From NCBI GenBank assembly GCA_037447605.1, contig CM074818.1:1066617-1130616 (forward strand): 64,000 nucleotides of DNA, in the 5' to 3' direction. The DNA is from Zygnema circumcarinatum SAG 698-1b (Eukaryota > Plantae > Zygnematophyceae). Each line of letters opens with the position of its first letter. The first letter of the stretch is position 1. Positions 1 to 64,000 of this stretch are shown here, in pieces. A program made the position numbers and the translations under genes. A model generated the notes under the pieces. That model worked only from the letters and a program-made list of their open reading frames with translations, was not told where the DNA came from and made no database searches.

Positions 1-230
1 GTGAAGTTCCATTTTTATGGACAATACTTTCTATGAGAAATGATGAGGAACTGTAATTCGCTCTCAGATTGAAAAGCCCACCTTGTCAATGTAGTTGATA
101 CCTTCTGTTCATTAGTAGACCCGAGGCCTTGCCCGAGTCAGTCTTTGTGCTTTTAGCTTATTTTCGATTCTGGTGTATATCCACCATGGTGGAGATTGCA
201 GAGTTGAGTACAAATTGGGAATTGTTGCAG

Positions 231-2144
231 GTGCTGTTTTATTGCCATTTTCCGGACCTCTTATTGGCCAAGAGAACCTCATTGCTCCGCCAGCTTTATC
301 GACGCCCTATCGACGCGCTGGAGGAGGCCACTACTGGTGCGGTTCCATAATCCACTCAATCAGCAAGAGGTTGGAAGAGAGGGAGGGAAAGACAAAGAGA
401 GAGAGAGGTTGTCTTTCCTTTTTTAGTTTCCTGTTCTGATCGCCTTTTCTCAACCAATTCAATGCAACCATCCCTACAACTCTATCCCATGCTTTTTGTT
501 AGTAGTTTTTCTGAAATTCTGGAATTGAAAGACTAAGGTACTTTTTCAGAAATCTGAACGTCGGAGGCTAAATTCCAACAAAGCGGGCTTTTGTGCAGGT
601 ATGGCGGATGCAATAGTTGTTAATAGTGAATACACAGCTGCTACATTCGCATCAACCTTTCAAAACCTTTCAAGGAGCCAAAGCTTAACTCCACGAGTGC
701 TTTATCCCGCTGTCAATACTCTTCTTAATGAAGGGAGCCTCTCAAGGAGAGCTTCAATCGATAAAAGGAAACCTCAGGAGGTGGCGGGAATCCCCGGGCT
801 CTCTCCAGACAAGTGAGTTTCCCATCTCTGGTAATTTTATTTTCATCTCTTTTTGCTCTTAATTTGATTATTCCAATTGTTTCAAAGACTAGTGGGGTAG
901 TGCAGGTGCCTAAGCAAGCCTTGACGCGAAACTTTCTGAAAAATTGGAATTTGGCCAATTTGGGGGATTATGAGGGATGGACATCTATCTTCTAAGTTCC
1001 ATAGGTAGACAGAATGATAGTTGTTTGGTAGCAGGGTACGTTTTTGCGAGTGTTGCTATTGAAATGAAGTACCCACAGAGCTCAAAACTAACCCTATGCA
1101 CTTAAGCTGCAGACGCTTCTTTCTGTCCATCAATCGTTTCGAGCGCAAGAAAAATATCGCATTGGCTATTCGTGCATTTGCACGTCTGCTGCAGAAACAC
1201 CGCCAAGGCTCAGCTGATGTTGGCAAGGAGAGGAAATTAGACGTTGGTGCTTTAAAGTTGGTAATCGCAGGTATGTCTTATGCAAGCAGCCCATTTAGAT
1301 GTCTTCATTGGCATATTGTAATCGAATTTTGTGACTTTCAGGGTTTCGTTTTCCTAGACAAGCTCGTTCAGAGGTCTTTATCAGTGAGACAGTTTCGGCT
1401 TTTGTGGATTAGGGATTTTATTGCCCTGCCATGGGTCAGTAAATGTAGTTTCTCACAAGGATAGTGTTGAGTACATGTCATCTGTAAGCAGTTTCCAGCA
1501 TTTTACAAGGTGTGTAAAGGGGGGAACAGGAGGGTATGATGCACGCCTGAAAGAGAATCGAGAGTATTTGGAGGAACTGAAGGCTCTCGCCCAACTGGAG
1601 GGGCTCTCAGAGTCTCTCGTTTTTGTGCTCTCATTCAGCGACGATCAGAAAGCAGCTCTCCTTGGAGCCTGTATCTGCGTTATCTACACTCCAGAGGTCT
1701 GCCGCTTATCTCTTCTCTTCCCTCAAATGCTGTTTGATATCAGTGAACGATCGTATCTTGCAGCTCTCTAAATACCTTTAAGCGGCTATTGAACCATTTT
1801 CCAATCTCACCCTCAGTCTTTCATTTTGCTGTTTCTTTGATGGGCTCTAGAATGAACATTTTGGGATCGTGCCCTTGGAAGCCATGGCTGCTCGGAAGCC
1901 CGTCATTGCATGCAACAGTGGTGGCCCCAAGGAGAGCATTCAACACACCTCCACAGGGTTCCTCTGTGAACCTTCTCCCCAAAGCTTTGCTGCCGCCATG
2001 GAGGCCCTTGTGAGTCAGCCGAGCAGGTCAGAGGTTATGGGGAAAGCTGCACGCCGCCACGTAGAAGCGCATTTTTCCAGGAAGGTTTTCGGGGACAGGT
2101 TGAACGAGATTATTACTGACTTGCACGCAGGCAAGATCCGCTGA
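231..2144 (+). CDS. ALG2: Alpha-1,3/1,6-mannosyltransferase ALG2 (GT4), 5'-partial; exons 231-336, 599-812, 1113-1270, 1530-1696, 1851-2144
   Basis: The spliced translation contains VLFYCHFPDLLL, MAD.IVVNSEYTA, FLSINRFERKKNI, GGYDARL.EN.EYL and NEHFGIVPLEAMA. All introns are GT-AG with consistent phase; stop TGA at 2142-2144. Confidence 0.95.
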
Positions 2145-2830
2145 TCGAGTACGCATGGAAAGGTCTTTTTGTGCCCCCCCTTTTTTTTTTTTTTTTTTTC
2201 AAAGGGGTTGGGGTCGGCTCGGACGGAAGCGTAGACGCGGGAGGAAGACGTGAGGCAACTGTATATAGGGGTGAGCTTTGGGGCTGTCGCTGCTGCTTCT
2301 ATGGGGGGTTGTTCATCGTCAAAGAAGGTTACGGATTCCTAGTCTGGAGGGGCGGTGTATAGAAAGAGGAAGGGCAGCGTTTCCTTGCATACAGATGATG
2401 CGATGCATCTTGTGGTGGTGAGAGTACAGGGAGGGATAGAGAGGGAGAGCACGAGACGGAGGGAGAGAGGAAGGAGATGGCGAGGCAAAGAAAAGGAGAT
2501 GGTGGAGGTGACGGGAGAGGGAAATGCAAGCATGGATATGAGGGGAAATAGTTCGGATTGATGGGTTAGGCAGTTGAGCCATAGTGAGGTCTGTGGCCCC
2601 TGTCAGAGGTACAACAACTTGTTTTTTTCAGCAGTCGTTTGTTGTTCTTGCAAGTTTAACATGCGAACGATGATCTGTTCAACTCAATAATATCGAAATA
2701 ACCACCTAAAGAGAGGCGTCAATTCACGTTAACATCTTCACGAACAGTAGGTGGCAGCGTGCTAACAAACCATGTCCTGTCCTGCACCTCTATCGCCTCC
2801 TGCACCTCTCATGCCAACCCCACTTTGATG

Positions 2831-2990
2831 GACACCTCTCACCTCTCTCTCGCCTCTCTCTCACCTCTCTCACCTCTCTCACCTCTCTCTCACCTCTCTC
2901 TCACCTCTCTCACCTCTCTCTCACCTCTCTCACCTCTCTCTCACCTCTCTCACCTCTCTCTTACCTCTCTCACCTCTCGCGCACCTCTCA
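2831..2990. repeat. CT-rich tandem repeat (CTCTCACCT-type units of 9-11 bp)
   Basis: Directly visible repeated cacctctct(ct) units in the intergenic region. Confidence 0.9.
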
Positions 2991-3062
2991 CACTCACCGC
3001 CGACATTCACCGAAATATCGCACGAGGCTATCCAACGGTCGATATCTTGCACTTCGCCAAGT

Positions 3063-3565
3063 GGCCCATCCAACGGTCAGAGAAAGTAGAAAGAAGAGAA
3101 AGCCCATGGCAATAACGTCATTACCGTACGGTAAACGGTATAGTGACATCATCTGGATATACATGCAACGGCTTTTTACTGTTTTAATTGCACATGAGAG
3201 CCCGTTGGCAAGTGTGAGATACTGTACGGAAATCCGGCTCTCCGTGCGACCGTACAGTTCTCCCATCACATGGAGCCTCGGGAGTCAGAGACTCTCCCCA
3301 AAGGCCTAAACCCTGTTTAATAAACCCCCCTGCTCTGGCCCCTGCATTCCCCTTAAACCCTAAATCTCAGCCATACAAGTACCCTGGAATATAAAAAAAG
3401 CACCCCAAAAACCCTTAAGAACCCTCGGACCCTTTTTCCCCAAAATTCGAAATCTTATAAAGTCTTTAATAAACGTAAGGAATCCTCTTTCAAATTTCTA
3501 AAACCCCATTCCCTTAACCCTTATTTCTCGACCCTAAACCTTAAACCCGAAACCCGAAACCCTAA
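3063..3565 (+). promoter_or_regulatory. TRM11 upstream region with site II elements and telo-boxes
   Basis: GGCCCA at 3063 and AGCCCA at 3101; AAACCCTAA at 3355 and 3557, upstream of the ATG at 3589. Confidence 0.55.
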
Positions 3566-3588
3566 ACCCGAAACCCTGCCATTCCGCC

Positions 3589-6500
3589 ATGCGGTACCTG
3601 TGCTACTTCCTGCACCGCCACCTCGACTTCCGCCTGGCGGAGGTGGAGGCCCTGGCGGCGCTGGCGGGCTGTACAGAGCCCCTCAATTGGCGGCAGCCAA
3701 AGGGAGGCCTCCACGAGGACTCTCCGTACTACTTCGTGGACTTTCCGTCGGAGGAGGTCGCCCGCCACGTGGCTGCCAGGAGTGAGTGAGGGGGGCCTGA
3801 ACCCTGCAAAAGCAAAACCCCGAAATTGGAATGAAGTTAAAACCGGAAATAGCTTTATTTAAACACCAAAAAAAATCTCCAAAAACCCATAACCCAAAAG
3901 CCTTTAAATCCCCCAAAAAATTAAACCCCGAAAGACCCACTAAACCCATGATCCTAAAAAACCCAGAACCCTTCAAGACCCTGAACCCCAAAAGCCATCC
4001 TTCTGAAGCTTTCGGCGGAACCCTAATGCTGTTTCTTCCAGGCGTGCTGCTGAAGGGCATTTTCGAGGTGTGGGGGGACGGGCGGTCCCCGGAGGAGGTC
4101 GCGGAGGGAGTGCGGGCGGTCCCCGCGGAGCGGACGGGTCCCTATTTGGCGGCGGAGCTGTCCTTCAAGGTGGTGGTGGACTGCTTCGGGCACGCGCTCA
4201 CTATGGAGGAACAGATGGACCGCATCCACCGCCTCGACTACATACCGTTCCAGGTGAGGAGGGGAGGGAGGAAGGGAGGGAGGAGGGAGGGATGGGAGGA
4301 GGGAGGGAGGGAGGAAGGGAGGGAGGGGAGTGGGGGAGTGGGGGGGGAAAGGGGGGGGAAGGGGGGTGAGGGAGGGAAGGGAGGGGGAGGGAAGGGGAGG
4401 GTGGGAGGGTGGGAGGGTGGGAGGGAGGGAGGGAGGGGAGAGAGGGAGGGGAGGGCGGTGAGGGAGGGGAGGGGGGAGGGGGAGGGAAGGGGGAGGGAGG
4501 GGTGGGAGGGGAGAAAGGGGAGGGAGGGAGGGAGGAAGGGATGGGAGGGAGGGAGAGAGGGAGGGAGGGAGGGAGGGAGAGAGGGAGGGAGGGAGGGAGG
4601 GAGAGAGGGAGGGAGGGAGGGAGGGAAAGGGGGGGAGAGGGGGGGAAAGGGGGGAGAATGGGGGAGGTAGAGGAAGGGTGAGGGGTAGGGATAGGATTAG
4701 GGTTAGGGGCGGGGTGGGGGTTCGAGTTGGTTAAGGTTAGGGTTGGGGTTAGGAGTAGGGTTAGGATTAGCGTTAGGATACTGGGTAAGAAGAATTTAAA
4801 GGCGCGGTTTGAGTTAGGGTTCGTTGAGGCTAGGGTTAGGGATAGGATTAGGATTAAGGCGAAGGTTAGGGTTAGGGTTAATGTTAGGGGTAGGCGTAAG
4901 GTTATGGGCGGGGTTGGAGTTAGGTTCGTCGGGGGTAGGTTTAGGGTTAGCGTTAGGGGTAGGAGCAGGATTAGGGTTTGAGTTAGGGGTAGGAGTAGGG
5001 TTAGGAGGCGGGGTTGGAGTTAAGGCTGGCTGAGGTTAGGGTTAGGGTTATGGTTAGGGGGAGGGTAGGGCTGGAGGTTGGTTGGGGTCAAAAGTGGGTT
5101 GGAGTTATGTGGTTAGTATTAGGGTTAGGGGTAGCAGGGGTTGTTAACGTTAGCATTAGGGGTAGTCGGGATTTAAGGTGGAACGGTTAGGGTTGGGGTT
5201 CAGTCCAGAAGCAGGCTAGGGCATAAGTCAAAGGTTGGGGTTATGACTAGAGTTAGGTTTAGCTGCCCCCATCTCATTCTTCTCCATGTACCCAAGCATG
5301 CAGGGAACGGTGAAACTGAAATCCCCCGATGTTCAGTTCTGGGTGATTGAGTGCATCATGGACGGCTCCAACAATGGACTCCCTCCCCCGGCTGCTCCAT
5401 GGATGTGCTTTGCTCGTCTTGTAGCTGCCTCTGACAGAAGTGTTGTTACAAAGCATGACTTAAAGAAAAGGTCCTATTTGGGCCCCACCGCCATGGATGC
5501 GGAGATGGCCCTTCTGATGGCGAATCAGGCTCAAGCTCGGAGTGGGCAGATAGTGTACGACCCCTTTGTGGGAACAGGAAGCATTCTCGTAGCAGCGGCT
5601 CATTTCGGCGCCATGACTTTGGTGAGGAGATGGGAGAAAGGTTTAACACGGGTTTTACAAATTTGGTTGGGTTACTTAAGGCTTCAATTTCTAGGGTTGC
5701 TTCAGGGTTCGGGGGTGGATGATGGGTCTTTGAGGGGTGGTAAGGTCTCTACAAGAGTTTTGGTGTATGATGGCTTGGGTTTTTGTGAAGCTTTAGGAGT
5801 TGTCTGGTTTTTCAAAAATGATTGTTAGGTTTTTCAAATCTTGAACCCTGAATCCATGGTTGGTGAGCAGGGAGCAGATATTGACATCAGAGTAGTGCGG
5901 AATGGGAAGGGTCCGGGATGCAATGTGTGGAGCAACTTCAAACAGGTGCGGCTATTGGAGTTCGTAGGGTTCCTTGCATTTCAGATTTTAGGGCTAAACT
6001 GTCGCAGTTTGACTTTGAGGTTTGACCAGCTGCTGTAAATCTGCGCCTCCATGGCTTGTTATTGCAGTTCTCAATTGAGTCCGTTGGGGGTTTCAGACTT
6101 AGATTCGAAATCAGTGTCGGAAATCTTCTAGTAGTTGTAGCGCTCTTATCACGTGCACTCTCTCTCTCTCTCTCTCTCCCCCTCCCTCTCTCTCTCTCTC
6201 TCTCCCCCTCCCTCTCTCTCTTTCTCACTCCTGTGATGAATACAGTACGACCTGCCCCTGCCTTTGGCCATCATCCGCTCAGACAACAACCGGCCGCCAT
6301 GGCGTGAAGGCCTGGAGGAGGTCAGCTCTCTCTCTCTCTCTCTCTCTCTCCTTCTCTCTCTTCCTCTCTCTCACGTTCTTGCCTCGTTATGATCTCTTCA
6401 TTAAACCCTACTTATCATTAAACCTCGACAATGTACCATACATTTCTGTGAGAAGTAATGGAGGTGCATTGCTGCAGATCATCGATGCCATCATCTGCGA

Positions 6501-7071
6501 CCCTCCCTATGGAGTTCGAGCCGGCGGGAGGAAGTCCGGAGGTCGAAAACTTCTGAATGGGAGCTGCGAAAGCTATACAATTCCTGACCATCTTCGAGAT
6601 AATCACATTCCCTCCACAGCTCCGTACACCCTAGAAGAATGCCTCTTTGACCTCCTTGATGCAGCTGCCCGTCTCTTAGTACTGGGAGGAAGATTAGTCT
6701 TCTTTTATCCTGCTGCCCGGGAAGACTTTAAAGAGGAGGATTTACCGGACCATCCGTGCTTTAAGCTGGTCGCTAATAGTGAGCAGATTTTGACAAGGAG
6801 GTGGAGCAGGAGGCTGATAACTATGGAGAAATCTGCACCTTATAGAGAGGAGCTGGCCCGGGAGGCAGTATTGAAGCATGAGGAGTTTAGGGTTCGCCAT
6901 AGCGAGCTCTTGGAGGAGAGCAGGCAGAGCTTGAGAGATGTTGTGTTCGCTCAGCACGGATCGACGGCTGAGATGCACCGAAAGGCTTCGATCAACGGCT
7001 CTAAAGAGGGGAAAGGTTGTGACTTGGAGGAGCCAATGTACAGACCGAGGTATCGAGCAAAATGTGTTTGA
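3589..7071 (+). CDS. TRM11: tRNA (guanine-10-N2)-methyltransferase TRM11; exons 3589-3781, 4042-4253, 5304-5621, 5871-5945, 6246-6320, 6478-7071
   Basis: Motifs MRYLCYFLHRHLDFRLAEVEAL, YLGPTAMDAEMA, VYDPFVGTGS (SAM-binding), GADID, DAIICDPPYGVRAGGRK and GGRLVFFYP. Exon phases are consistent. Confidence 0.95.
4254..5260 (+). repeat. G-rich low-complexity intron: (GGGA)n tract followed by a degenerate TTAGGG telomere-like array
   Basis: About 4254-4680 is GGGA/GGAG repeats; about 4680-5260 has many TTAGGG/GTTAGG units. Lies within TRM11 intron 2. Confidence 0.85.
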
Positions 7072-7428
7072 CAGGAAAGCTCGAAAGCATTTTGTGTGAT
7101 GTGTTGTGTTTCCAACTCTGGATGTTCTTTGCCTACACATTTACATATATACAGATTAAATTTGTAGATGTGTTTTTTGTTCCTGGAAAAGAATGAGCCG
7201 ATACAGCTCTGCAAGCAAAGGATAAATTGCTTCTTCATGAGGTAGAACCCACTACAAGGGAGGGCTTGCTTGTGAGCCTACAAAAGAAACCCTCGCGAAC
7301 CCTAAAAAGTCTTAAAGCTCTAAAACTTCTACAGTCACGAGGGAGCTCGCATACTGTTCAACACATTTGCAGGCATCGCTACTGTTAATTGCCCAAAATT
7401 ATATAACTTATTTAACGGAAAAAAAAAG

Positions 7429-9042
7429 TTAATGAGCTACAACCTGACGTCTGAAAGAGACAGGGCAGGGCTCTGTGGGAGGTCTCAACCCCACCAATCT
7501 TGTGCCATCAGGGGGAGGCAGAAGCCCTTCAGAATCACCCCCATGCTTACCACTTGAGCCATCTCTTATTTTCACTATTAGCTTTAGATTTAGATTAAGA
7601 AGGAGCATAGATACAAGGAGAGCTACTTCCGCTTCTCCAAAGAGGCGTCCTGGGCACCTATAGCGCCCCCCTCCAAAAGTAAAGTTTGGACATTTTGGAG
7701 CTGAATCCTGTTTCAAAAGGGGGCTGCAAGAAGCTTCTGGCTTCTTTCCATTCCATCTTTCAGGGAGGAATTCCATTGGATTCTCATATATGCGAGGGTC
7801 AGAATGGACGCTTGGAGAAAGGGCAACGAGATGGGCTCGAGGTATAATGAGATTGGAGGAATGGAGGGGCTGCAAGAGGAGGAGAACAGGGGAAGAAAAG
7901 CTTCAACTTAGCATGACATTGAAATAAAACAATTTTCTTTGTCTTTGTCTTTATAGAATCCAAGCAGTGAGCGCCTGAACTGTTAACTGAACCCCTCCCT
8001 ATACATGCATTTTTAGGAGTTAGCACAATGTGACTCACTCTCTGGTTCGTCATACTTTACAGAGAGGCAGGGAGAACGAGCGGGAGATGGGGGACGGGGG
8101 GAGGGGAGAGGGAGAGAGCGAGGGAGAGGGGGAGGGAAGAGGGAGAGAGCGAGGGAGAGGGGGAGGGGAGCGGGAGAGAGCGAGGGAGAGGGGGAGGGGA
8201 GAGGGAGAGAGCGAGGGAGAGGGAGAGGGGAGAGGGAGAGAGCGAGGGAGAGGGGGAGGGGAGAGGGAGAGAGCGAGGGAGAGGGAGAGGGGGAGTTTAG
8301 AGGAAGAGAGCGAGGGAGAGGGGGAGGGGAGAGGGAGAGAGCGAGGGAGAGGGGGAGTTTAGAGGGAGAGAGCGAGGAAGAGGGGGAGGAGAGAGCGAGA
8401 GAGCGAGGGAGAGGGGAGAGAGGAGTGGGAGGTAGAGGAAACACTTCAAGAAGAAACGTACCACGTTCCCTACACTTGCTCGAATACCCGGCATGCTTCC
8501 TCGAAGCCGAAGGGCTTCCATCACACAATGGAAAAGAACACCTCTTTTGTCAAGAGCAGCTCCAATGCAAGCCGTTGCTATAGGGCTGACGGTCTTATTA
8601 AGGTCCTCCGCTTCTCCTTTGGAGAAAAATTTCGAGTGCATATTGTCACTGTTTCTGTCGGAGGTTAATGCATTTTTAGGGTCACTCCGATTTGACGCTT
8701 CAAAAAGGTCCTCTTTGAGCTCGACGTTGAGTCTTAATGCAGATGAAAATATCTGCTCTTTCACAGCGTTTCTGATTCAGGAAATGAGAATGTATAATGA
8801 GAAAACAGTGGGCAGGGAGGGAGAGATGGGAGGGAGGGACGTAGAGAGGGGGGAGAGAGGGAGGAGGTGAGGGAGAGTTGCAGACTGCATCTTGAGGAGG
8901 AGGAAGAGGAAGATTTACTCCTCTAAATGAAAAAACTGCTCAAAAATCCTGCCAGACTCCATACATACTATTGTGTGTCTTTGCAAATCAACACCTTCCA
9001 GTCGAAATAAGAAAGAATGACCCAAAAACAATGGCATCAGAA

Positions 9043-9087
<45 letters not shown>

Positions 9088-11677
9088 CGCTAGAGAGCTT
9101 ACAGATACACCTCATGTTGAGGGAGTAGCAGAAATCCGACGGTCCAGAACGCAGCAGACATACTATTGGTTTGGGAAGCCCAAAGTATGGCGAGCAAACA
9201 GTTTGGTTGAATCTTTGCAGGCAGAGAAACAGCATGAAGAATTTCCCCTGCTATGCATGGTTCGGCTGCAAAATCTTCAAATTCAAGGCTGCTTTTGAGA
9301 GCTTCAAGGAGCCATGTTCTGGCTCGAGTCCACCTGAAGGTGGGCAAAAGAAGATTGTAGAAACTTCATTATACTTTTTTAAAATTGTGGGTGAGATGAT
9401 GGGTGGAGTTTGATCCAAACTTCAGCAGAGAAGGTGCGATTGAGTCAAAGGAAGTCGTTCCATAGTGACTTAACGAAAAGTGGTTGGCTAAATGTTTGGC
9501 TAAAAGTGCTTACTTACTTTCGGAAGATGAACTGTGGGAGAGGAGATGCTGCTGCTTCAAAGCCCTCTTCAAAGATTGTGAATTGCTCCAAAAATAGGGC
9601 CGGACCAACCCTCTCCCTCAGTCTCCTCCCTAGTTCACAAAAAGGAAAACACAAGTTAGCCAAAGCATAGTCATATTGGTCACATGGGAGAACAAACGGT
9701 GTAGGAAAACAGAACAGAAATTTTGCACCGCTTTTTGCTTTTTCCTGGCATGCTTTGCATCAAAACATAAACTCATGCGATTTAATGACTTTATAAAACT
9801 GCTAAGCAAGTTGTCGGTTCAGCATTCCTGACAGTGAAACTTTTTGCAACATCAAAGATGGTCTTACATATATGCTGCTGGTTTTACATAGAATTTGCTA
9901 TACAGAAACAGCGAAGAAGCTGAAGCCAAAACGATAGCTGAAAACTGTTTGAATTCCAATTGAACTGTAACAAATATTAGCTGATCTATTCGATTTTTAA
10001 CTTATTTTGAATTGGTTACAAAATGAGGGTGAGTTATCACCAAAGAGAGTGTCGACCGCCGCTGCAAACATCACCCGTCGGACCAATTGAAGCAAGTCCG
10101 CCTGCTCGCATGGACGGGCAGAAATGTCAAATGCACACATAGTGAACTTACAAAACAAAGAGTTTTTGAAAAATGAATCAAACGTATACGGCACACTTCT
10201 TGTTCATGAGCAGCCGGTCAAGTAACTATTCACAACATCAACGGTTGGAGAGTATGCAAGAAATAGCCCCTCTTTCCGACAACTATAAACGCAATGATGT
10301 GTAAGACAATGCAAAAAACAATGTTTGCTGAAGGTACTCCTGTTTGGTGCTGTTTCTTTGGATGGATTGTGGGACAGCACCTGTCCAGAATCGGGGAGGG
10401 CAGATAATTCCTCTTCAATTTTAAGACTCATACTCTCCAATATGGCTGGCAGACTTGAAGGAGCCAAGAGGCTGACCTTTTCAACATCCAAATGTGGAGG
10501 ATGAAGGAAGTCAGAGGCACAATCACTTGAAGTACAAGGTTGAAAAGTTCTAAACACCACTCCCTCATCCTGAGCAGTGAGGAAAGTCACCGATTCAAGC
10601 CTCTTAAATGTAAGTCATTCATTTCAAATCTGAATTGCAGCCTCACGTATTTGCTCTGAGGGTGAGACTCAGACAAAATTGCCTGGAAAAGTAGTGGAGT
10701 CGAGTCATGGGATTTCTTGAAATTTGTTTTGCAGTTAAATAACAAACAGTTATGGAGCTCAATCCTCTCCCAGCTGATAGTTAAAATTGAGGTTATATCA
10801 GGTCCTAGCTCATGCTATTCCAGAAAAAAATGTGAGAAGCAACTGTGGCAGTTGAGAGATAGCACTACCTGCGAAGTGCTGACAGAAGTGTACTATGATG
10901 TGGAAAGAACAATTTCGAAGGGAGAAGAAAAACTCGTTCAGTAAACATCTCCACTGCTGGTTTGAGGGACAAAAGGTGATCAGGATCGTCGAAATAAGTG
11001 ATGAAGGTGGCCGGGTTGAGCAGAAATGTAATTTTGTACAATGGAAGCCACCAGGTGAAGGTATCGCCATGCTGCAAGTACAAATTGCCCGCGAGAAACA
11101 GGAACTGCACATTGTTAAGGCCTGACCATTGCTGCAGCTTTCATGCCTCCACCTGAACTATATATCATTGAATAGAGGAGGTATTAGAGAGTAGAGGAGA
11201 GTAAGGGGTTGACAGCGATTGAGGTGGCCGAGCACGAACTAATTGAGGAGGGATTTATACTGAATCATCCAGAAAGTTACCTTTTTTTTTTTTTTTGCAC
11301 AAAACCAGATGATTCTGGAGCCTCTTCATTTTCAACTCTGTGCTATTCCAAATCCTTTCCTATCTACATGAAACGTAAGATCCTGTCTATGTCAATGCTG
11401 AGAAGGTTTTCAAGACACGAGCTGCTCTTGCGGAATCTCAGCTGATCCAGGAGGACTTACTATGAAGAATTTAGGGTAGAGAAGATCAGCTTACGCTGAG
11501 GTGACACCGAGTGATGAAGTCGTGCACAGAGCCGTTGAGAGGCACACCATAAACAATAGGAGGGGCGCTCCCATTGCCTCTTGCACCCTTGCTTGCATTC
11601 AGAAAAAAAAGCAAGCCTGCTGTGAAGAAAACGGTCGCTGCAACCAGCGAGGCCGTTGAGAAGTCCAGAAGCTCCAT
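7429..11677 (-). CDS. Cytochrome P450, CYP39/CYP7-like, ~543 aa; exons 11677-11495, 11071-10869, 10471-10381, 10101-10041, 9629-9518, 9333-9103, 8771-8462, 7869-7429
   Basis: N-terminal TM anchor plus PP hinge, I-helix ILWASQTNS, K-helix EALR, FLPERW and heme motif FGGGRYRCPG. The eight exons total 1632 nt in frame. Confidence 0.9.
8075..8435. repeat. GA-rich degenerate tandem repeat in the last CYP intron
   Basis: Repeated gagggagagagcgagggagagggg units. Confidence 0.85.
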
Positions 11678-12385
11678 CGCATTAGCTTCCCTGTTGATGT
11701 TCAATGCGTCAAAAAAAAGGCTATTTTGGGGGGCTGTTAAATGATCATACGCAGAAGCTTCAGGCGAAGTCGAATTATTGCCCACAAATCTTGAAATATG
11801 CCAAGCTTGAGATTTTACACTTTCTTCTGCCAGCTTTGCAGAAATTAAGCTGCTCACTGTTGCGGCACATGTGTTTCTCTCTCGCTCCCTGCTAAGCGCA
11901 CACAAATTAAAAGATCTGCAAGTCGAAGTCTGCAGGAATCCCTCAGTCTAACTTTCACGTCTCGCAGTGAGCATCAAAAGTTCCGAGCTCCGCTTTGATG
12001 CATGGTCTGCACACCTGCACTGCATTTCCCTGCGGAGAAACGCTTTCTGCAATTTTGACAACCACAGTTGTATCATCAGGAAGCAGGCTTGCTCCTTCAC
12101 TTTCTGTACATCGAAAGCGAGGGGTGAAACATCTTGAAGCCTGAGCTGAATGGTTTCACTCTGGATGGAGCCAAGCATTGGCAGCGGATGAGCAAAGAGA
12201 ACGGGGTTGGCTTACAGGTTTTCTTTCATTGGCATTCTTAAAAAGGGAAGGGGATAACCTTTTAGCCTGCGAACGCACACATACAAGAGGATGGAATAGT
12301 TTTGAGCACTGCTTATGCGAAGGAGCTCATATCGAGGGTCTGCTGTAGAGCAAACAGTCCTCATTAGCTCTGGTTTTTTTTCACA

Positions 12386-15300
12386 ATGGAGACCATCGCT
12401 TTGCCCCTCCCGCCAACACTGAGGGGAAAACTGCTCGCTGCTGGTTTTAGAACAGCCATGGATTTCCAAGGCGTTGGACCTGTTGAGCTTGCTAGAGGTG
12501 AGAGGCAATCTGCCTGTGCCAGATGACTCGTTTGCTTGCTGAACCAGTTAAGCCGCTACAAATTCTGCATCACTGAAATAAATTTCTCTTCCCCCATTGA
12601 TTGGCCTCATAGCTACTTCGATATCAGTAAGGAAAGTAATATATCAGACTTTGGAGGGTGGCATAGCTTATGTCGGTGAAGTTGGGTGCAGATGCCCATT
12701 TGACACACGAAGAAGCTTTACACATCCTCAGGCTTATCCCTGGAATTGGTGGAAGTGATCCATTGTTAGCAGGAGGGATAGCGATTTCAGGTAATGGTCT
12801 GCAGAAATAGCAATGGATCCATGTTCACCATGTCCTGAACTCGCGTACTATAGAACCGATGAATCCTGCATCTGGGAGTCGCACTTAGAACAAATAGAGA
12901 GAGTTTCTTCGTCAAGTTGCATTTGGCATACTGTCAAATCAGAAGAGGGTTTGTGACCGAATCAAGTATTGAGCAAAATTTCCTAAAAACGTCCTCAACA
13001 TGGTTAGGAACCCATTGCTTCTGTTATTTTTTTCCTTTTTAACATTTCTCAAACTTCACTCTTTTTGTCTCTTTGATATCGCAACAGTTTTAGTCCGAAT
13101 AGCTGAAAGAGCATAACCCTATCAAAAAGCAGCGTGCTTATTGTGCAGGAGCAAAGTCAGCTTGGGAGCTTCTTGCTTATGAGAAGGCAAGAAGAAAGAT
13201 TACGACTCTTTGCCCTCAGCTAGATAATATTTTAGGCGGAGGCATAGTTTCTAAGGAGATTACCGAAATTTGTAAGCACCTTCTCTCATTCCTTGACATC
13301 TCTTTAGTCGTAATGTTGTGAAACCAGCTGTCATTCTGAGACAGCAATTACGTTGGTTGATGGCTTTTGCACTTGAGACTGCTGCTTTGCATAAAGATTG
13401 AATGTTCAGAGAAGGGTGGCTTAAACTCCTACAAGTTTCTACCTGAGTAAGCGCTGACTGATTCCGCTCCTGAAGGTCTGGCTACATGCTTAAATAAAAG
13501 CATGTACTGAGCATTGAACCTTGAATTGTGCAGGTGGTCTTCCCGGTATTGGAAAGACTCAGATTGGGTACTCGGCCATCTCTCTTCCACTTGTTTCCCC
13601 TTGAATGCCTCATCATCTTCTCTTATTGCGAGTAAGTCTTTTTGAATAGTCTTACACTTTAAATTGGACTGCAGAAACCGCGGAGTCAAGGACTGCCCGA
13701 GTTCATGACTTCCAGCGAGTCCTGCACTTTTGTATTCCTTATGAATGAAAAAGGAAAGCTTTTTTGAGAGGAAGGTATTGAAATAGCTAAAGGGCTCCTG
13801 TCTCAGAATGCAATTGGCGATAAATGTCCAGATACCACCGCAGTTGAACGGTCTTGGTGGCCAAGCTATATACATTGGTAAGTTCACTCTGTTCATACTT
13901 TTCTTCTGCCAAAACTCCCCTCCCTCCCCTCCCCTCCCNNNNNNNNNNCCCTCATGCATGGTTGCCTAAGTTATGTGACTGCTAAAAGCTCGTTTGGCAG
14001 ACACTTTTAGCAGCTGGGCTTTCCATTCATTGATATCGTCATGGGGATTGCCCCCAAATGTGTTACTGCTTTTGATTGATTCAATTGAATTGTGTTATTT
14101 GGTTCAGACACAGAGGGAAGTTTCATGGTTGAACGAGCCTTAGAGTTAGCTCATGGGATGCTCACCGATCTCCAAGAATCGGCAGCTGACCATCATCGGT
14201 CCGATGTGGAGGAGATGATGGCTCACATAACCCCCGATGACATTCTTTCGAATATTTTTTACTTTCGACTGCACGAATACGTCGAACAAATAGCTCTAAT
14301 CAACACTCTGGACAGTTTTCTGGAGCAGCATCCGCAGGTCTGTCCTCTTATACATGCATTTCCTCACTCACTGATAAAATTTCATCTCTAAAGGGATGGG
14401 TTTGCTCATGTTGGAGAGGGGGTGTACGGCGAAAGGGGAGGGCAAAAGTCCACTTTTTTATCATAGATTTTAGTTTCTGGAAGACTTGCCGATTCAAAGC
14501 TTCCAGTGAACATCAATTGAGCAGCAGCTCTTAATGAGTAAACTGCGAGTGATGATGGGAGCTTTGGCAAAGTTTTTAACCTTCCGTTTTGAATGTTCGG
14601 CCTATCGTTTTCCCGTCGTTTCAGACCAGACCGGTGTTGTTTTCTTTTGTACCCTCATCGTCCTTTAGCGACCCATTTATCTCATATTTGACTCACTGAT
14701 TTTCTGCAGGTGAAGATTATTGTGATTGACAGTATAACCTTCCATTTTCGACAAGATTTTCCTGATATGGCGCATAGAGCACGTCTTCTCAACGGAATGG
14801 CACAGAAACTGATGAGCATTGCAGACAAACATGACATCGCTGTGAGTAGCTTTGACTTTGACTGAGAGAATGAATACAAGCAGGGGAGCAGTTGACTTGC
14901 ACTTGGAAAACATGCAATTCTATGAAGCTTAGAAGCTGACATAATAACGTGAAAAGTAGAGTCAAGGATTGTTTGGACTACCGTTTGAGCTTTAGGGTTA
15001 TGATGAGACTGAGATGCTTCTGGTTGAGAATGCAGATTGTTTTGGTCAATCAAGTGACTACCAAGGTGGTGGGAGACCACGCCAAGCTTGTGCCAGCTCT
15101 TGGTAGGTACTCCTTCTGTTATGCTGCTCGGCTTTGAAAAGAAGGATTTCATTTTGATGTTTGTAAAGTGTCCTAAGATATCAGACTACCATGTAAATCC
15201 AATATCCACCTATCACAGAGATTTTTTTAAACATAAGAATGCTTCTTTCTTCTGTCTATCTATGATCTCCAGCCATATCAGCAAAAAGTTGAAAGCTCAC

Positions 15301-15792
15301 AAACCTAAACTCAATTGCTTTTCGATTTAAATTCTTCTTCTACGCCTCTTTCCCCTTTGACAAACTTTTTCCTTGCCCCCCTCCCTCCTCAGTGCTGTCA
15401 GCTGTCCCCTACGTCTCTGCCATTGACCCTCCCTCAGAGAAAGCTTTCCTTTGAATGCGGCCTTTGAATGCCTTTGAATGCTTCTGAATGCCTTTGAGTG
15501 CCTTTGAATGCCTTTGAATGCCTTTGAATGCAGCCTTTGAATGCAACCTTAGAATGCCTCTGAATGCTTGCTTGCAGGTGACAGCTGGTCTCACGCGTGC
15601 ACCAATCGCATCATTCTCTGGTGGAACGCGGGTCAGCGCGAGGCTCACATCTACAAGTCGCCCTCTCTCAAGACCGCAAGCGCGCCCTTCCACATCACCT
15701 CCAGCGGAGTGAGGGGGCCCCCCAAGAGCAGCAGCAGCAGCGGCAGCAAGCGGCCGAGAACGGACTCAGGGCAGGCCTTCGCCGAGCAGTAA
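12386..15792 (+). CDS. RAD51C: DNA repair protein RAD51 paralog C; exons approx. 12386-12497, 12692-12790, 13149-13271, 13534-13567, 13807-13877, 14108-14337, 14710-14841, 15036-15102, 15578-15792
   Basis: [22 protein letters not shown]-terminus, LDNILGGG, Walker [21 protein letters not shown], Walker [16 protein letters not shown] and [13 protein letters not shown]. Confidence 0.93.
15449..15569. repeat. 10-bp minisatellite (TTTGAATGCC)n in the last RAD51C intron
   Basis: About 11-12 imperfect copies of cctttgaatg, ending next to the splice acceptor. Confidence 0.9.
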
Positions 15793-17785
15793 GAGCAAGT
15801 AAGTAGCAAGTAGTTGGCCATAGTCTGCTCAGGGCTCAGCTTCTTTCATAGGAGATGCGCGCAGAGGCAGCTCGAACCTCTCCTCTCCTCTCCTCTCTCT
15901 CCTCTCCTCTGGTCTCCTCTCCTCTCTTCTCTCTCTCTATCTCACTCGTTCTCGAGAGAACGATGCAGCGGCCCGCTTCCCAAAATGCCATCATGAATAT
16001 AGTTGAAAGTGCCGCAGTGGAAGGCTTCCCTCGAAACGCACATTGACGGCAAAACAGAACCAGAAGTAAAATGTCAAAGGATGACGCACAACCCCCTAAT
16101 GTTAAAAGGCAATGCTGCAGAAAGCCCTCACAGCGCAAAACCCTAAATAGTCAACAACAACAACTAAAAGGTCACTCACGTCTGCCCAATGACAACAATA
16201 AAAATTAAACAAAAAAAAAAGGAATAAATGGGAGGTAGATACAGCACTAATTAAAGAGAGAAGCAATACAGTTATTCCCTAAAGAACTTGTCCGCGCATT
16301 CTATGTATGCTACATGTTTTGGAGGACTCCCCTCCAACTGCCTTTACACATTATAAGCCCTAACCCTAAAACCCTAAAACCGAATCCCCTCTATACGCTA
16401 TAGCCCTCTCCTCCGCTTCGCCTAAGCATGCATGCTCGCATGAATGCCTACGGACTAGGCCAAAGTCGGGCGCCTAAATCCCACATAAGGTAATTCTTAG
16501 CAATGTTTTGCCGTCGAAAATAAACAATTCATGCAATTTCTCAATTGATTCAACTCAGTAGCAACACAGGATCTTCGGTGGTGTTTGGTTGCATCCAGCA
16601 GCTCAGCATTCATTCATTCGTTGAGCCCATCTTATCGTCAGACTTTGAATCGATCTCCTCATTGCGCATCCTGCAAGATGAGGAGTTTTACGGTGACACA
16701 TTTTGTAAGGTTAAGAAGTTTTTTAGAACGATTTTTTTTCTTTTTGGCTTATTGAGCCTATGGAAGGAGAAAAGTACTGTACTTTGAGGAGAGTATCAGA
16801 TGTTTTTGGATTCCTAAAAGGTTGTGACACATCCACAATTCTTCAATTCATAGAAAAAAGAAAAAAATTACGAATATTCCATAAGAAGACTGTAAGGAGC
16901 ATGATACCAATGAAAGGAGACTCGCTACATGCTGCAATTCCTTCATTAAATGAAATTAAATTAAATTCATGGAATTCATTTACGAACTCATGTATGAATT
17001 GCTTGCTGCAGTGCTGTGTATTCTCACCTCCTCTTTGGAGGGGAAAAGGGCAGGCAATCAAGAACCAACGGAGCCCTTGCGGTTGTTGACGGGGCTTCCC
17101 GTGAACCGCGTATCGATGGGCACATTGTAGCTCCCTGGTAGCCAAAAAGAAGCAAACCAACCACATGTGGCAATTCTCAGTTGAACTCAGACAAAGATGC
17201 AGAAGGACAGAGAGAGACAGAGAGACAGAGAGACAGAGAGACAGAGAGAAAAAAACTGACTGTCAGTCCAGAGGTGGCACCTAGACAAATATGCAAGGAA
17301 GGAGAACGGCATTCATTCGTGCCACTGCAATGGCTATATAAGGATTTTATGTTTAAGTATCAATGCATTTGTTGTTTATTTTTTATATAATGATGCCGGC
17401 ACACATGCTTTTGGTCGAGTATTCTATGGAGAAGAACTTACGAGGAACATCGAAGCTTCCACCAGATCTGCTTCGCTGAAGAGTGCTCTTCTGAGGGGAT
17501 CGAGATGCAGCCTTAGGAGCTCTGCAGTTTGAAAAAAGAAAACAATTCGTCAAACTGAATAACTGCAAGAGAGTTCCACACGCAAAAGCTAATGAAATGT
17601 TTTCCGACTGATATGACTTCATGCAGAGGGCTCTTCGACGGTCAGCGTCATAGGGAGAACGAAAGAACAAAAGGGATGCAAATCTGAGACTGCACAAACA
17701 ACAGAAAGTCACCACTAATTCTAGATAGATAGTTTCAAACATCTATTACAAACACACAGTAGATATGCCCCTCTGCTAGTGTATA

Positions 17786-17819
<34 letters not shown>

Positions 17820-18266
17820 TGTGAGTTGATGCCAAGAGGCGGCGTTGCGGGATAAAACTAAGGATAAAAATGGCATTATGTCGAGCTTACTGTTGAGGTG
17901 ATGAAGACTTCTGAGGAACAAGCACGGCCTGATGGTGATGGTGCATCCAATGGTCCTGCATTCTCCCCCTCACCCAAAACTGTGTCGGTCTTGTGTTGAC
18001 TTGAGTTGACTAAGTAATCTTGAAACACACTTTGTCTGCTCTATTTTTGAAAGACGTTGCCAAGAAACATCCCTTCAGTAGGAAGCCATGTAAACATCCT
18101 GGTTGATTGGATGAACTTAGAGTTTGGGTTCTTTGGGTTCTAATTGTAGAACTTGGGTTCTAGAATTCTGTCTTTTTCAGGTCTCTCCGAAGAAGATTCA
18201 TGTTTTTGGGTCGTCATTAGGGAAGTAACGACTGTTGAGATATTGACTATTGGAGTTGAAAGAATC

Positions 18267-21200
18267 TTAAATCTTTAACTGTTCACGGAGTTCACAATTC
18301 AGCTACACACGAGGTTTATCTGGAATACTACTCACCTGCTGCGAAAAGCCTTCCTTCCACATATTCCCAGCGAGACGTGAATCCATCGCTCCCTCTCTCA
18401 AATTTGCAACATTTTGCTGCTCAGTTGCTGGTGAAGTTGAAGCTTCCTTCATCGGAGATTTTCGCAAAGATCGCGGTGAGATAAGGGTGGGAGTCCTCAT
18501 CAACTGCCCCACTCCCAAACCCGTACCGGAAAAAAACCCTTCTTCTATTTTCGGGCTGGAGGGGCTCCATGTAGCTCTTCCTTGTGGTTTCTTATCGCCG
18601 CCATTGAACAGATTTCGGTGCTGCGGATGTGCTTGTGGAGGTGTTGTTTTCTGCTTGTTCTTTACTTCATGTTTTTCTTCGCCGGGATTCCATGCACGGG
18701 GAGATTTTTTCCCGCCGGTAGGTACAACTCCCGCATGCATAGCCTGATTCTCCCAACCCTGATTTCCCCAGAAAGCAGAATTCCCTCCTCCTTCTCTCCC
18801 ATCAAGGGATGCTATATGGGGTCCTCCGTAGCCGAATGCATGATGTGGGGCGTACATTAGGCCCTGCAATTGAGGGTCAACTGCAGAGCTCCGAGAATTC
18901 TCATGCTTGAAACTTTGATTTTGGTAATCAATAGGTAAATTTCTAGCTTCATTTGAAGCCCCACTCCTTGCCTTTGTGTAATACAGCTGATGTTCGGCTC
19001 CATTTCCACCTCCATTGTTGTTGATTGCAGCTGATGTAATATGAGAATCCGTCGAAAAGCCAAAACCTGTGGAGGGGAGAGGTCCGGAAAATGACTCTCG
19101 TTTCGCAGCTCTCTTAAAGCTCGCTTTTGGTGTGAGAGCAAGAGCTACTATGGAGGGTCCCGAGGAGGAATTAGTTTTCGTCTGAAGTGGTTTCGAGAAC
19201 ATCTCTTCGTTCCCTGTATTCCAATGCATCCTCCTGCGTGTTACTTCACCAGTTTGTCCATTCATGACGTGCTTAAGCTGCTCGAGGAAGTCAATAGGCT
19301 GAGTTTCATCCTTTACTTCGCTCCCTCTCTTCACTGCCTGCTGCTCTGCACTGAAATCATGTCCTATTTTGGGGTTGAACTTCTCCGACTTCTCCGACTT
19401 CTCCAACTGAAAATCATCTTGATTAGCTCCGATAGTCAAAGTCGTCTCCTTCTCCTCCGTTTCCTCTGTTCTTTCCCCCTCTTGGGGAGTGATTAGAGTT
19501 TCCTGCATTGCCTTCCAAGGCGATGCTTTCACAGTTGTCTCTGAACCCAACTCAAGGAGGGCTTCGAAGGTAGTCATCACACTTTTGGGCACCTCTGATT
19601 TGGGTGGAACGATAGTCTCACTCCCCTCACCACTTTCCATCTCTATACTTTCATGGCTCCTTTGGCTCTCACTCGTTTCACTCCACCCACTCCTGCTATT
19701 CCTCCTACCTTTCCCACTCCTCAGAGAGCTGATAGAAGATATCGAATCTGCTGTGTTATTGAAAGAAAAGTGATGCTGGGACCCCCCAATTCCTCCTCCT
19801 CGGTTCTCCTTTGACCTTCCTACCTTTTTCTTCTTCTCTTTCTCCATGTTCACTTCAATATTGTAGGCACTATTCTCCACATTTGCCTCAATATTCAAGT
19901 CACTATGCACTCCTAGAGGTCGGCGTTCTAACGGGTGTCTGTAGACCGGAGACATGGAGGATGGGTCACTAGTTTCGCTGAACTGCTGTTCAGGGTTCTT
20001 AAACATGAAACTTTCAGAGCTCGCTTGAGTCTGTTCCTCCGAACTGACAACGGATTTCTGCTGAACAGCAACAGATTCTTGGACCCATGTGTCGGAAATT
20101 TGAAAAGAATACTCAGAGACCGTGTCCTCTTCAGAATTTCTTCTCTCCTTTCTTTGGAGCGTCACCTCCCCTTCATATTGAGTGATGTCCTTCTCTTGCT
20201 GCTTCGCAACCTGAAGAGAGCAAAAACAAGTTTTAACTTTTAGGACGATTCCACCCTCAATTCACTCAGTGTGATGGTCATATGCTTTCAAAGGCTCCAT
20301 TACCGAGCATTTATTCATAACTCAAGGCTGAATAAAACAAAAAACAAAACGACGAACTTGTGTTTTCACCTGTGTATTATCCGTAGAGGCACACTTCATA
20401 GAAGTATGTCGTTTCCCGCTTCTTCCGAGATGTAATGCTCGTGAAAAGAAGCCAAATCGTGCTTTCCCCTGAAGGTCCATTTGGGAAGCATCCTCACTTT
20501 CGTCCTCTTCCGCAGCATCAAGCTGCTCCCCAACCTGAAATGCAGGTTCTGTATGGCAAGCAAAAGAAAAACCTTCAACATCTTCATGCACAACTTCAGG
20601 TTTGGAAACCATCGCCTGAAGTCCCGCAACATTACTATCCGCAATTTGGGACTTTTCCTCTTCCTTCTTCAAGTTTGTCCCTTTCACAAGTTCGGCATGT
20701 TGACCTCTCTCGTCCCCTTCAGCGTTTGGTGGAGTCTCATGCTCCGACAATCGAATGTCTTCACCTGAGAGGAATTTGACCGAGATTTGGGGATTCCCTT
20801 CGGTCTCTTTTTTATCGCCTTCTTCCCCACGTCTGCCTACATTGTTCTCCTCCTCCGACCTTTCAACCTTCTCCACACTCTCAGACTTCTCTCCCTTCTC
20901 CACCATCTCAACCTTCTCAGCCTTCTTCTCTGCCCTCTCATCCTTCTCAGCCTCAATCTCCACATTTTCAACCCTCGCAGTCTCGTTCTCTGCCTTCTCA
21001 GCCGTAGCTACCTTCTCCTCAACCTTCTCTACCTTCGCTTCTGCGTCAGCCTTCGTGATAGTCGTCTCCAACTTCTCAATCTTCGCTGACTTTATCTTCG
21101 CCTTCTTCACCTTTTCACCCTTCTTTTCCATCTTCTCAATTGTCACACCCTTCTTCCCCCCCTTCTCAACCTTCTCCACCTTCTCACCCTTCTTATGCGG

Positions 21201-23730
21201 ATCAACTAACTTCAGATCTTTCGTCTCCCCCTTCTGACCCTTCCTTGCCTTCTTCTCAACCTTCTCAACCTTCTCGTCCTTCTCCTTTTTCGCAGCCTCC
21301 TTCTTCTTCTCCGCCTTCTCAACCTTCTCCGTCTTTTTCTCTACCCTCTTAACCTTCTCCTGAGCTGAAGGAGGCGAAACTGGAGGGGTTTTAGCTGATT
21401 TCCCCCTTCCGAACCAAGAAAATCGACTACCACGAGGGGATAGTGTCCCAGAAGCTTCAAGAAAAGGGTCTTGGACCCCCTTCCCTCCTTCGTCTGAAAT
21501 AGGAAAAACTGAACTTTGAGGGGTCTTCTGAGTGACGCTATCTGGAGTCGCCATCGGAGACTCTCCCACAGGGGAATGGGAGGGAGGAGTTTGTGTTAAT
21601 TCAGTAGGAAATGTGAGAGGCCCCTCCTCGTGGTTTTCTCCACCTCCTTCTCCTCCTCCATCGTCTCCTCTTCTTTTCTCGTGTGCTGAAGGTGAAACTG
21701 GAAGGGTTTCGGCGGATGTCCCCCTTCCGAACCATAAAAAACGACCACCGCGAGGAGAAAGAGTTCCGGACTCTTCAATATGGAGGCTTTCTCGCTCCTT
21801 TCCTCCTCCCTCTGAATTAGGGTTAGCTGAGCTTTGTGGGGTCTTTTGAGTGACGCTATCTGGTGTCGCCATAGGAGACTCTACCCCCGGGGAATGGGCG
21901 GGAGGAGTTAGTGTCAGTTCAGTAGGAAATGCGAGAGGAAGCCCCTTCTTCTCTTTATTCTCTCCATCTCCTTCATCTTCTCCTCCTCCACCTCCTCCCT
22001 TCCCTTCTTCTTCTTCTACATTTCCTTCTTCGTTCTCTCCGTTCAAATCCTCCCTTGTCGATGAAGTCGAATCGACTGCCACGGGAGACTCTGTCACCAT
22101 GGAATGGGTCGGAAGAGTTAGTGTCACTTCAGTAGGAAATGCGAGAGTCCCCTCCTTCTCTTCGTTCTCTCCATCTCCTTCAGCTTCTCCTCCTCCACGT
22201 TCTTCCTTCCCTTCTCTCTCCTCTTCTCTTTCGTCGTTCTCTCCGTTTAAGGCTTCCCCTATCCACGAAGCCGAATCGACAGTACCTTCCTGAACCTCGT
22301 CGGGTGATTCATTTTCACAGCTTAGATAGTCAAGATTGCTGCCTTGGAAGGAAGCAGAAGGTACATCACTTTGGGGTGGCGAAGTTGGAGTCGTCTCCTG
22401 GAAAGGCCTGTACCAATCAAAAATGGCCGTCAGAAATTCGTTACTGGAAGATGACAATGTCACAAATTCAAGAAACAAAATCACGAAACGCTTGCATGCA
22501 TACATACTTCCTGCTTACCTTCTGCGTACAAACATACACACGTCCATATATGCGTATATGCAGGTCAATACTTACAAACTTTGCATATTTCAAAGTAAGG
22601 TAGTTTTAAATAAAAAAACGCAAACTTCAAGGTATAGGTATAGGGCAAGGTATACTTACTTTGGCATAGCTTTCTCTGTCATGTTTGATGGGACTTCCGT
22701 TCCACGATGGATCGATTCCCGAACTTGGTCGACATCTCTGGAAGTGGATACCTCCACTACGACACCGTCAGTTGACTTCAGTCCAAACAGACCATCTCCG
22801 AGTTCTGTTGTGAGGGAGACCATGGACAGGTGTCCCGTTGGAGTGACATGGACGGCATCATCATCTCCATCTTCTTGGTTTTCCGCATTCTCCATCTCCT
22901 CCAGATGTTCCACTTCTTCCACGTTCTCCGCATTGTCCGAAGTTTCTGCAGTTTCCAGATCTTCCTGATAATGATTATCATCGACATTTGCGGAAGATTG
23001 GGCAGAGTGTCCATCTCCTTTCTGAGTCTCTGTAATCGGCTGGAGATTGAGCACCTGCACAGCATACTCTTAAACATCCTTCAGCATCCCTTCATCTCTC
23101 TACCTCTCCTCTCTCCCCCTTTGATGTCTCTACACGCTCTCTCTTCCCTCCCTCCGACTCACACCCTCACGCTTCTTCCTCCCCCTCCCTCCCCTCTTTG
23201 TCCCCTTCCTTTCCTCTCCCTGACCAAACCCTCCCATCCCTCTCACTCACTCTCTCACCTTCTCCCGAAGTCTCCTTGCCTCCTCCTCCTCCTCGTGCAA
23301 CCTTCGCTTCAACACTGCCACCTCCTCTGCCAGCTCCGTCACTTGCGTCCATGGCATGCCATTTTGATGGGATTTGAACGGAATATTTGTGCTGCCGCAA
23401 GAGCTGATTGAAGAGCCTCCCATTCGCACAGTTTCTGTCTCATCATAGGAGGGGCTATCAGGCTGAGCATCATAGTACAGATTGTACAGCGGTCTTGTTC
23501 CTGCATCCCACACAATCCCAAACATAGAAAACAATAAATAAAAACGGAAGAAACGAAGAAAGCAGGGAAGCAAGTAAAGCCATGAATGGAAAAGGGGTTA
23601 ATTCCCAGGAAGAAACCGGTTATTCCTAGAAATGGTTCGAAAGTTTCTGCTTACCTTCACCGAGCTTTCCTGGAGTGTTTTGGTATCGAATAGAAGCTTT
23701 CCCTCCTTTCTGAATTGGTGAAGGTCTCTG
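18267..23730 (-). CDS. Large low-complexity, probably disordered protein of unknown function (~1,500 aa). Exons approx. 23727-23655, 23501-23259, 23054-22660, ~22408-20370, ~20210-18336, 18278-18267; the 5' end is uncertain.
   Basis: Two long ORFs (727 aa and 620 aa) plus flanking exons with GT-AG sites. It has an N-terminal coiled coil (VTELAEEVAVLKRRLHEEEEEARRLREK), KVEK repeats and internal duplications. No recognisable domain. Confidence 0.65.
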
Positions 23731-24786
23731 CATGAAAATAAGGGAAGACATATTAACATGTATTTGGAAATCACTTGCAAAACTGAAGAGTTTCAACGCA
23801 GGAATTCCAATTTCTCCTTCAAATACTTCATTCCATATTTTTCAGGCCTCCTTCTGCACCTTGTTTGTGTGACTGAACGAGTCCTGACTGATTGTTATTT
23901 TTTTCGAACATCTCTTTCTCACACACATCGCTCTCTCATTTTTAATTTAACGTAACTGATATGGAACTTTCTACAGATACAAGCTCAGAATAACCCCATC
24001 TCGTCTTCTTCTCTCCCTCTCTCACACACTCTCCGTCTCTTTCCGATTTCCATCCTTTCCATCCTCTCCCTTCCTCCCTTTCTCCATTCCTCCACTCCTC
24101 TACCTCATACCTACCTTAATCGGTGAGTTGCTCTTTGTCGGACTAACTGCAAAGCACGAAAACACCCCCATGTTTCGTTTCCCCTCCCTCCTTCCTTTCT
24201 CCCTTCCCAGAACCCTGAATCTCCACCTCTCACTTTCCTCCTGTCTCCCTCAACCAAGTCCTACTTCCTCTCTCTCCTTCCCTATACTTTGGGCGCCTTT
24301 GCCTTCAGCCTTCCTCACCCTCCTCACTTCCGGTCATACTTCCATTGCGAGCACCCTCTGAGAGCCTTCCCTGTTCCCCTCATCCGCCATGGCTGCTGTC
24401 CCTTTCCTTCCTCACTCTCTCTCTATCTCTCACACACACACACGCTCCCTCTCTCGCCGCCTCTCTCTCTCCCGCCCGCTCTCCCTCCCTGCAAGTTTCA
24501 AACTTGGAACCGTTCAAGCGGGCCCCGCCAACGGCCCTCTCCGCCAAACGCGGGCAACCGCGTCGAACCGCCGGGCGACAACGGTGAGTTCTATGCGAGA
24601 CTTCGCGTTTTGTGAAAAATTGGCCTTAAGATTTTTCATGGAACCGAAAGTAGTGCAACAGAACATCATAGAGAGGGGCTTTCCATGCGTCCTGACACAT
24701 GGCGCGCAGTTTGCAGTACTGTACGGCGCGGCCTCGTCCCGTTGGGCGGCAGTTCGAACGGCAACGGCCATCTGCCGCCAATGCCG

Positions 24787-25060
24787 CGCCGGATTCCGGA
24801 CCATCTCATTAGCAACCAACCATTGGCTAGCAATGGTTGGACGATCCAATGGTTCACAACCATTGGGTGGCAATCGTTGGACGATCCAATGGTTCGCAAC
24901 CAGTGGATTGCAATGGTTGGACGATCCAATGGTTCGCAACCATTGGGAAAGCCTGGCAACCATTGGTATCCAATGGCTGCCAATCCAAGACCGAAGCAAT
25001 GGTTGCGAGCCATTGGCCTGCCAATCAGTGGTAGCCAATCATTGGCAAACAATGTTTGGC
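24787..25060. repeat. Array of CAACCATTGG/CCAATGGTTG motifs (likely subterminal repeats of a DNA transposon)
   Basis: Three copies of ggttggacgatccaatggttc.caacca; the same motif family recurs at 30840-31830 and 35150-35310. Confidence 0.65.
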
Positions 25061-25132
25061 GCAATTGGCGTACATCGGTTATATGCTTGGATTGTACGAA
25101 TATCGTATTGCATTTCCATAAGGAAGATTCTA

Positions 25133-26042
25133 GGAGAATTCTACTGCACCCCCCTATTTTGGCTTTCGCACCCCCTTTTTGAAAATTTTGCCTGCCCGTT
25201 TTGGTTATCCCCCCTGTTTTGAATATTTCGGGAGGGAATCTTTTTCCCGCCCCTCCCGTCCCCTCCCCTCCCTTCCCTTCCCCTGCCCCCCCCTCCTCTT
25301 TTTTTGGACATTCCACCCCCCCCGTTTTCTCCTTTTCACTACTGACTTCCAACATTGTGCGACAAAAGAAAAGGGGATTTGCATTGATCTCAAGATGGTG
25401 AGGCCATCACATGAACATGGACAAAGTCAACATAGGAACCACAAAAAACTGGTCGCAAATGAACCAAGCACAAAATAAAAAAACTAGGAGCAAAAAACTA
25501 AACTGAACTAAGCTTAAGCGCAAAAACGCAGCCCTAAACGCGGCTGCAAAGGTCGCCGATGTGAGGCAACTATTACTCTTTGTTTTCAGGTTAGGATTGT
25601 AGACCCCCTAATTAAGGCAAGATCTTAAGTTGTGGCCTGGTTGCTTGCAATTGGAACGTTTTTTCCCCTCAGCATACTCGAAATGGCTCTTGTCTCGGTT
25701 GATTGCCAAATTGCGCGCCCTAGTAGGTCGACCTCGTTTCTTCATAACCGGGTGGGGGTTTTGCAACTGCAATGGTTTGGTAGCAAGTTCATCTACCTGA
25801 GACTTTTACAAGCTCATTGCGGGTCTCATACTCAGTTGGTAGCAATTCTATGGACATTGCAAACCGAGAAGAGGAGGGGAGGGCAAGGGAGGGCAGGGCA
25901 GGGGAGGGGAGGGGACGGGAGGGGCGGGAAAAAGATTCCCTCCCGAAATATTTCAAAACAGGGGGGATAACCAAAACGGGCAGGCAAAATTTTCAAAAGG
26001 GGGCTGCGGATTCCAAAATGTGAGGATGCAGTAGAATTCTCC
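25133..26042. mobile_element. Non-autonomous long-TIR DNA transposon (Mutator-like MITE)
   Basis: About 170-bp inverted repeats starting GGAGAATTCTACTGCA (25133) and ending TGCAGTAGAATTCTCC (26042). Flanks are AGATTCTA and AAATTCTA (7/8-match duplication). No transposase ORF. Confidence 0.8.
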
Positions 26043-26461
26043 AAATTCTATTCTCACACCCTACAGACCTTTTTTCGCCGGGCAGATTTTAAAATAGACA
26101 AAGAAAGATTAATAACGAAAAATGCTTTTTTCACACCTTTTTGGAATCGATACACACCTTTTTCCGTGGGGCAGATTTTACCCCCCTTTTTTTTTTTTCA
26201 GAGAAAAAAATATCGGCCTGCGCGAATCCGCTCGGAGCGGAAGATCCTTTCGCACGAGATAGTTCGCGGGTAGCCGTCCTTCACACGTGCAAGAAATCTC
26301 CGCCGTCGATTATCTCCAAGATCGCACCACGGTGATCAGCAGCCGGGCTCGGTCCCAGTGANNNNNNNNNNNNNNNNNNNNNNNNNNNNNNNNNNNNNNN
26401 NNNNNNNNNNNNNNNNNNNNNNNNNNNNNNNNNNNNNNNNNNNNNNNNNNNNNNNNNNNNN

Positions 26462-27232
26462 CTTCACTCTCGTGAGGCCGGCATCCTCGCACAAAGGACA
26501 TCACGCTTCTCCACTCGTCTCTCCCTCCTCATACACGATCTCGAAATCCGCTTTCGCTGGAGGAAAGATCTGAGAGTCTGCAACACGCTCAACAGCACTT
26601 CCCTCATCAACTGTAATGTCCCTCGTGCTCAGGACCTCCTGCAGTCGAGGGTTCCACACCCTATACGTGCGGCTGTTGGTGTTATAGCCGAGAACATAAC
26701 CCTCCACCGCTCGGGGGTCAAACTTCTTCTTCTGTCGCGCCTTGGGCAGTGCAGCCCAGCATCGCGCGCCAAAGGTCCTCAAGTGGGAAACTGTGGGCTT
26801 CCTCCCACTCCACATCTGCTCAGGGACCTGGTCTTTCAGAACAGAAGACGGACATCTGTTTCTAATGTACGCAACAATAAAAACCGCTTCTCCCCAAAAA
26901 GAAGCTGGAAAGGGGGAATCAATCAACATGGTCCGAGCCATGTCCCCCAATGTCCGATTCACTCGCTCAGTTGCTCCATTGCTCTGAGGAGGGGAATAGG
27001 GGGCAGAGAATTCATGCCTTATACCGCGGTTCTTCAGGAACTCTGCGAACTCCTTCGATTTGAATTCGCCGCCATTGTCTGAGCGCAAAGCCTTCAGCTT
27101 CTGTCTTGATTCTGTCTCCGCCTGGTTCAGCCAATCTCGAAAGGCTCCGAAAGCCTCTGACTTGTTCTTGAGGAGCGTAATCCAAATCTTCCTCGAGTAA
27201 TTGTCGAGGAACGTGACGAAGTGTAACAACCT
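26462..27232 (-). mobile_element. Ty1/Copia LTR retrotransposon integrase fragment
   Basis: rve core FLDNYSRKIW...LRSDNGGEF...PQSNGATERVNRTL...FWGEAV, followed by SH3-like HLRTFGARC...GYNTNSRTYRVWNP. Confidence 0.9.
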
Positions 27233-27496
27233 GCCCCCCCGGCAGGCTGCTCTGAAAGTCTAAGTGTCAAAGAGAGAGAAGGAGAGAGAGTCAGAGGAGC
27301 GTGAGCTCAATGCTGGTACAAAGAGCTCCGATGGTCTCCCATCCGAGCGCAGCCCCCTTAAGCTCCCCCCGTTGAACCCCCTACCAGCATGGAGGACCGG
27401 GAGCGGGACTGCCCAATCAGAGCCCGCCGCGTGGCGGAGATCCTTAACCGAGTTATCGGCTAAGGACAAGCCCGTGGTCTCGCCGNNNNNNNNNNC

Positions 27497-30400
27497 TGCA
27501 GGGGATTTAGAGGATGCTGACCAAAGTTCAAGAAGAAAGGAGTGGTACCGATTGATTCCTGGAATGCATTGTTAATGGCATACTCAGCCACCGGGAGCAG
27601 TTCATCCCATCCATCCGGGATGGGTCCCACATAATGCCTCAAATAGTCTTCCAGAATCCGGTTCACCCGCTCAGTGCGCGCTGCATTGCTCGCAGAAATT
27701 CGACCCGCTCAAGGCTTCAGGGAGTTAGGGTTTTCAATTTAGGGGTCGCCCAACCTCGCGTTCGCCGCGCGATGCAGTTCAGTCAGTCAATTCGCTATGC
27801 TCCATCGGTTTGGCCATCTGTCTGAGGGTGGAAGGCTGTACTCATAGCCTGCTTAGTCCCGATAATCCGGAGGATTTCTTTCCAGAAATGGCCGGTGAAT
27901 CGGGTATCACGATCTGATATGATCTCAGATTGAAGTCCATGTTGACTCCAGACCTTGTCAACATATAGCCGTGCTATCTCGTCGGCTCCCGCTGTCTTAG
28001 CAGTGGCTGCAAAATGCACCATCTTGCTCAGGCGGTCGACAAACACGAGGATGGAGTCAAAACCCCGAGCGGTCACAGGCAGGTCTGTGATCAGGTCCAT
28101 ACCTACACTTTCCCACTTCCTGTAAGGAGGGGCGAGGGGCTGGAGCAAGCCAGGCACCGGTCCGGTGCGAGGCTTATCCCGTTGACAAGTTGGGCATGCG
28201 AGTACATACGCCTCCACGTCCGCTGTAATTCCGGGCCACCAGAATTCTCGGAGCAGTGCTTCACGGGTTTTGGCAACTCCTATATGGCTCCTCGGTATCT
28301 TTAGGATCGCGGCATTCACTCACAAGAGTGAGCTCCCCATACGTATCCAAATTTTGGGCAATTTACTAATCGCTATCGCGGGTGCCAAAACTGTCTGAGC
28401 ACGAAGCTTGTCCTATAGCCATTGCCTTGGCCGCCCAGGAACAAAGGATCACCAGTGTACCCCTCCTGAATCATCTGTCTGAAATCAGAGAGAGCAGGAG
28501 GGTTGACTGCGTCACTGGTGGAGGGATTTATGACAAAGCATACTGGAGATGTAAACGCTGGGTTGGCCGGCCCTTCGTCTCCACCATCTCGTACCACCAA
28601 CACTCGAGTCGACGAGCGCATCATCCAGGCTAGATGAATGGGTTGCCTGCTCAGTGGGTCCGCTACATTCAGCCTTCCAGGCCTGTATACCCACTTGCAG
28701 TCGAACCGTTGGAGGAACTCAGACCAGCGTGCCTGCCGCCTCGAAAGAGTTTGCTGCGTGGAGAGGAACGTCAGTGGACGGTGGTCTGTGACCAGCGTGA
28801 CTGCCACCGCCCCCTCCAAATAGCAACGCCATGTCCTCAGGGCGTGAACCACGGCCAAGAGCTCTTGCTCTGTGGCGGAGTAGTTTCGCTCAGCTGGGTT
28901 CATCTTGCGACTTTCGTAAGCAAGAGGTTGGTCGTCTTGGAACAAGACCGCACCCAAAGCGAACTCAGAAGCGTCACAGACCACCTCATATGGTAAGGTG
29001 GGATCAGCTAACCTCAACGTAGGCGCTGTCACAAGTGCATGTCTAACACCATCAAAGGCCACCTGGCACTCTGGTGTCCATGCATACGCGACACCGGAAC
29101 GTGTCAAATTGGTAAGAGGTGTTTGTTAGTGTTAGTGTATGATAGTTAGACATTGTATGGCACACACTAACTTGTTGTGGTACTCAGTTTGTAGAACATG
29201 AGATCTGCTAGGCGTAGTACTCTTAGATTTAGGAATGTCGGTGCTCTGACTTATGGTGAGTGCGCCGCGAGTGCACGGAGTACGAACGAACGGCGCTGAT
29301 TGGTCGCGGCGCTGACNNNNNNNNNNCCATGTCTTAACAGCAGACACCTTGGCGGATCGGGCTTCAAGCCCTGATCATTCAAGATATGCCCAAGATACAA
29401 CAACTCCCGTTGCATGAAGTTACACTTCTTCCGCTTGGCATAAAACGTGTGTCTTCGCAGCACCTCAAACACCTTGCGCACATGCACGAGGTGCTCAGCG
29501 TTCGTCTTGCTGAATACCAGGATATCATCCAGGTAGTCCAAGACAAACTCATCCATGCCGACAAATATCTCGTTCATCACAGCTTGGAATGTCGCCGGAG
29601 CGTTGGTCAGTCCAAAAGGTAGCACCTTATATTGGAAATGACCAATCGGCGTCCGAAATGCCGTTTTAGGAACATCGCGCTATCCTCGCGGACACGGATC
29701 TGGATGGCAGGCCTCGGCAAGAAGGTCGGCAGAGCTGTAGGTGAACACCTTCTCGCCTCGAAGACGGCGTCTAGAAGATCATCTTGGCGCGCCGCAAAGC
29801 AAACTCGTTTCTTTACCGCGGGATCTTATTGGAGTGCTCGATAATCTATGCACATTTTCAGCACTCCATCCTTCTTCCTCGGCCTAAAATATGTAGGGGC
29901 CCCAAAGGGGCTCTCGGTGGGTTCAATCCAGCCCTTATCACGCAGATTGGCGAGCTGCTTTCGCATCTCCTCAGTCTCCTTTGGACTGAGCCTATAGATA
30001 GGCCTCCAAGGAGGTTTCTGTTCTGGCTCAAGGGGTATGGTATGTCCTACCCCGCGGGCTGGAGGCAAACCCCTTGGCAGATCGTCTGGGAACACATCCT
30101 CAAACGCCTTCAACAAAGGTTGAAATATAGTTGGAACAAGGGTATGGCTCACCAAGGTTGCCACTGACCCTTCGCTATGAGCATCCTCCGCTGCCGCCAT
30201 GACGGCACCATAAACAAGATGTTATCTGCTGTGCGTCTGCCTATTTGCATAGCCGCAGCACAGGAAATCCACAAAGACGATCAAGCAGGAGTGTTGGTCC
30301 CGGCGATTTCTGCTGCAGCGCCGCTATGCGCCTGCCTTCACCGCGAGGACGCAATTAGGACAAACCAGCTGGGCACCCATATGCGTCAGCCATTTGCTCC

Positions 30401-30776
30401 CCAAGATGAAGTCTGTTCCTGGGGCTAACAACGTCAACAAGCAGTTGACCACCCTAGAGTATGACTGAATCTTCAATTTCACGCTGACGCTGCCAGAAAC
30501 CTGACCCGTCCGTCCATCCCCGAAAGTTACACTATCGGAATGAGGCTGGACTGCAAACCCTGCAGTCCTGACAAAGGCTGCGCTAACAAAGTTAGCGTCC
30601 GCGCCAGTGTCCAGCAAAACCACTGCTGAGTGTCCATCGGCCGAACCCTGGAAGGTCATAGCACGATGAGCCAAGTGGAAAATGGACCGTAGCACATTCG
30701 GTGCGTGGGGGCGCGCTAACCGCCACACAAGGGAATGAGGAGATTTCACCAGCGCACTGGTGGAAGCTCCAGGCAC
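27497..30776 (-). mobile_element. Decayed Ty3/Gypsy (chromovirus-like) pol: protease-RT-RNase H-integrase
   Basis: VLLDTGADANFV (PR), MCIDYRAL, LPFGLTNAPATFQ and YLDDILVFS (RT), CDASEFALG...TDH...ADPLSR (RH), FVDRLSKMVHF...HPQTDGQT (INT). Contains frameshifts, stops and insertions. Confidence 0.92.
29122..29315 (+). mobile_element. Putative LTR start inserted into the Gypsy RT (truncated by an assembly gap)
   Basis: Interrupts the RT frame at APLTNLTR. Begins TGTTAGTGTTAGTGTATGATAGTTAG, similar to the reverse complement of 32345-32374. Confidence 0.5.
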
Positions 30777-30839
30777 CCACCTAAGAAGGGAGAAGCCCTT
30801 CCTCCAAAGCTTCGCTGGACCAAAGGATCTAAGAATTCA

Positions 30840-31830
30840 TTGGACAAACCATTGACGGGCAAATACCGACGCCCACCGTTGGAAACCAATCGGGTCACAC
30901 CGCCGCATCCACCGGTTCCAAACCAATGGTCGCTTTGATCTGGCCAAGACCGGCCGCAACCAAGCCGACCGGTTGCCTTCAACAAAGGATCCACCGGGTT
31001 GCATCCACACCGTTGCCAACCAAAGGCATCCATCGGTTCCAAACCAATGGTTGTTTCGACCAAGCAAGACTGCTGGCAACCGAATGGTTGTTTCGGTCCT
31101 AAGAACCATCGGGTTGCCAACCAACAATGGTTGTTTCGATTCGCCAAGACCGGGTTGGCAAACCGGGCCAATGGTTATATCCATAAATCAAAATGGTTGC
31201 AACCATTAAATCACTTCAGTTGTAGCTTAACCTAACACTAACAAAATGCCGCTTGCCATGTTTCGAGAAAACTATTACGCTTCTGGCTGCATGCATTCTG
31301 CATAACCGCATTTACTCTGGAGCCAGATTTCCATCCGCATTACACACCAGACGCATCGCTTCGTTACACTAGCTTGTCAACGCTGGCAACCTACCAAAAA
31401 CACATACTAATCTATTTTGCAAAAGGCATAATTTCGTAAATTCAATGGTTGCCAACCATTGGATCACCGGTTCAACCAAATGAATGGTTGTTTCACCATA
31501 CAATCGGGTTCTAACCCAAATGACCGGGTTTCCAAACTGGCATCCATCGTTCCAAAACCAAATAATGGTTGTTTCGATCCGGCACTGGTTGGCAACCGAA
31601 TGGTTGCCAACCAATGGCATCCACCGGGTTCAAACCAAATTTAATGGTTGTTTTGGCCCGAAGCTAATCGGGTTGGCAACTAATGGTTGTTTCGTCCGCG
31701 AACCACCGGGTTGCCAACCGCCGAATGGTTGTTTCGTCCGCGAACCATCGCTGCCAACCAAATAATGGTTGTTTCGTCCGCGAACCATTGGTTGCCAACT
31801 ACCGACCGTTTGTCTAATGGTCCGACTGCG
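30840..31830. repeat. Dense array of (C)CAATGGTTG(TTTCG)/GGTTGCCAACC motifs
   Basis: About 20 imperfect copies in both orientations, split by an AT-rich spacer at about 31210-31440. Confidence 0.75.
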
Positions 31831-32036
31831 GAAAGCTTTACCACTTTCCACTCACCGCGGATAAGCCCTCACCGCCACGCAGCCAGGGAGCGTGACTCGC
31901 AGATCGACATTACATGGTCTTTCGACCGCAGCAAGCGCAAGGCATCGAATGCACATTGCACTAAGGCATCACTGCCCATGGCATTCAAGATAATGACATG
32001 CCATTCATTCATCAAGACAGCATTCGNNNNNNNNNN

Positions 32037-32374
32037 GACAATCTGACGCCACTTCGCGCCAAGTCCAAATCAGCCAATCCAAAAGGCTGACGCCGCGCCA
32101 CGTCACTTCAAATTTGCGCGCAGTTTCGCGCGTCGCGTCACATCTTCGATTCGCTCCGCGTTCGCGTCTGCGCCACGTCACATTTCAAATCGTCGCGTCG
32201 CGCCTCGTCACTTCTGACTCCGCCGCGCCGCGCCTCTCCACCGACCAAAGTCCGTACCGCCGCTCGTCGGTCTAGGCGCACATCGCCGCCAAGGGCCACA
32301 CACAACACACGCACACAAAACTAATGTCCCAACAACAACTTGTCTAGTGACTAACTACTATACACTAACACCAC
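32037..32374 (-). mobile_element. Putative LTR fragment (5' end TGTGGTGTTAGTGTATAGTAGTTAG on the minus strand)
   Basis: TG terminus and similarity to the 29122 insertion; the inner end is lost in an N gap. Confidence 0.45.
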
Positions 32375-32506
32375 ATGCTGCTTTTGTTCATGTACATTTG
32401 ATGGCCTCGCCATCGTGAGTTCAATGCGATTCCATTGTCGTATTATACACTGTAAAAATACTCAGGTGCTAGTGTTGAGATCCGTACAATCGGACATACA
32501 GTCATA

Positions 32507-34502
32507 CAGTACCCCCCCCCAATATTTTCGCCATGGTTTCGGCAAATATTAGGGGGGGTCAGACCTTGACCATCGCTTATGAAATTCAAAGATTCCCTAT
32601 ATGGAAAGGTATTGATTTCGTTTCCAGGTTTCGGGTCGGAAGCCGCGGCTCCCCCAACCTGTCATGTCCTGTCCATACTACGGAATAGGTTACAAAAATG
32701 CCCCCAAATTTCCGAAATCCGCCGAAATCCGCTCGCCGAAACGGAGGCCCTGCGTTTCGGTTTTGTTGAAAAGGCAGCAAAATCCGCCGATGAGTAATCT
32801 TGCCCCGCCTTGTCGCCATTAGGGATGGCCCGCGTTATAAATTCCGAATATATTATATAATTTACAACGGGTTTACAAATAGTAATATATTACAAACTAA
32901 AACACTTTATTACATATATTATACCCACTTGTTTTGAACAATTAACGACCGTACGACGTACGACCGTACTCACCGTTAGAACGTGACTCGTTGTTCAAGG
33001 ATGTCGACCTACCTTTTGCCAATAATACTTTGAATGTTCAATGTACGACCGTACGACCGTACGACAACCGTACGACCGTATGACCAAGTACGGTCGTACG
33101 GTCGTACCATACCAAAATTAGGTCGTTTTGGCGTTGGCGTTGCGAAATGCGTCCGTCTGGTTCGTAGATGGACCGTACGACCGTACATGTTGTAAAGGCG
33201 TTGTAAATTAATATATATTAGCCGTTATCTAGTCGTCACAGTTGTATAATGTAATATATAATATATAGTCGTAACTACAGTCTAATCACGTTATAGTGAC
33301 ACTGTTTATAAGAACAGCATGGATATACTGACTTTTTTTCCGGGAACGGAATTGCACCACTGCAGATCCTGCGCCAGTAGTGACGCCATTACGGATATAA
33401 TGACGTTGAAAAACCCTGATTGTTACTATATATTCAAAATGTCGATATTATCCACCCACGTATTGGAATATGCGTTACAAATATATTTACGACCGTACAC
33501 ATTATCGACTAATATCGTCAGATATCGANNNNNNNNNNATTATCGACTAATATCGTCAGATATCGACTTGACCGTACATATCAAGTTGTCCGTACACATG
33601 CTCACTAGGGTTCGTACACACCTACCCACGTGACGACTGCCCAAAAAGTACAATGTACGGTATCAAAGTCGTACGGATATACCGCAAAAACATATGTAAT
33701 AACATTGTTACTATAAATGTGAAAGGACAAACGGGTCATTACCGATATAGTGACACAAATGTGTGGGGACCGACATGGACACTAACGTGATTAGACTGTA
33801 ATCCATCCCTAGTCGCCATGCGCGTCACGCACGTGCGAGCGTCTCTCGCACGTGTGAGACGCGCGTGGCGACAAAACGGAGGGCGACGGGCGGCGGGCGG
33901 CGGGCGGCGGAGGGAGCGCGGCGGGGCGAAAGGGGGGGGGTCAGACCTGGCTCGGAGATACGAAGGTAAAATAATTATTTTCTTGAATTCGCGGCGCCCG
34001 AACCTGCCGAACGGCCACTTTTTGCGAAAAAGGCCTGCCGTACACGGCGGAATAGGCCCGACGGGCTTACGAAATTGGTTTGGCGATGGTCAAGGTCTGA
34101 CCCCCCCTATTTAGGGGGGGTCAGACCTTGACCATCGCTTACGAAATTCCCGAATTCCTTATACTAAAAGTCACTTCTTTCGTGTACGAACTCCGGGTCG
34201 GGATCCGCGGGTCCGCCGTACATAGCCGTAACGAAATGCGTACCTAGCCAATGCTTAATTCGCCCGACAGGCTTACGAAATTGATGTGGCGATATGGGGA
34301 GTCAGACCTTGACCATCACCTACGAAATTCCCGAATTCCTTATATGTACTGTACTAAAAGTCACTTCTTACATGTACGAATTCCGGGTCGGGATCTGCGG
34401 CTCCGCCGAGCCCAGCCGTACCGAAATGTGTACCTGGCCAATGCTTAATTCGCCCGACAGGCTATTGGGTAGCGAAAATATTGGGGGGGGGGGGGGTAAC
34501 TG
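32507..34502. mobile_element. Non-autonomous Tc1/mariner (pogo-like) element
   Basis: TA|CAGTACCCCCCCCCAATATTTTCGC at the left and GCGAAAATATTG(14)TAACTG|TA at the right. Internal GGGGGGGTCAGACCTTGACCATCGC repeats in both orientations and a ~180-bp tandem duplication (34114-34465). Confidence 0.8.
32820..33811. mobile_element. Non-autonomous hAT element nested in the Tc1/mariner element
   Basis: TIRs TAGGGATGG...CCATCCCTA with a perfect 8-bp TSD GTCGCCAT (32812-32819 and 33812-33819). The AT-rich interior has CGACCGTA repeats. Confidence 0.88.
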
Positions 34503-35821
34503 TACGGAATATTCGTACGAATTTGACGTACGGAACTGTACGAGCCGAACAGTCCTTCGTGGTTCCACATCATGCTTTTGTCCATGTACATTTGATGGCT
34601 TCGCCATCGTGAGTTCAATGCCATTTTCCTCGCCATTCACTTGTCGTCTTTGGGTGATTATTATAAATAGTAGAAGAAGGTGTGGCTTTTTTTGTTGTGT
34701 GCATAAAGACTTTTCATCAGCATTTTGTTGTTGCTCTTCTTCTCTTATCCTTCTCATGACGCCTTTACCATTGTAGCAGCTTTACCACATGTCCCATCAT
34801 CACCGCCCCCCTTGAAGCTGCTCTTGTAGACCTATTTTTCAATACAGCTATTTTGAGACTAGTGTAAGGTGTCCTAGAGCTTCCTTACGGCTTGAAGCTT
34901 CAATTATCATAATCAATCTCTGTCTAACTAGCAAGAAAACGAAGAAAAGACGTTAAATACATATAAAGTATACTGTATTTTAAAATGTGGTATAATACGC
35001 ACGTATTATATGGTGTATTATACACGCGTTTGATACATACGGATCACTACTCCCGTCTGCCCGAGACGGGCTGCGACCGAGCGCGCGCGCACAAGCAACA
35101 AGAGATGAAGGGAGGCGGGGCAAGAGTCCGGGGCGGGCCAGCCATTGCACGGCCAACCATTGGTAATTGCCATCGTTTGGCTGACAACCTGAGAGACCCT
35201 CGCGCTGAAAAACAAAACCAGATCGTTTCGCCACTCGCCTTCGGTTCGCAACCATTGGCAACCAACGTTACCAACCGTTCGTTTCTGTCGGCCATCGGCA
35301 ACGGTTGGCAGGGTCACCCACCGGCAGTTGGCGGCGGTTGGTCAGGTCCCTAAGTAGGGACCGCGGCCGGGAGGGGCCCTCCGGCCGGCACAGTGCGGAC
35401 CCGTACGGCGGGGGCGAATTGTACGGACCATGCGACCATCCGTACAAGTTGCTTACGCGAAAACCCTATCCGATTTTTTGCCGGACTCGATCCTGCGACC
35501 TTCAAAACTAGTTTTTACCGTGCAAACCATCTATGCGAAGGAGTGGTATTTTCGTTATAGCATAAATAAAAATGTTCTCAACTTTATTTTGAACTCACAC
35601 AAATACATCGGTCAAAGTCGACGAGCAGCGCACGGCCGAGTATTGGAGTCAGTCGCGCGAGGGCGAGGGCGCGCAGTGATACAGACCGGTGGGGGAGAGA
35701 GGGAGGGAGGTGGCGGTGGGGGAGGGGAGGGGAGGGCTGCCCAGCACAAGCACGTGCGCCACCGTAGCAGCGGGCAACGCTGGCGCCCCAGAGCGGCGAG
35801 GGCAAGGCCAGCCTGCGTGCC

Positions 35822-38800
35822 ATGTTAGAGCCCGCCGCCAACTCATCCTCCGCGCAGGGGGCCAGCACCTTCGCCGACCCCATCGCCATGCTCGGGGGCT
35901 CGAGCATTGGCGGGCCTTCTCTCTCCTGCTCCGTCAGCGAGGAGCTCTTCCAGAAGTGGCTCACCGGAACTGAGGTTTCCTCCTTCCCCAGCCCGCTGGG
36001 GTGGCCTTGTCGTGGGGGTGATTCCCTGGAGTCAAGGCGATGAAAGTGGAAGGGTTGACTGTAGGCTGGTCCTGTTCGGATTGTAAGACTTTACTGTTGT
36101 CAGGCTGCATGAATAGGCGGTAATGTGAGATCCCTAAAAGAGTTTCGGGAGGTTTTCGTTGCTGCTTTTGGACAGAATCAACAGGAGCAGTCGCAACTCG
36201 GCACTGGAAACATTCTGAGAACCCGACAGGCAACTCGCAGGTGAGAAGTGGCTATTGGTAGAGACAGTTTGATTTCCTTTTAGTGCATAATGATAATGGG
36301 AAGGTCCCACTTTCCTTACCTGCGGACGCGCTTGACTCCGCTATTAGTTGCTGCTTTCGGTAAATCAAAAAAGTCCAACGGGTAATGTCGTATATTGTTT
36401 TTTTTTACTCGAGGTTCCTTTACACAATTTCTTAAGGAGTCCATGACTGTTTCCTGCGGGGTCCCAGGTCGTCTAGTGAATTGGCGGCTGTGATCACAAA
36501 CCCTCAACAAAGGCTTGGCGGCAGTGGAAACAATTTTGGGCGTTTCGAGAGTGCAAACGATGCTGCGCTGCTTGCAAGCTCCTGGTTTGGCGATAGTGGA
36601 CTTACAGGAGGAGCGAGTTTAAAGCTCAGGTACTGTTGTACTGCAACTTAATCATTTTTAGGGCACCTATGGATAGAGGGACAGTCATTAAGTGAAGAAC
36701 TATTGTATGCATGCCCTACATTTAGTTTAGAGAGGTCCCAATGAAATTAGGGTTTTCAGGTGGGACATTGGTCCCAACTTAATATGAGCGAGAGAGCTTG
36801 ACCTACGCCGAGTTTCCAAGAGGCGTGTAATCCGTACCGCAGAGCACAACTAATTCGAAAAGGTTGATGCTAGGCCTCCTGGCGGACTCTCAAAAGGAAG
36901 CAACACATTGAAAGCTTTTTGCACTCCTTTCTAGGACATCGAAGATGCTAGCTTGTCAAGGATCTGGTTGACCTTGTCGTAAGTTCAACAATACGAGATT
37001 TAGGGTAGTGTCGACAACAGGCCAGTTGAACCCTCGCCGGGATTGTAAATGGTCCGCAGCGTTAATAAGAGATGGTGGACGGCACTCCCCCGCCATAGCT
37101 GGTTCAAAGAGGCACAGAGACAGCCTAACAGCTTCAACCAACTTTGAGGAAAGCTTGAAGGTTGCATCTAAGGAATCTATCCGGAATCTATAAGCAGGAA
37201 TTTTGTTGTCCGCTCTTTACTCTTTTGCAGAGTAGTTCATAATATACCAGGAAAGGGCAGGACTGAGGAAGTTCCGGCCGGTGGCCTTTGTGTAGAGCAA
37301 GTTATTATCTGGCAGTGGTTTTAGTGGAGGGAGTTATGGACCAGGAACAGTGAATTGTTCTGGCGGTATGGGTCGAAGAGGGAGCAATGGAGTTGCTCTA
37401 GTAGTAGCATTCTCGAGCTCTGGAACAGTTATTCCAATGACAGAATGCTTCCAATTGTGCGCACTGGAACTGTTCCCTTCATATTCGGAAATATTGGAAA
37501 GCTTTTCGGAGCAACCCTGTTAAATGCCCAAAGCCGCAATTATGCTTGTAAAAGTTACGACGGATACAAGGGCAGCTATGCCTTCTGTCTTGGTGAAGCA
37601 CCCAGTTGCGCATTTAACAGGGATGCGAAGGAAATGGGAATAGGTCGCAGAAACAAGAGCAATGTTTTTAAGTTTGGTAGAAGAGTTTAGGACTTGGGTT
37701 GAACGGAGGCTGCAATGTTTCTAGCTGGCAGCGATCTTAAAGGATTCAGATAATTCTGAAAGAACGTCGCCTTGGTTCGAATGTGGAGCACACACAATTC
37801 TGCGTTTTAAAGGGGCAGAGCGCATTCACTAAGGCAGCAAGTGCGAACCTTAAGTCTTTACAAGCACTGACAGAGCATTAGCCCTCCGATGGCAGCCTTT
37901 GGAAGTGAAGATTTTCCAGGATTCTGGACTATGTTCATTGCCACGGAAGCTGGAGGTCTCATATGGCCGGTTTTTTTTCATGATTTGTATCATGCAGTGA
38001 GACCCCGAAGCTGGATGGCAACAGAGCAATGCAAAGCTTGGCGTCGCCGAACCTTCTTGCAGCGGTGAGCTCTGCTGTCTTTTCATTCTGAAATCTAAAT
38101 CAATCATGTTAATGACTTGCAACTTTCAGAGGCAGCAATTGACTAGCACAAAGGTCCCACGCTATCCCTTCAGAACGCTAGTTTACCTGGAAAGACTGTT
38201 CTTGCACATTCCTAAAAACGTGGTTTCGGCAAGAGTGTGCCCTTAGAATGCTTGAAAGCATTTGAGGAGATGAAAGCCGTAGCTCATCTTCAGGGAAGGA
38301 AGATGAAGGCGGAGGTTAAAGAGTTGTGCTGCCAATATTGACTCCATGCGAGGGAAAGCGTAGTGATGCATTGAAGCTAAGCGAGAGAAGGATCTGCCTC
38401 TCCTGCCCTTTTAGCATCTCGGGCCACATACTAACAGAGCCAAGAAGCCATGGGATGCTGCTTTCTGCAGGCCAACATTTTGCAGCAGTCGCTATCCTCG
38501 CCCATGACTCGCAGCCGCTCCTCTGAATTACGGTGCGAAATTCCTTCCCTGCTTGCCCAGCTTATAATTCTTGCTTTGTGGCGTGCGTAGTATATTCTTG
38601 TATTATTATTATTTTCCTTATTATTATCATTCATCACCCTCCTCGTCCTTCTGCTCTGCTTCTGAAAAATAAGCAAAAGTAAGAGGGCAGGAGGAGGGGA
38701 GGGAGAGTTGACATGCGTGGAACTCACTCGGTCACTTCCTTTTTTAGGGTTTAGGGTTTGGGGTTTGGGCTGACTCCGCGCAACCCGCCATGGGCCGTGC

Positions 38801-41800
38801 TGGAACCTTCGGCTGCTCTCTCCCCCGGCTCCCATGCATGCATGCATGCATGCAGGCCCCATCCCATCTATGCCATGGCCATAGATGCAGGCATGAGCCG
38901 CCATGGATGCGGTTCATGTCCGTACATGCCGTACAATTATGGCCTTTTTTACCGGTCAGCCCTTGACCCTCGGGGCCCTGCCGGGCCGGCGTTGACCAGC
39001 CGTGAAAGGCGGCGGTCGGCGGCCCTTGCCGAGGCAGCCACGTGGTTGACGCTGATTTGTCCCGCGTGACGTGGCGACACGAGGGGGCGGCCGATTCGAC
39101 TCCGGAAAGTCAGAGACCGCCGCCCCGCGCGCTGGCCGTTGGTCCGTACGGTCCCCGCCAACGGCCGCCACCGCCCTGGCTTATTGCAGTTGTCCGTACG
39201 GCGCTGAGAGCCCATCGCAGCCGTCGATCGCTGAGTCCCGCCGCGCTGGCGCGTTCTGAGCCTTCCGATCGGCCCCGCCCGGCGGCGCTCGTCGGCGGCC
39301 GCGCGGTTCAGCACCGACTTTTCTGTCAGGCCGCCCCTGCGCAGCGAAGTCGTCGCTCGGGCTGACGTCAGCAGCCAGACGAAAGATAGGGGCGGAAACT
39401 GGTACGGACGGCGTTCGCTGTTGGAGTCGTGTGCGACGGAACCACCGCGTCACGTGACGCGTGCTTGCTGCTTCGCCGTTAAAACATATAGAAAACTCGG
39501 AACACAGGAAGCGGGCTGTTCTATGTGGAAAATATTGGGAACCACAGGGAACGCGCCCTGCGCCAGGTGTAACTGTGGCTGCATGACGCGTGGCGTTCCA
39601 TGCAACCGTTACCATACATTGCGTTAGGGTCCATGGGGAGGACTGCGGAAGGGGGGATTACCGGATAAGCGGTTTTTGTATTTCCTGGTCACTTTCAAAG
39701 ACATGCGCTTTCCGAATGTCTGCTTTCCACACGTCATTTGCCACTAGTTATTTGAAAGCCCTCCACCTTTCACACAGCATTCAACCATGAAAGTGGTGAA
39801 TTCCTCTTGCAAGGCGGCCGCTGCCTAGGCCTCCTTAGAAAGAAGTAGCGTGACAACCTTATCAAGGGGTTGATAAGTTTGTCCCGTTTCCCGTCTTTCC
39901 CGTCCCGTTTTTCTTTTCCCGGTTTCCCGTCTCGTTTCCCCCCTTGCAGAGACTTCCCGCCCATTAAGTTCATCCTTACACTTCTCACGTAGCTGCATGT
40001 CTTTCCATCCTAAGAGTAGTCCCTTGCATGTGCAGACGGCTTTTGGGGCAGCATGGTTTGGGAACGAGCAGCACCGACGAGTTGCTGCAGCGTCTCTCCT
40101 CCTCGGCCGCACAGAGCGAGATGGGCTCTCCCTCCTTGGGGGGGTGGAGGACACCTCCGCATGGAGGGGGGGCCACTATGGCAGGCGGAGGGCCATCCAT
40201 GAACATTGGGGGAGTGGGGGGGGGTGGGGGGGGGCGGAACGGGGCTTTACAAGCAGGCCCACGAGGGCATTCAATGTTCACAGCTGCCGCTTCCTCTCCC
40301 TCTCCCTCTCCCTCCATGCATTCTGCTCCTACTTCTGCCTCACCTCTTCCCCCACTGTCCAACTCCACTACCACTCAGTCTGCAGCCCCTTCTGCCCCGG
40401 CAGGCACGCGGGCTCCCGGAAACGTGTCAGCAGTCGTCAGTATGCTGAAAGGGTGAGAACCACATGTGTGCTTTCCGCTTCCTTATTCTGTACTGAAAGC
40501 CCCATCTTCCCGCTCCTGGCTATTCCAAAGTAGCGGAAAGACCCTCTCCTTCGTTTAGCCGTTGATTTAAAAAGCTGAATTTCCGTTTGCAGAAGCATCG
40601 AGAGGAAGAAGCAGCTCTCTGTCAAGCAGCCCTCCCCTGCTCCCCCTGAAGCAAGCCCATCCTCCGGCGGCCCTATGACCGTCCTACAATTCCAACAACT
40701 GCGCTCTCGCCTTGCCCAAGTGGCTGCCCTAAACTCCTCCCTCGGCCAGCAGGACGCGGGGAGCGGCCGTGCCTCTCCCTCCCACTCCCACTCCCACCTC
40801 GGCAGCGCCCCTCCCCCCCCTCTCCCTCTCAGCCCCCAAGATTCCCCCCGAGCCTCTGCCTCTGACGGCAGCGGGGGGCCCACCCTTCAGCTCCCTCCCA
40901 CGCGGCCCCCTTCCGTCCTTCTTGCCTCTAAACGGAGCATACCGTCGGGCTCTGTTTCGCCGGAAGAGCCCTCCGCGAAGAGAGTGGCGGGTGGGAGTGG
41001 GGCAGCCATGGCGGGGGGGGGAGGGAGCACGGGCACTTCCGCAGCAGGCGGACGAGGTGGGTTGGTGGGAGCTTGAGTCACGATGTGATTGTGAGTTAAC
41101 TACAGTGAAACGATTACCAAGATCGCAGTTCATGTAGGAGAAGAAGAAAGAATAGAACTAAACGGAAAATTGAATGTGAAAAGCTATACCTTCCGACAAG
41201 ATTATTACTTTGTGATGGGCGACAATCGCCGAGGTGGAAAGTGGGGATGTTTTTTTTTTCTGATTTGGAAGTGAGTCGGTGTGTTGTTCGTTCGATGTGT
41301 GGAATGGAGAGTCGTGTTTTGGGATTGAACTTTTTTTTGGGTTATGGAATGGAATTGGCAGGTAACGGAGATGGGGAGGTTCGTAAGGTACATGCTGCCT
41401 GCCTTTCCTTTGTGTGAATTGTTTTCGCTGTTCAATCTTAGTGCAGGTGTACATGCTCAAGTTTGCACAATTCAGCTGCCTGTAATGATGAAGTGACTAT
41501 GGGCAGAACGGGAGTTAGTATGCTAACTTACAGGCAGCTAATCGCATTTTAACCTTGAAATTCCAGATGCAGCTCATGATGCTCTCTTCTCTGTGCTCGC
41601 GCAATAGTTTAGGGGGTTCATTTTACTACTCAGGTAATTTGGCTTTGATTTTCGTAGCCTCTGAAAGTAAACAGTTATTGCAAATGTGCTGAGGAAATTT
41701 TTTGAGGCAATTTATAGCTCTAACGTCACGTCGATCTCCTTCGTATCCCTGTCCCTCCCTGCAGGTGCAACCCCCTTCCATTGTCATCAACAGGCCTGAA

Positions 41801-42842
41801 ACTTTGTTGCGTTCCGCATCTATGTCGTCACCCGGGACAGGTATCTTCCCCCCGCCCGTTTTTCCTTTCAACGTAAGCTTTCGGTGAAATGCATCACTAA
41901 TGCCTCTCCCCTTTATCCAAACGGTGGAGATAATGTTCTCATGAGGGAAATGATGTGCTGCTTCAGTGCCAAACAACAGGGATGCGGGAGTGACTGTAAA
42001 GTGATCGCCCGTTTTGATCTCTGTTTGTTCGTTAAAGAGGACCTGTCTGTTCCCGCCAAACGATCAGAAACACTTCTCAAATCGCTGAGCATGTGATTGA
42101 AAAAATATTGCCTGCAGGTAGTGGGGCGGGCCAAACACGACAATACCGGGTGGAGCGGCAGCGGAAGTAAGCCCTTTCCATTGTCCACTTTCCCACACAT
42201 AATCCATAGTTTTGCCCTTTTTTACCTAGTTTGTACCTAGTGAAAGGATCGCTTTGGGAAATAGACAATTGTCAGACTGAGCAAAATCTGGGGTGTTTCT
42301 GCAGACTGATGGAAGCAAAAGGTAGAGGTGGCAGCACAGCGGTCCCCAGCAGTGATGTACAGGCTCTGAGGAAGAAGTGCGAAAGTTTAGAGACAGAAGT
42401 GCGCAGCTTGAAGACGTTCCAAAGCTTCATGAACAGGTATGGGACACGCATCTTGAGAAGCATCACCCTCGTCTTCTTCTACCAGTCGGATGGATGGATT
42501 TACCTCTTGCTTGGGTGGAGCGTAGACCTTAAGGTTCACTTTTTATAGTTACCTCAGCTTATGGAATGTTTCAGCAACAAATGGCAACTGCTTTTGTCAG
42601 TCACTGATGCGAACCATTTGTCAGCTGTAATGTCCACCTGCTGTGTGTGAAATGTGACCGGGTTCCGTTGTTGAAGTTATGTCAACCCTGTGTGTTGGGC
42701 ATGCAGGAAGGATTCGGAGCAGACAACGAAGATAGAGGAGCTAGAAGCTCTGAATTCGTCGTTGACAGAAGAGCGGGACCGGCTCCTGGAGGAGCTTGTA
42801 CGATATCGATCAATGGGAGAAGATAACATGCAAAGTGATTGA
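35822..42842 (+). CDS. CYCLOPS: CYCLOPS/IPD3 symbiosis-pathway transcription factor homolog, ~470 aa; exons 35822-35974, 38471-38532, 40036-40452, 40593-41056, 42118-42166, 42305-42436, 42707-42842 (possible extra exon 41765-41840)
   Basis: Family motifs occur in order: PIAMLG...SEELFQKWLT; PMTRSRSSELRR; VVSMLKGSIERKK; RVERQRKLMEAK...SDVQALRKKCESLETEVRSLK...SFMNRKDSEQT..IEEL...ERDRLLEEL. The seven exons total 1413 nt in frame with GT-AG introns. Confidence 0.9.
38950..39620. promoter_or_regulatory. CpG-rich promoter-like island inside CYCLOPS intron 2
   Basis: GC/CpG-rich segment resembling the window's promoters, with CCGTACG motifs and CACGTG boxes. It is preceded by TTTAGGGTTTAGGG and a (CATG)n tract. 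Confidence 0.4.
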
Positions 42843-43975
42843 GGATGGCGGAAAAGGGACTTTCTTTTAAGGGACCAGTCATGGGTCATATTCAATAAAC
42901 ATCTGCTTCAGGCGGCACCTTCTGAAGACAGGTCAAAGTGTAAGCCAAGACTTTTCGTCGCCAAATGTGTTGACCGTTCGGATCCACACCTTTCGATTAT
43001 CTCCTTAGAGCAAGCTTCAAGATGAGCCCCCCCCCGGCATGAAAGCGTTGAGCAAGTGGAGGAAGAGGATGGCTTTCCGCCACCCCCCCACTCCTCTCAG
43101 TAGAAGTTTTGTGGCAAGTCGCAAGTCGGAAAGGAGGGGCCGTCCCGGCTGCCTGGTTATCATGATGGGTGTTTACCAATCATGATTCTTGAGTCCTGAA
43201 TGTATGTAGAGTGGTTGACCCATGGAAAGGTAGATGCGACGTGTGCCCCTGGTGCCCAGGAAGTGCGTCTGTCGGTAGGTGCCCGACCTACTGAATCGAG
43301 CTTATGTGTAGTGGATTAGAGGTTTTTTCCTCCCCGTGAAAAGCGGTCTGTAAAAAGAGGTACAAACGAGACAGAGTTAAGTAGGCCATTTATGAAAGAG
43401 TTCTTGAGAAGCTTTCGGCTCCTCTCTCATTGTTCGCCCGATGCCGTGTTCTGTAGCGCATGTCCCTTTGGCTTTTCAGTATTCATCCCTTGAGGACTTC
43501 TGCTGGAAGAAGGCTGCTGTTGCTTGTGGATGGACATGAGGTCCTCTCTCTCTCTCTCTCTCTCCCTCCCTAACTCCCTCCCTCCCATCCTCCCTCCCTC
43601 CCTCCCTCCATATGAAACGATGGCTGCTAGCTCGACACGTCGTGGGGCTGGCTGTTGGGAAAGGCCCTTTGTTTCTGGCCGGTACGCACACACGGCAGCC
43701 GCCGTCTCCCTTCCCCCTCCCCACCACTGCCCAGATCCGGCCATGGCTGCCGGCCCCTCCCGCGAGCCACTGGGAGTGGAGGCTGCACCAGTCTGTGCCT
43801 GTCTGTGCCAGTGACAGTTACAGTTAAACGCAACTGCATCCTGGTTTTAGGGCATGGAGCCGTTCACACAAGCCGACCATACAGTATAGTACGGACTGCG
43901 AAGGTTCCTTTGGAGGTGCCGAGTTCGAGCCCCGCGAGTGCCGTCGAGTGAAGACCTGCGCGCGTCTGCGGATCG

Positions 43976-46900
43976 ATGGCGGAGCAGGCGGAGTCGGAGC
44001 AGGCCATGGCCATGGCCATGGCGGGCGAGCCTCCCGCTCCCGCTCGCGCCGCGGCGCCTCCTCCTGCCGAGTCCCTCCCCGCGCCTCTCGAGCGCGCGAT
44101 CCCTACTGTGCCGCCGTCCGATTCGAGCAGAGCGCCTGCTCACAGTGAAGGAGATGCCTGCACTCGCCTCGCCTCGCCTGGCGGGGAGGCTCGTCCTGGC
44201 AACGAAGCCGGCTCGGGGGGGGCGTGTGAGAGAGAAGGTGTAGAAGAGTTGAAGGGTGGCGATGGTAGGAGTGGTGAAGAGGGACCTGCAGCGATGGATG
44301 TGGGGAAGGAGAGCGCGTCTGCACAGGAGAGGAGAGCGGAGGAGAAGAGCGAGGATGACCTTGTCGCAACAGTCAAGCTGCTGCAGCTGGCCCTCGGATA
44401 TGTATCAAGGAACGTTTCGCTGCCACACGCGCTTCAAGAAGTCCTTCTACGCATAGTGGACGGACCTTCATCAGAAAGCAGACTTGTCAAGGATAGCGAG
44501 GATGCGGTACAACATCCTGGACGGGTTGCGAAGGTGAGCTCATTCTATTAGGCACTGCCAAACTTTTCTGTATTATGTTGTAAGAGCAACCTGCCATCTT
44601 TAACCTAACTTTGATCCACTTTCGTTCTAAGTGCACGTTGTTTTATCTAAAGATTATCATTCCAAAGGCTTCTGTGATTCTCCCTCTGAAGGAAGCCGTC
44701 TCTCTTATGTTCGTGAACCCTTTTCTAAACTGACACTTCGTGTAGGAGCAAATAGAGATCGTCCTGTACAACAAACACCTCCGTAAAATAAGGAAAAGTT
44801 TTGCGAAGGCCGCAGGCTGTTCCAATTATTCAAAAACCATCTGGAGCAGGAGACTTATTGAAGGGCTTCAGCAGAGCTGTTCGGTGCCAACGACGTGGTC
44901 TTAGTGCTGCAGAACTTCGAATGGAGCGTGAGAGTGTCACTCAAAGACTTATTAACATGCGAAAGGTGGAATTACAAAGTGAGTTCTGCTTCGCACTGAG
45001 GCAATGTTCCATTGTTTTAGGATAGACCTATCCTTTTCCTGCATACAGGAGGTCATTGTTCATGTCTGAAACGGCGCTGAAGCGACTACCGTACCATTAT
45101 GATAAGGAATATTCTCGTAAATAATTTGTTTGTTTCCCTTTGGTTGGTTATTGCTTTGCAAATGTGATATTTGAGTTAATGCTGATGTCGATTTTCCAAT
45201 TGTAGATATCAAAGCACTATGTTAATTCATTTTAAACCAAACCCCTTTGCATAGCAGTCATGTTGAGAGGCATTACCTCTTATATTTGTTTCTGAACTTA
45301 GATTTTTGGATTCCTTTGGTATCGTCATGTTTTTGTGGGCTCTGTGGGATGCCCATGGAACATGATAATATTTTGTTTTGGTTTTACACTGTTTTAGCAA
45401 CACCTAAACCATTATCGACAGAACACCTAAGTTTGTTGATGTGTTCTCGACAACATAGAAGATGTCTGGTTAGCCATTTATCAGATTATTTATCTCATTT
45501 TACTTTGTTTCGAATGGCAGATCTGGCACATCAGGTGTGGGACGAAGATGTTCGACGAAAGGCTGCGATTGAACTGAAAGCCATAAAGGTAGCTAATTTA
45601 TATAAGCATTATTTGATTGAAGGGTGACATCGATTTCCATTCATGCCGCGTGCCTTCCACCACTCCACGTATTCTCAAGCTCTATGTTGTGAAGGCTTCC
45701 TGCTGCAGTATTAATCATTTTTGCTGAGTTGCATTAAGACTAGGTGGTTTTTTGACTCATGAGTGGATTTTTGAAGGGTTTCACATTCTGAACTAGATTG
45801 TATGTCGGCATGTCTGATTCCTTTCAAGTTGATTTAGCTCAAGAAGTACTTGTCCTGCTGTATTTTCTTATTGTGGATATTTTCTACTGGGAATGGAATT
45901 ATGCAGCTCTTGGATCTTCAAAAGCGAGTCCGATTTCAAGTTGCAGCAGAAGCAAAGCTGCTGGCTATGTGCGGCAAACCCAACCAAGAGCTCTACGACT
46001 GGGGCATGCTGCGGTTGAAACGTGCAGATGTGGCTGCTTCATTGGCCCGCTGGGATCCTCGAGCCGGCAGTGCAGGCCAGTCTGCGGCAGAGATGGACAT
46101 TCGGCAGCGGCGCAAGCGTGAAGCAGAGGCATGTTAAGCGTGTCTGAACAAATTTAAGTTCGATAGTGGATGTTGGCCGTCATGATGATAGGGTGCAGTT
46201 AGAATACCGTCACTTTTAGCACCTTGGGAAAGAAGGAGTTATTTGGAAAGCATATCGGTTTAATTGATATCTGATTGGTAAAGCAGGAGTGTACGGAAAC
46301 CCTAAAAACCCTAAAGTACGTATTAGAGGAAAGATTTGCATGCTTTCCATCGGGGGACTTATGTACTGAGTGGGTTAGCAGGTGCGTGTTCTTTTTTTTC
46401 TTTCATACAGAGGAAACAGCGTGAGGAGGACGAGGAACAACAGAGGAGTGTTCAAGCTCTCACGCGCTTCACTACGGAGCTGCAGATTGCCCTTCGTGAG
46501 ATAATGTTGCAGGCACAAGCAGCAGCGAAGCGACGTAAACAGAGAAATGATATGGTGGTGGTGCGTGCATTAATTCACACTTGCTTATCTTGTCCGTGTA
46601 TGTGGTGTTGGAGGAGCAAGATTAGCACTTAATTGTCAATGACGTCCTACAAATCATTATGTCTTTGGGAATTGATGAATATATCTTGCTTGTGTTTTTG
46701 CTGGCTCAGCTTTTAATACCAGTTTCAAAAAACTTGCAAAAATATAGTGTGATTGTATAGCATTCTGAAAAGGTGCTGACTATATATGGCCGTGTCTGCA
46801 GACATGGCACATAAAGCAGAAGCAACGAGCTTCCAGAGCAGAAAGGCTGCGTGTTCAGGCGTTGAAGACAGGGGACCAGGAAGCCTACCTCCAGCTAGTA

Positions 46901-49900
46901 GAGGAAAGCAAGAATGAGCGATTGAAAACTCTACTTGGAAAAACAGATGAGCTTTTGCAAAGACTGGGGGCCATGGTTCAACAGCAGAAGGACTTACCTC
47001 TTTTTTCGTCGATTCCAAAAGAACAGAAAGCGAAGGATAAGGGAAATAAGGAGGTCAGTAAGGAGAAGGAGGGTGGCGAGACAGGGGCAGTCGAGGACCA
47101 AGCTTCAGTCAAAGGGGCCGCAGGAAAGAGAGATTTGATGGAAGGGCAGCGGAAATATAACATGGCTGTACATTCGATCGAGGAGACTGTTACTAAGCAA
47201 CCAGAAATCCTAGAGGGAGGGCAGTTAAGGGAGTATCAGCTGGAAGGACTTCAGTGGATGCTCTCTCTTTATAACAATAACTTGAATGGCATTTTGGCGG
47301 ATGAAATGGGATTGGGAAAGACAATTCAGACTATTGCTTTGCTGGCATATTTAGCAGAAACCAAAGGAGTTACAGGTCCCCACTTGATATTGGCTCCAAA
47401 GGCTGTTCTACCGAATTGGGCACATGAGTTTGCGACCTGGCTGCCAAGGTATGTACAGAAGTCATGCCTCCTCTCCTGAGAGAGCTGAGGAATGCTGATG
47501 TTGGAATGAAGGTTAGAGAGTCGATTTCTACTTTTCAGATGGAATTTGAAGACTGTGTCCGGACTTGCATGATATCACGTTCATTCACTTTTTGCATGTG
47601 CGTTTGCTGTGAATTGTGCGTCCATGTTACACGCTTATCTTGGAAGTTTGTTCTTGGTTTTGCAGCATGGCTGTCATTGTGTATGACGGTAAGCAGGAAG
47701 ACAGGAGAGCCCTTAGGGGAGAAGGGTTTGCTGCGGAAGGCAAATTCAACGTGATGATCACGCACTATGATCTCATTATGCGCGACAAAGCTTTTCTTAA
47801 GAAGATCAGGTGGCACTACCTCATCGTTGACGAGGGGCACCGATTGAAAAATCACGAATCTATGTTGGCAAAGACGCTTATGGCAGGGTAAGTTGGAAGA
47901 TTTAATTATTTTCAGATGCGAATTGCTTTATGCCCTTGCACACAAGGTGATTCTACTGAAATTTCGCGGCAGCGCCTTAAGGTGCAGTCGTATGCAGAGC
48001 CGTTTTCAAGCACTGTTAGATTTCTTTTTGTGTGTACCGTTTGTGGAATGTCTGAGTGGTTGTGGATGACGAAATCCGAGAAAGTTACGACATTTTGACA
48101 TGCAGGGGAGGATGTGGGGGCCCGCAGTTACATGATCCGCCGGCGCCTTCTCCTTACAGGCACTCCTATTCAGAACAGTTTGGGCGAACTCTGGGCTCTA
48201 CTGAACTTTCTCCTCCCTGCTATCTTCAACTCCAGTGGAAACTTTGAGGAGTGGTTCAATGCACCATTTGCAGATAAGTCTGAGGTGGCGTTAACGGAAG
48301 AAGAAGAGCTGCTTGTCATTCGGCGTCTGCATCAGGTGGGCCCTCATTCCGTCAAAAACTTCAGCAGGGAGTTATCGTCGGGCTTACAGGTTGTACTGCC
48401 CAATGTCTCGCATGTGAAAGAAAGGCTTCAGCAACTTTCCTCGAGTCTAAATTGAAGCGGTATTGAAACCCAATTTGGATATTTTTTTTTTTAGGTGATT
48501 CGGCCTTTTCTCTTACGAAGAAAAAAGGGGGAAGTGGAAAAGCACCTTCCGCAGAAAACACAAGTTATTCTGAAGTGCGACCTGTCAGCCTGGCAGCGTG
48601 CTTACTACTCCCAGATCCTCGAAGTGGGGAAAGTTGGGCTGAAAGTGAGCCTAGATTCTGGGAAGAAGGGGCATTCGCGATCTTTGCTCAACACAGCCAT
48701 GCAGCTGCGCAAGTGCTGCAACCATCCATTCCTTTTCCTTGACTCGGACATTTTGGACCATCTCGATCGCATGGACATTGTTCGGGCAAGTGGAAAGTTT
48801 GAGCTGCTTGACCGGCTTTTGCCCAAACTGCAGAGAACTGGACATCGCGTGCTGCTGTTTTCTCAAATGACATCGCTGATGAATATTCTGGAGGAGTATC
48901 TGACATGGCGAGGATTCTGCTATATGCGGTTGGATGGAAACACAAAAACAGAGGAAAGAGGTGTTCTTCTATCCAAGTTCAATGCAGTGGACTCGCCCTA
49001 CTTCATGTTCCTGCTCAGCACTCGAGCAGGTGGGCTTGGCTTAAACCTGCAAAGTGCCGACACTGTGATTCTGTTCGATAGTGATTGGAATCCGCAGATG
49101 GACCAGCAGGCAGAGGACAGGGCCCATCGAATCGGTCAAAAGAAAGAAGTAAGAGTGTTTGTGCTGGTCAGCGTGGGCTCCATCGAAGAGGAAATTCTGG
49201 AGAGGGCGAAGACCAAGATGGGAATTGATGCAAAGGTGATTCAAGCTGGTCTCTTCAACACCACTTCAACAGCTGCAGAGCGTCGAGTGCTTTTGGAGGA
49301 GATCATGCGGAGGGGCACATCGCAGTTGGGGACTGACATGCCCTCTCTCCGGGAGACAAATCGGCTCATTGCAAGGACTGATGCCGAGTTTGAGCTGTTC
49401 GAAAGAATGGATGCGGAGCGATTGCGAACTCTCGGAGGGAGGAAGTCTCCATTGATGACAGAGGAGGAGGTGCCGGAGTGGGTGTTCTTTCAGAGAGGAG
49501 GGAAGGATGATAAAGAGAAGGAGAGTGAGGAGCTGGGAGCAAAGCGGAAAAGGACAGCGGTCGTGAATCTGGACGTGCTAAGTGAAGCCCAATGGAAGCA
49601 GGTAGAGGAGGGAGCAGACGTGTTTGAAGTGATAAAGGCTCGAGAGGAACGTACCCAAAAAATGAGGGAGAAACGGAAACAGCAGCTTGATCCGGATGCT
49701 GGAAATGATGAAGATGGGTTTGAAGCAGCGGAGGGTGAAGACGCTACATTTGTTCGGCTCAACCCTGAGGACACGGGAGCCAAGAAGAGACGAAGAGCAG
49801 AGGAGAGTGAGAGAGATAATGATTTGAATGGTCAGGTCGGTAGCGGTCTTGCAACCCCACCATTGAAGAAGCGGAAAGTTGCTGAACCTCAAGGGCAGTC

Positions 49901-50525
49901 TGGCAAATCGATTGCAGCTCTGACGACTAATGTAAAGATAAGTTCTGGAGAAGCAAGTGGTAGGAAACAGGATCAGGGTGGCAGTGTTTTCAATATTTCA
50001 AAGCCACGTTTTGATGATGTCAGGACAGGAAGTGAAACACATGTTGCTTCTAGCACAGCAAAAGGAGTTGGGAGAAGAAGATCTGGTCTGGCCCGGCCCC
50101 GTAAACTTGAGCGTCAGCCGGTCGCCCTTGACAGTGCAGAGGAGGATGAGGCTACGGAGGTCAGCACTCATGAGGAGCAGAAGAAGGACATGGAGGTCAA
50201 TGCTAGAGATAGTGAAGAAAGGAGGTCGGGAAGGAGACGTTCCAAAGCGGGAAAGTTGAGAACGCTGAACTTAGTAGACGAAGGGGGGGCAGAGGCGGGA
50301 AGCAGTGCAAGAGTATATAATGACCGGCAAGAGGACAAGACCGAAAACTGGTGGGAGGAGTCTGTGATGGATGGGCACGACCAGCCTGGAGGTCACCGTG
50401 ATGTGAAAACGAACAAAAAAATGAGCTTGATAATAAAGCTGAAAAAGACTGGTGCGGAAATGGAGAAGTCAGCATCCTCCAGTATTCCAAGGAGCGGCGC
50501 CAAAACCAGACGTTCACAGAGATAG
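43976..50525 (+). CDS. CHR12: SWI2/SNF2 chromatin-remodelling ATPase, CHR12/CHR23 (MINU) type; exons 43976-44533, 44816-44978, 45521-45588, 45907-46128, 46411-46560, 46802-47448, 47666-47887, 48128-48335, 48495-50525
   Basis: [56 protein letters not shown] and [11 protein letters not shown], plus an HSA-like [16 protein letters not shown] segment and SnAC region. No bromodomain. Confidence 0.92.
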
Positions 50526-51336
50526 AGAGACCCAACTTGGTGACTGGGTGGAGCCGTTTGGGTTGTTAGCATTCTTTCATTCTCAGAAGTTAGCTTAAAT
50601 TTCTTATACAGGAGCTTGCTCTTTCTGCCACTAAAGATTGTGACATTTCTTGTGCTGTAAATACGGCGTAGCACAGTGGCAGTTCAATTTTGCTTTTTCC
50701 TTAGTTTTCATGAGCACATTACTGGTAGCACCGTTATCTGCAATGTCAAGCTTTGCAGCATGCTTGTGTTGCGGTAATTAATCACAAAATTGTTAACCAG
50801 AGAGCGCAATTGTTCATTGCTTGGTTGCAAGACAGGAGTGTGCAGGACTGACAGCAGCAGGAAGAAATGCTTTTGAGTGAAATTGCTCCAAACAAACGAC
50901 AAATCGAGTGGTTCTCTCCTTGCATTGCAGAGTGCGCCATGGCACTTGGAAACACGGCTTGAAGGGAAACTTTGAACTTTACGAGCTCAGCTGCTCTGCA
51001 TTTGCTTTGCGCAGCTTATTGGAAACGGCCATATATTACTATAAGGCCTGCCTCCCTCCTCCCGGGGAAGCGCAAAAGAATAGGACGGCGTCGCCCTGGC
51101 AAGTAATGCGTAGCATATCGTATCGTACATATTTTACATATCGTGGGGCGTTGTATAGATATACCGAGCGGCTTTGGGATATCTCGATATGTCCGCTCCG
51201 CGCACAGGGGAGCCGGGCCGGGCCGCGGTTGGGACCGCTGTGCGCGGAGCGGCCAGGGTGGCGGTGCGGGCACAGCCGGGGGCGGCAGGAGGGGGAGGGA
51301 GGGAGGCGGGAAGCGGAGGGAGAGAGGCAGCCATGG

Positions 51337-54300
51337 TCAGCCACTTTGCAGGGGGGCGAGGGTGCTGCAGAGTTTGCCGCAGTCGGCAGCATCGCCAGTG
51401 CCCTCGGAACAGCCCGGGCTGGCCTTGCACTCCGTTATGCGGCGCGCTGCCCACACCAGGGAGGGGTCCTCCACTGGCACGTTCTCCTCGGTTCCTACCT
51501 GCAGAGAGCAGGGGGTGGAACAAACTTAAGACGAACGTTCATCTGGCCCTCCTCCCATGTCGAGCAGAAAGGTGAGTGGGTGGAAGGTATTGAGTTGAGT
51601 TGAGGCATAGCTCACCTTAGGGCAGAAGACAAAGTTGTTGACTCCTGTCTCTTTATACTCTGAAAGGGGCGTGGAAGCATAATGGTGAATCTTCAAAGAG
51701 CTAACGTCCGCAGACCCTATCGCCTGCGCTGAAGTTTGCCTGAAATTAGCAGCAGAGGAACGGAGGTTAGGAAGGAGCATCGCAGGCGGAGGGGAGGAGG
51801 AAGCTGGAGAGGAAAGGGAAACGAGTCAGAGGGAGAGGAATAGAGCTCACTTTGTGAAGTGTATTTCAACTTTGGAGCCAATCATGCGATTCGGACGCGC
51901 AGCTAACTTGTCATGACTATCGACATGGAGGTTTCCACTCCAATCCCTCCAACCGTGCTGAAATAGGGTAAAAATAAATAGAAAACCATGAGCTCCTCAC
52001 ATCCGCCATTCGCCCCTTCTTGCACGTTTTCTCTCACTTTCTGTACAATTGCAGCAGCTCACCTCTTGCCACTCTGTTACTCTCTCACACTTCTGCCCTT
52101 CTCCTCACACTTCCGTCCTTTTCGTTTCCCTTAATCTACTTTCACTTCAGTCGATCTCCCTCTTCCCCCCTCTCTCTCTTCCTTCCCCCCCCCCCCCCTC
52201 CCTTCCCTTCCTCCTCATTTCGACTCGCATTGCCAACTTCCATTTCACGCAAACATCACGAAGGAAAACTTCTATGATCCCGAAACCTCACAGCAGCGCA
52301 CCTGCATGGGTTGCGAGCAGCGCTGCGTGACGTTCTTCAGCACCGTCGTCGGCTTCTCGCTCGCTCCCAAAAAGTTGAAGCGCTTCACGCGGAGCACTGC
52401 CAGAGGGAGGTCCCCACGATGCCGCGCCTCCGCCTCCTTCATCGCACGGGGGAGACTGCCCGGTCTCGCATCGCCCAACTGCGGACATTGGCAGGAGGGA
52501 AGGCATTGAGTGAGGGGCGTAAAGGAAGGAAGGTAAAGGACGTCAGAGCAGCCAAGGACTGAAGGGTTCTTCTCCATTTCTGAGGTTTCCGCGGTTTGAA
52601 AGTTGGAACCTACCGAAATGAACTCATCGATGTCGATGAAGAGGAGCCAGGACAGGTTATGGCGGCGTCCCTGCACTCTCCCAAAACGACAATATAGGTA
52701 AGAAAACATCTCCGCTTTCTTGCATACGTTCTACCGCATAAGTACTAAAGCTTGGCCGTAACATGCGGCAAACAAGTAGGCGAAGCATCGGAGAGTTCAC
52801 TGAGTCTTCCTTCATCTGTGTGGCGGAGCCTCCCTACCTGCATCATGCAGTGCTCGTTGGCCAAGATTTGGTCGTAGCTCTGCGGAAACCTGCAGAGCCC
52901 CAAACCCGGAGTGGCATCTGCGGTCAGGTCACTTCATCCGCACATTCACAATGGCATTCGCACGTGCTTCTGCTCGAGCAGAATGGGATTTGCCAGAAGC
53001 TGCACTTACACATAGCGATCGTTGGCGTTTGCATGGATGTTTCGGCGGAAGAACACTTCAGACCAGGTTGGAAAGGGCACATGTACCACAACTCCGCGGT
53101 CCACATATGGCTGCAATCCGACAAGCCTTAGTTTAATCTACCACGCTGTGAAGCAAGGCTAGTGCTTGGCGGGTGACAGCACAATACAGCTTTTTGAAGG
53201 GGGTCGACGGTTGGAGGGGGGCTCTTTCAGGCTTCTGCCGACTCACTCTGAGGAGAGGGAGCTTTTCATCGCCGTAGCGGTCGTAGAAGAATATGCGCGA
53301 CACTCCCATGAGCAGATTGTAGTCGATCCATTCAAAAAGATTCTCCGTGCGATCACCACGCAAGCGGTCCCTGCGGAACATATGAAACAAGCCACTTTAA
53401 AACGCAGCAGACACAGCTCTCTCCCAATGCCAATGACTGCAAAATCTCCACGCAAACATTCTCGTCTGCTGGTGAAAGAATGAATCCATAGCCCTCTGTG
53501 ATCGACTTGAGCATCCTACATTAAAAAAACGGTCTCTTTACGAAATTTCACGAAGTTTTCAAGACTGCTGGCTATAGAAAGTTGGGCCCCGAGTGAAGCG
53601 ACTCTTACTCTATGCTGAAGGGGCGATGGTCGCGATACGGATAGAGGCACACTCCCACCTCGGGGTCCCCTTCAGGGGGCGGAGAGGGAGCCCTCTCCTG
53701 CACAGCCATATCCGTACGGCAGAGCGGCAGCGGAGGCATGTGCAGGAGGTCGGAGGGGTCTGAAGCCACCAGTTGGATCTGCATCCTCACACGTGCGAAC
53801 TACTCTCAGGGACTCTGACCCTCAGTGTTGCCCTGCGGCTCCACTGCGTGTTCCGTTCTCTCGGAGATGGAGGCAAGTGGGAGGGGAGAGGGGGAGGGAG
53901 GGGGAGGGAGGGGAGGGAGGGGGAGGGAGGGAGGGGGAGGGAGGGGAGGGAGGGGAGGGAGGGGGGGGAATTCACCTGCAGCTTGGGGGCACTGAGGAGG
54001 AGAGGTGGTAGGTTTTCCGGCGAAGGCAGCGGGCAGTGCAGGAGGAGGCTGTACTCCTGCGTGTGCTCAGCGATTATCGCGTCCGTTACCAGGAGGGGAG
54101 AGCTCTCTCTCTGAGCCCCTCTCCCATGGCCTGCACGTGACCGAAGAAGCCGAAGGATGAGAGAGCAGCCGCAGCAACATTTCTTCCGAAGGAGATGGCA
54201 CGGTGCCGAGAAGCTTGTTGTGCGAGAGGCTGAGTGTGATGGAGAGGCTGCTTTTGGCAGGATGAAGTGAAGGCTGAGGGAAGGAGGCAGAGCAGCACCT

Positions 54301-55876
54301 GCCCAAAACTCGCAGCGGAGATGCAGACCCCTCTTCTCCGCAAGGCTGCTCAGCCATGCACCTCCCCAGCTCTGCCCACCAGAATGGTTGCGGTTAATTA
54401 AAGAAAAAAAAAATGAAAACACAAATGACCAGAACCTTGCATCCTAGAATTACATATGCCGAGCTTCTGCAGAACAGAGATGAGGTAACCCAGGAAAGCA
54501 GGGCGAGATGGGCCTTACTTTTGCAGAGCGCGTGATGCTCTCCTCGTCCTCCGCAAACGCCAGCAGCTGCACCACAAGGTCATCCGGCTTCCCTGCAGAA
54601 CTTTTTCCTGGGGCGATTCCCCGCAAAAGCTCCGCCTCAAACACTGTAGCCCCTCCACACATCCCTTTCATTCCATTAAAACGGAAAACAAAAAAAAAAA
54701 ACAAAAAAAGCGTGTATGTGAAATCAAAGTCCGTCTAAATCGTCAAGTACTAGCATATATCCCCACGGCAACCCTTGGTGTGCAAGAGGGAGGGAGGGAG
54801 GGAGGGGGTGGCAGTCACCTATGAGCTGCGCCTCTTGGCTGTCCTTGTGGTACGTGCCGGCCACAAAGGGCGAGAGAGGCGGCGCGCAGAGCTGCAGGCG
54901 GGCACCCTCCTCGGACAGCGCGCGGCTCAGGGCGGCCTGAAGGCGAACACTCGCGAGGGGACGCGAAAAGCTGCTCTCCTGTGCTCGCACCCGCAGAGCA
55001 TCGCCCAGCTGCACAGCCCACTCCCTTCTTCCTCATGTCACATTTTTGTTTTTTTTTAAAGAAAGAAAGAAAAAGCCTCAATCCGATCTTCTTCTCGAAC
55101 ACAGGAACTTTTTAAAGGCAAACTGCGGAGTCTCTAGCCAACAAGGCATCGGGTTTTTTCAAAAATGTGGACAAAGAAAGAGGTAACACACGCACCAAAG
55201 TGAGCGCACTCCCGCCGTCAGACGTGGTCCCCTTGTAAGTGAACCACTTTTGCACATTTGCGAGGGCTCTCTGCAGCAGAAACACATCCCCCGAAGGAAA
55301 GTGAGACCCAGATTCAGACCCAGTCCCGGCGTGCAGCAGCCGCAGCATTAGCAGCATCTGATCGATGAAAGGGGAGAGGCGAGGAGGCAGACCTGCATGC
55401 GTCGCAGCCGCTCCGGGTCGCGGGCGATTGCCGCCGCTCGCTCTGCCAGGGACGACGCCCCTACGCTGTCGGGATCGACATTCAGGGAGAAACTCCTGCA
55501 GCCGAATGCCACGTTCATGCCATTCAGGGAGAGCGAGAGAGAAAGATAGAGCAAGAGAGAGAGAGAGGGATAGAGTTAGAGAGAGAGGGATAGAGTTTAG
55601 AGAGAGAGAGAGGGAGAGAGAGAGAGAGAGGGATAGAGCAAGAGAGAGAGGGATAGAGTTAGAGAGAGAGGGAGAGAGAGAGAGGAGGGGGGGGAGAGAG
55701 GCGCACGAGTAGGCGAGCGAGGCCTCCCAGGGGCGCAGCGCGTGTTTGCTGAAGGCGGAGACCGGCACGCACCCGCCCGCGAGTGCCGCGCTGAGGGCCG
55801 CACCGCCCGCCCCCACCACGCACACGCGCGCACGCCGGACCGCCTCCTGCAATGCCCGCGGTCACTCCCGTCAGAG

Positions 55877-55907
<31 letters not shown>

Positions 55908-57752
55908 CCCCTCTCTCTCTCTCTGTCGCTCTGTCTCCCTCCCAATCTCTCTCTCTCTCTTTCTCTCTCTTTCTTTCTCTTTCTCTCTCTCTTCGTCTCC
56001 AGCTTCTGCCCTGCACTCCACTCTTTCCTGACTTAATCTTGCTCCTTGATTGGGTTTGTGAGTTAGCATGGCTCATAGTGGTGCGGGATTGTATAGCTGT
56101 AAGTGGCACGGAGTAAGGGGAGGGGGGGGGAGCGGGAGAGGAGTCTCACCGGGTCGGGCGGCTTCCCATCCTCAATGAGAAGCACGTCCTCGCTGCGCTC
56201 GACCATGGCGGAGAGCTGCTTCGCAGACGGCAACGAGAAGGCGGGAATTGCAATGTCACGCTCAAGCGTGCAGGTCCTTGTAGCCTGCGGAGTCGACACA
56301 GCAAGCTTCACAACTTTTTTAAACTCTCACGCCAATGCAAAGTTCTACAGGTTGCATGCATTCAAAGTTCTCAGGGAGAATACGAGCTTTCAGCTCACAT
56401 TTTCTCTGACACGAAACAGTGCCTTAAAGTTTACCTGCCCTGGTTTGCTGTCGAGGGCGTTCTTTTCGTTTGTCAGGGACGATTGCAGCCTGCACGCGAG
56501 TACAAGGGGTTCCATGTCAGTTGAGTTTAACAGAGAGCCTCAAACGGAAAGATGCATGGAGGCGCTCTGCTGCCTGCTGTGAGCACTGACCCCTCAAGGG
56601 AGGGCTCCCCGAACAGCTGCAGGGAGAACATCTCGCCCACCGCGTCATGGCTGCACAGCCCGAGCACACTGCACATCCGCCCATTCCGCCCCCCACAGTC
56701 ATTCTCTGCCCCTTCTTCCACTCGCTCTGCATCAATCTGCACTCCAAATCAAACTCCTCAACATAATCCAACACGCTCTGCTATGCTCCGCCTTCCTTCC
56801 TGCCGGCAGCCATGCAGCCATACATGCATGCATGCATGCATGCATGCATGGGTGCTTGCCTGCAGCGGCCGTAGTCGTGGGAGGTGACGACGAAGTGGTC
56901 GCGGCCGTTAGAGCGTCGCCAGAAAGGGTAAGCGCGCTGCAAGCAATGGCCCGCCAAGCCGCACTGTCAGCTCCGCAATCTCCGCCGCAGCGGGAGAGGG
57001 GAGGAAAGGGAGAGGGAGGGGAAGAGGAGGAGAGGAAGAGGCGAGATGGGAGGCGGCGGCCATGGCTCACACCTGCACATGGCGCAGTGCAGCCTCCACG
57101 AACTGTGCGGCGTGGTGCGCGGCGCGGATGGAATCGTTGCCCTGCGCGGAGGNNNNNNNNNNGGAGGGAGGGAGGGAGGGAGGGAGAGAGGGAGGGAGGG
57201 AGGTGCAATGTTCAGGCGGAGAAGTTTACTAGTGACTGCCTTTTAGTCGTTTCGGCAAGTCTTTTTAGCTGGTGAATTTTGAACCCTGTGGCTATGCTTA
57301 GCCCGCAGTTTAGTCGCCGTGCAAGAGTGCAGTTTTTAAGACGTGGTGTTTGGATTTGCTGTCTCACTGCAGAGATCTTAGCTTCAATTCTTTGACGGGT
57401 CTAATTCCATTTGCTGCCAGATTGCTACCTCTTGAAAACCTGTAAGAACTTCACCTTTTCCGCATGAGATTCGTTTGCATATCCTAATGTTTTTATTTGA
57501 ATAGCATATAGAATTAAGCACGTGTCTAGTATTCTGTATAACCCTAGGCAGGCAGGCAGGCAGGCAGCAGAGGGAGAGAGGGGGGGCGGACCTGCAGCGC
57601 GAGGAAGCGCGCGGAGTAGACCGGCACGAGAAAGAGCGCGGCGCGGTCCGGGTCCGTCGTGCGGAGGGCGTTGCTGCGCGCCAACAGCCTGCCGCCCGCC
57701 CGCCACTGCTCAGCCCTCTCCCTCTCCGCCTTCGGCCCAGAGAGAGAGTGAA

Positions 57753-57813
<61 letters not shown>

Positions 57814-58240
57814 AAGAGAGAGAGAGAAAAAAAAACCTGTGCACTGCAGCCTCCGTAGCGTGTGGTCCACCATTCCATGCCCAAAGCGGGTCGTCGTCCA
57901 GCAGCTCCTCATTGAACCTGCACGTGTCGCCCCCCTTCAGCTCCTCCGCCTTCTCCTCTCCTACTTTTCCATAAATTATTTAATTAATCCATGGCCACGC
58001 AATCACGCACCTTGCAGGCAGATCGTACACGTAGATGAAGCCGGAGCCTGTCCCTTGCTCGGCTTGCCTGTGGAGGCCCCAGCGCGGCCGCTTGAGGAGC
58101 GCGAGCAGCGAGAGCAGCACCGCCGCCAGCAGTAGGGCGAGCAGCGCCGCCACGAGCCGCACGAGCCATATCCCGGCCCTGCGCCCTGCTCCTTTCTTCT
58201 TGCCCCCCGCCATCGCCGCAGCCATGGTCATGGCTGCCAT
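51337..58240 (-). CDS. Type II membrane glycosyltransferase with N-terminal GT47 (exostosin) and C-terminal GT92/DUF23 domains (multi-exon)
   Basis: TM segment followed by IYVYDLP, LRTTDPDRAALFLVPVY, YPFWRRSNGRDHFVVTSHDYG, DIAIP and AGGCVPV (GT47). Downstream are EVGVCL, EWIDYNLLMGVSRIFFYD, QILANEHC, WLLFIDIDEF, KIHHY and VEDPSL (GT92). Stop at 51337-51339. Confidence 0.75.
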
Positions 58241-59594
58241 CCTCGCGCGCGTCTCTTCCAGTGGCTCCGTCCGCCGCCGGCCCCTTAACTAATAAGTAAC
58301 GAACGTTTTCGTCCGTACCAACGATTCCGTACGACCGCGCCGAAAACCGGCGTGAGACCGACGCTGCAACGGCCGCCCTCGTCGTTTTGACTGTACGATC
58401 GGACGCTTCCCGACAAGATCTGGGCGGCAGGTTTCGGCGACGACGGAACGCGTCGGCGGAGGCGCGCGCTGATTGGCCGCCCGCGCCAACCACCGCCAAC
58501 GGCCGCCTGGCCCGACCGCGCGACGTCCGGCGGCGGCCTCCAACGACCGGATAATTGTGTCGTATTACATGTACGGTTCAATTTGTCGGTAGCGCCGCCA
58601 GTGCGTCGGCCGGCGGCCCTGACGCGGCTCGTCGCCGTCGGCAGTCACTCTCAGGGACCTGACCGCGAGGCCTGGTCCCTACCGACCCCTGCCGGTCCCG
58701 ACGGGTCGGGACGGGTCCTTTCCCGGGATTTCTGGCGAGCTAGAGGCGCAACTTTTAGGTCATATCCAAGTACCACGTGGGCGAATCCGCTTTCGCCACG
58801 TGCTGCCAAGCGGGCACCAGTCGGCGGCCGCCAAACCGGCAAGCCGTACAGTGAGCCTGGTGCGCTCGGGCGGTCGCGTTTGTCGTTTTCCCAGCGGACA
58901 GCCGCCCGGTGCGGTCTGTGCCGGGTGGCGCAGTTATGTCCGCACCCCGCGCCCCCCCCGCGGCTGAAAGTGCTTTTGGGTTTGAGACTTCTACACCGGC
59001 AAAAATAAAGGCTACCGCACTCGCCCTCGCCTCCGTTAATTCCAAGTCTGTCCTCCCTCGACCATTCAATTACGGGTTTCACCCTGAGGCCCCTCAACCC
59101 TAAACCTCGATTCTAGGACTCAAAACTCTGAAGCTCGAAACCTCCAACACTCCAATCCCCAGCATGCAGCCTTACCTTCGATTCCTGGATCTCCTCTCCA
59201 TGCCTGCCTGGATGCTGAACCCTGAACCGTGCTGGAACCTCCCTCCCTCCCTCCCTTCCCTCGCCCCTCTCCCCTCCCTACGCTCAGCCCGCGGCCCGCG
59301 GCCTTCCCTCGGGACCCCAACTCGACAGGCCGACGCCGTACGACCGCCCAACCGGTCGCCTCGCGCGCGGCGATGATTGCAGGCGCGCGATGTTGCCAAA
59401 TCTGTACGGACCCTGTCCGTGCAGATGGTCCCGTCCCGGGCGGCCGGGCGGGCCCTACACCGTGTCGATATTATCGGGTGTACCGGATAATATCGTGGCG
59501 AGCAGGACGGTATCGTAGAGGAGTCGATTCGCGCGGCCATGGCCGAACGAGGGAGGGAGGGAGGGAGGGAGGGAGAGAGGGAGGACGGGCGGCC
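58241..59594. promoter_or_regulatory. GC-rich divergent promoter region between the GT47-GT92 gene and GTF3C5
   Basis: Head-to-head ATGs at 58240 (-) and 59595 (+); CpG-rich with CCGTACG motifs and a telo-box-like AACCCTAAA at about 59096. Confidence 0.55.
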
Positions 59595-61808
59595 ATGGCC
59601 ATGGGGGGGGAGGCAGTGCCCGCGCGGCGCGCAGTGGCGGTGGAGTTCCCCGCGCGAGTGCGCAGCGCGCCGCGCGCCCTCGCCGCGCTGGGCGGCCTCC
59701 GCGCGCTCGCGCAGGTAAGGGCGGACATGCGCGGGCCTCCCTCCCTCCCTCCCTCCCTCTGGGAACTGTCGGGGCCTCGGGACGCGGTTCGCAGCGTCAT
59801 CCTTTACAGTCATCAAAGGCTTTCAACGAAGATTAACTTAGGGCTGTTTGAAATGAAAGCGTGCATAACTATGTTCAAGCAAGCATATTGCCTTTGCTCG
59901 TTCTGCCACAGCTAGTGTGGCCATTTCATCTATGCGATGCTGTACTTCAAAGTAATAACGGCGCATTTCATTTTTTTTTATTTCGTTCAATTTCTTTCTA
60001 GACGATTAAAAAAATATCTTGATATTTCATTTTCAACCACTACCTCGTTCAAGTAGTTTTATGACCGTCGAAAACACTGGTTGTATGTAGAAATTGTTTA
60101 TCGAACTTAACAATGGCCGATTCTTTTCCAGCTCGGCCATTCATGCCTCAAGCTTAAATGATTCACAAAATTGCTTTTAGCACCCCAAAAACCTAGATGC
60201 AATATCCCTCTGAAACCCGTCCGGGCCTCAGCCGATCTGCCAAGGCATGCAGTTTCTTGTTGACCTCTGGGAGTGAATCAACAGCTGCATCTGCAGCAGT
60301 TGCTCGCAGCGCTTAGACCTTGCATTGAGAATACGCCAATTGGCAGCTCACAGCCTCTGTTGCTGCACCAGGCTCGCTCCTCTGACCTCAATTTCTTGGA
60401 GCTCCGATATCGCCCGGAGGACCCCTTCTGCCATCCTCTCTTCGGCGACCACCAAGAGACGGCAAACCTCCTTCTCCGCGTCACACGCCGCCCCGCCCGC
60501 AAACGCAAGCGGGGGGGGGAGCCTGCAGGCGATGGGGGGGGGGAGAACCACGAGGAGGGGGGGGGGGAGGGAGAGGAGGTTTCTGCCAGAGTGGTCGCGC
60601 GAGTGGACAGCACTTATCGCTTTGTCGGTGAGTGAGACGTAGGTCTGTGGAAGGCGGGGGGTTTATGTTTCTTTATGGCAAAGCAGCACAGATATGTGTC
60701 AATCTGCTGCTCTCTGCTTTTTCATATTGCGTTTCTGTAGAGGTAGTGAGGGTTCATCCATAAGCTGTCTCTTTGGTGAGAGCTCCTTTCTTTTAGTGAT
60801 GCAGTGTGGTTGACGTTGGTTGCAGGCCTAGCGGATTTCCAGTACGTGGTGGGGGCAGCAAACAGGGATTACCCTAAAAAGCCGACGCCAACTCCTGCTG
60901 AAGGTGAGATTCGCTGTAACTTTTGGTCCCTTTACAGAATCAATGTCAGCAGCATACGCGAGAGGCAGAATGGCAGAGAGCACGGCCCTATATCGAACGC
61001 TTTTACTCTGCAAAATGCAAACGTAGGTGTTAGCAAACGGCGAAACCAAGGCCTGCTGTGTAGGTCCGCTTTTAGCTCTCTCGACACCCATCATTGCTAA
61101 ACAGTTCACACCACTAAAATGTTTAGGTGGGATGAAAGCTTGAAGGATCATGAGCCCAGCATAAAGCACGCCTACAAAACGGCTTTCCTTGCCTTCCATT
61201 CCACGAATTATGCTTATCTCGAGTCGTAGACCTTAAAGGGAATGCCCGGGCTTGACTAAAGCTTACTTGCTGATTTGCAGGAGGAGAAAGTTCAGCTTCG
61301 GGAGGAGGCGGTGAAAGCGATGAGCTGATGGCGCTTGTGCCCCCTCTCTTCTCTCAGCACGACATGCCGGACAATCAGATGTAAGCCCACGTTCAACTTT
61401 GCTGCATCAATACGAACCCAAGACGAAAATTGCCATTGCAACCCAGAAGAATGCATCAGACCCCTTACAGAATCCCTCTCCTGTTGGAGCTGCTGCCGGA
61501 GGGTCCCTCAGTTTGAAGGCCATGGAGAGGGAGGCCAAGCAGGTCGACGCAGAAGCAGCGGCTACTGCCCCTGTTGGTCAGACCCCCTCTCGGAGCAAAA
61601 GAAAGCGGCGGATGGCCAAGAGGGCCCCCTCTGCTTTGCAGCCAATCCCCCAACCTCCCCCTCTCCCTCGGCCTCTCCCTCTCGCTATGCCATCGTCCGA
61701 CTTTGTGCCCAATGCTCCGGCACAGGTGCTTACCAGCCATGGCTGCGAACTGGCGATGTGCTGATATTCTTCATCTGGGGGTGCTCAGCTTCTTGTTTGC
61801 CGACCGCA

Positions 61809-61841
<33 letters not shown>

Positions 61842-64000
61842 GCAGAGAGTCAAGGGGGTGAAGGACGAATTGGCGATGCAGATGCGATGCGAGTGATGGG
61901 TTCGCAGCGAATGAGGGCAGAGGCTGATTGGGGAGACTGGTGGTTTGCAGGAACAAGTGCGGGCACCCGTATTGCTCAACGGTTATGACTTCAATAAGGG
62001 CCATATCCCATCATGCAGATTGTAGATACAAGTGTACTTTTCCGGTTAAAGGCATCGTACTGATTGATGTTTCCTTGGAAAACAATATAGTTCAGTAAAT
62101 TTATGAGAAACCAATCTTTCCTACTTATGTGTGGTTGGTGTAGGCAGCCCAGGAGCGTCCTCCCTCCCCCTCTCCTCCTCCCTCCCTCCCTCCCTCCCCC
62201 CACTCNNNNNNNNNNCCTCCCTCCCCCCTCCCTCCACCAGCCCCTCTCTCTCACCGCCCGCTAGCTCGAGCGCGTACTCCTCGCTAGAAGTGTCCTTGAC
62301 AGTGATCTCCACAGATACCCGAGGAGGAAGAAGAGGTGGAGGAAGGTGAAGTGGGGGGAGAGGAGCAGGACTACACGACAATGCTGAGGGCTCTGCTTCA
62401 GCGGAGGCCCATTTGGTCGCGCCATGCGTTGGTCGCTGAGCTGCTAGACTCCCTGCCCAGTATCAACCACTCTGTTCTCAAACGGTAGCCCAGCAATTTC
62501 TTTCACTTTTTCATCATACGAGGATTGATTCATGGCTGCACATTCTCTCTTTCTAAGGATTCGAGGTTGAGCGCAAACGATTGGAGCGCCTCTTCATGGC
62601 CTCTCCGCTGTCACTCATCCCTCCCTNNNNNNNNNNCCTCCCTCCCTCGCAGGGTCCTCGTTCGACTCGCCTATCTGTTTGCAAATGGGCCGTTTCGCAC
62701 TCTCTGGATACGGAAGGGCTACGATCCGCGGAAGGATTCCGGCTCGCGCATGTCAGAGCGGCCGCCACCTTTCCTCCATGTTCACGGGGATGGAGGGAAT
62801 AAGAAGCGAATACACCGGGAAGCCCAGTTATTACATTAGAGGAATTTCACCTTCTGGATATGTTTTTGGAATGCTCTGCAAGGTGCTGTGCATTCTACAT
62901 TCTACATTCATTCATTCATTGCGTGTAGTCATTCATGGGCTGAGTTCTGCGTCAAAGAGGGTGCAGATATCAAATGCTTGACTTCCGCATTCCCCCCTCT
63001 TGGGCGGTCTCCCTCCCGGAGGTGCCCAAGCATGCGGTGATGCCATGGGCCGACCTCTGCTCTTTCCGAGCACTGCCCCTCCGCCGCTTTGTGTTCCTTC
63101 AGCTGTGCGACCTGCAGGACGAGGAGGTGCGGGCCATGCTCAACGAGGAGGCGGAGAATTCCTCATGCACTGTGAGTACTTATTCTGTCCCCCGTGTCAT
63201 GTTTTCAGTTTGCTGGAAGGTGTCTCTTTGAACCCCAAGTTGCATGATCTATTGGGGTTTCTCACCCGTGAAAAATAAGGTCCACTTCCTTGTTGATTTT
63301 CTTGCTCATCACCCTTGTGGAAACGCTATCTTCTGTTTTTTGTTCCCACCTTCAAAGTCCCATGCCTTTTTCTAATCGGGAACAGGGATGAAACAAACCC
63401 AGAACCAATACTCTTCTCAGAACCGTGAATTTTCCATAGACTTCATGACTCACCAACCCCCTCCTATTGCCGACCATTACGAACTTCTCACGGTGCGAAC
63501 TTCCCTGCCCCTTTGGCCCCCTCCAGGAGGGTTCAGGGTGGTTCTCGCGCGGCGCGCTTGAGCGCATGCGTGACCGTGTGCGCGCGCGCTTCCACTCGCT
63601 GCTTGCCCAGGGAAGCGAAGTGCGCGACGTGACAGCGGTCTTCGTCGGGAGGGAGCGGAGTGGCGGCCTGGCTGGAGGGAGGGAGGGAGTGGCGGAGGGA
63701 GGGGGAGTGGTGGAGAGAGAGGGGGGGGCGGAGAGAGAGGGAGTGGCGGAGAGAGTGGGGGGGGCGGAGGGAGAGGGAGTGGCGGAGAGAGAGGGGGGGG
63801 CGGAGAGAGAGGGGGGGGCGGAGAGAGAGGGGGGTGCGGAGAGAGAGGGGGGGGCGGAGGGGGAGGAGGTGGAGGGGGGGGCAGGGGAGGGGGAGGAGGA
63901 GGGGGAGGGGAGGGCCGCTGACTGGAGAGCTCGAGAACGTGGAAGGGAGCAGCCGCTGGATGAAGGTCATTCTTTTTTATTCCCTGGTTTTTCTGACGTT
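59595..64000 (+). CDS. GTF3C5: General transcription factor IIIC subunit 5 (tau95), 3'-partial
   Basis: AVEFPARV...ALAALGG, LELRYRPEDPFCHPLFG...NLLLRV, YRFVGLADFQY, VPPLFS..DMP, AYLFANGPFRTLWIRKGYDPRKD, LDFRIP, FLQLCDL and GWFS. First exons are 59595-59714, 60371-60628 and 60826-60903. Confidence 0.9.
63660..63910 (+). repeat. G-rich ~18-bp tandem repeat (GGCGGAGAGAGAGGGGGG) within GTF3C5
   Basis: Directly visible tandem units. Confidence 0.8.

What the first reader, a model, noticed from the sequence alone, without database searches (positions are those of the whole stretch)
35822..42842. Hidden seven-exon CYCLOPS/IPD3 gene, a symbiosis-pathway transcription factor in an alga-like genome
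Seen: small exons over 7 kb splice in phase to a ~470-aa protein carrying the CYCLOPS signature blocks in order (SEELF.KWLT, MTRSRSSELR, SMLKG..ERKK, and the RVER.RK...SFMNRKDSEQ coiled coil). The 62-nt exon 2 and the last exon are not shown in that frame in the ORF track. Known: CYCLOPS is the CCaMK substrate that activates arbuscular-mycorrhizal and nodulation genes, and homologs have been reported in zygnematophyte algae. Inference: this is a divergent homolog that may predate the symbiotic role, with unknown targets.
Basis: partly seen in the sequence, partly recalled or inferred. Interest (0 to 1): 0.9.

Follow-up and report, generated by a model that had tools for sequence, protein, structure and literature searches.

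The report
Algal CYCLOPS gene, twelve exons
This is a real, transcribed algal copy of CYCLOPS, the gene switch that land plants use to accept fungal and bacterial partners; such algal copies are already published, and the only new detail is that one of its two activating phosphorylation sites looks worn down.

Summary
The gene is real and is a CYCLOPS/IPD3 orthologue, but the seven-exon model is wrong. All ten introns of two land-plant CYCLOPS genes fall at the same motifs and phases. Exon 11 finds named CYCLOPS proteins and groups with Closterium homologues. Algal CYCLOPS is published (PMC11096116, PMC11725925); the genome is probably Zygnema circumcarinatum, so this may be the published Zci_13230 (inferred, not shown). 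Likely mechanism: a basic helix plus coiled coil binds DNA as a dimer, restrained by an N-terminal region that CCaMK phosphorylates. The S154/155-type site (S166) is intact. The S50-type site (S39) has Cys where 115 of 117 land-plant proteins and two other algal-type genes have Arg, and the S14-type block is missing. So the two-site switch may be partly rewired here. An intron-5 promoter giving an auto-active form is not supported. The scan noted the S50 point before on this same stretch, not on other DNA. The joined protein was not searched or folded.

The parts
35822..35974 (+). Coding exon 1 (aa 1-51): start codon and SEELF..W block; S39 is the S50-type site, with Cys instead of Arg at -3; no clear S14-type block
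   Evidence: in-frame stop 19 codons upstream of the ATG
36176..36240 (+).
   Evidence: joints in 3 runs; intron position and phase conserved
36468..36629 (+). Coding exon 3 (missed): completes RRSSSEL, S75, matching land-plant RRISTEL (probably the Medicago S81 site; inferred from position)
37998..38064 (+). Coding exon 4 (missed), ends in NLLAA like land-plant NLFLAK
38471..38532 (+).
38533..40035 (+). Intron 5 (1503 nt) with a GC-rich island at about 38740-39480; partly retained in two runs; alternative acceptor at 38755 gives a stop at codon 176
40036..40452 (+). Coding exon 6: low-complexity Ser/Gly/Pro region ending in VSAVVSMLK
40593..41056 (+). Coding exon 7: begins SIERKK (only clear basic cluster outside the coiled coil), then low-complexity region; intron 6 before it is absent from the two land plants and a donor at the same place is present in Closterium
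41362..41387 (+). Coding exon 8 (missed), 26-nt microexon
   Evidence: joints in 3 runs; matching residues in relative L001
41765..41840 (+). Coding exon 9 (missed): LRSASMSS, S491, matching land-plant RYGSVTS (probably the S407/S412-type site)
42118..42166 (+). Coding exon 10 (49 nt, same length as in both land plants): basic helix RQYRVERQR; land-plant KKRR is RQYR here
   Evidence: (loose end)
42305..42436 (+). Coding exon 11: end of basic region and first half of the coiled coil
42707..42842 (+). Coding exon 12: second half of the coiled coil and stop codon; AATAAA at 42894

Best explanation
An intact, transcribed, 12-exon CYCLOPS/IPD3 orthologue of a zygnematophyte alga, inherited vertically from the ancestor shared with land plants (shown). 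It most likely works as in land plants: the C-terminal basic helix and long coiled coil (exons 10-12) dimerise and bind DNA; the N-terminal region (exons 1-5) holds it inactive until a nuclear calcium-activated kinase, CCaMK, phosphorylates R-x-x-S sites, chiefly S166 and possibly S75 in place of the weakened S39 (inferred from conservation). Its output in the alga is most likely a stress or developmental programme and not symbiosis (inferred from the moss result and from the absence of the downstream symbiotic GRAS factors in algae). Orthology about 0.98; CCaMK-regulated transcription factor about 0.7; stress/development output about 0.5.
For: Ten of ten land-plant introns match in motif and phase (about 5e-6 for the phase string alone under assumed phase frequencies). 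Exon 11 finds CYCLOPS-named proteins and algal relatives. Exon-11 tree separates window plus Closterium-type rows from land plants at 100/98. Spliced in three studies with no frameshift. S166 motif identical to 114 of 114 matched land-plant proteins. Model of the natural relative P0002 (84% identical over exon 11) gives a basic helix and a 66-residue helix, and its top two Atlas matches are CYCLOPS clusters (TM only 0.52-0.54). Land-plant mechanism: PMC5865340, PMC11725925. Moss CCaMK-IPD3 drives ABA and brood cells: PMC8819110. No symbiotic GRAS orthologues in algae: PMC6232258.
Against: S39 lacks the -3 Arg and the S14-type block is missing. KKRR of the land-plant basic region, taken from my own knowledge to be part of a nuclear signal, is replaced. 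In Zygnema CCaMK and CYCLOPS fall in different co-expression modules (PMC11096116). CCaMK in this genome could not be checked with the tools. No DNA binding, phosphorylation or localisation was tested.
Confidence: 0.68

Rival explanations
1. Orthologue, but uncoupled from the two-site CCaMK switch in this lineage: loss of the Arg at the S50-type site and of the first block reflects rewiring to one site, to another kinase (for example a CDPK or SnRK, which read similar R-x-x-S sites; own knowledge) or to partly constitutive activity.
For: Arg at -3 in 115 of 117 land plants and in both other algal-type genes read here (RLNSEELF in Closterium L002, RISSEDLF in L003), but CSVSEELF in the window; both of those genes also have a first TRSIS.EL block that the window lacks on either strand. 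Separate co-expression modules in Zygnema.
Against: SEELF..W itself is conserved, S166, S75 and S491 keep R-x-x-S, and a kinase can still use a site without the Arg when docked. Only two algal comparators; no close relative's exon 1 was found. An unseen upstream exon could supply the first block (5' end not seen).
Confidence: 0.25
2. A promoter in intron 5 yields a short transcript translated from the ATG at 40028, which is in frame with exon 6, giving an N-terminally truncated, auto-active protein like IPD3-Min.
For: ATG at 40028 is in frame and has no stop before exon 6; GC/CpG-rich island at 38740-39480 (66% GC); intron-5 contigs are present in two runs; truncated IPD3 is auto-active (PMC10874911).
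Against: In X2 one contig runs unbroken from exon 5 through the intron (38503-40064). In X4 the depth after 38755 (33) is matched by retention (11.6) plus the alternative acceptor (24.4), leaving nothing for an internal start. Other introns are also retained at similar depth. The intron holds 25 ATGs. Contigs cannot show starts, so it is not excluded.
Confidence: 0.05
3. A chance assembly of motifs, a pseudogene, or an unrelated coiled-coil protein.
For: No Pfam family at threshold; middle half is low-complexity; full identity to land plants is confined to short blocks.
Against: Conserved intron positions, spliced transcripts, open frame, profile hits. Pfam gives no domain for true CYCLOPS proteins either.
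Confidence: 0.01

Closest known systems
CYCLOPS/IPD3 of land plants (Lotus CYCLOPS, Medicago IPD3; here compared through Lithospermum P0010/P0017, Tasmannia P0087, Neltuma P0126, Taxus P0014)
   Same: Order of blocks, all ten intron positions and phases, S154/155-type motif, RRxSxEL and RxxSxxS motifs, basic helix plus coiled coil.
   Different: One extra intron (SMLK|G); no -3 Arg at the S50-type site; no S14-type block; RQYRVER for KKRRVER; KTFQSFMN for KLNLSFMN; longer low-complexity middle (602 aa against about 500-570).
Zygnema circumcarinatum IPD3/CYCLOPS, Zci_13230 (PMC11096116)
   Same: Same family and algal class; probably this very gene. Indirect signs: about 1177 windows of 64 kb fit a 71-Mb genome; a 2019 RNA run holds it while 2017 runs with the same species label do not, as expected for UTEX 1559 versus the misnamed SAG 698-1a.
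   Different: Identity not shown: the paper's held text gives no sequence or coordinates for Zci_13230. The parts of the paper I read do not discuss its phosphosites or exon structure.
Closterium sp. NIES-65 / Yama58-4 / NIES-54 unnamed proteins (CAI6009162.1, CAI7862567.1) and unnamed relatives P0002, P0004, P0005
   Same: Share the algal-type C-terminal signature (R.RVER, KTFQSFMNR, EQTT); Closterium has a donor at the extra intron position.
   Different: Closterium and L003 keep the -3 Arg at the S50-type site and an N-terminal TRSIS.EL block; the window does not. The organisms behind P0002, P0004 and P0005 were not identified.
Physcomitrium patens IPD3 (PMC8819110)
   Same: CYCLOPS kept in a plant without mycorrhiza; offers a non-symbiotic, stress-linked role.
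   Different: Both regulatory phosphosite motifs are reported as strongly conserved in the moss protein; here only one is.

Membership tests
CYCLOPS/IPD3 | C-terminal basic region plus coiled coil homologous to CYCLOPS | tested here: met
   (E 2e-12 and 8e-11 for exons 11 and 12)
CYCLOPS/IPD3 | Conserved exon-intron structure | tested here: met
   10 of 10 land-plant introns at the same motif and phase
CYCLOPS/IPD3 | S154/S155 phosphosite motif TRSRSSELR | tested here: met
   exon 5, S166
CYCLOPS/IPD3 | S50 site block SEELF..W with its serine | tested here: met
   exon 1, S39
CYCLOPS/IPD3 | Arg at -3 of the S50 site (typical feature, not a condition of orthology) | tested here: not met
   Cys in window; Arg in 115 of 117 land plants and two algal-type genes
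CYCLOPS/IPD3 | Groups with CYCLOPS in a phylogeny against Lotus, Medicago and bryophyte proteins | tested here: inconclusive
   Exon-11-only, unrooted, 42 columns: sits with Closterium-type rows, 100/98 from land plants. No outgroup family, and no Lotus, Medicago or bryophyte rows were available; the joined protein was not used.
CYCLOPS/IPD3 | Transcribed and spliced | tested here: met
   GT..AG joints in three runs of three studies; run type is not on record, but joined forms show RNA origin
CYCLOPS/IPD3 | Binds and is phosphorylated by CCaMK; CCaMK present in the genome | not testable with these tools
   No genome-wide search; the scan's notes hold no CCaMK entry, which means nothing. Zci_01672 is reported for Zygnema.
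CYCLOPS/IPD3 | Nuclear localisation and binding to CYC-RE-type elements | not testable with these tools
   KKRR is replaced; ERKK remains; needs experiment
bZIP transcription factors | Pfam bZIP domain match | tested here: not met
   No bZIP hit for exons 11 or 12; only a precomputed PF00170 mark on the Closterium fragment P0009. It works like a basic-region coiled-coil factor but is not filed as a bZIP.

The most novel reading that the evidence does not exclude
In this algal lineage the CYCLOPS double-phosphorylation switch has been rewired: the S50-type site has lost its kinase-recognition Arg and the S14-type block is gone, while other zygnematophytes keep both. The protein would then be a natural one-site or CCaMK-independent variant, which fits the reported lack of co-expression of CCaMK and CYCLOPS in Zygnema, and shows that the two-site switch is ancestral but dispensable outside symbiosis.
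Probability: 0.25. Interest if true: 0.55.

Novelty: already known. Interest (0 to 1): 0.27.

Why it matters
Whether CCaMK and CYCLOPS already formed a working module in algae is named as an open question in PMC11725925. The ready-made CYC-RE:GUS assay has been run with angiosperm, liverwort and hornwort CYCLOPS-DD but, in the section read, with no algal one. The conserved ten-intron skeleton and the Arg-bearing S50-type site in Closterium suggest that the gene's layout and both phosphosite motifs predate land plants. The existence of the gene itself is not news.

Tried and rejected
Pfam on eight exons: nothing at threshold. PDB by sequence and by Foldseek: only generic coiled coils or noise. 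Atlas by features on exon 11: best 0.77, an unnamed streptophyte cluster, a lead only. Search for algal N-terminal fragments with a three-row alignment: only the query's own protein, so I could not tell whether close relatives share the Arg loss; that search sees only a limited length range. Scan of the window for an upstream S14-type block: best score 23 against 52 between the two algal blocks, none credible. I first took RRSSSEL for the S50 site; rejected after numbering in a legume protein put S50 at SEELF. Delaux 2015 is not held and is cited only through other papers. The sources of SRR8128908, SRR9302961 and GCA_041443025 were not found in papers. Zci_13230 neighbours were not found in supplements. 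Run X8 laid nothing. As the operators required, the spliced model was searched exon by exon by reference; the joined protein was built only inside scripts to check phase, length and residue numbers and was not searched, aligned or folded.

Full report
Observation. With exact ends (35822-35974, 38471-38532, 40036-40452, 40593-41056, 42118-42166, 42305-42436, 42707-42842) they have GT..AG introns and splice to 470 aa without a stop. A profile of 119 land-plant CYCLOPS proteins, run against every unjoined stop-to-stop segment of the window, ranks five segments of this gene at the top, and named CYCLOPS proteins hit the same places in order by tblastn. So the feature is real.

The model is incomplete. 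Contigs of runs X1, X2 and X4, from three studies, laid on 35860-41859 show eight successive GT..AG joints in all three runs and a loose end that continues into the exon at 42118. They add five exons: 36176-36240, 36468-36629, 37998-38064, 41362-41387 and 41765-41840. The 12-exon frame is open and gives 602 aa. The run type is not on record, but joined forms with intron ends removed indicate RNA. Introns 10 and 11 were outside the laid stretch; a relative's transcript (L001) reads continuously through the matching exons 8-12.

Identity. Exon 11 alone, searched against 1.84 billion representatives, returned 16 proteins; ten align over the whole exon with the motif and the others are long repetitive proteins with partial or many stretches. 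Those with names are Closterium proteins, a Taxus protein and a Lithospermum protein whose cluster is called Protein CYCLOPS; that protein in turn retrieves 442 relatives, many named CYCLOPS. The strongest evidence is gene structure. Exact spliced alignment of Lithospermum (L004) and Tasmannia (L005) CYCLOPS gives ten introns each, with phases 0,2,2,0,2,1,0,1,2,2; the window's introns 1-5 and 7-11 have the same phases at the same motifs (after the WL..GE-type end of exon 1, inside RR, before the MTRSRSSEL exon, inside SEL-R-R, inside RVER..R-K, inside FMN-R-K). Exon 10 is 49 nt in all three. Intron 6 is extra, and Closterium has a donor at the same place. An exon-11 tree puts the window with Closterium and three unnamed rows, apart from 15 land plants at 100/98; it is short and unrooted, and the 'alga' label of the unnamed rows is my inference.

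Organism. Not given. Nearest named relatives are Closterium. About 1177 windows of 64 kb fit the 71-Mb Zygnema circumcarinatum genomes. A 2019 run holds the stretch while 2017 runs under the same species label do not, which matches UTEX 1559 (2019) and the misnamed SAG 698-1a. I put this at about 0.75. If right, the gene is the published Zci_13230. I could not confirm it.

Regulatory sites. In a legume protein S50 is the serine of SEELF and S155 the serine in RSRS-SELR, matching the sites that activate IPD3 and CYCLOPS when made phosphomimetic (PMC5865340). In the window the second site (S166) is identical to 114 of 114 matched land-plant proteins. The first (S39) reads CSVSEELF: Arg stands at -3 in 115 of 117 land plants, in Closterium (RLNSEELF) and in L003 (RISSEDLF). 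Closterium and L003 also carry an N-terminal TRSIS.EL block, placed like the land-plant S14 block; nothing like it is in the window. Equating them with Medicago S81 and S407 rests on position and is inferred. An in-frame stop lies 19 codons before the ATG, but several AG dinucleotides lie between, so an unseen upstream exon is not excluded; the contigs run past the left end of the laid stretch.

How it likely works. Shown: intact, spliced orthologue with the family's domain order. A model of the natural relative P0002 gives a basic helix (30-48) and a long helix (59-124), and the first two Atlas matches are CYCLOPS clusters, at low TM. Inferred from the family (PMC8819110; PMC11725925; PMC10874911): the C-terminal part binds DNA, the N-terminal part inhibits, and CCaMK phosphorylation releases it. 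Inferred for the alga: the output is not symbiosis, since the downstream symbiotic GRAS factors are not found in algae (PMC6232258), and may be stress-linked development, as activated moss IPD3 raises ABA and induces brood cells. The main rival is partial uncoupling from CCaMK, suggested by the worn S39 site and by separate co-expression modules in Zygnema.

Intron 5. The island is GC-rich and an ATG at 40028 is in frame with exon 6. But intron-5 contigs are explained by retention and by an alternative acceptor at 38755, seen in one run, which gives a stop at codon 176. Contigs cannot show starts; I give it 0.05.

Novelty and verdict. CCaMK, CYCLOPS and a SYMRK pro-orthologue are published for streptophyte algae, and CYCLOPS for Zygnema. 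The finding is a correct family call on a known kind of gene, probably a known gene. Interest 0.27. Limits: the joined protein was not searched, aligned or folded, by the operators' rule; searches were exon by exon; only 6,000 letters could be laid; CCaMK in this genome could not be looked up.

Noticed in passing
window 26500-30800, minus strand: Ty3/gypsy-type retrotransposon remains: protease (30327-30776), RT/RNase H (28376-29107) and integrase (26504-27229) by Pfam; ends about 5 kb upstream of the gene.
   Followed up: partly
window 30900-35000: Clusters of short dispersed repeats (a 26-29 nt unit at 31041-31787) and a perfect 27-nt inverted repeat at 34083-34138 with further copies at 32550 and 34293; looks like transposon ends or MITEs directly upstream of the gene.
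   Followed up: no
window 43976-51600, plus strand: SNF2-family chromatin remodeller with SNF2, helicase C and SnAC matches, starting about 1.1 kb after the CYCLOPS stop; SnAC suggests the BRAHMA/SPLAYED type (own knowledge).
   Followed up: partly
window 18303-22505, minus strand: Two adjacent long open frames (620 and 727 aa) with no Pfam match and no usable Atlas hit for the longer one; unexplained.
   Followed up: partly
window 38532-38755: Alternative acceptor next to a short TTTAGGG-like repeat, used in run X4 at roughly half the contig depth of the main joint; yields a 175-aa N-terminal product or a decay target.
   Followed up: partly
L002 3729 and 3837; 10649-11559: The Closterium NIES-65 gene has local duplications: a second SEELF block about 110 nt after the first, and decayed second copies of the coiled-coil exons; the database model covers only the last 215 aa.
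   Followed up: no
L003 1288-1323: In this relative the S154-type motif reads TRSKSAEIR, so it is the second site that has drifted there while the S50-type site keeps its Arg.
   Followed up: no
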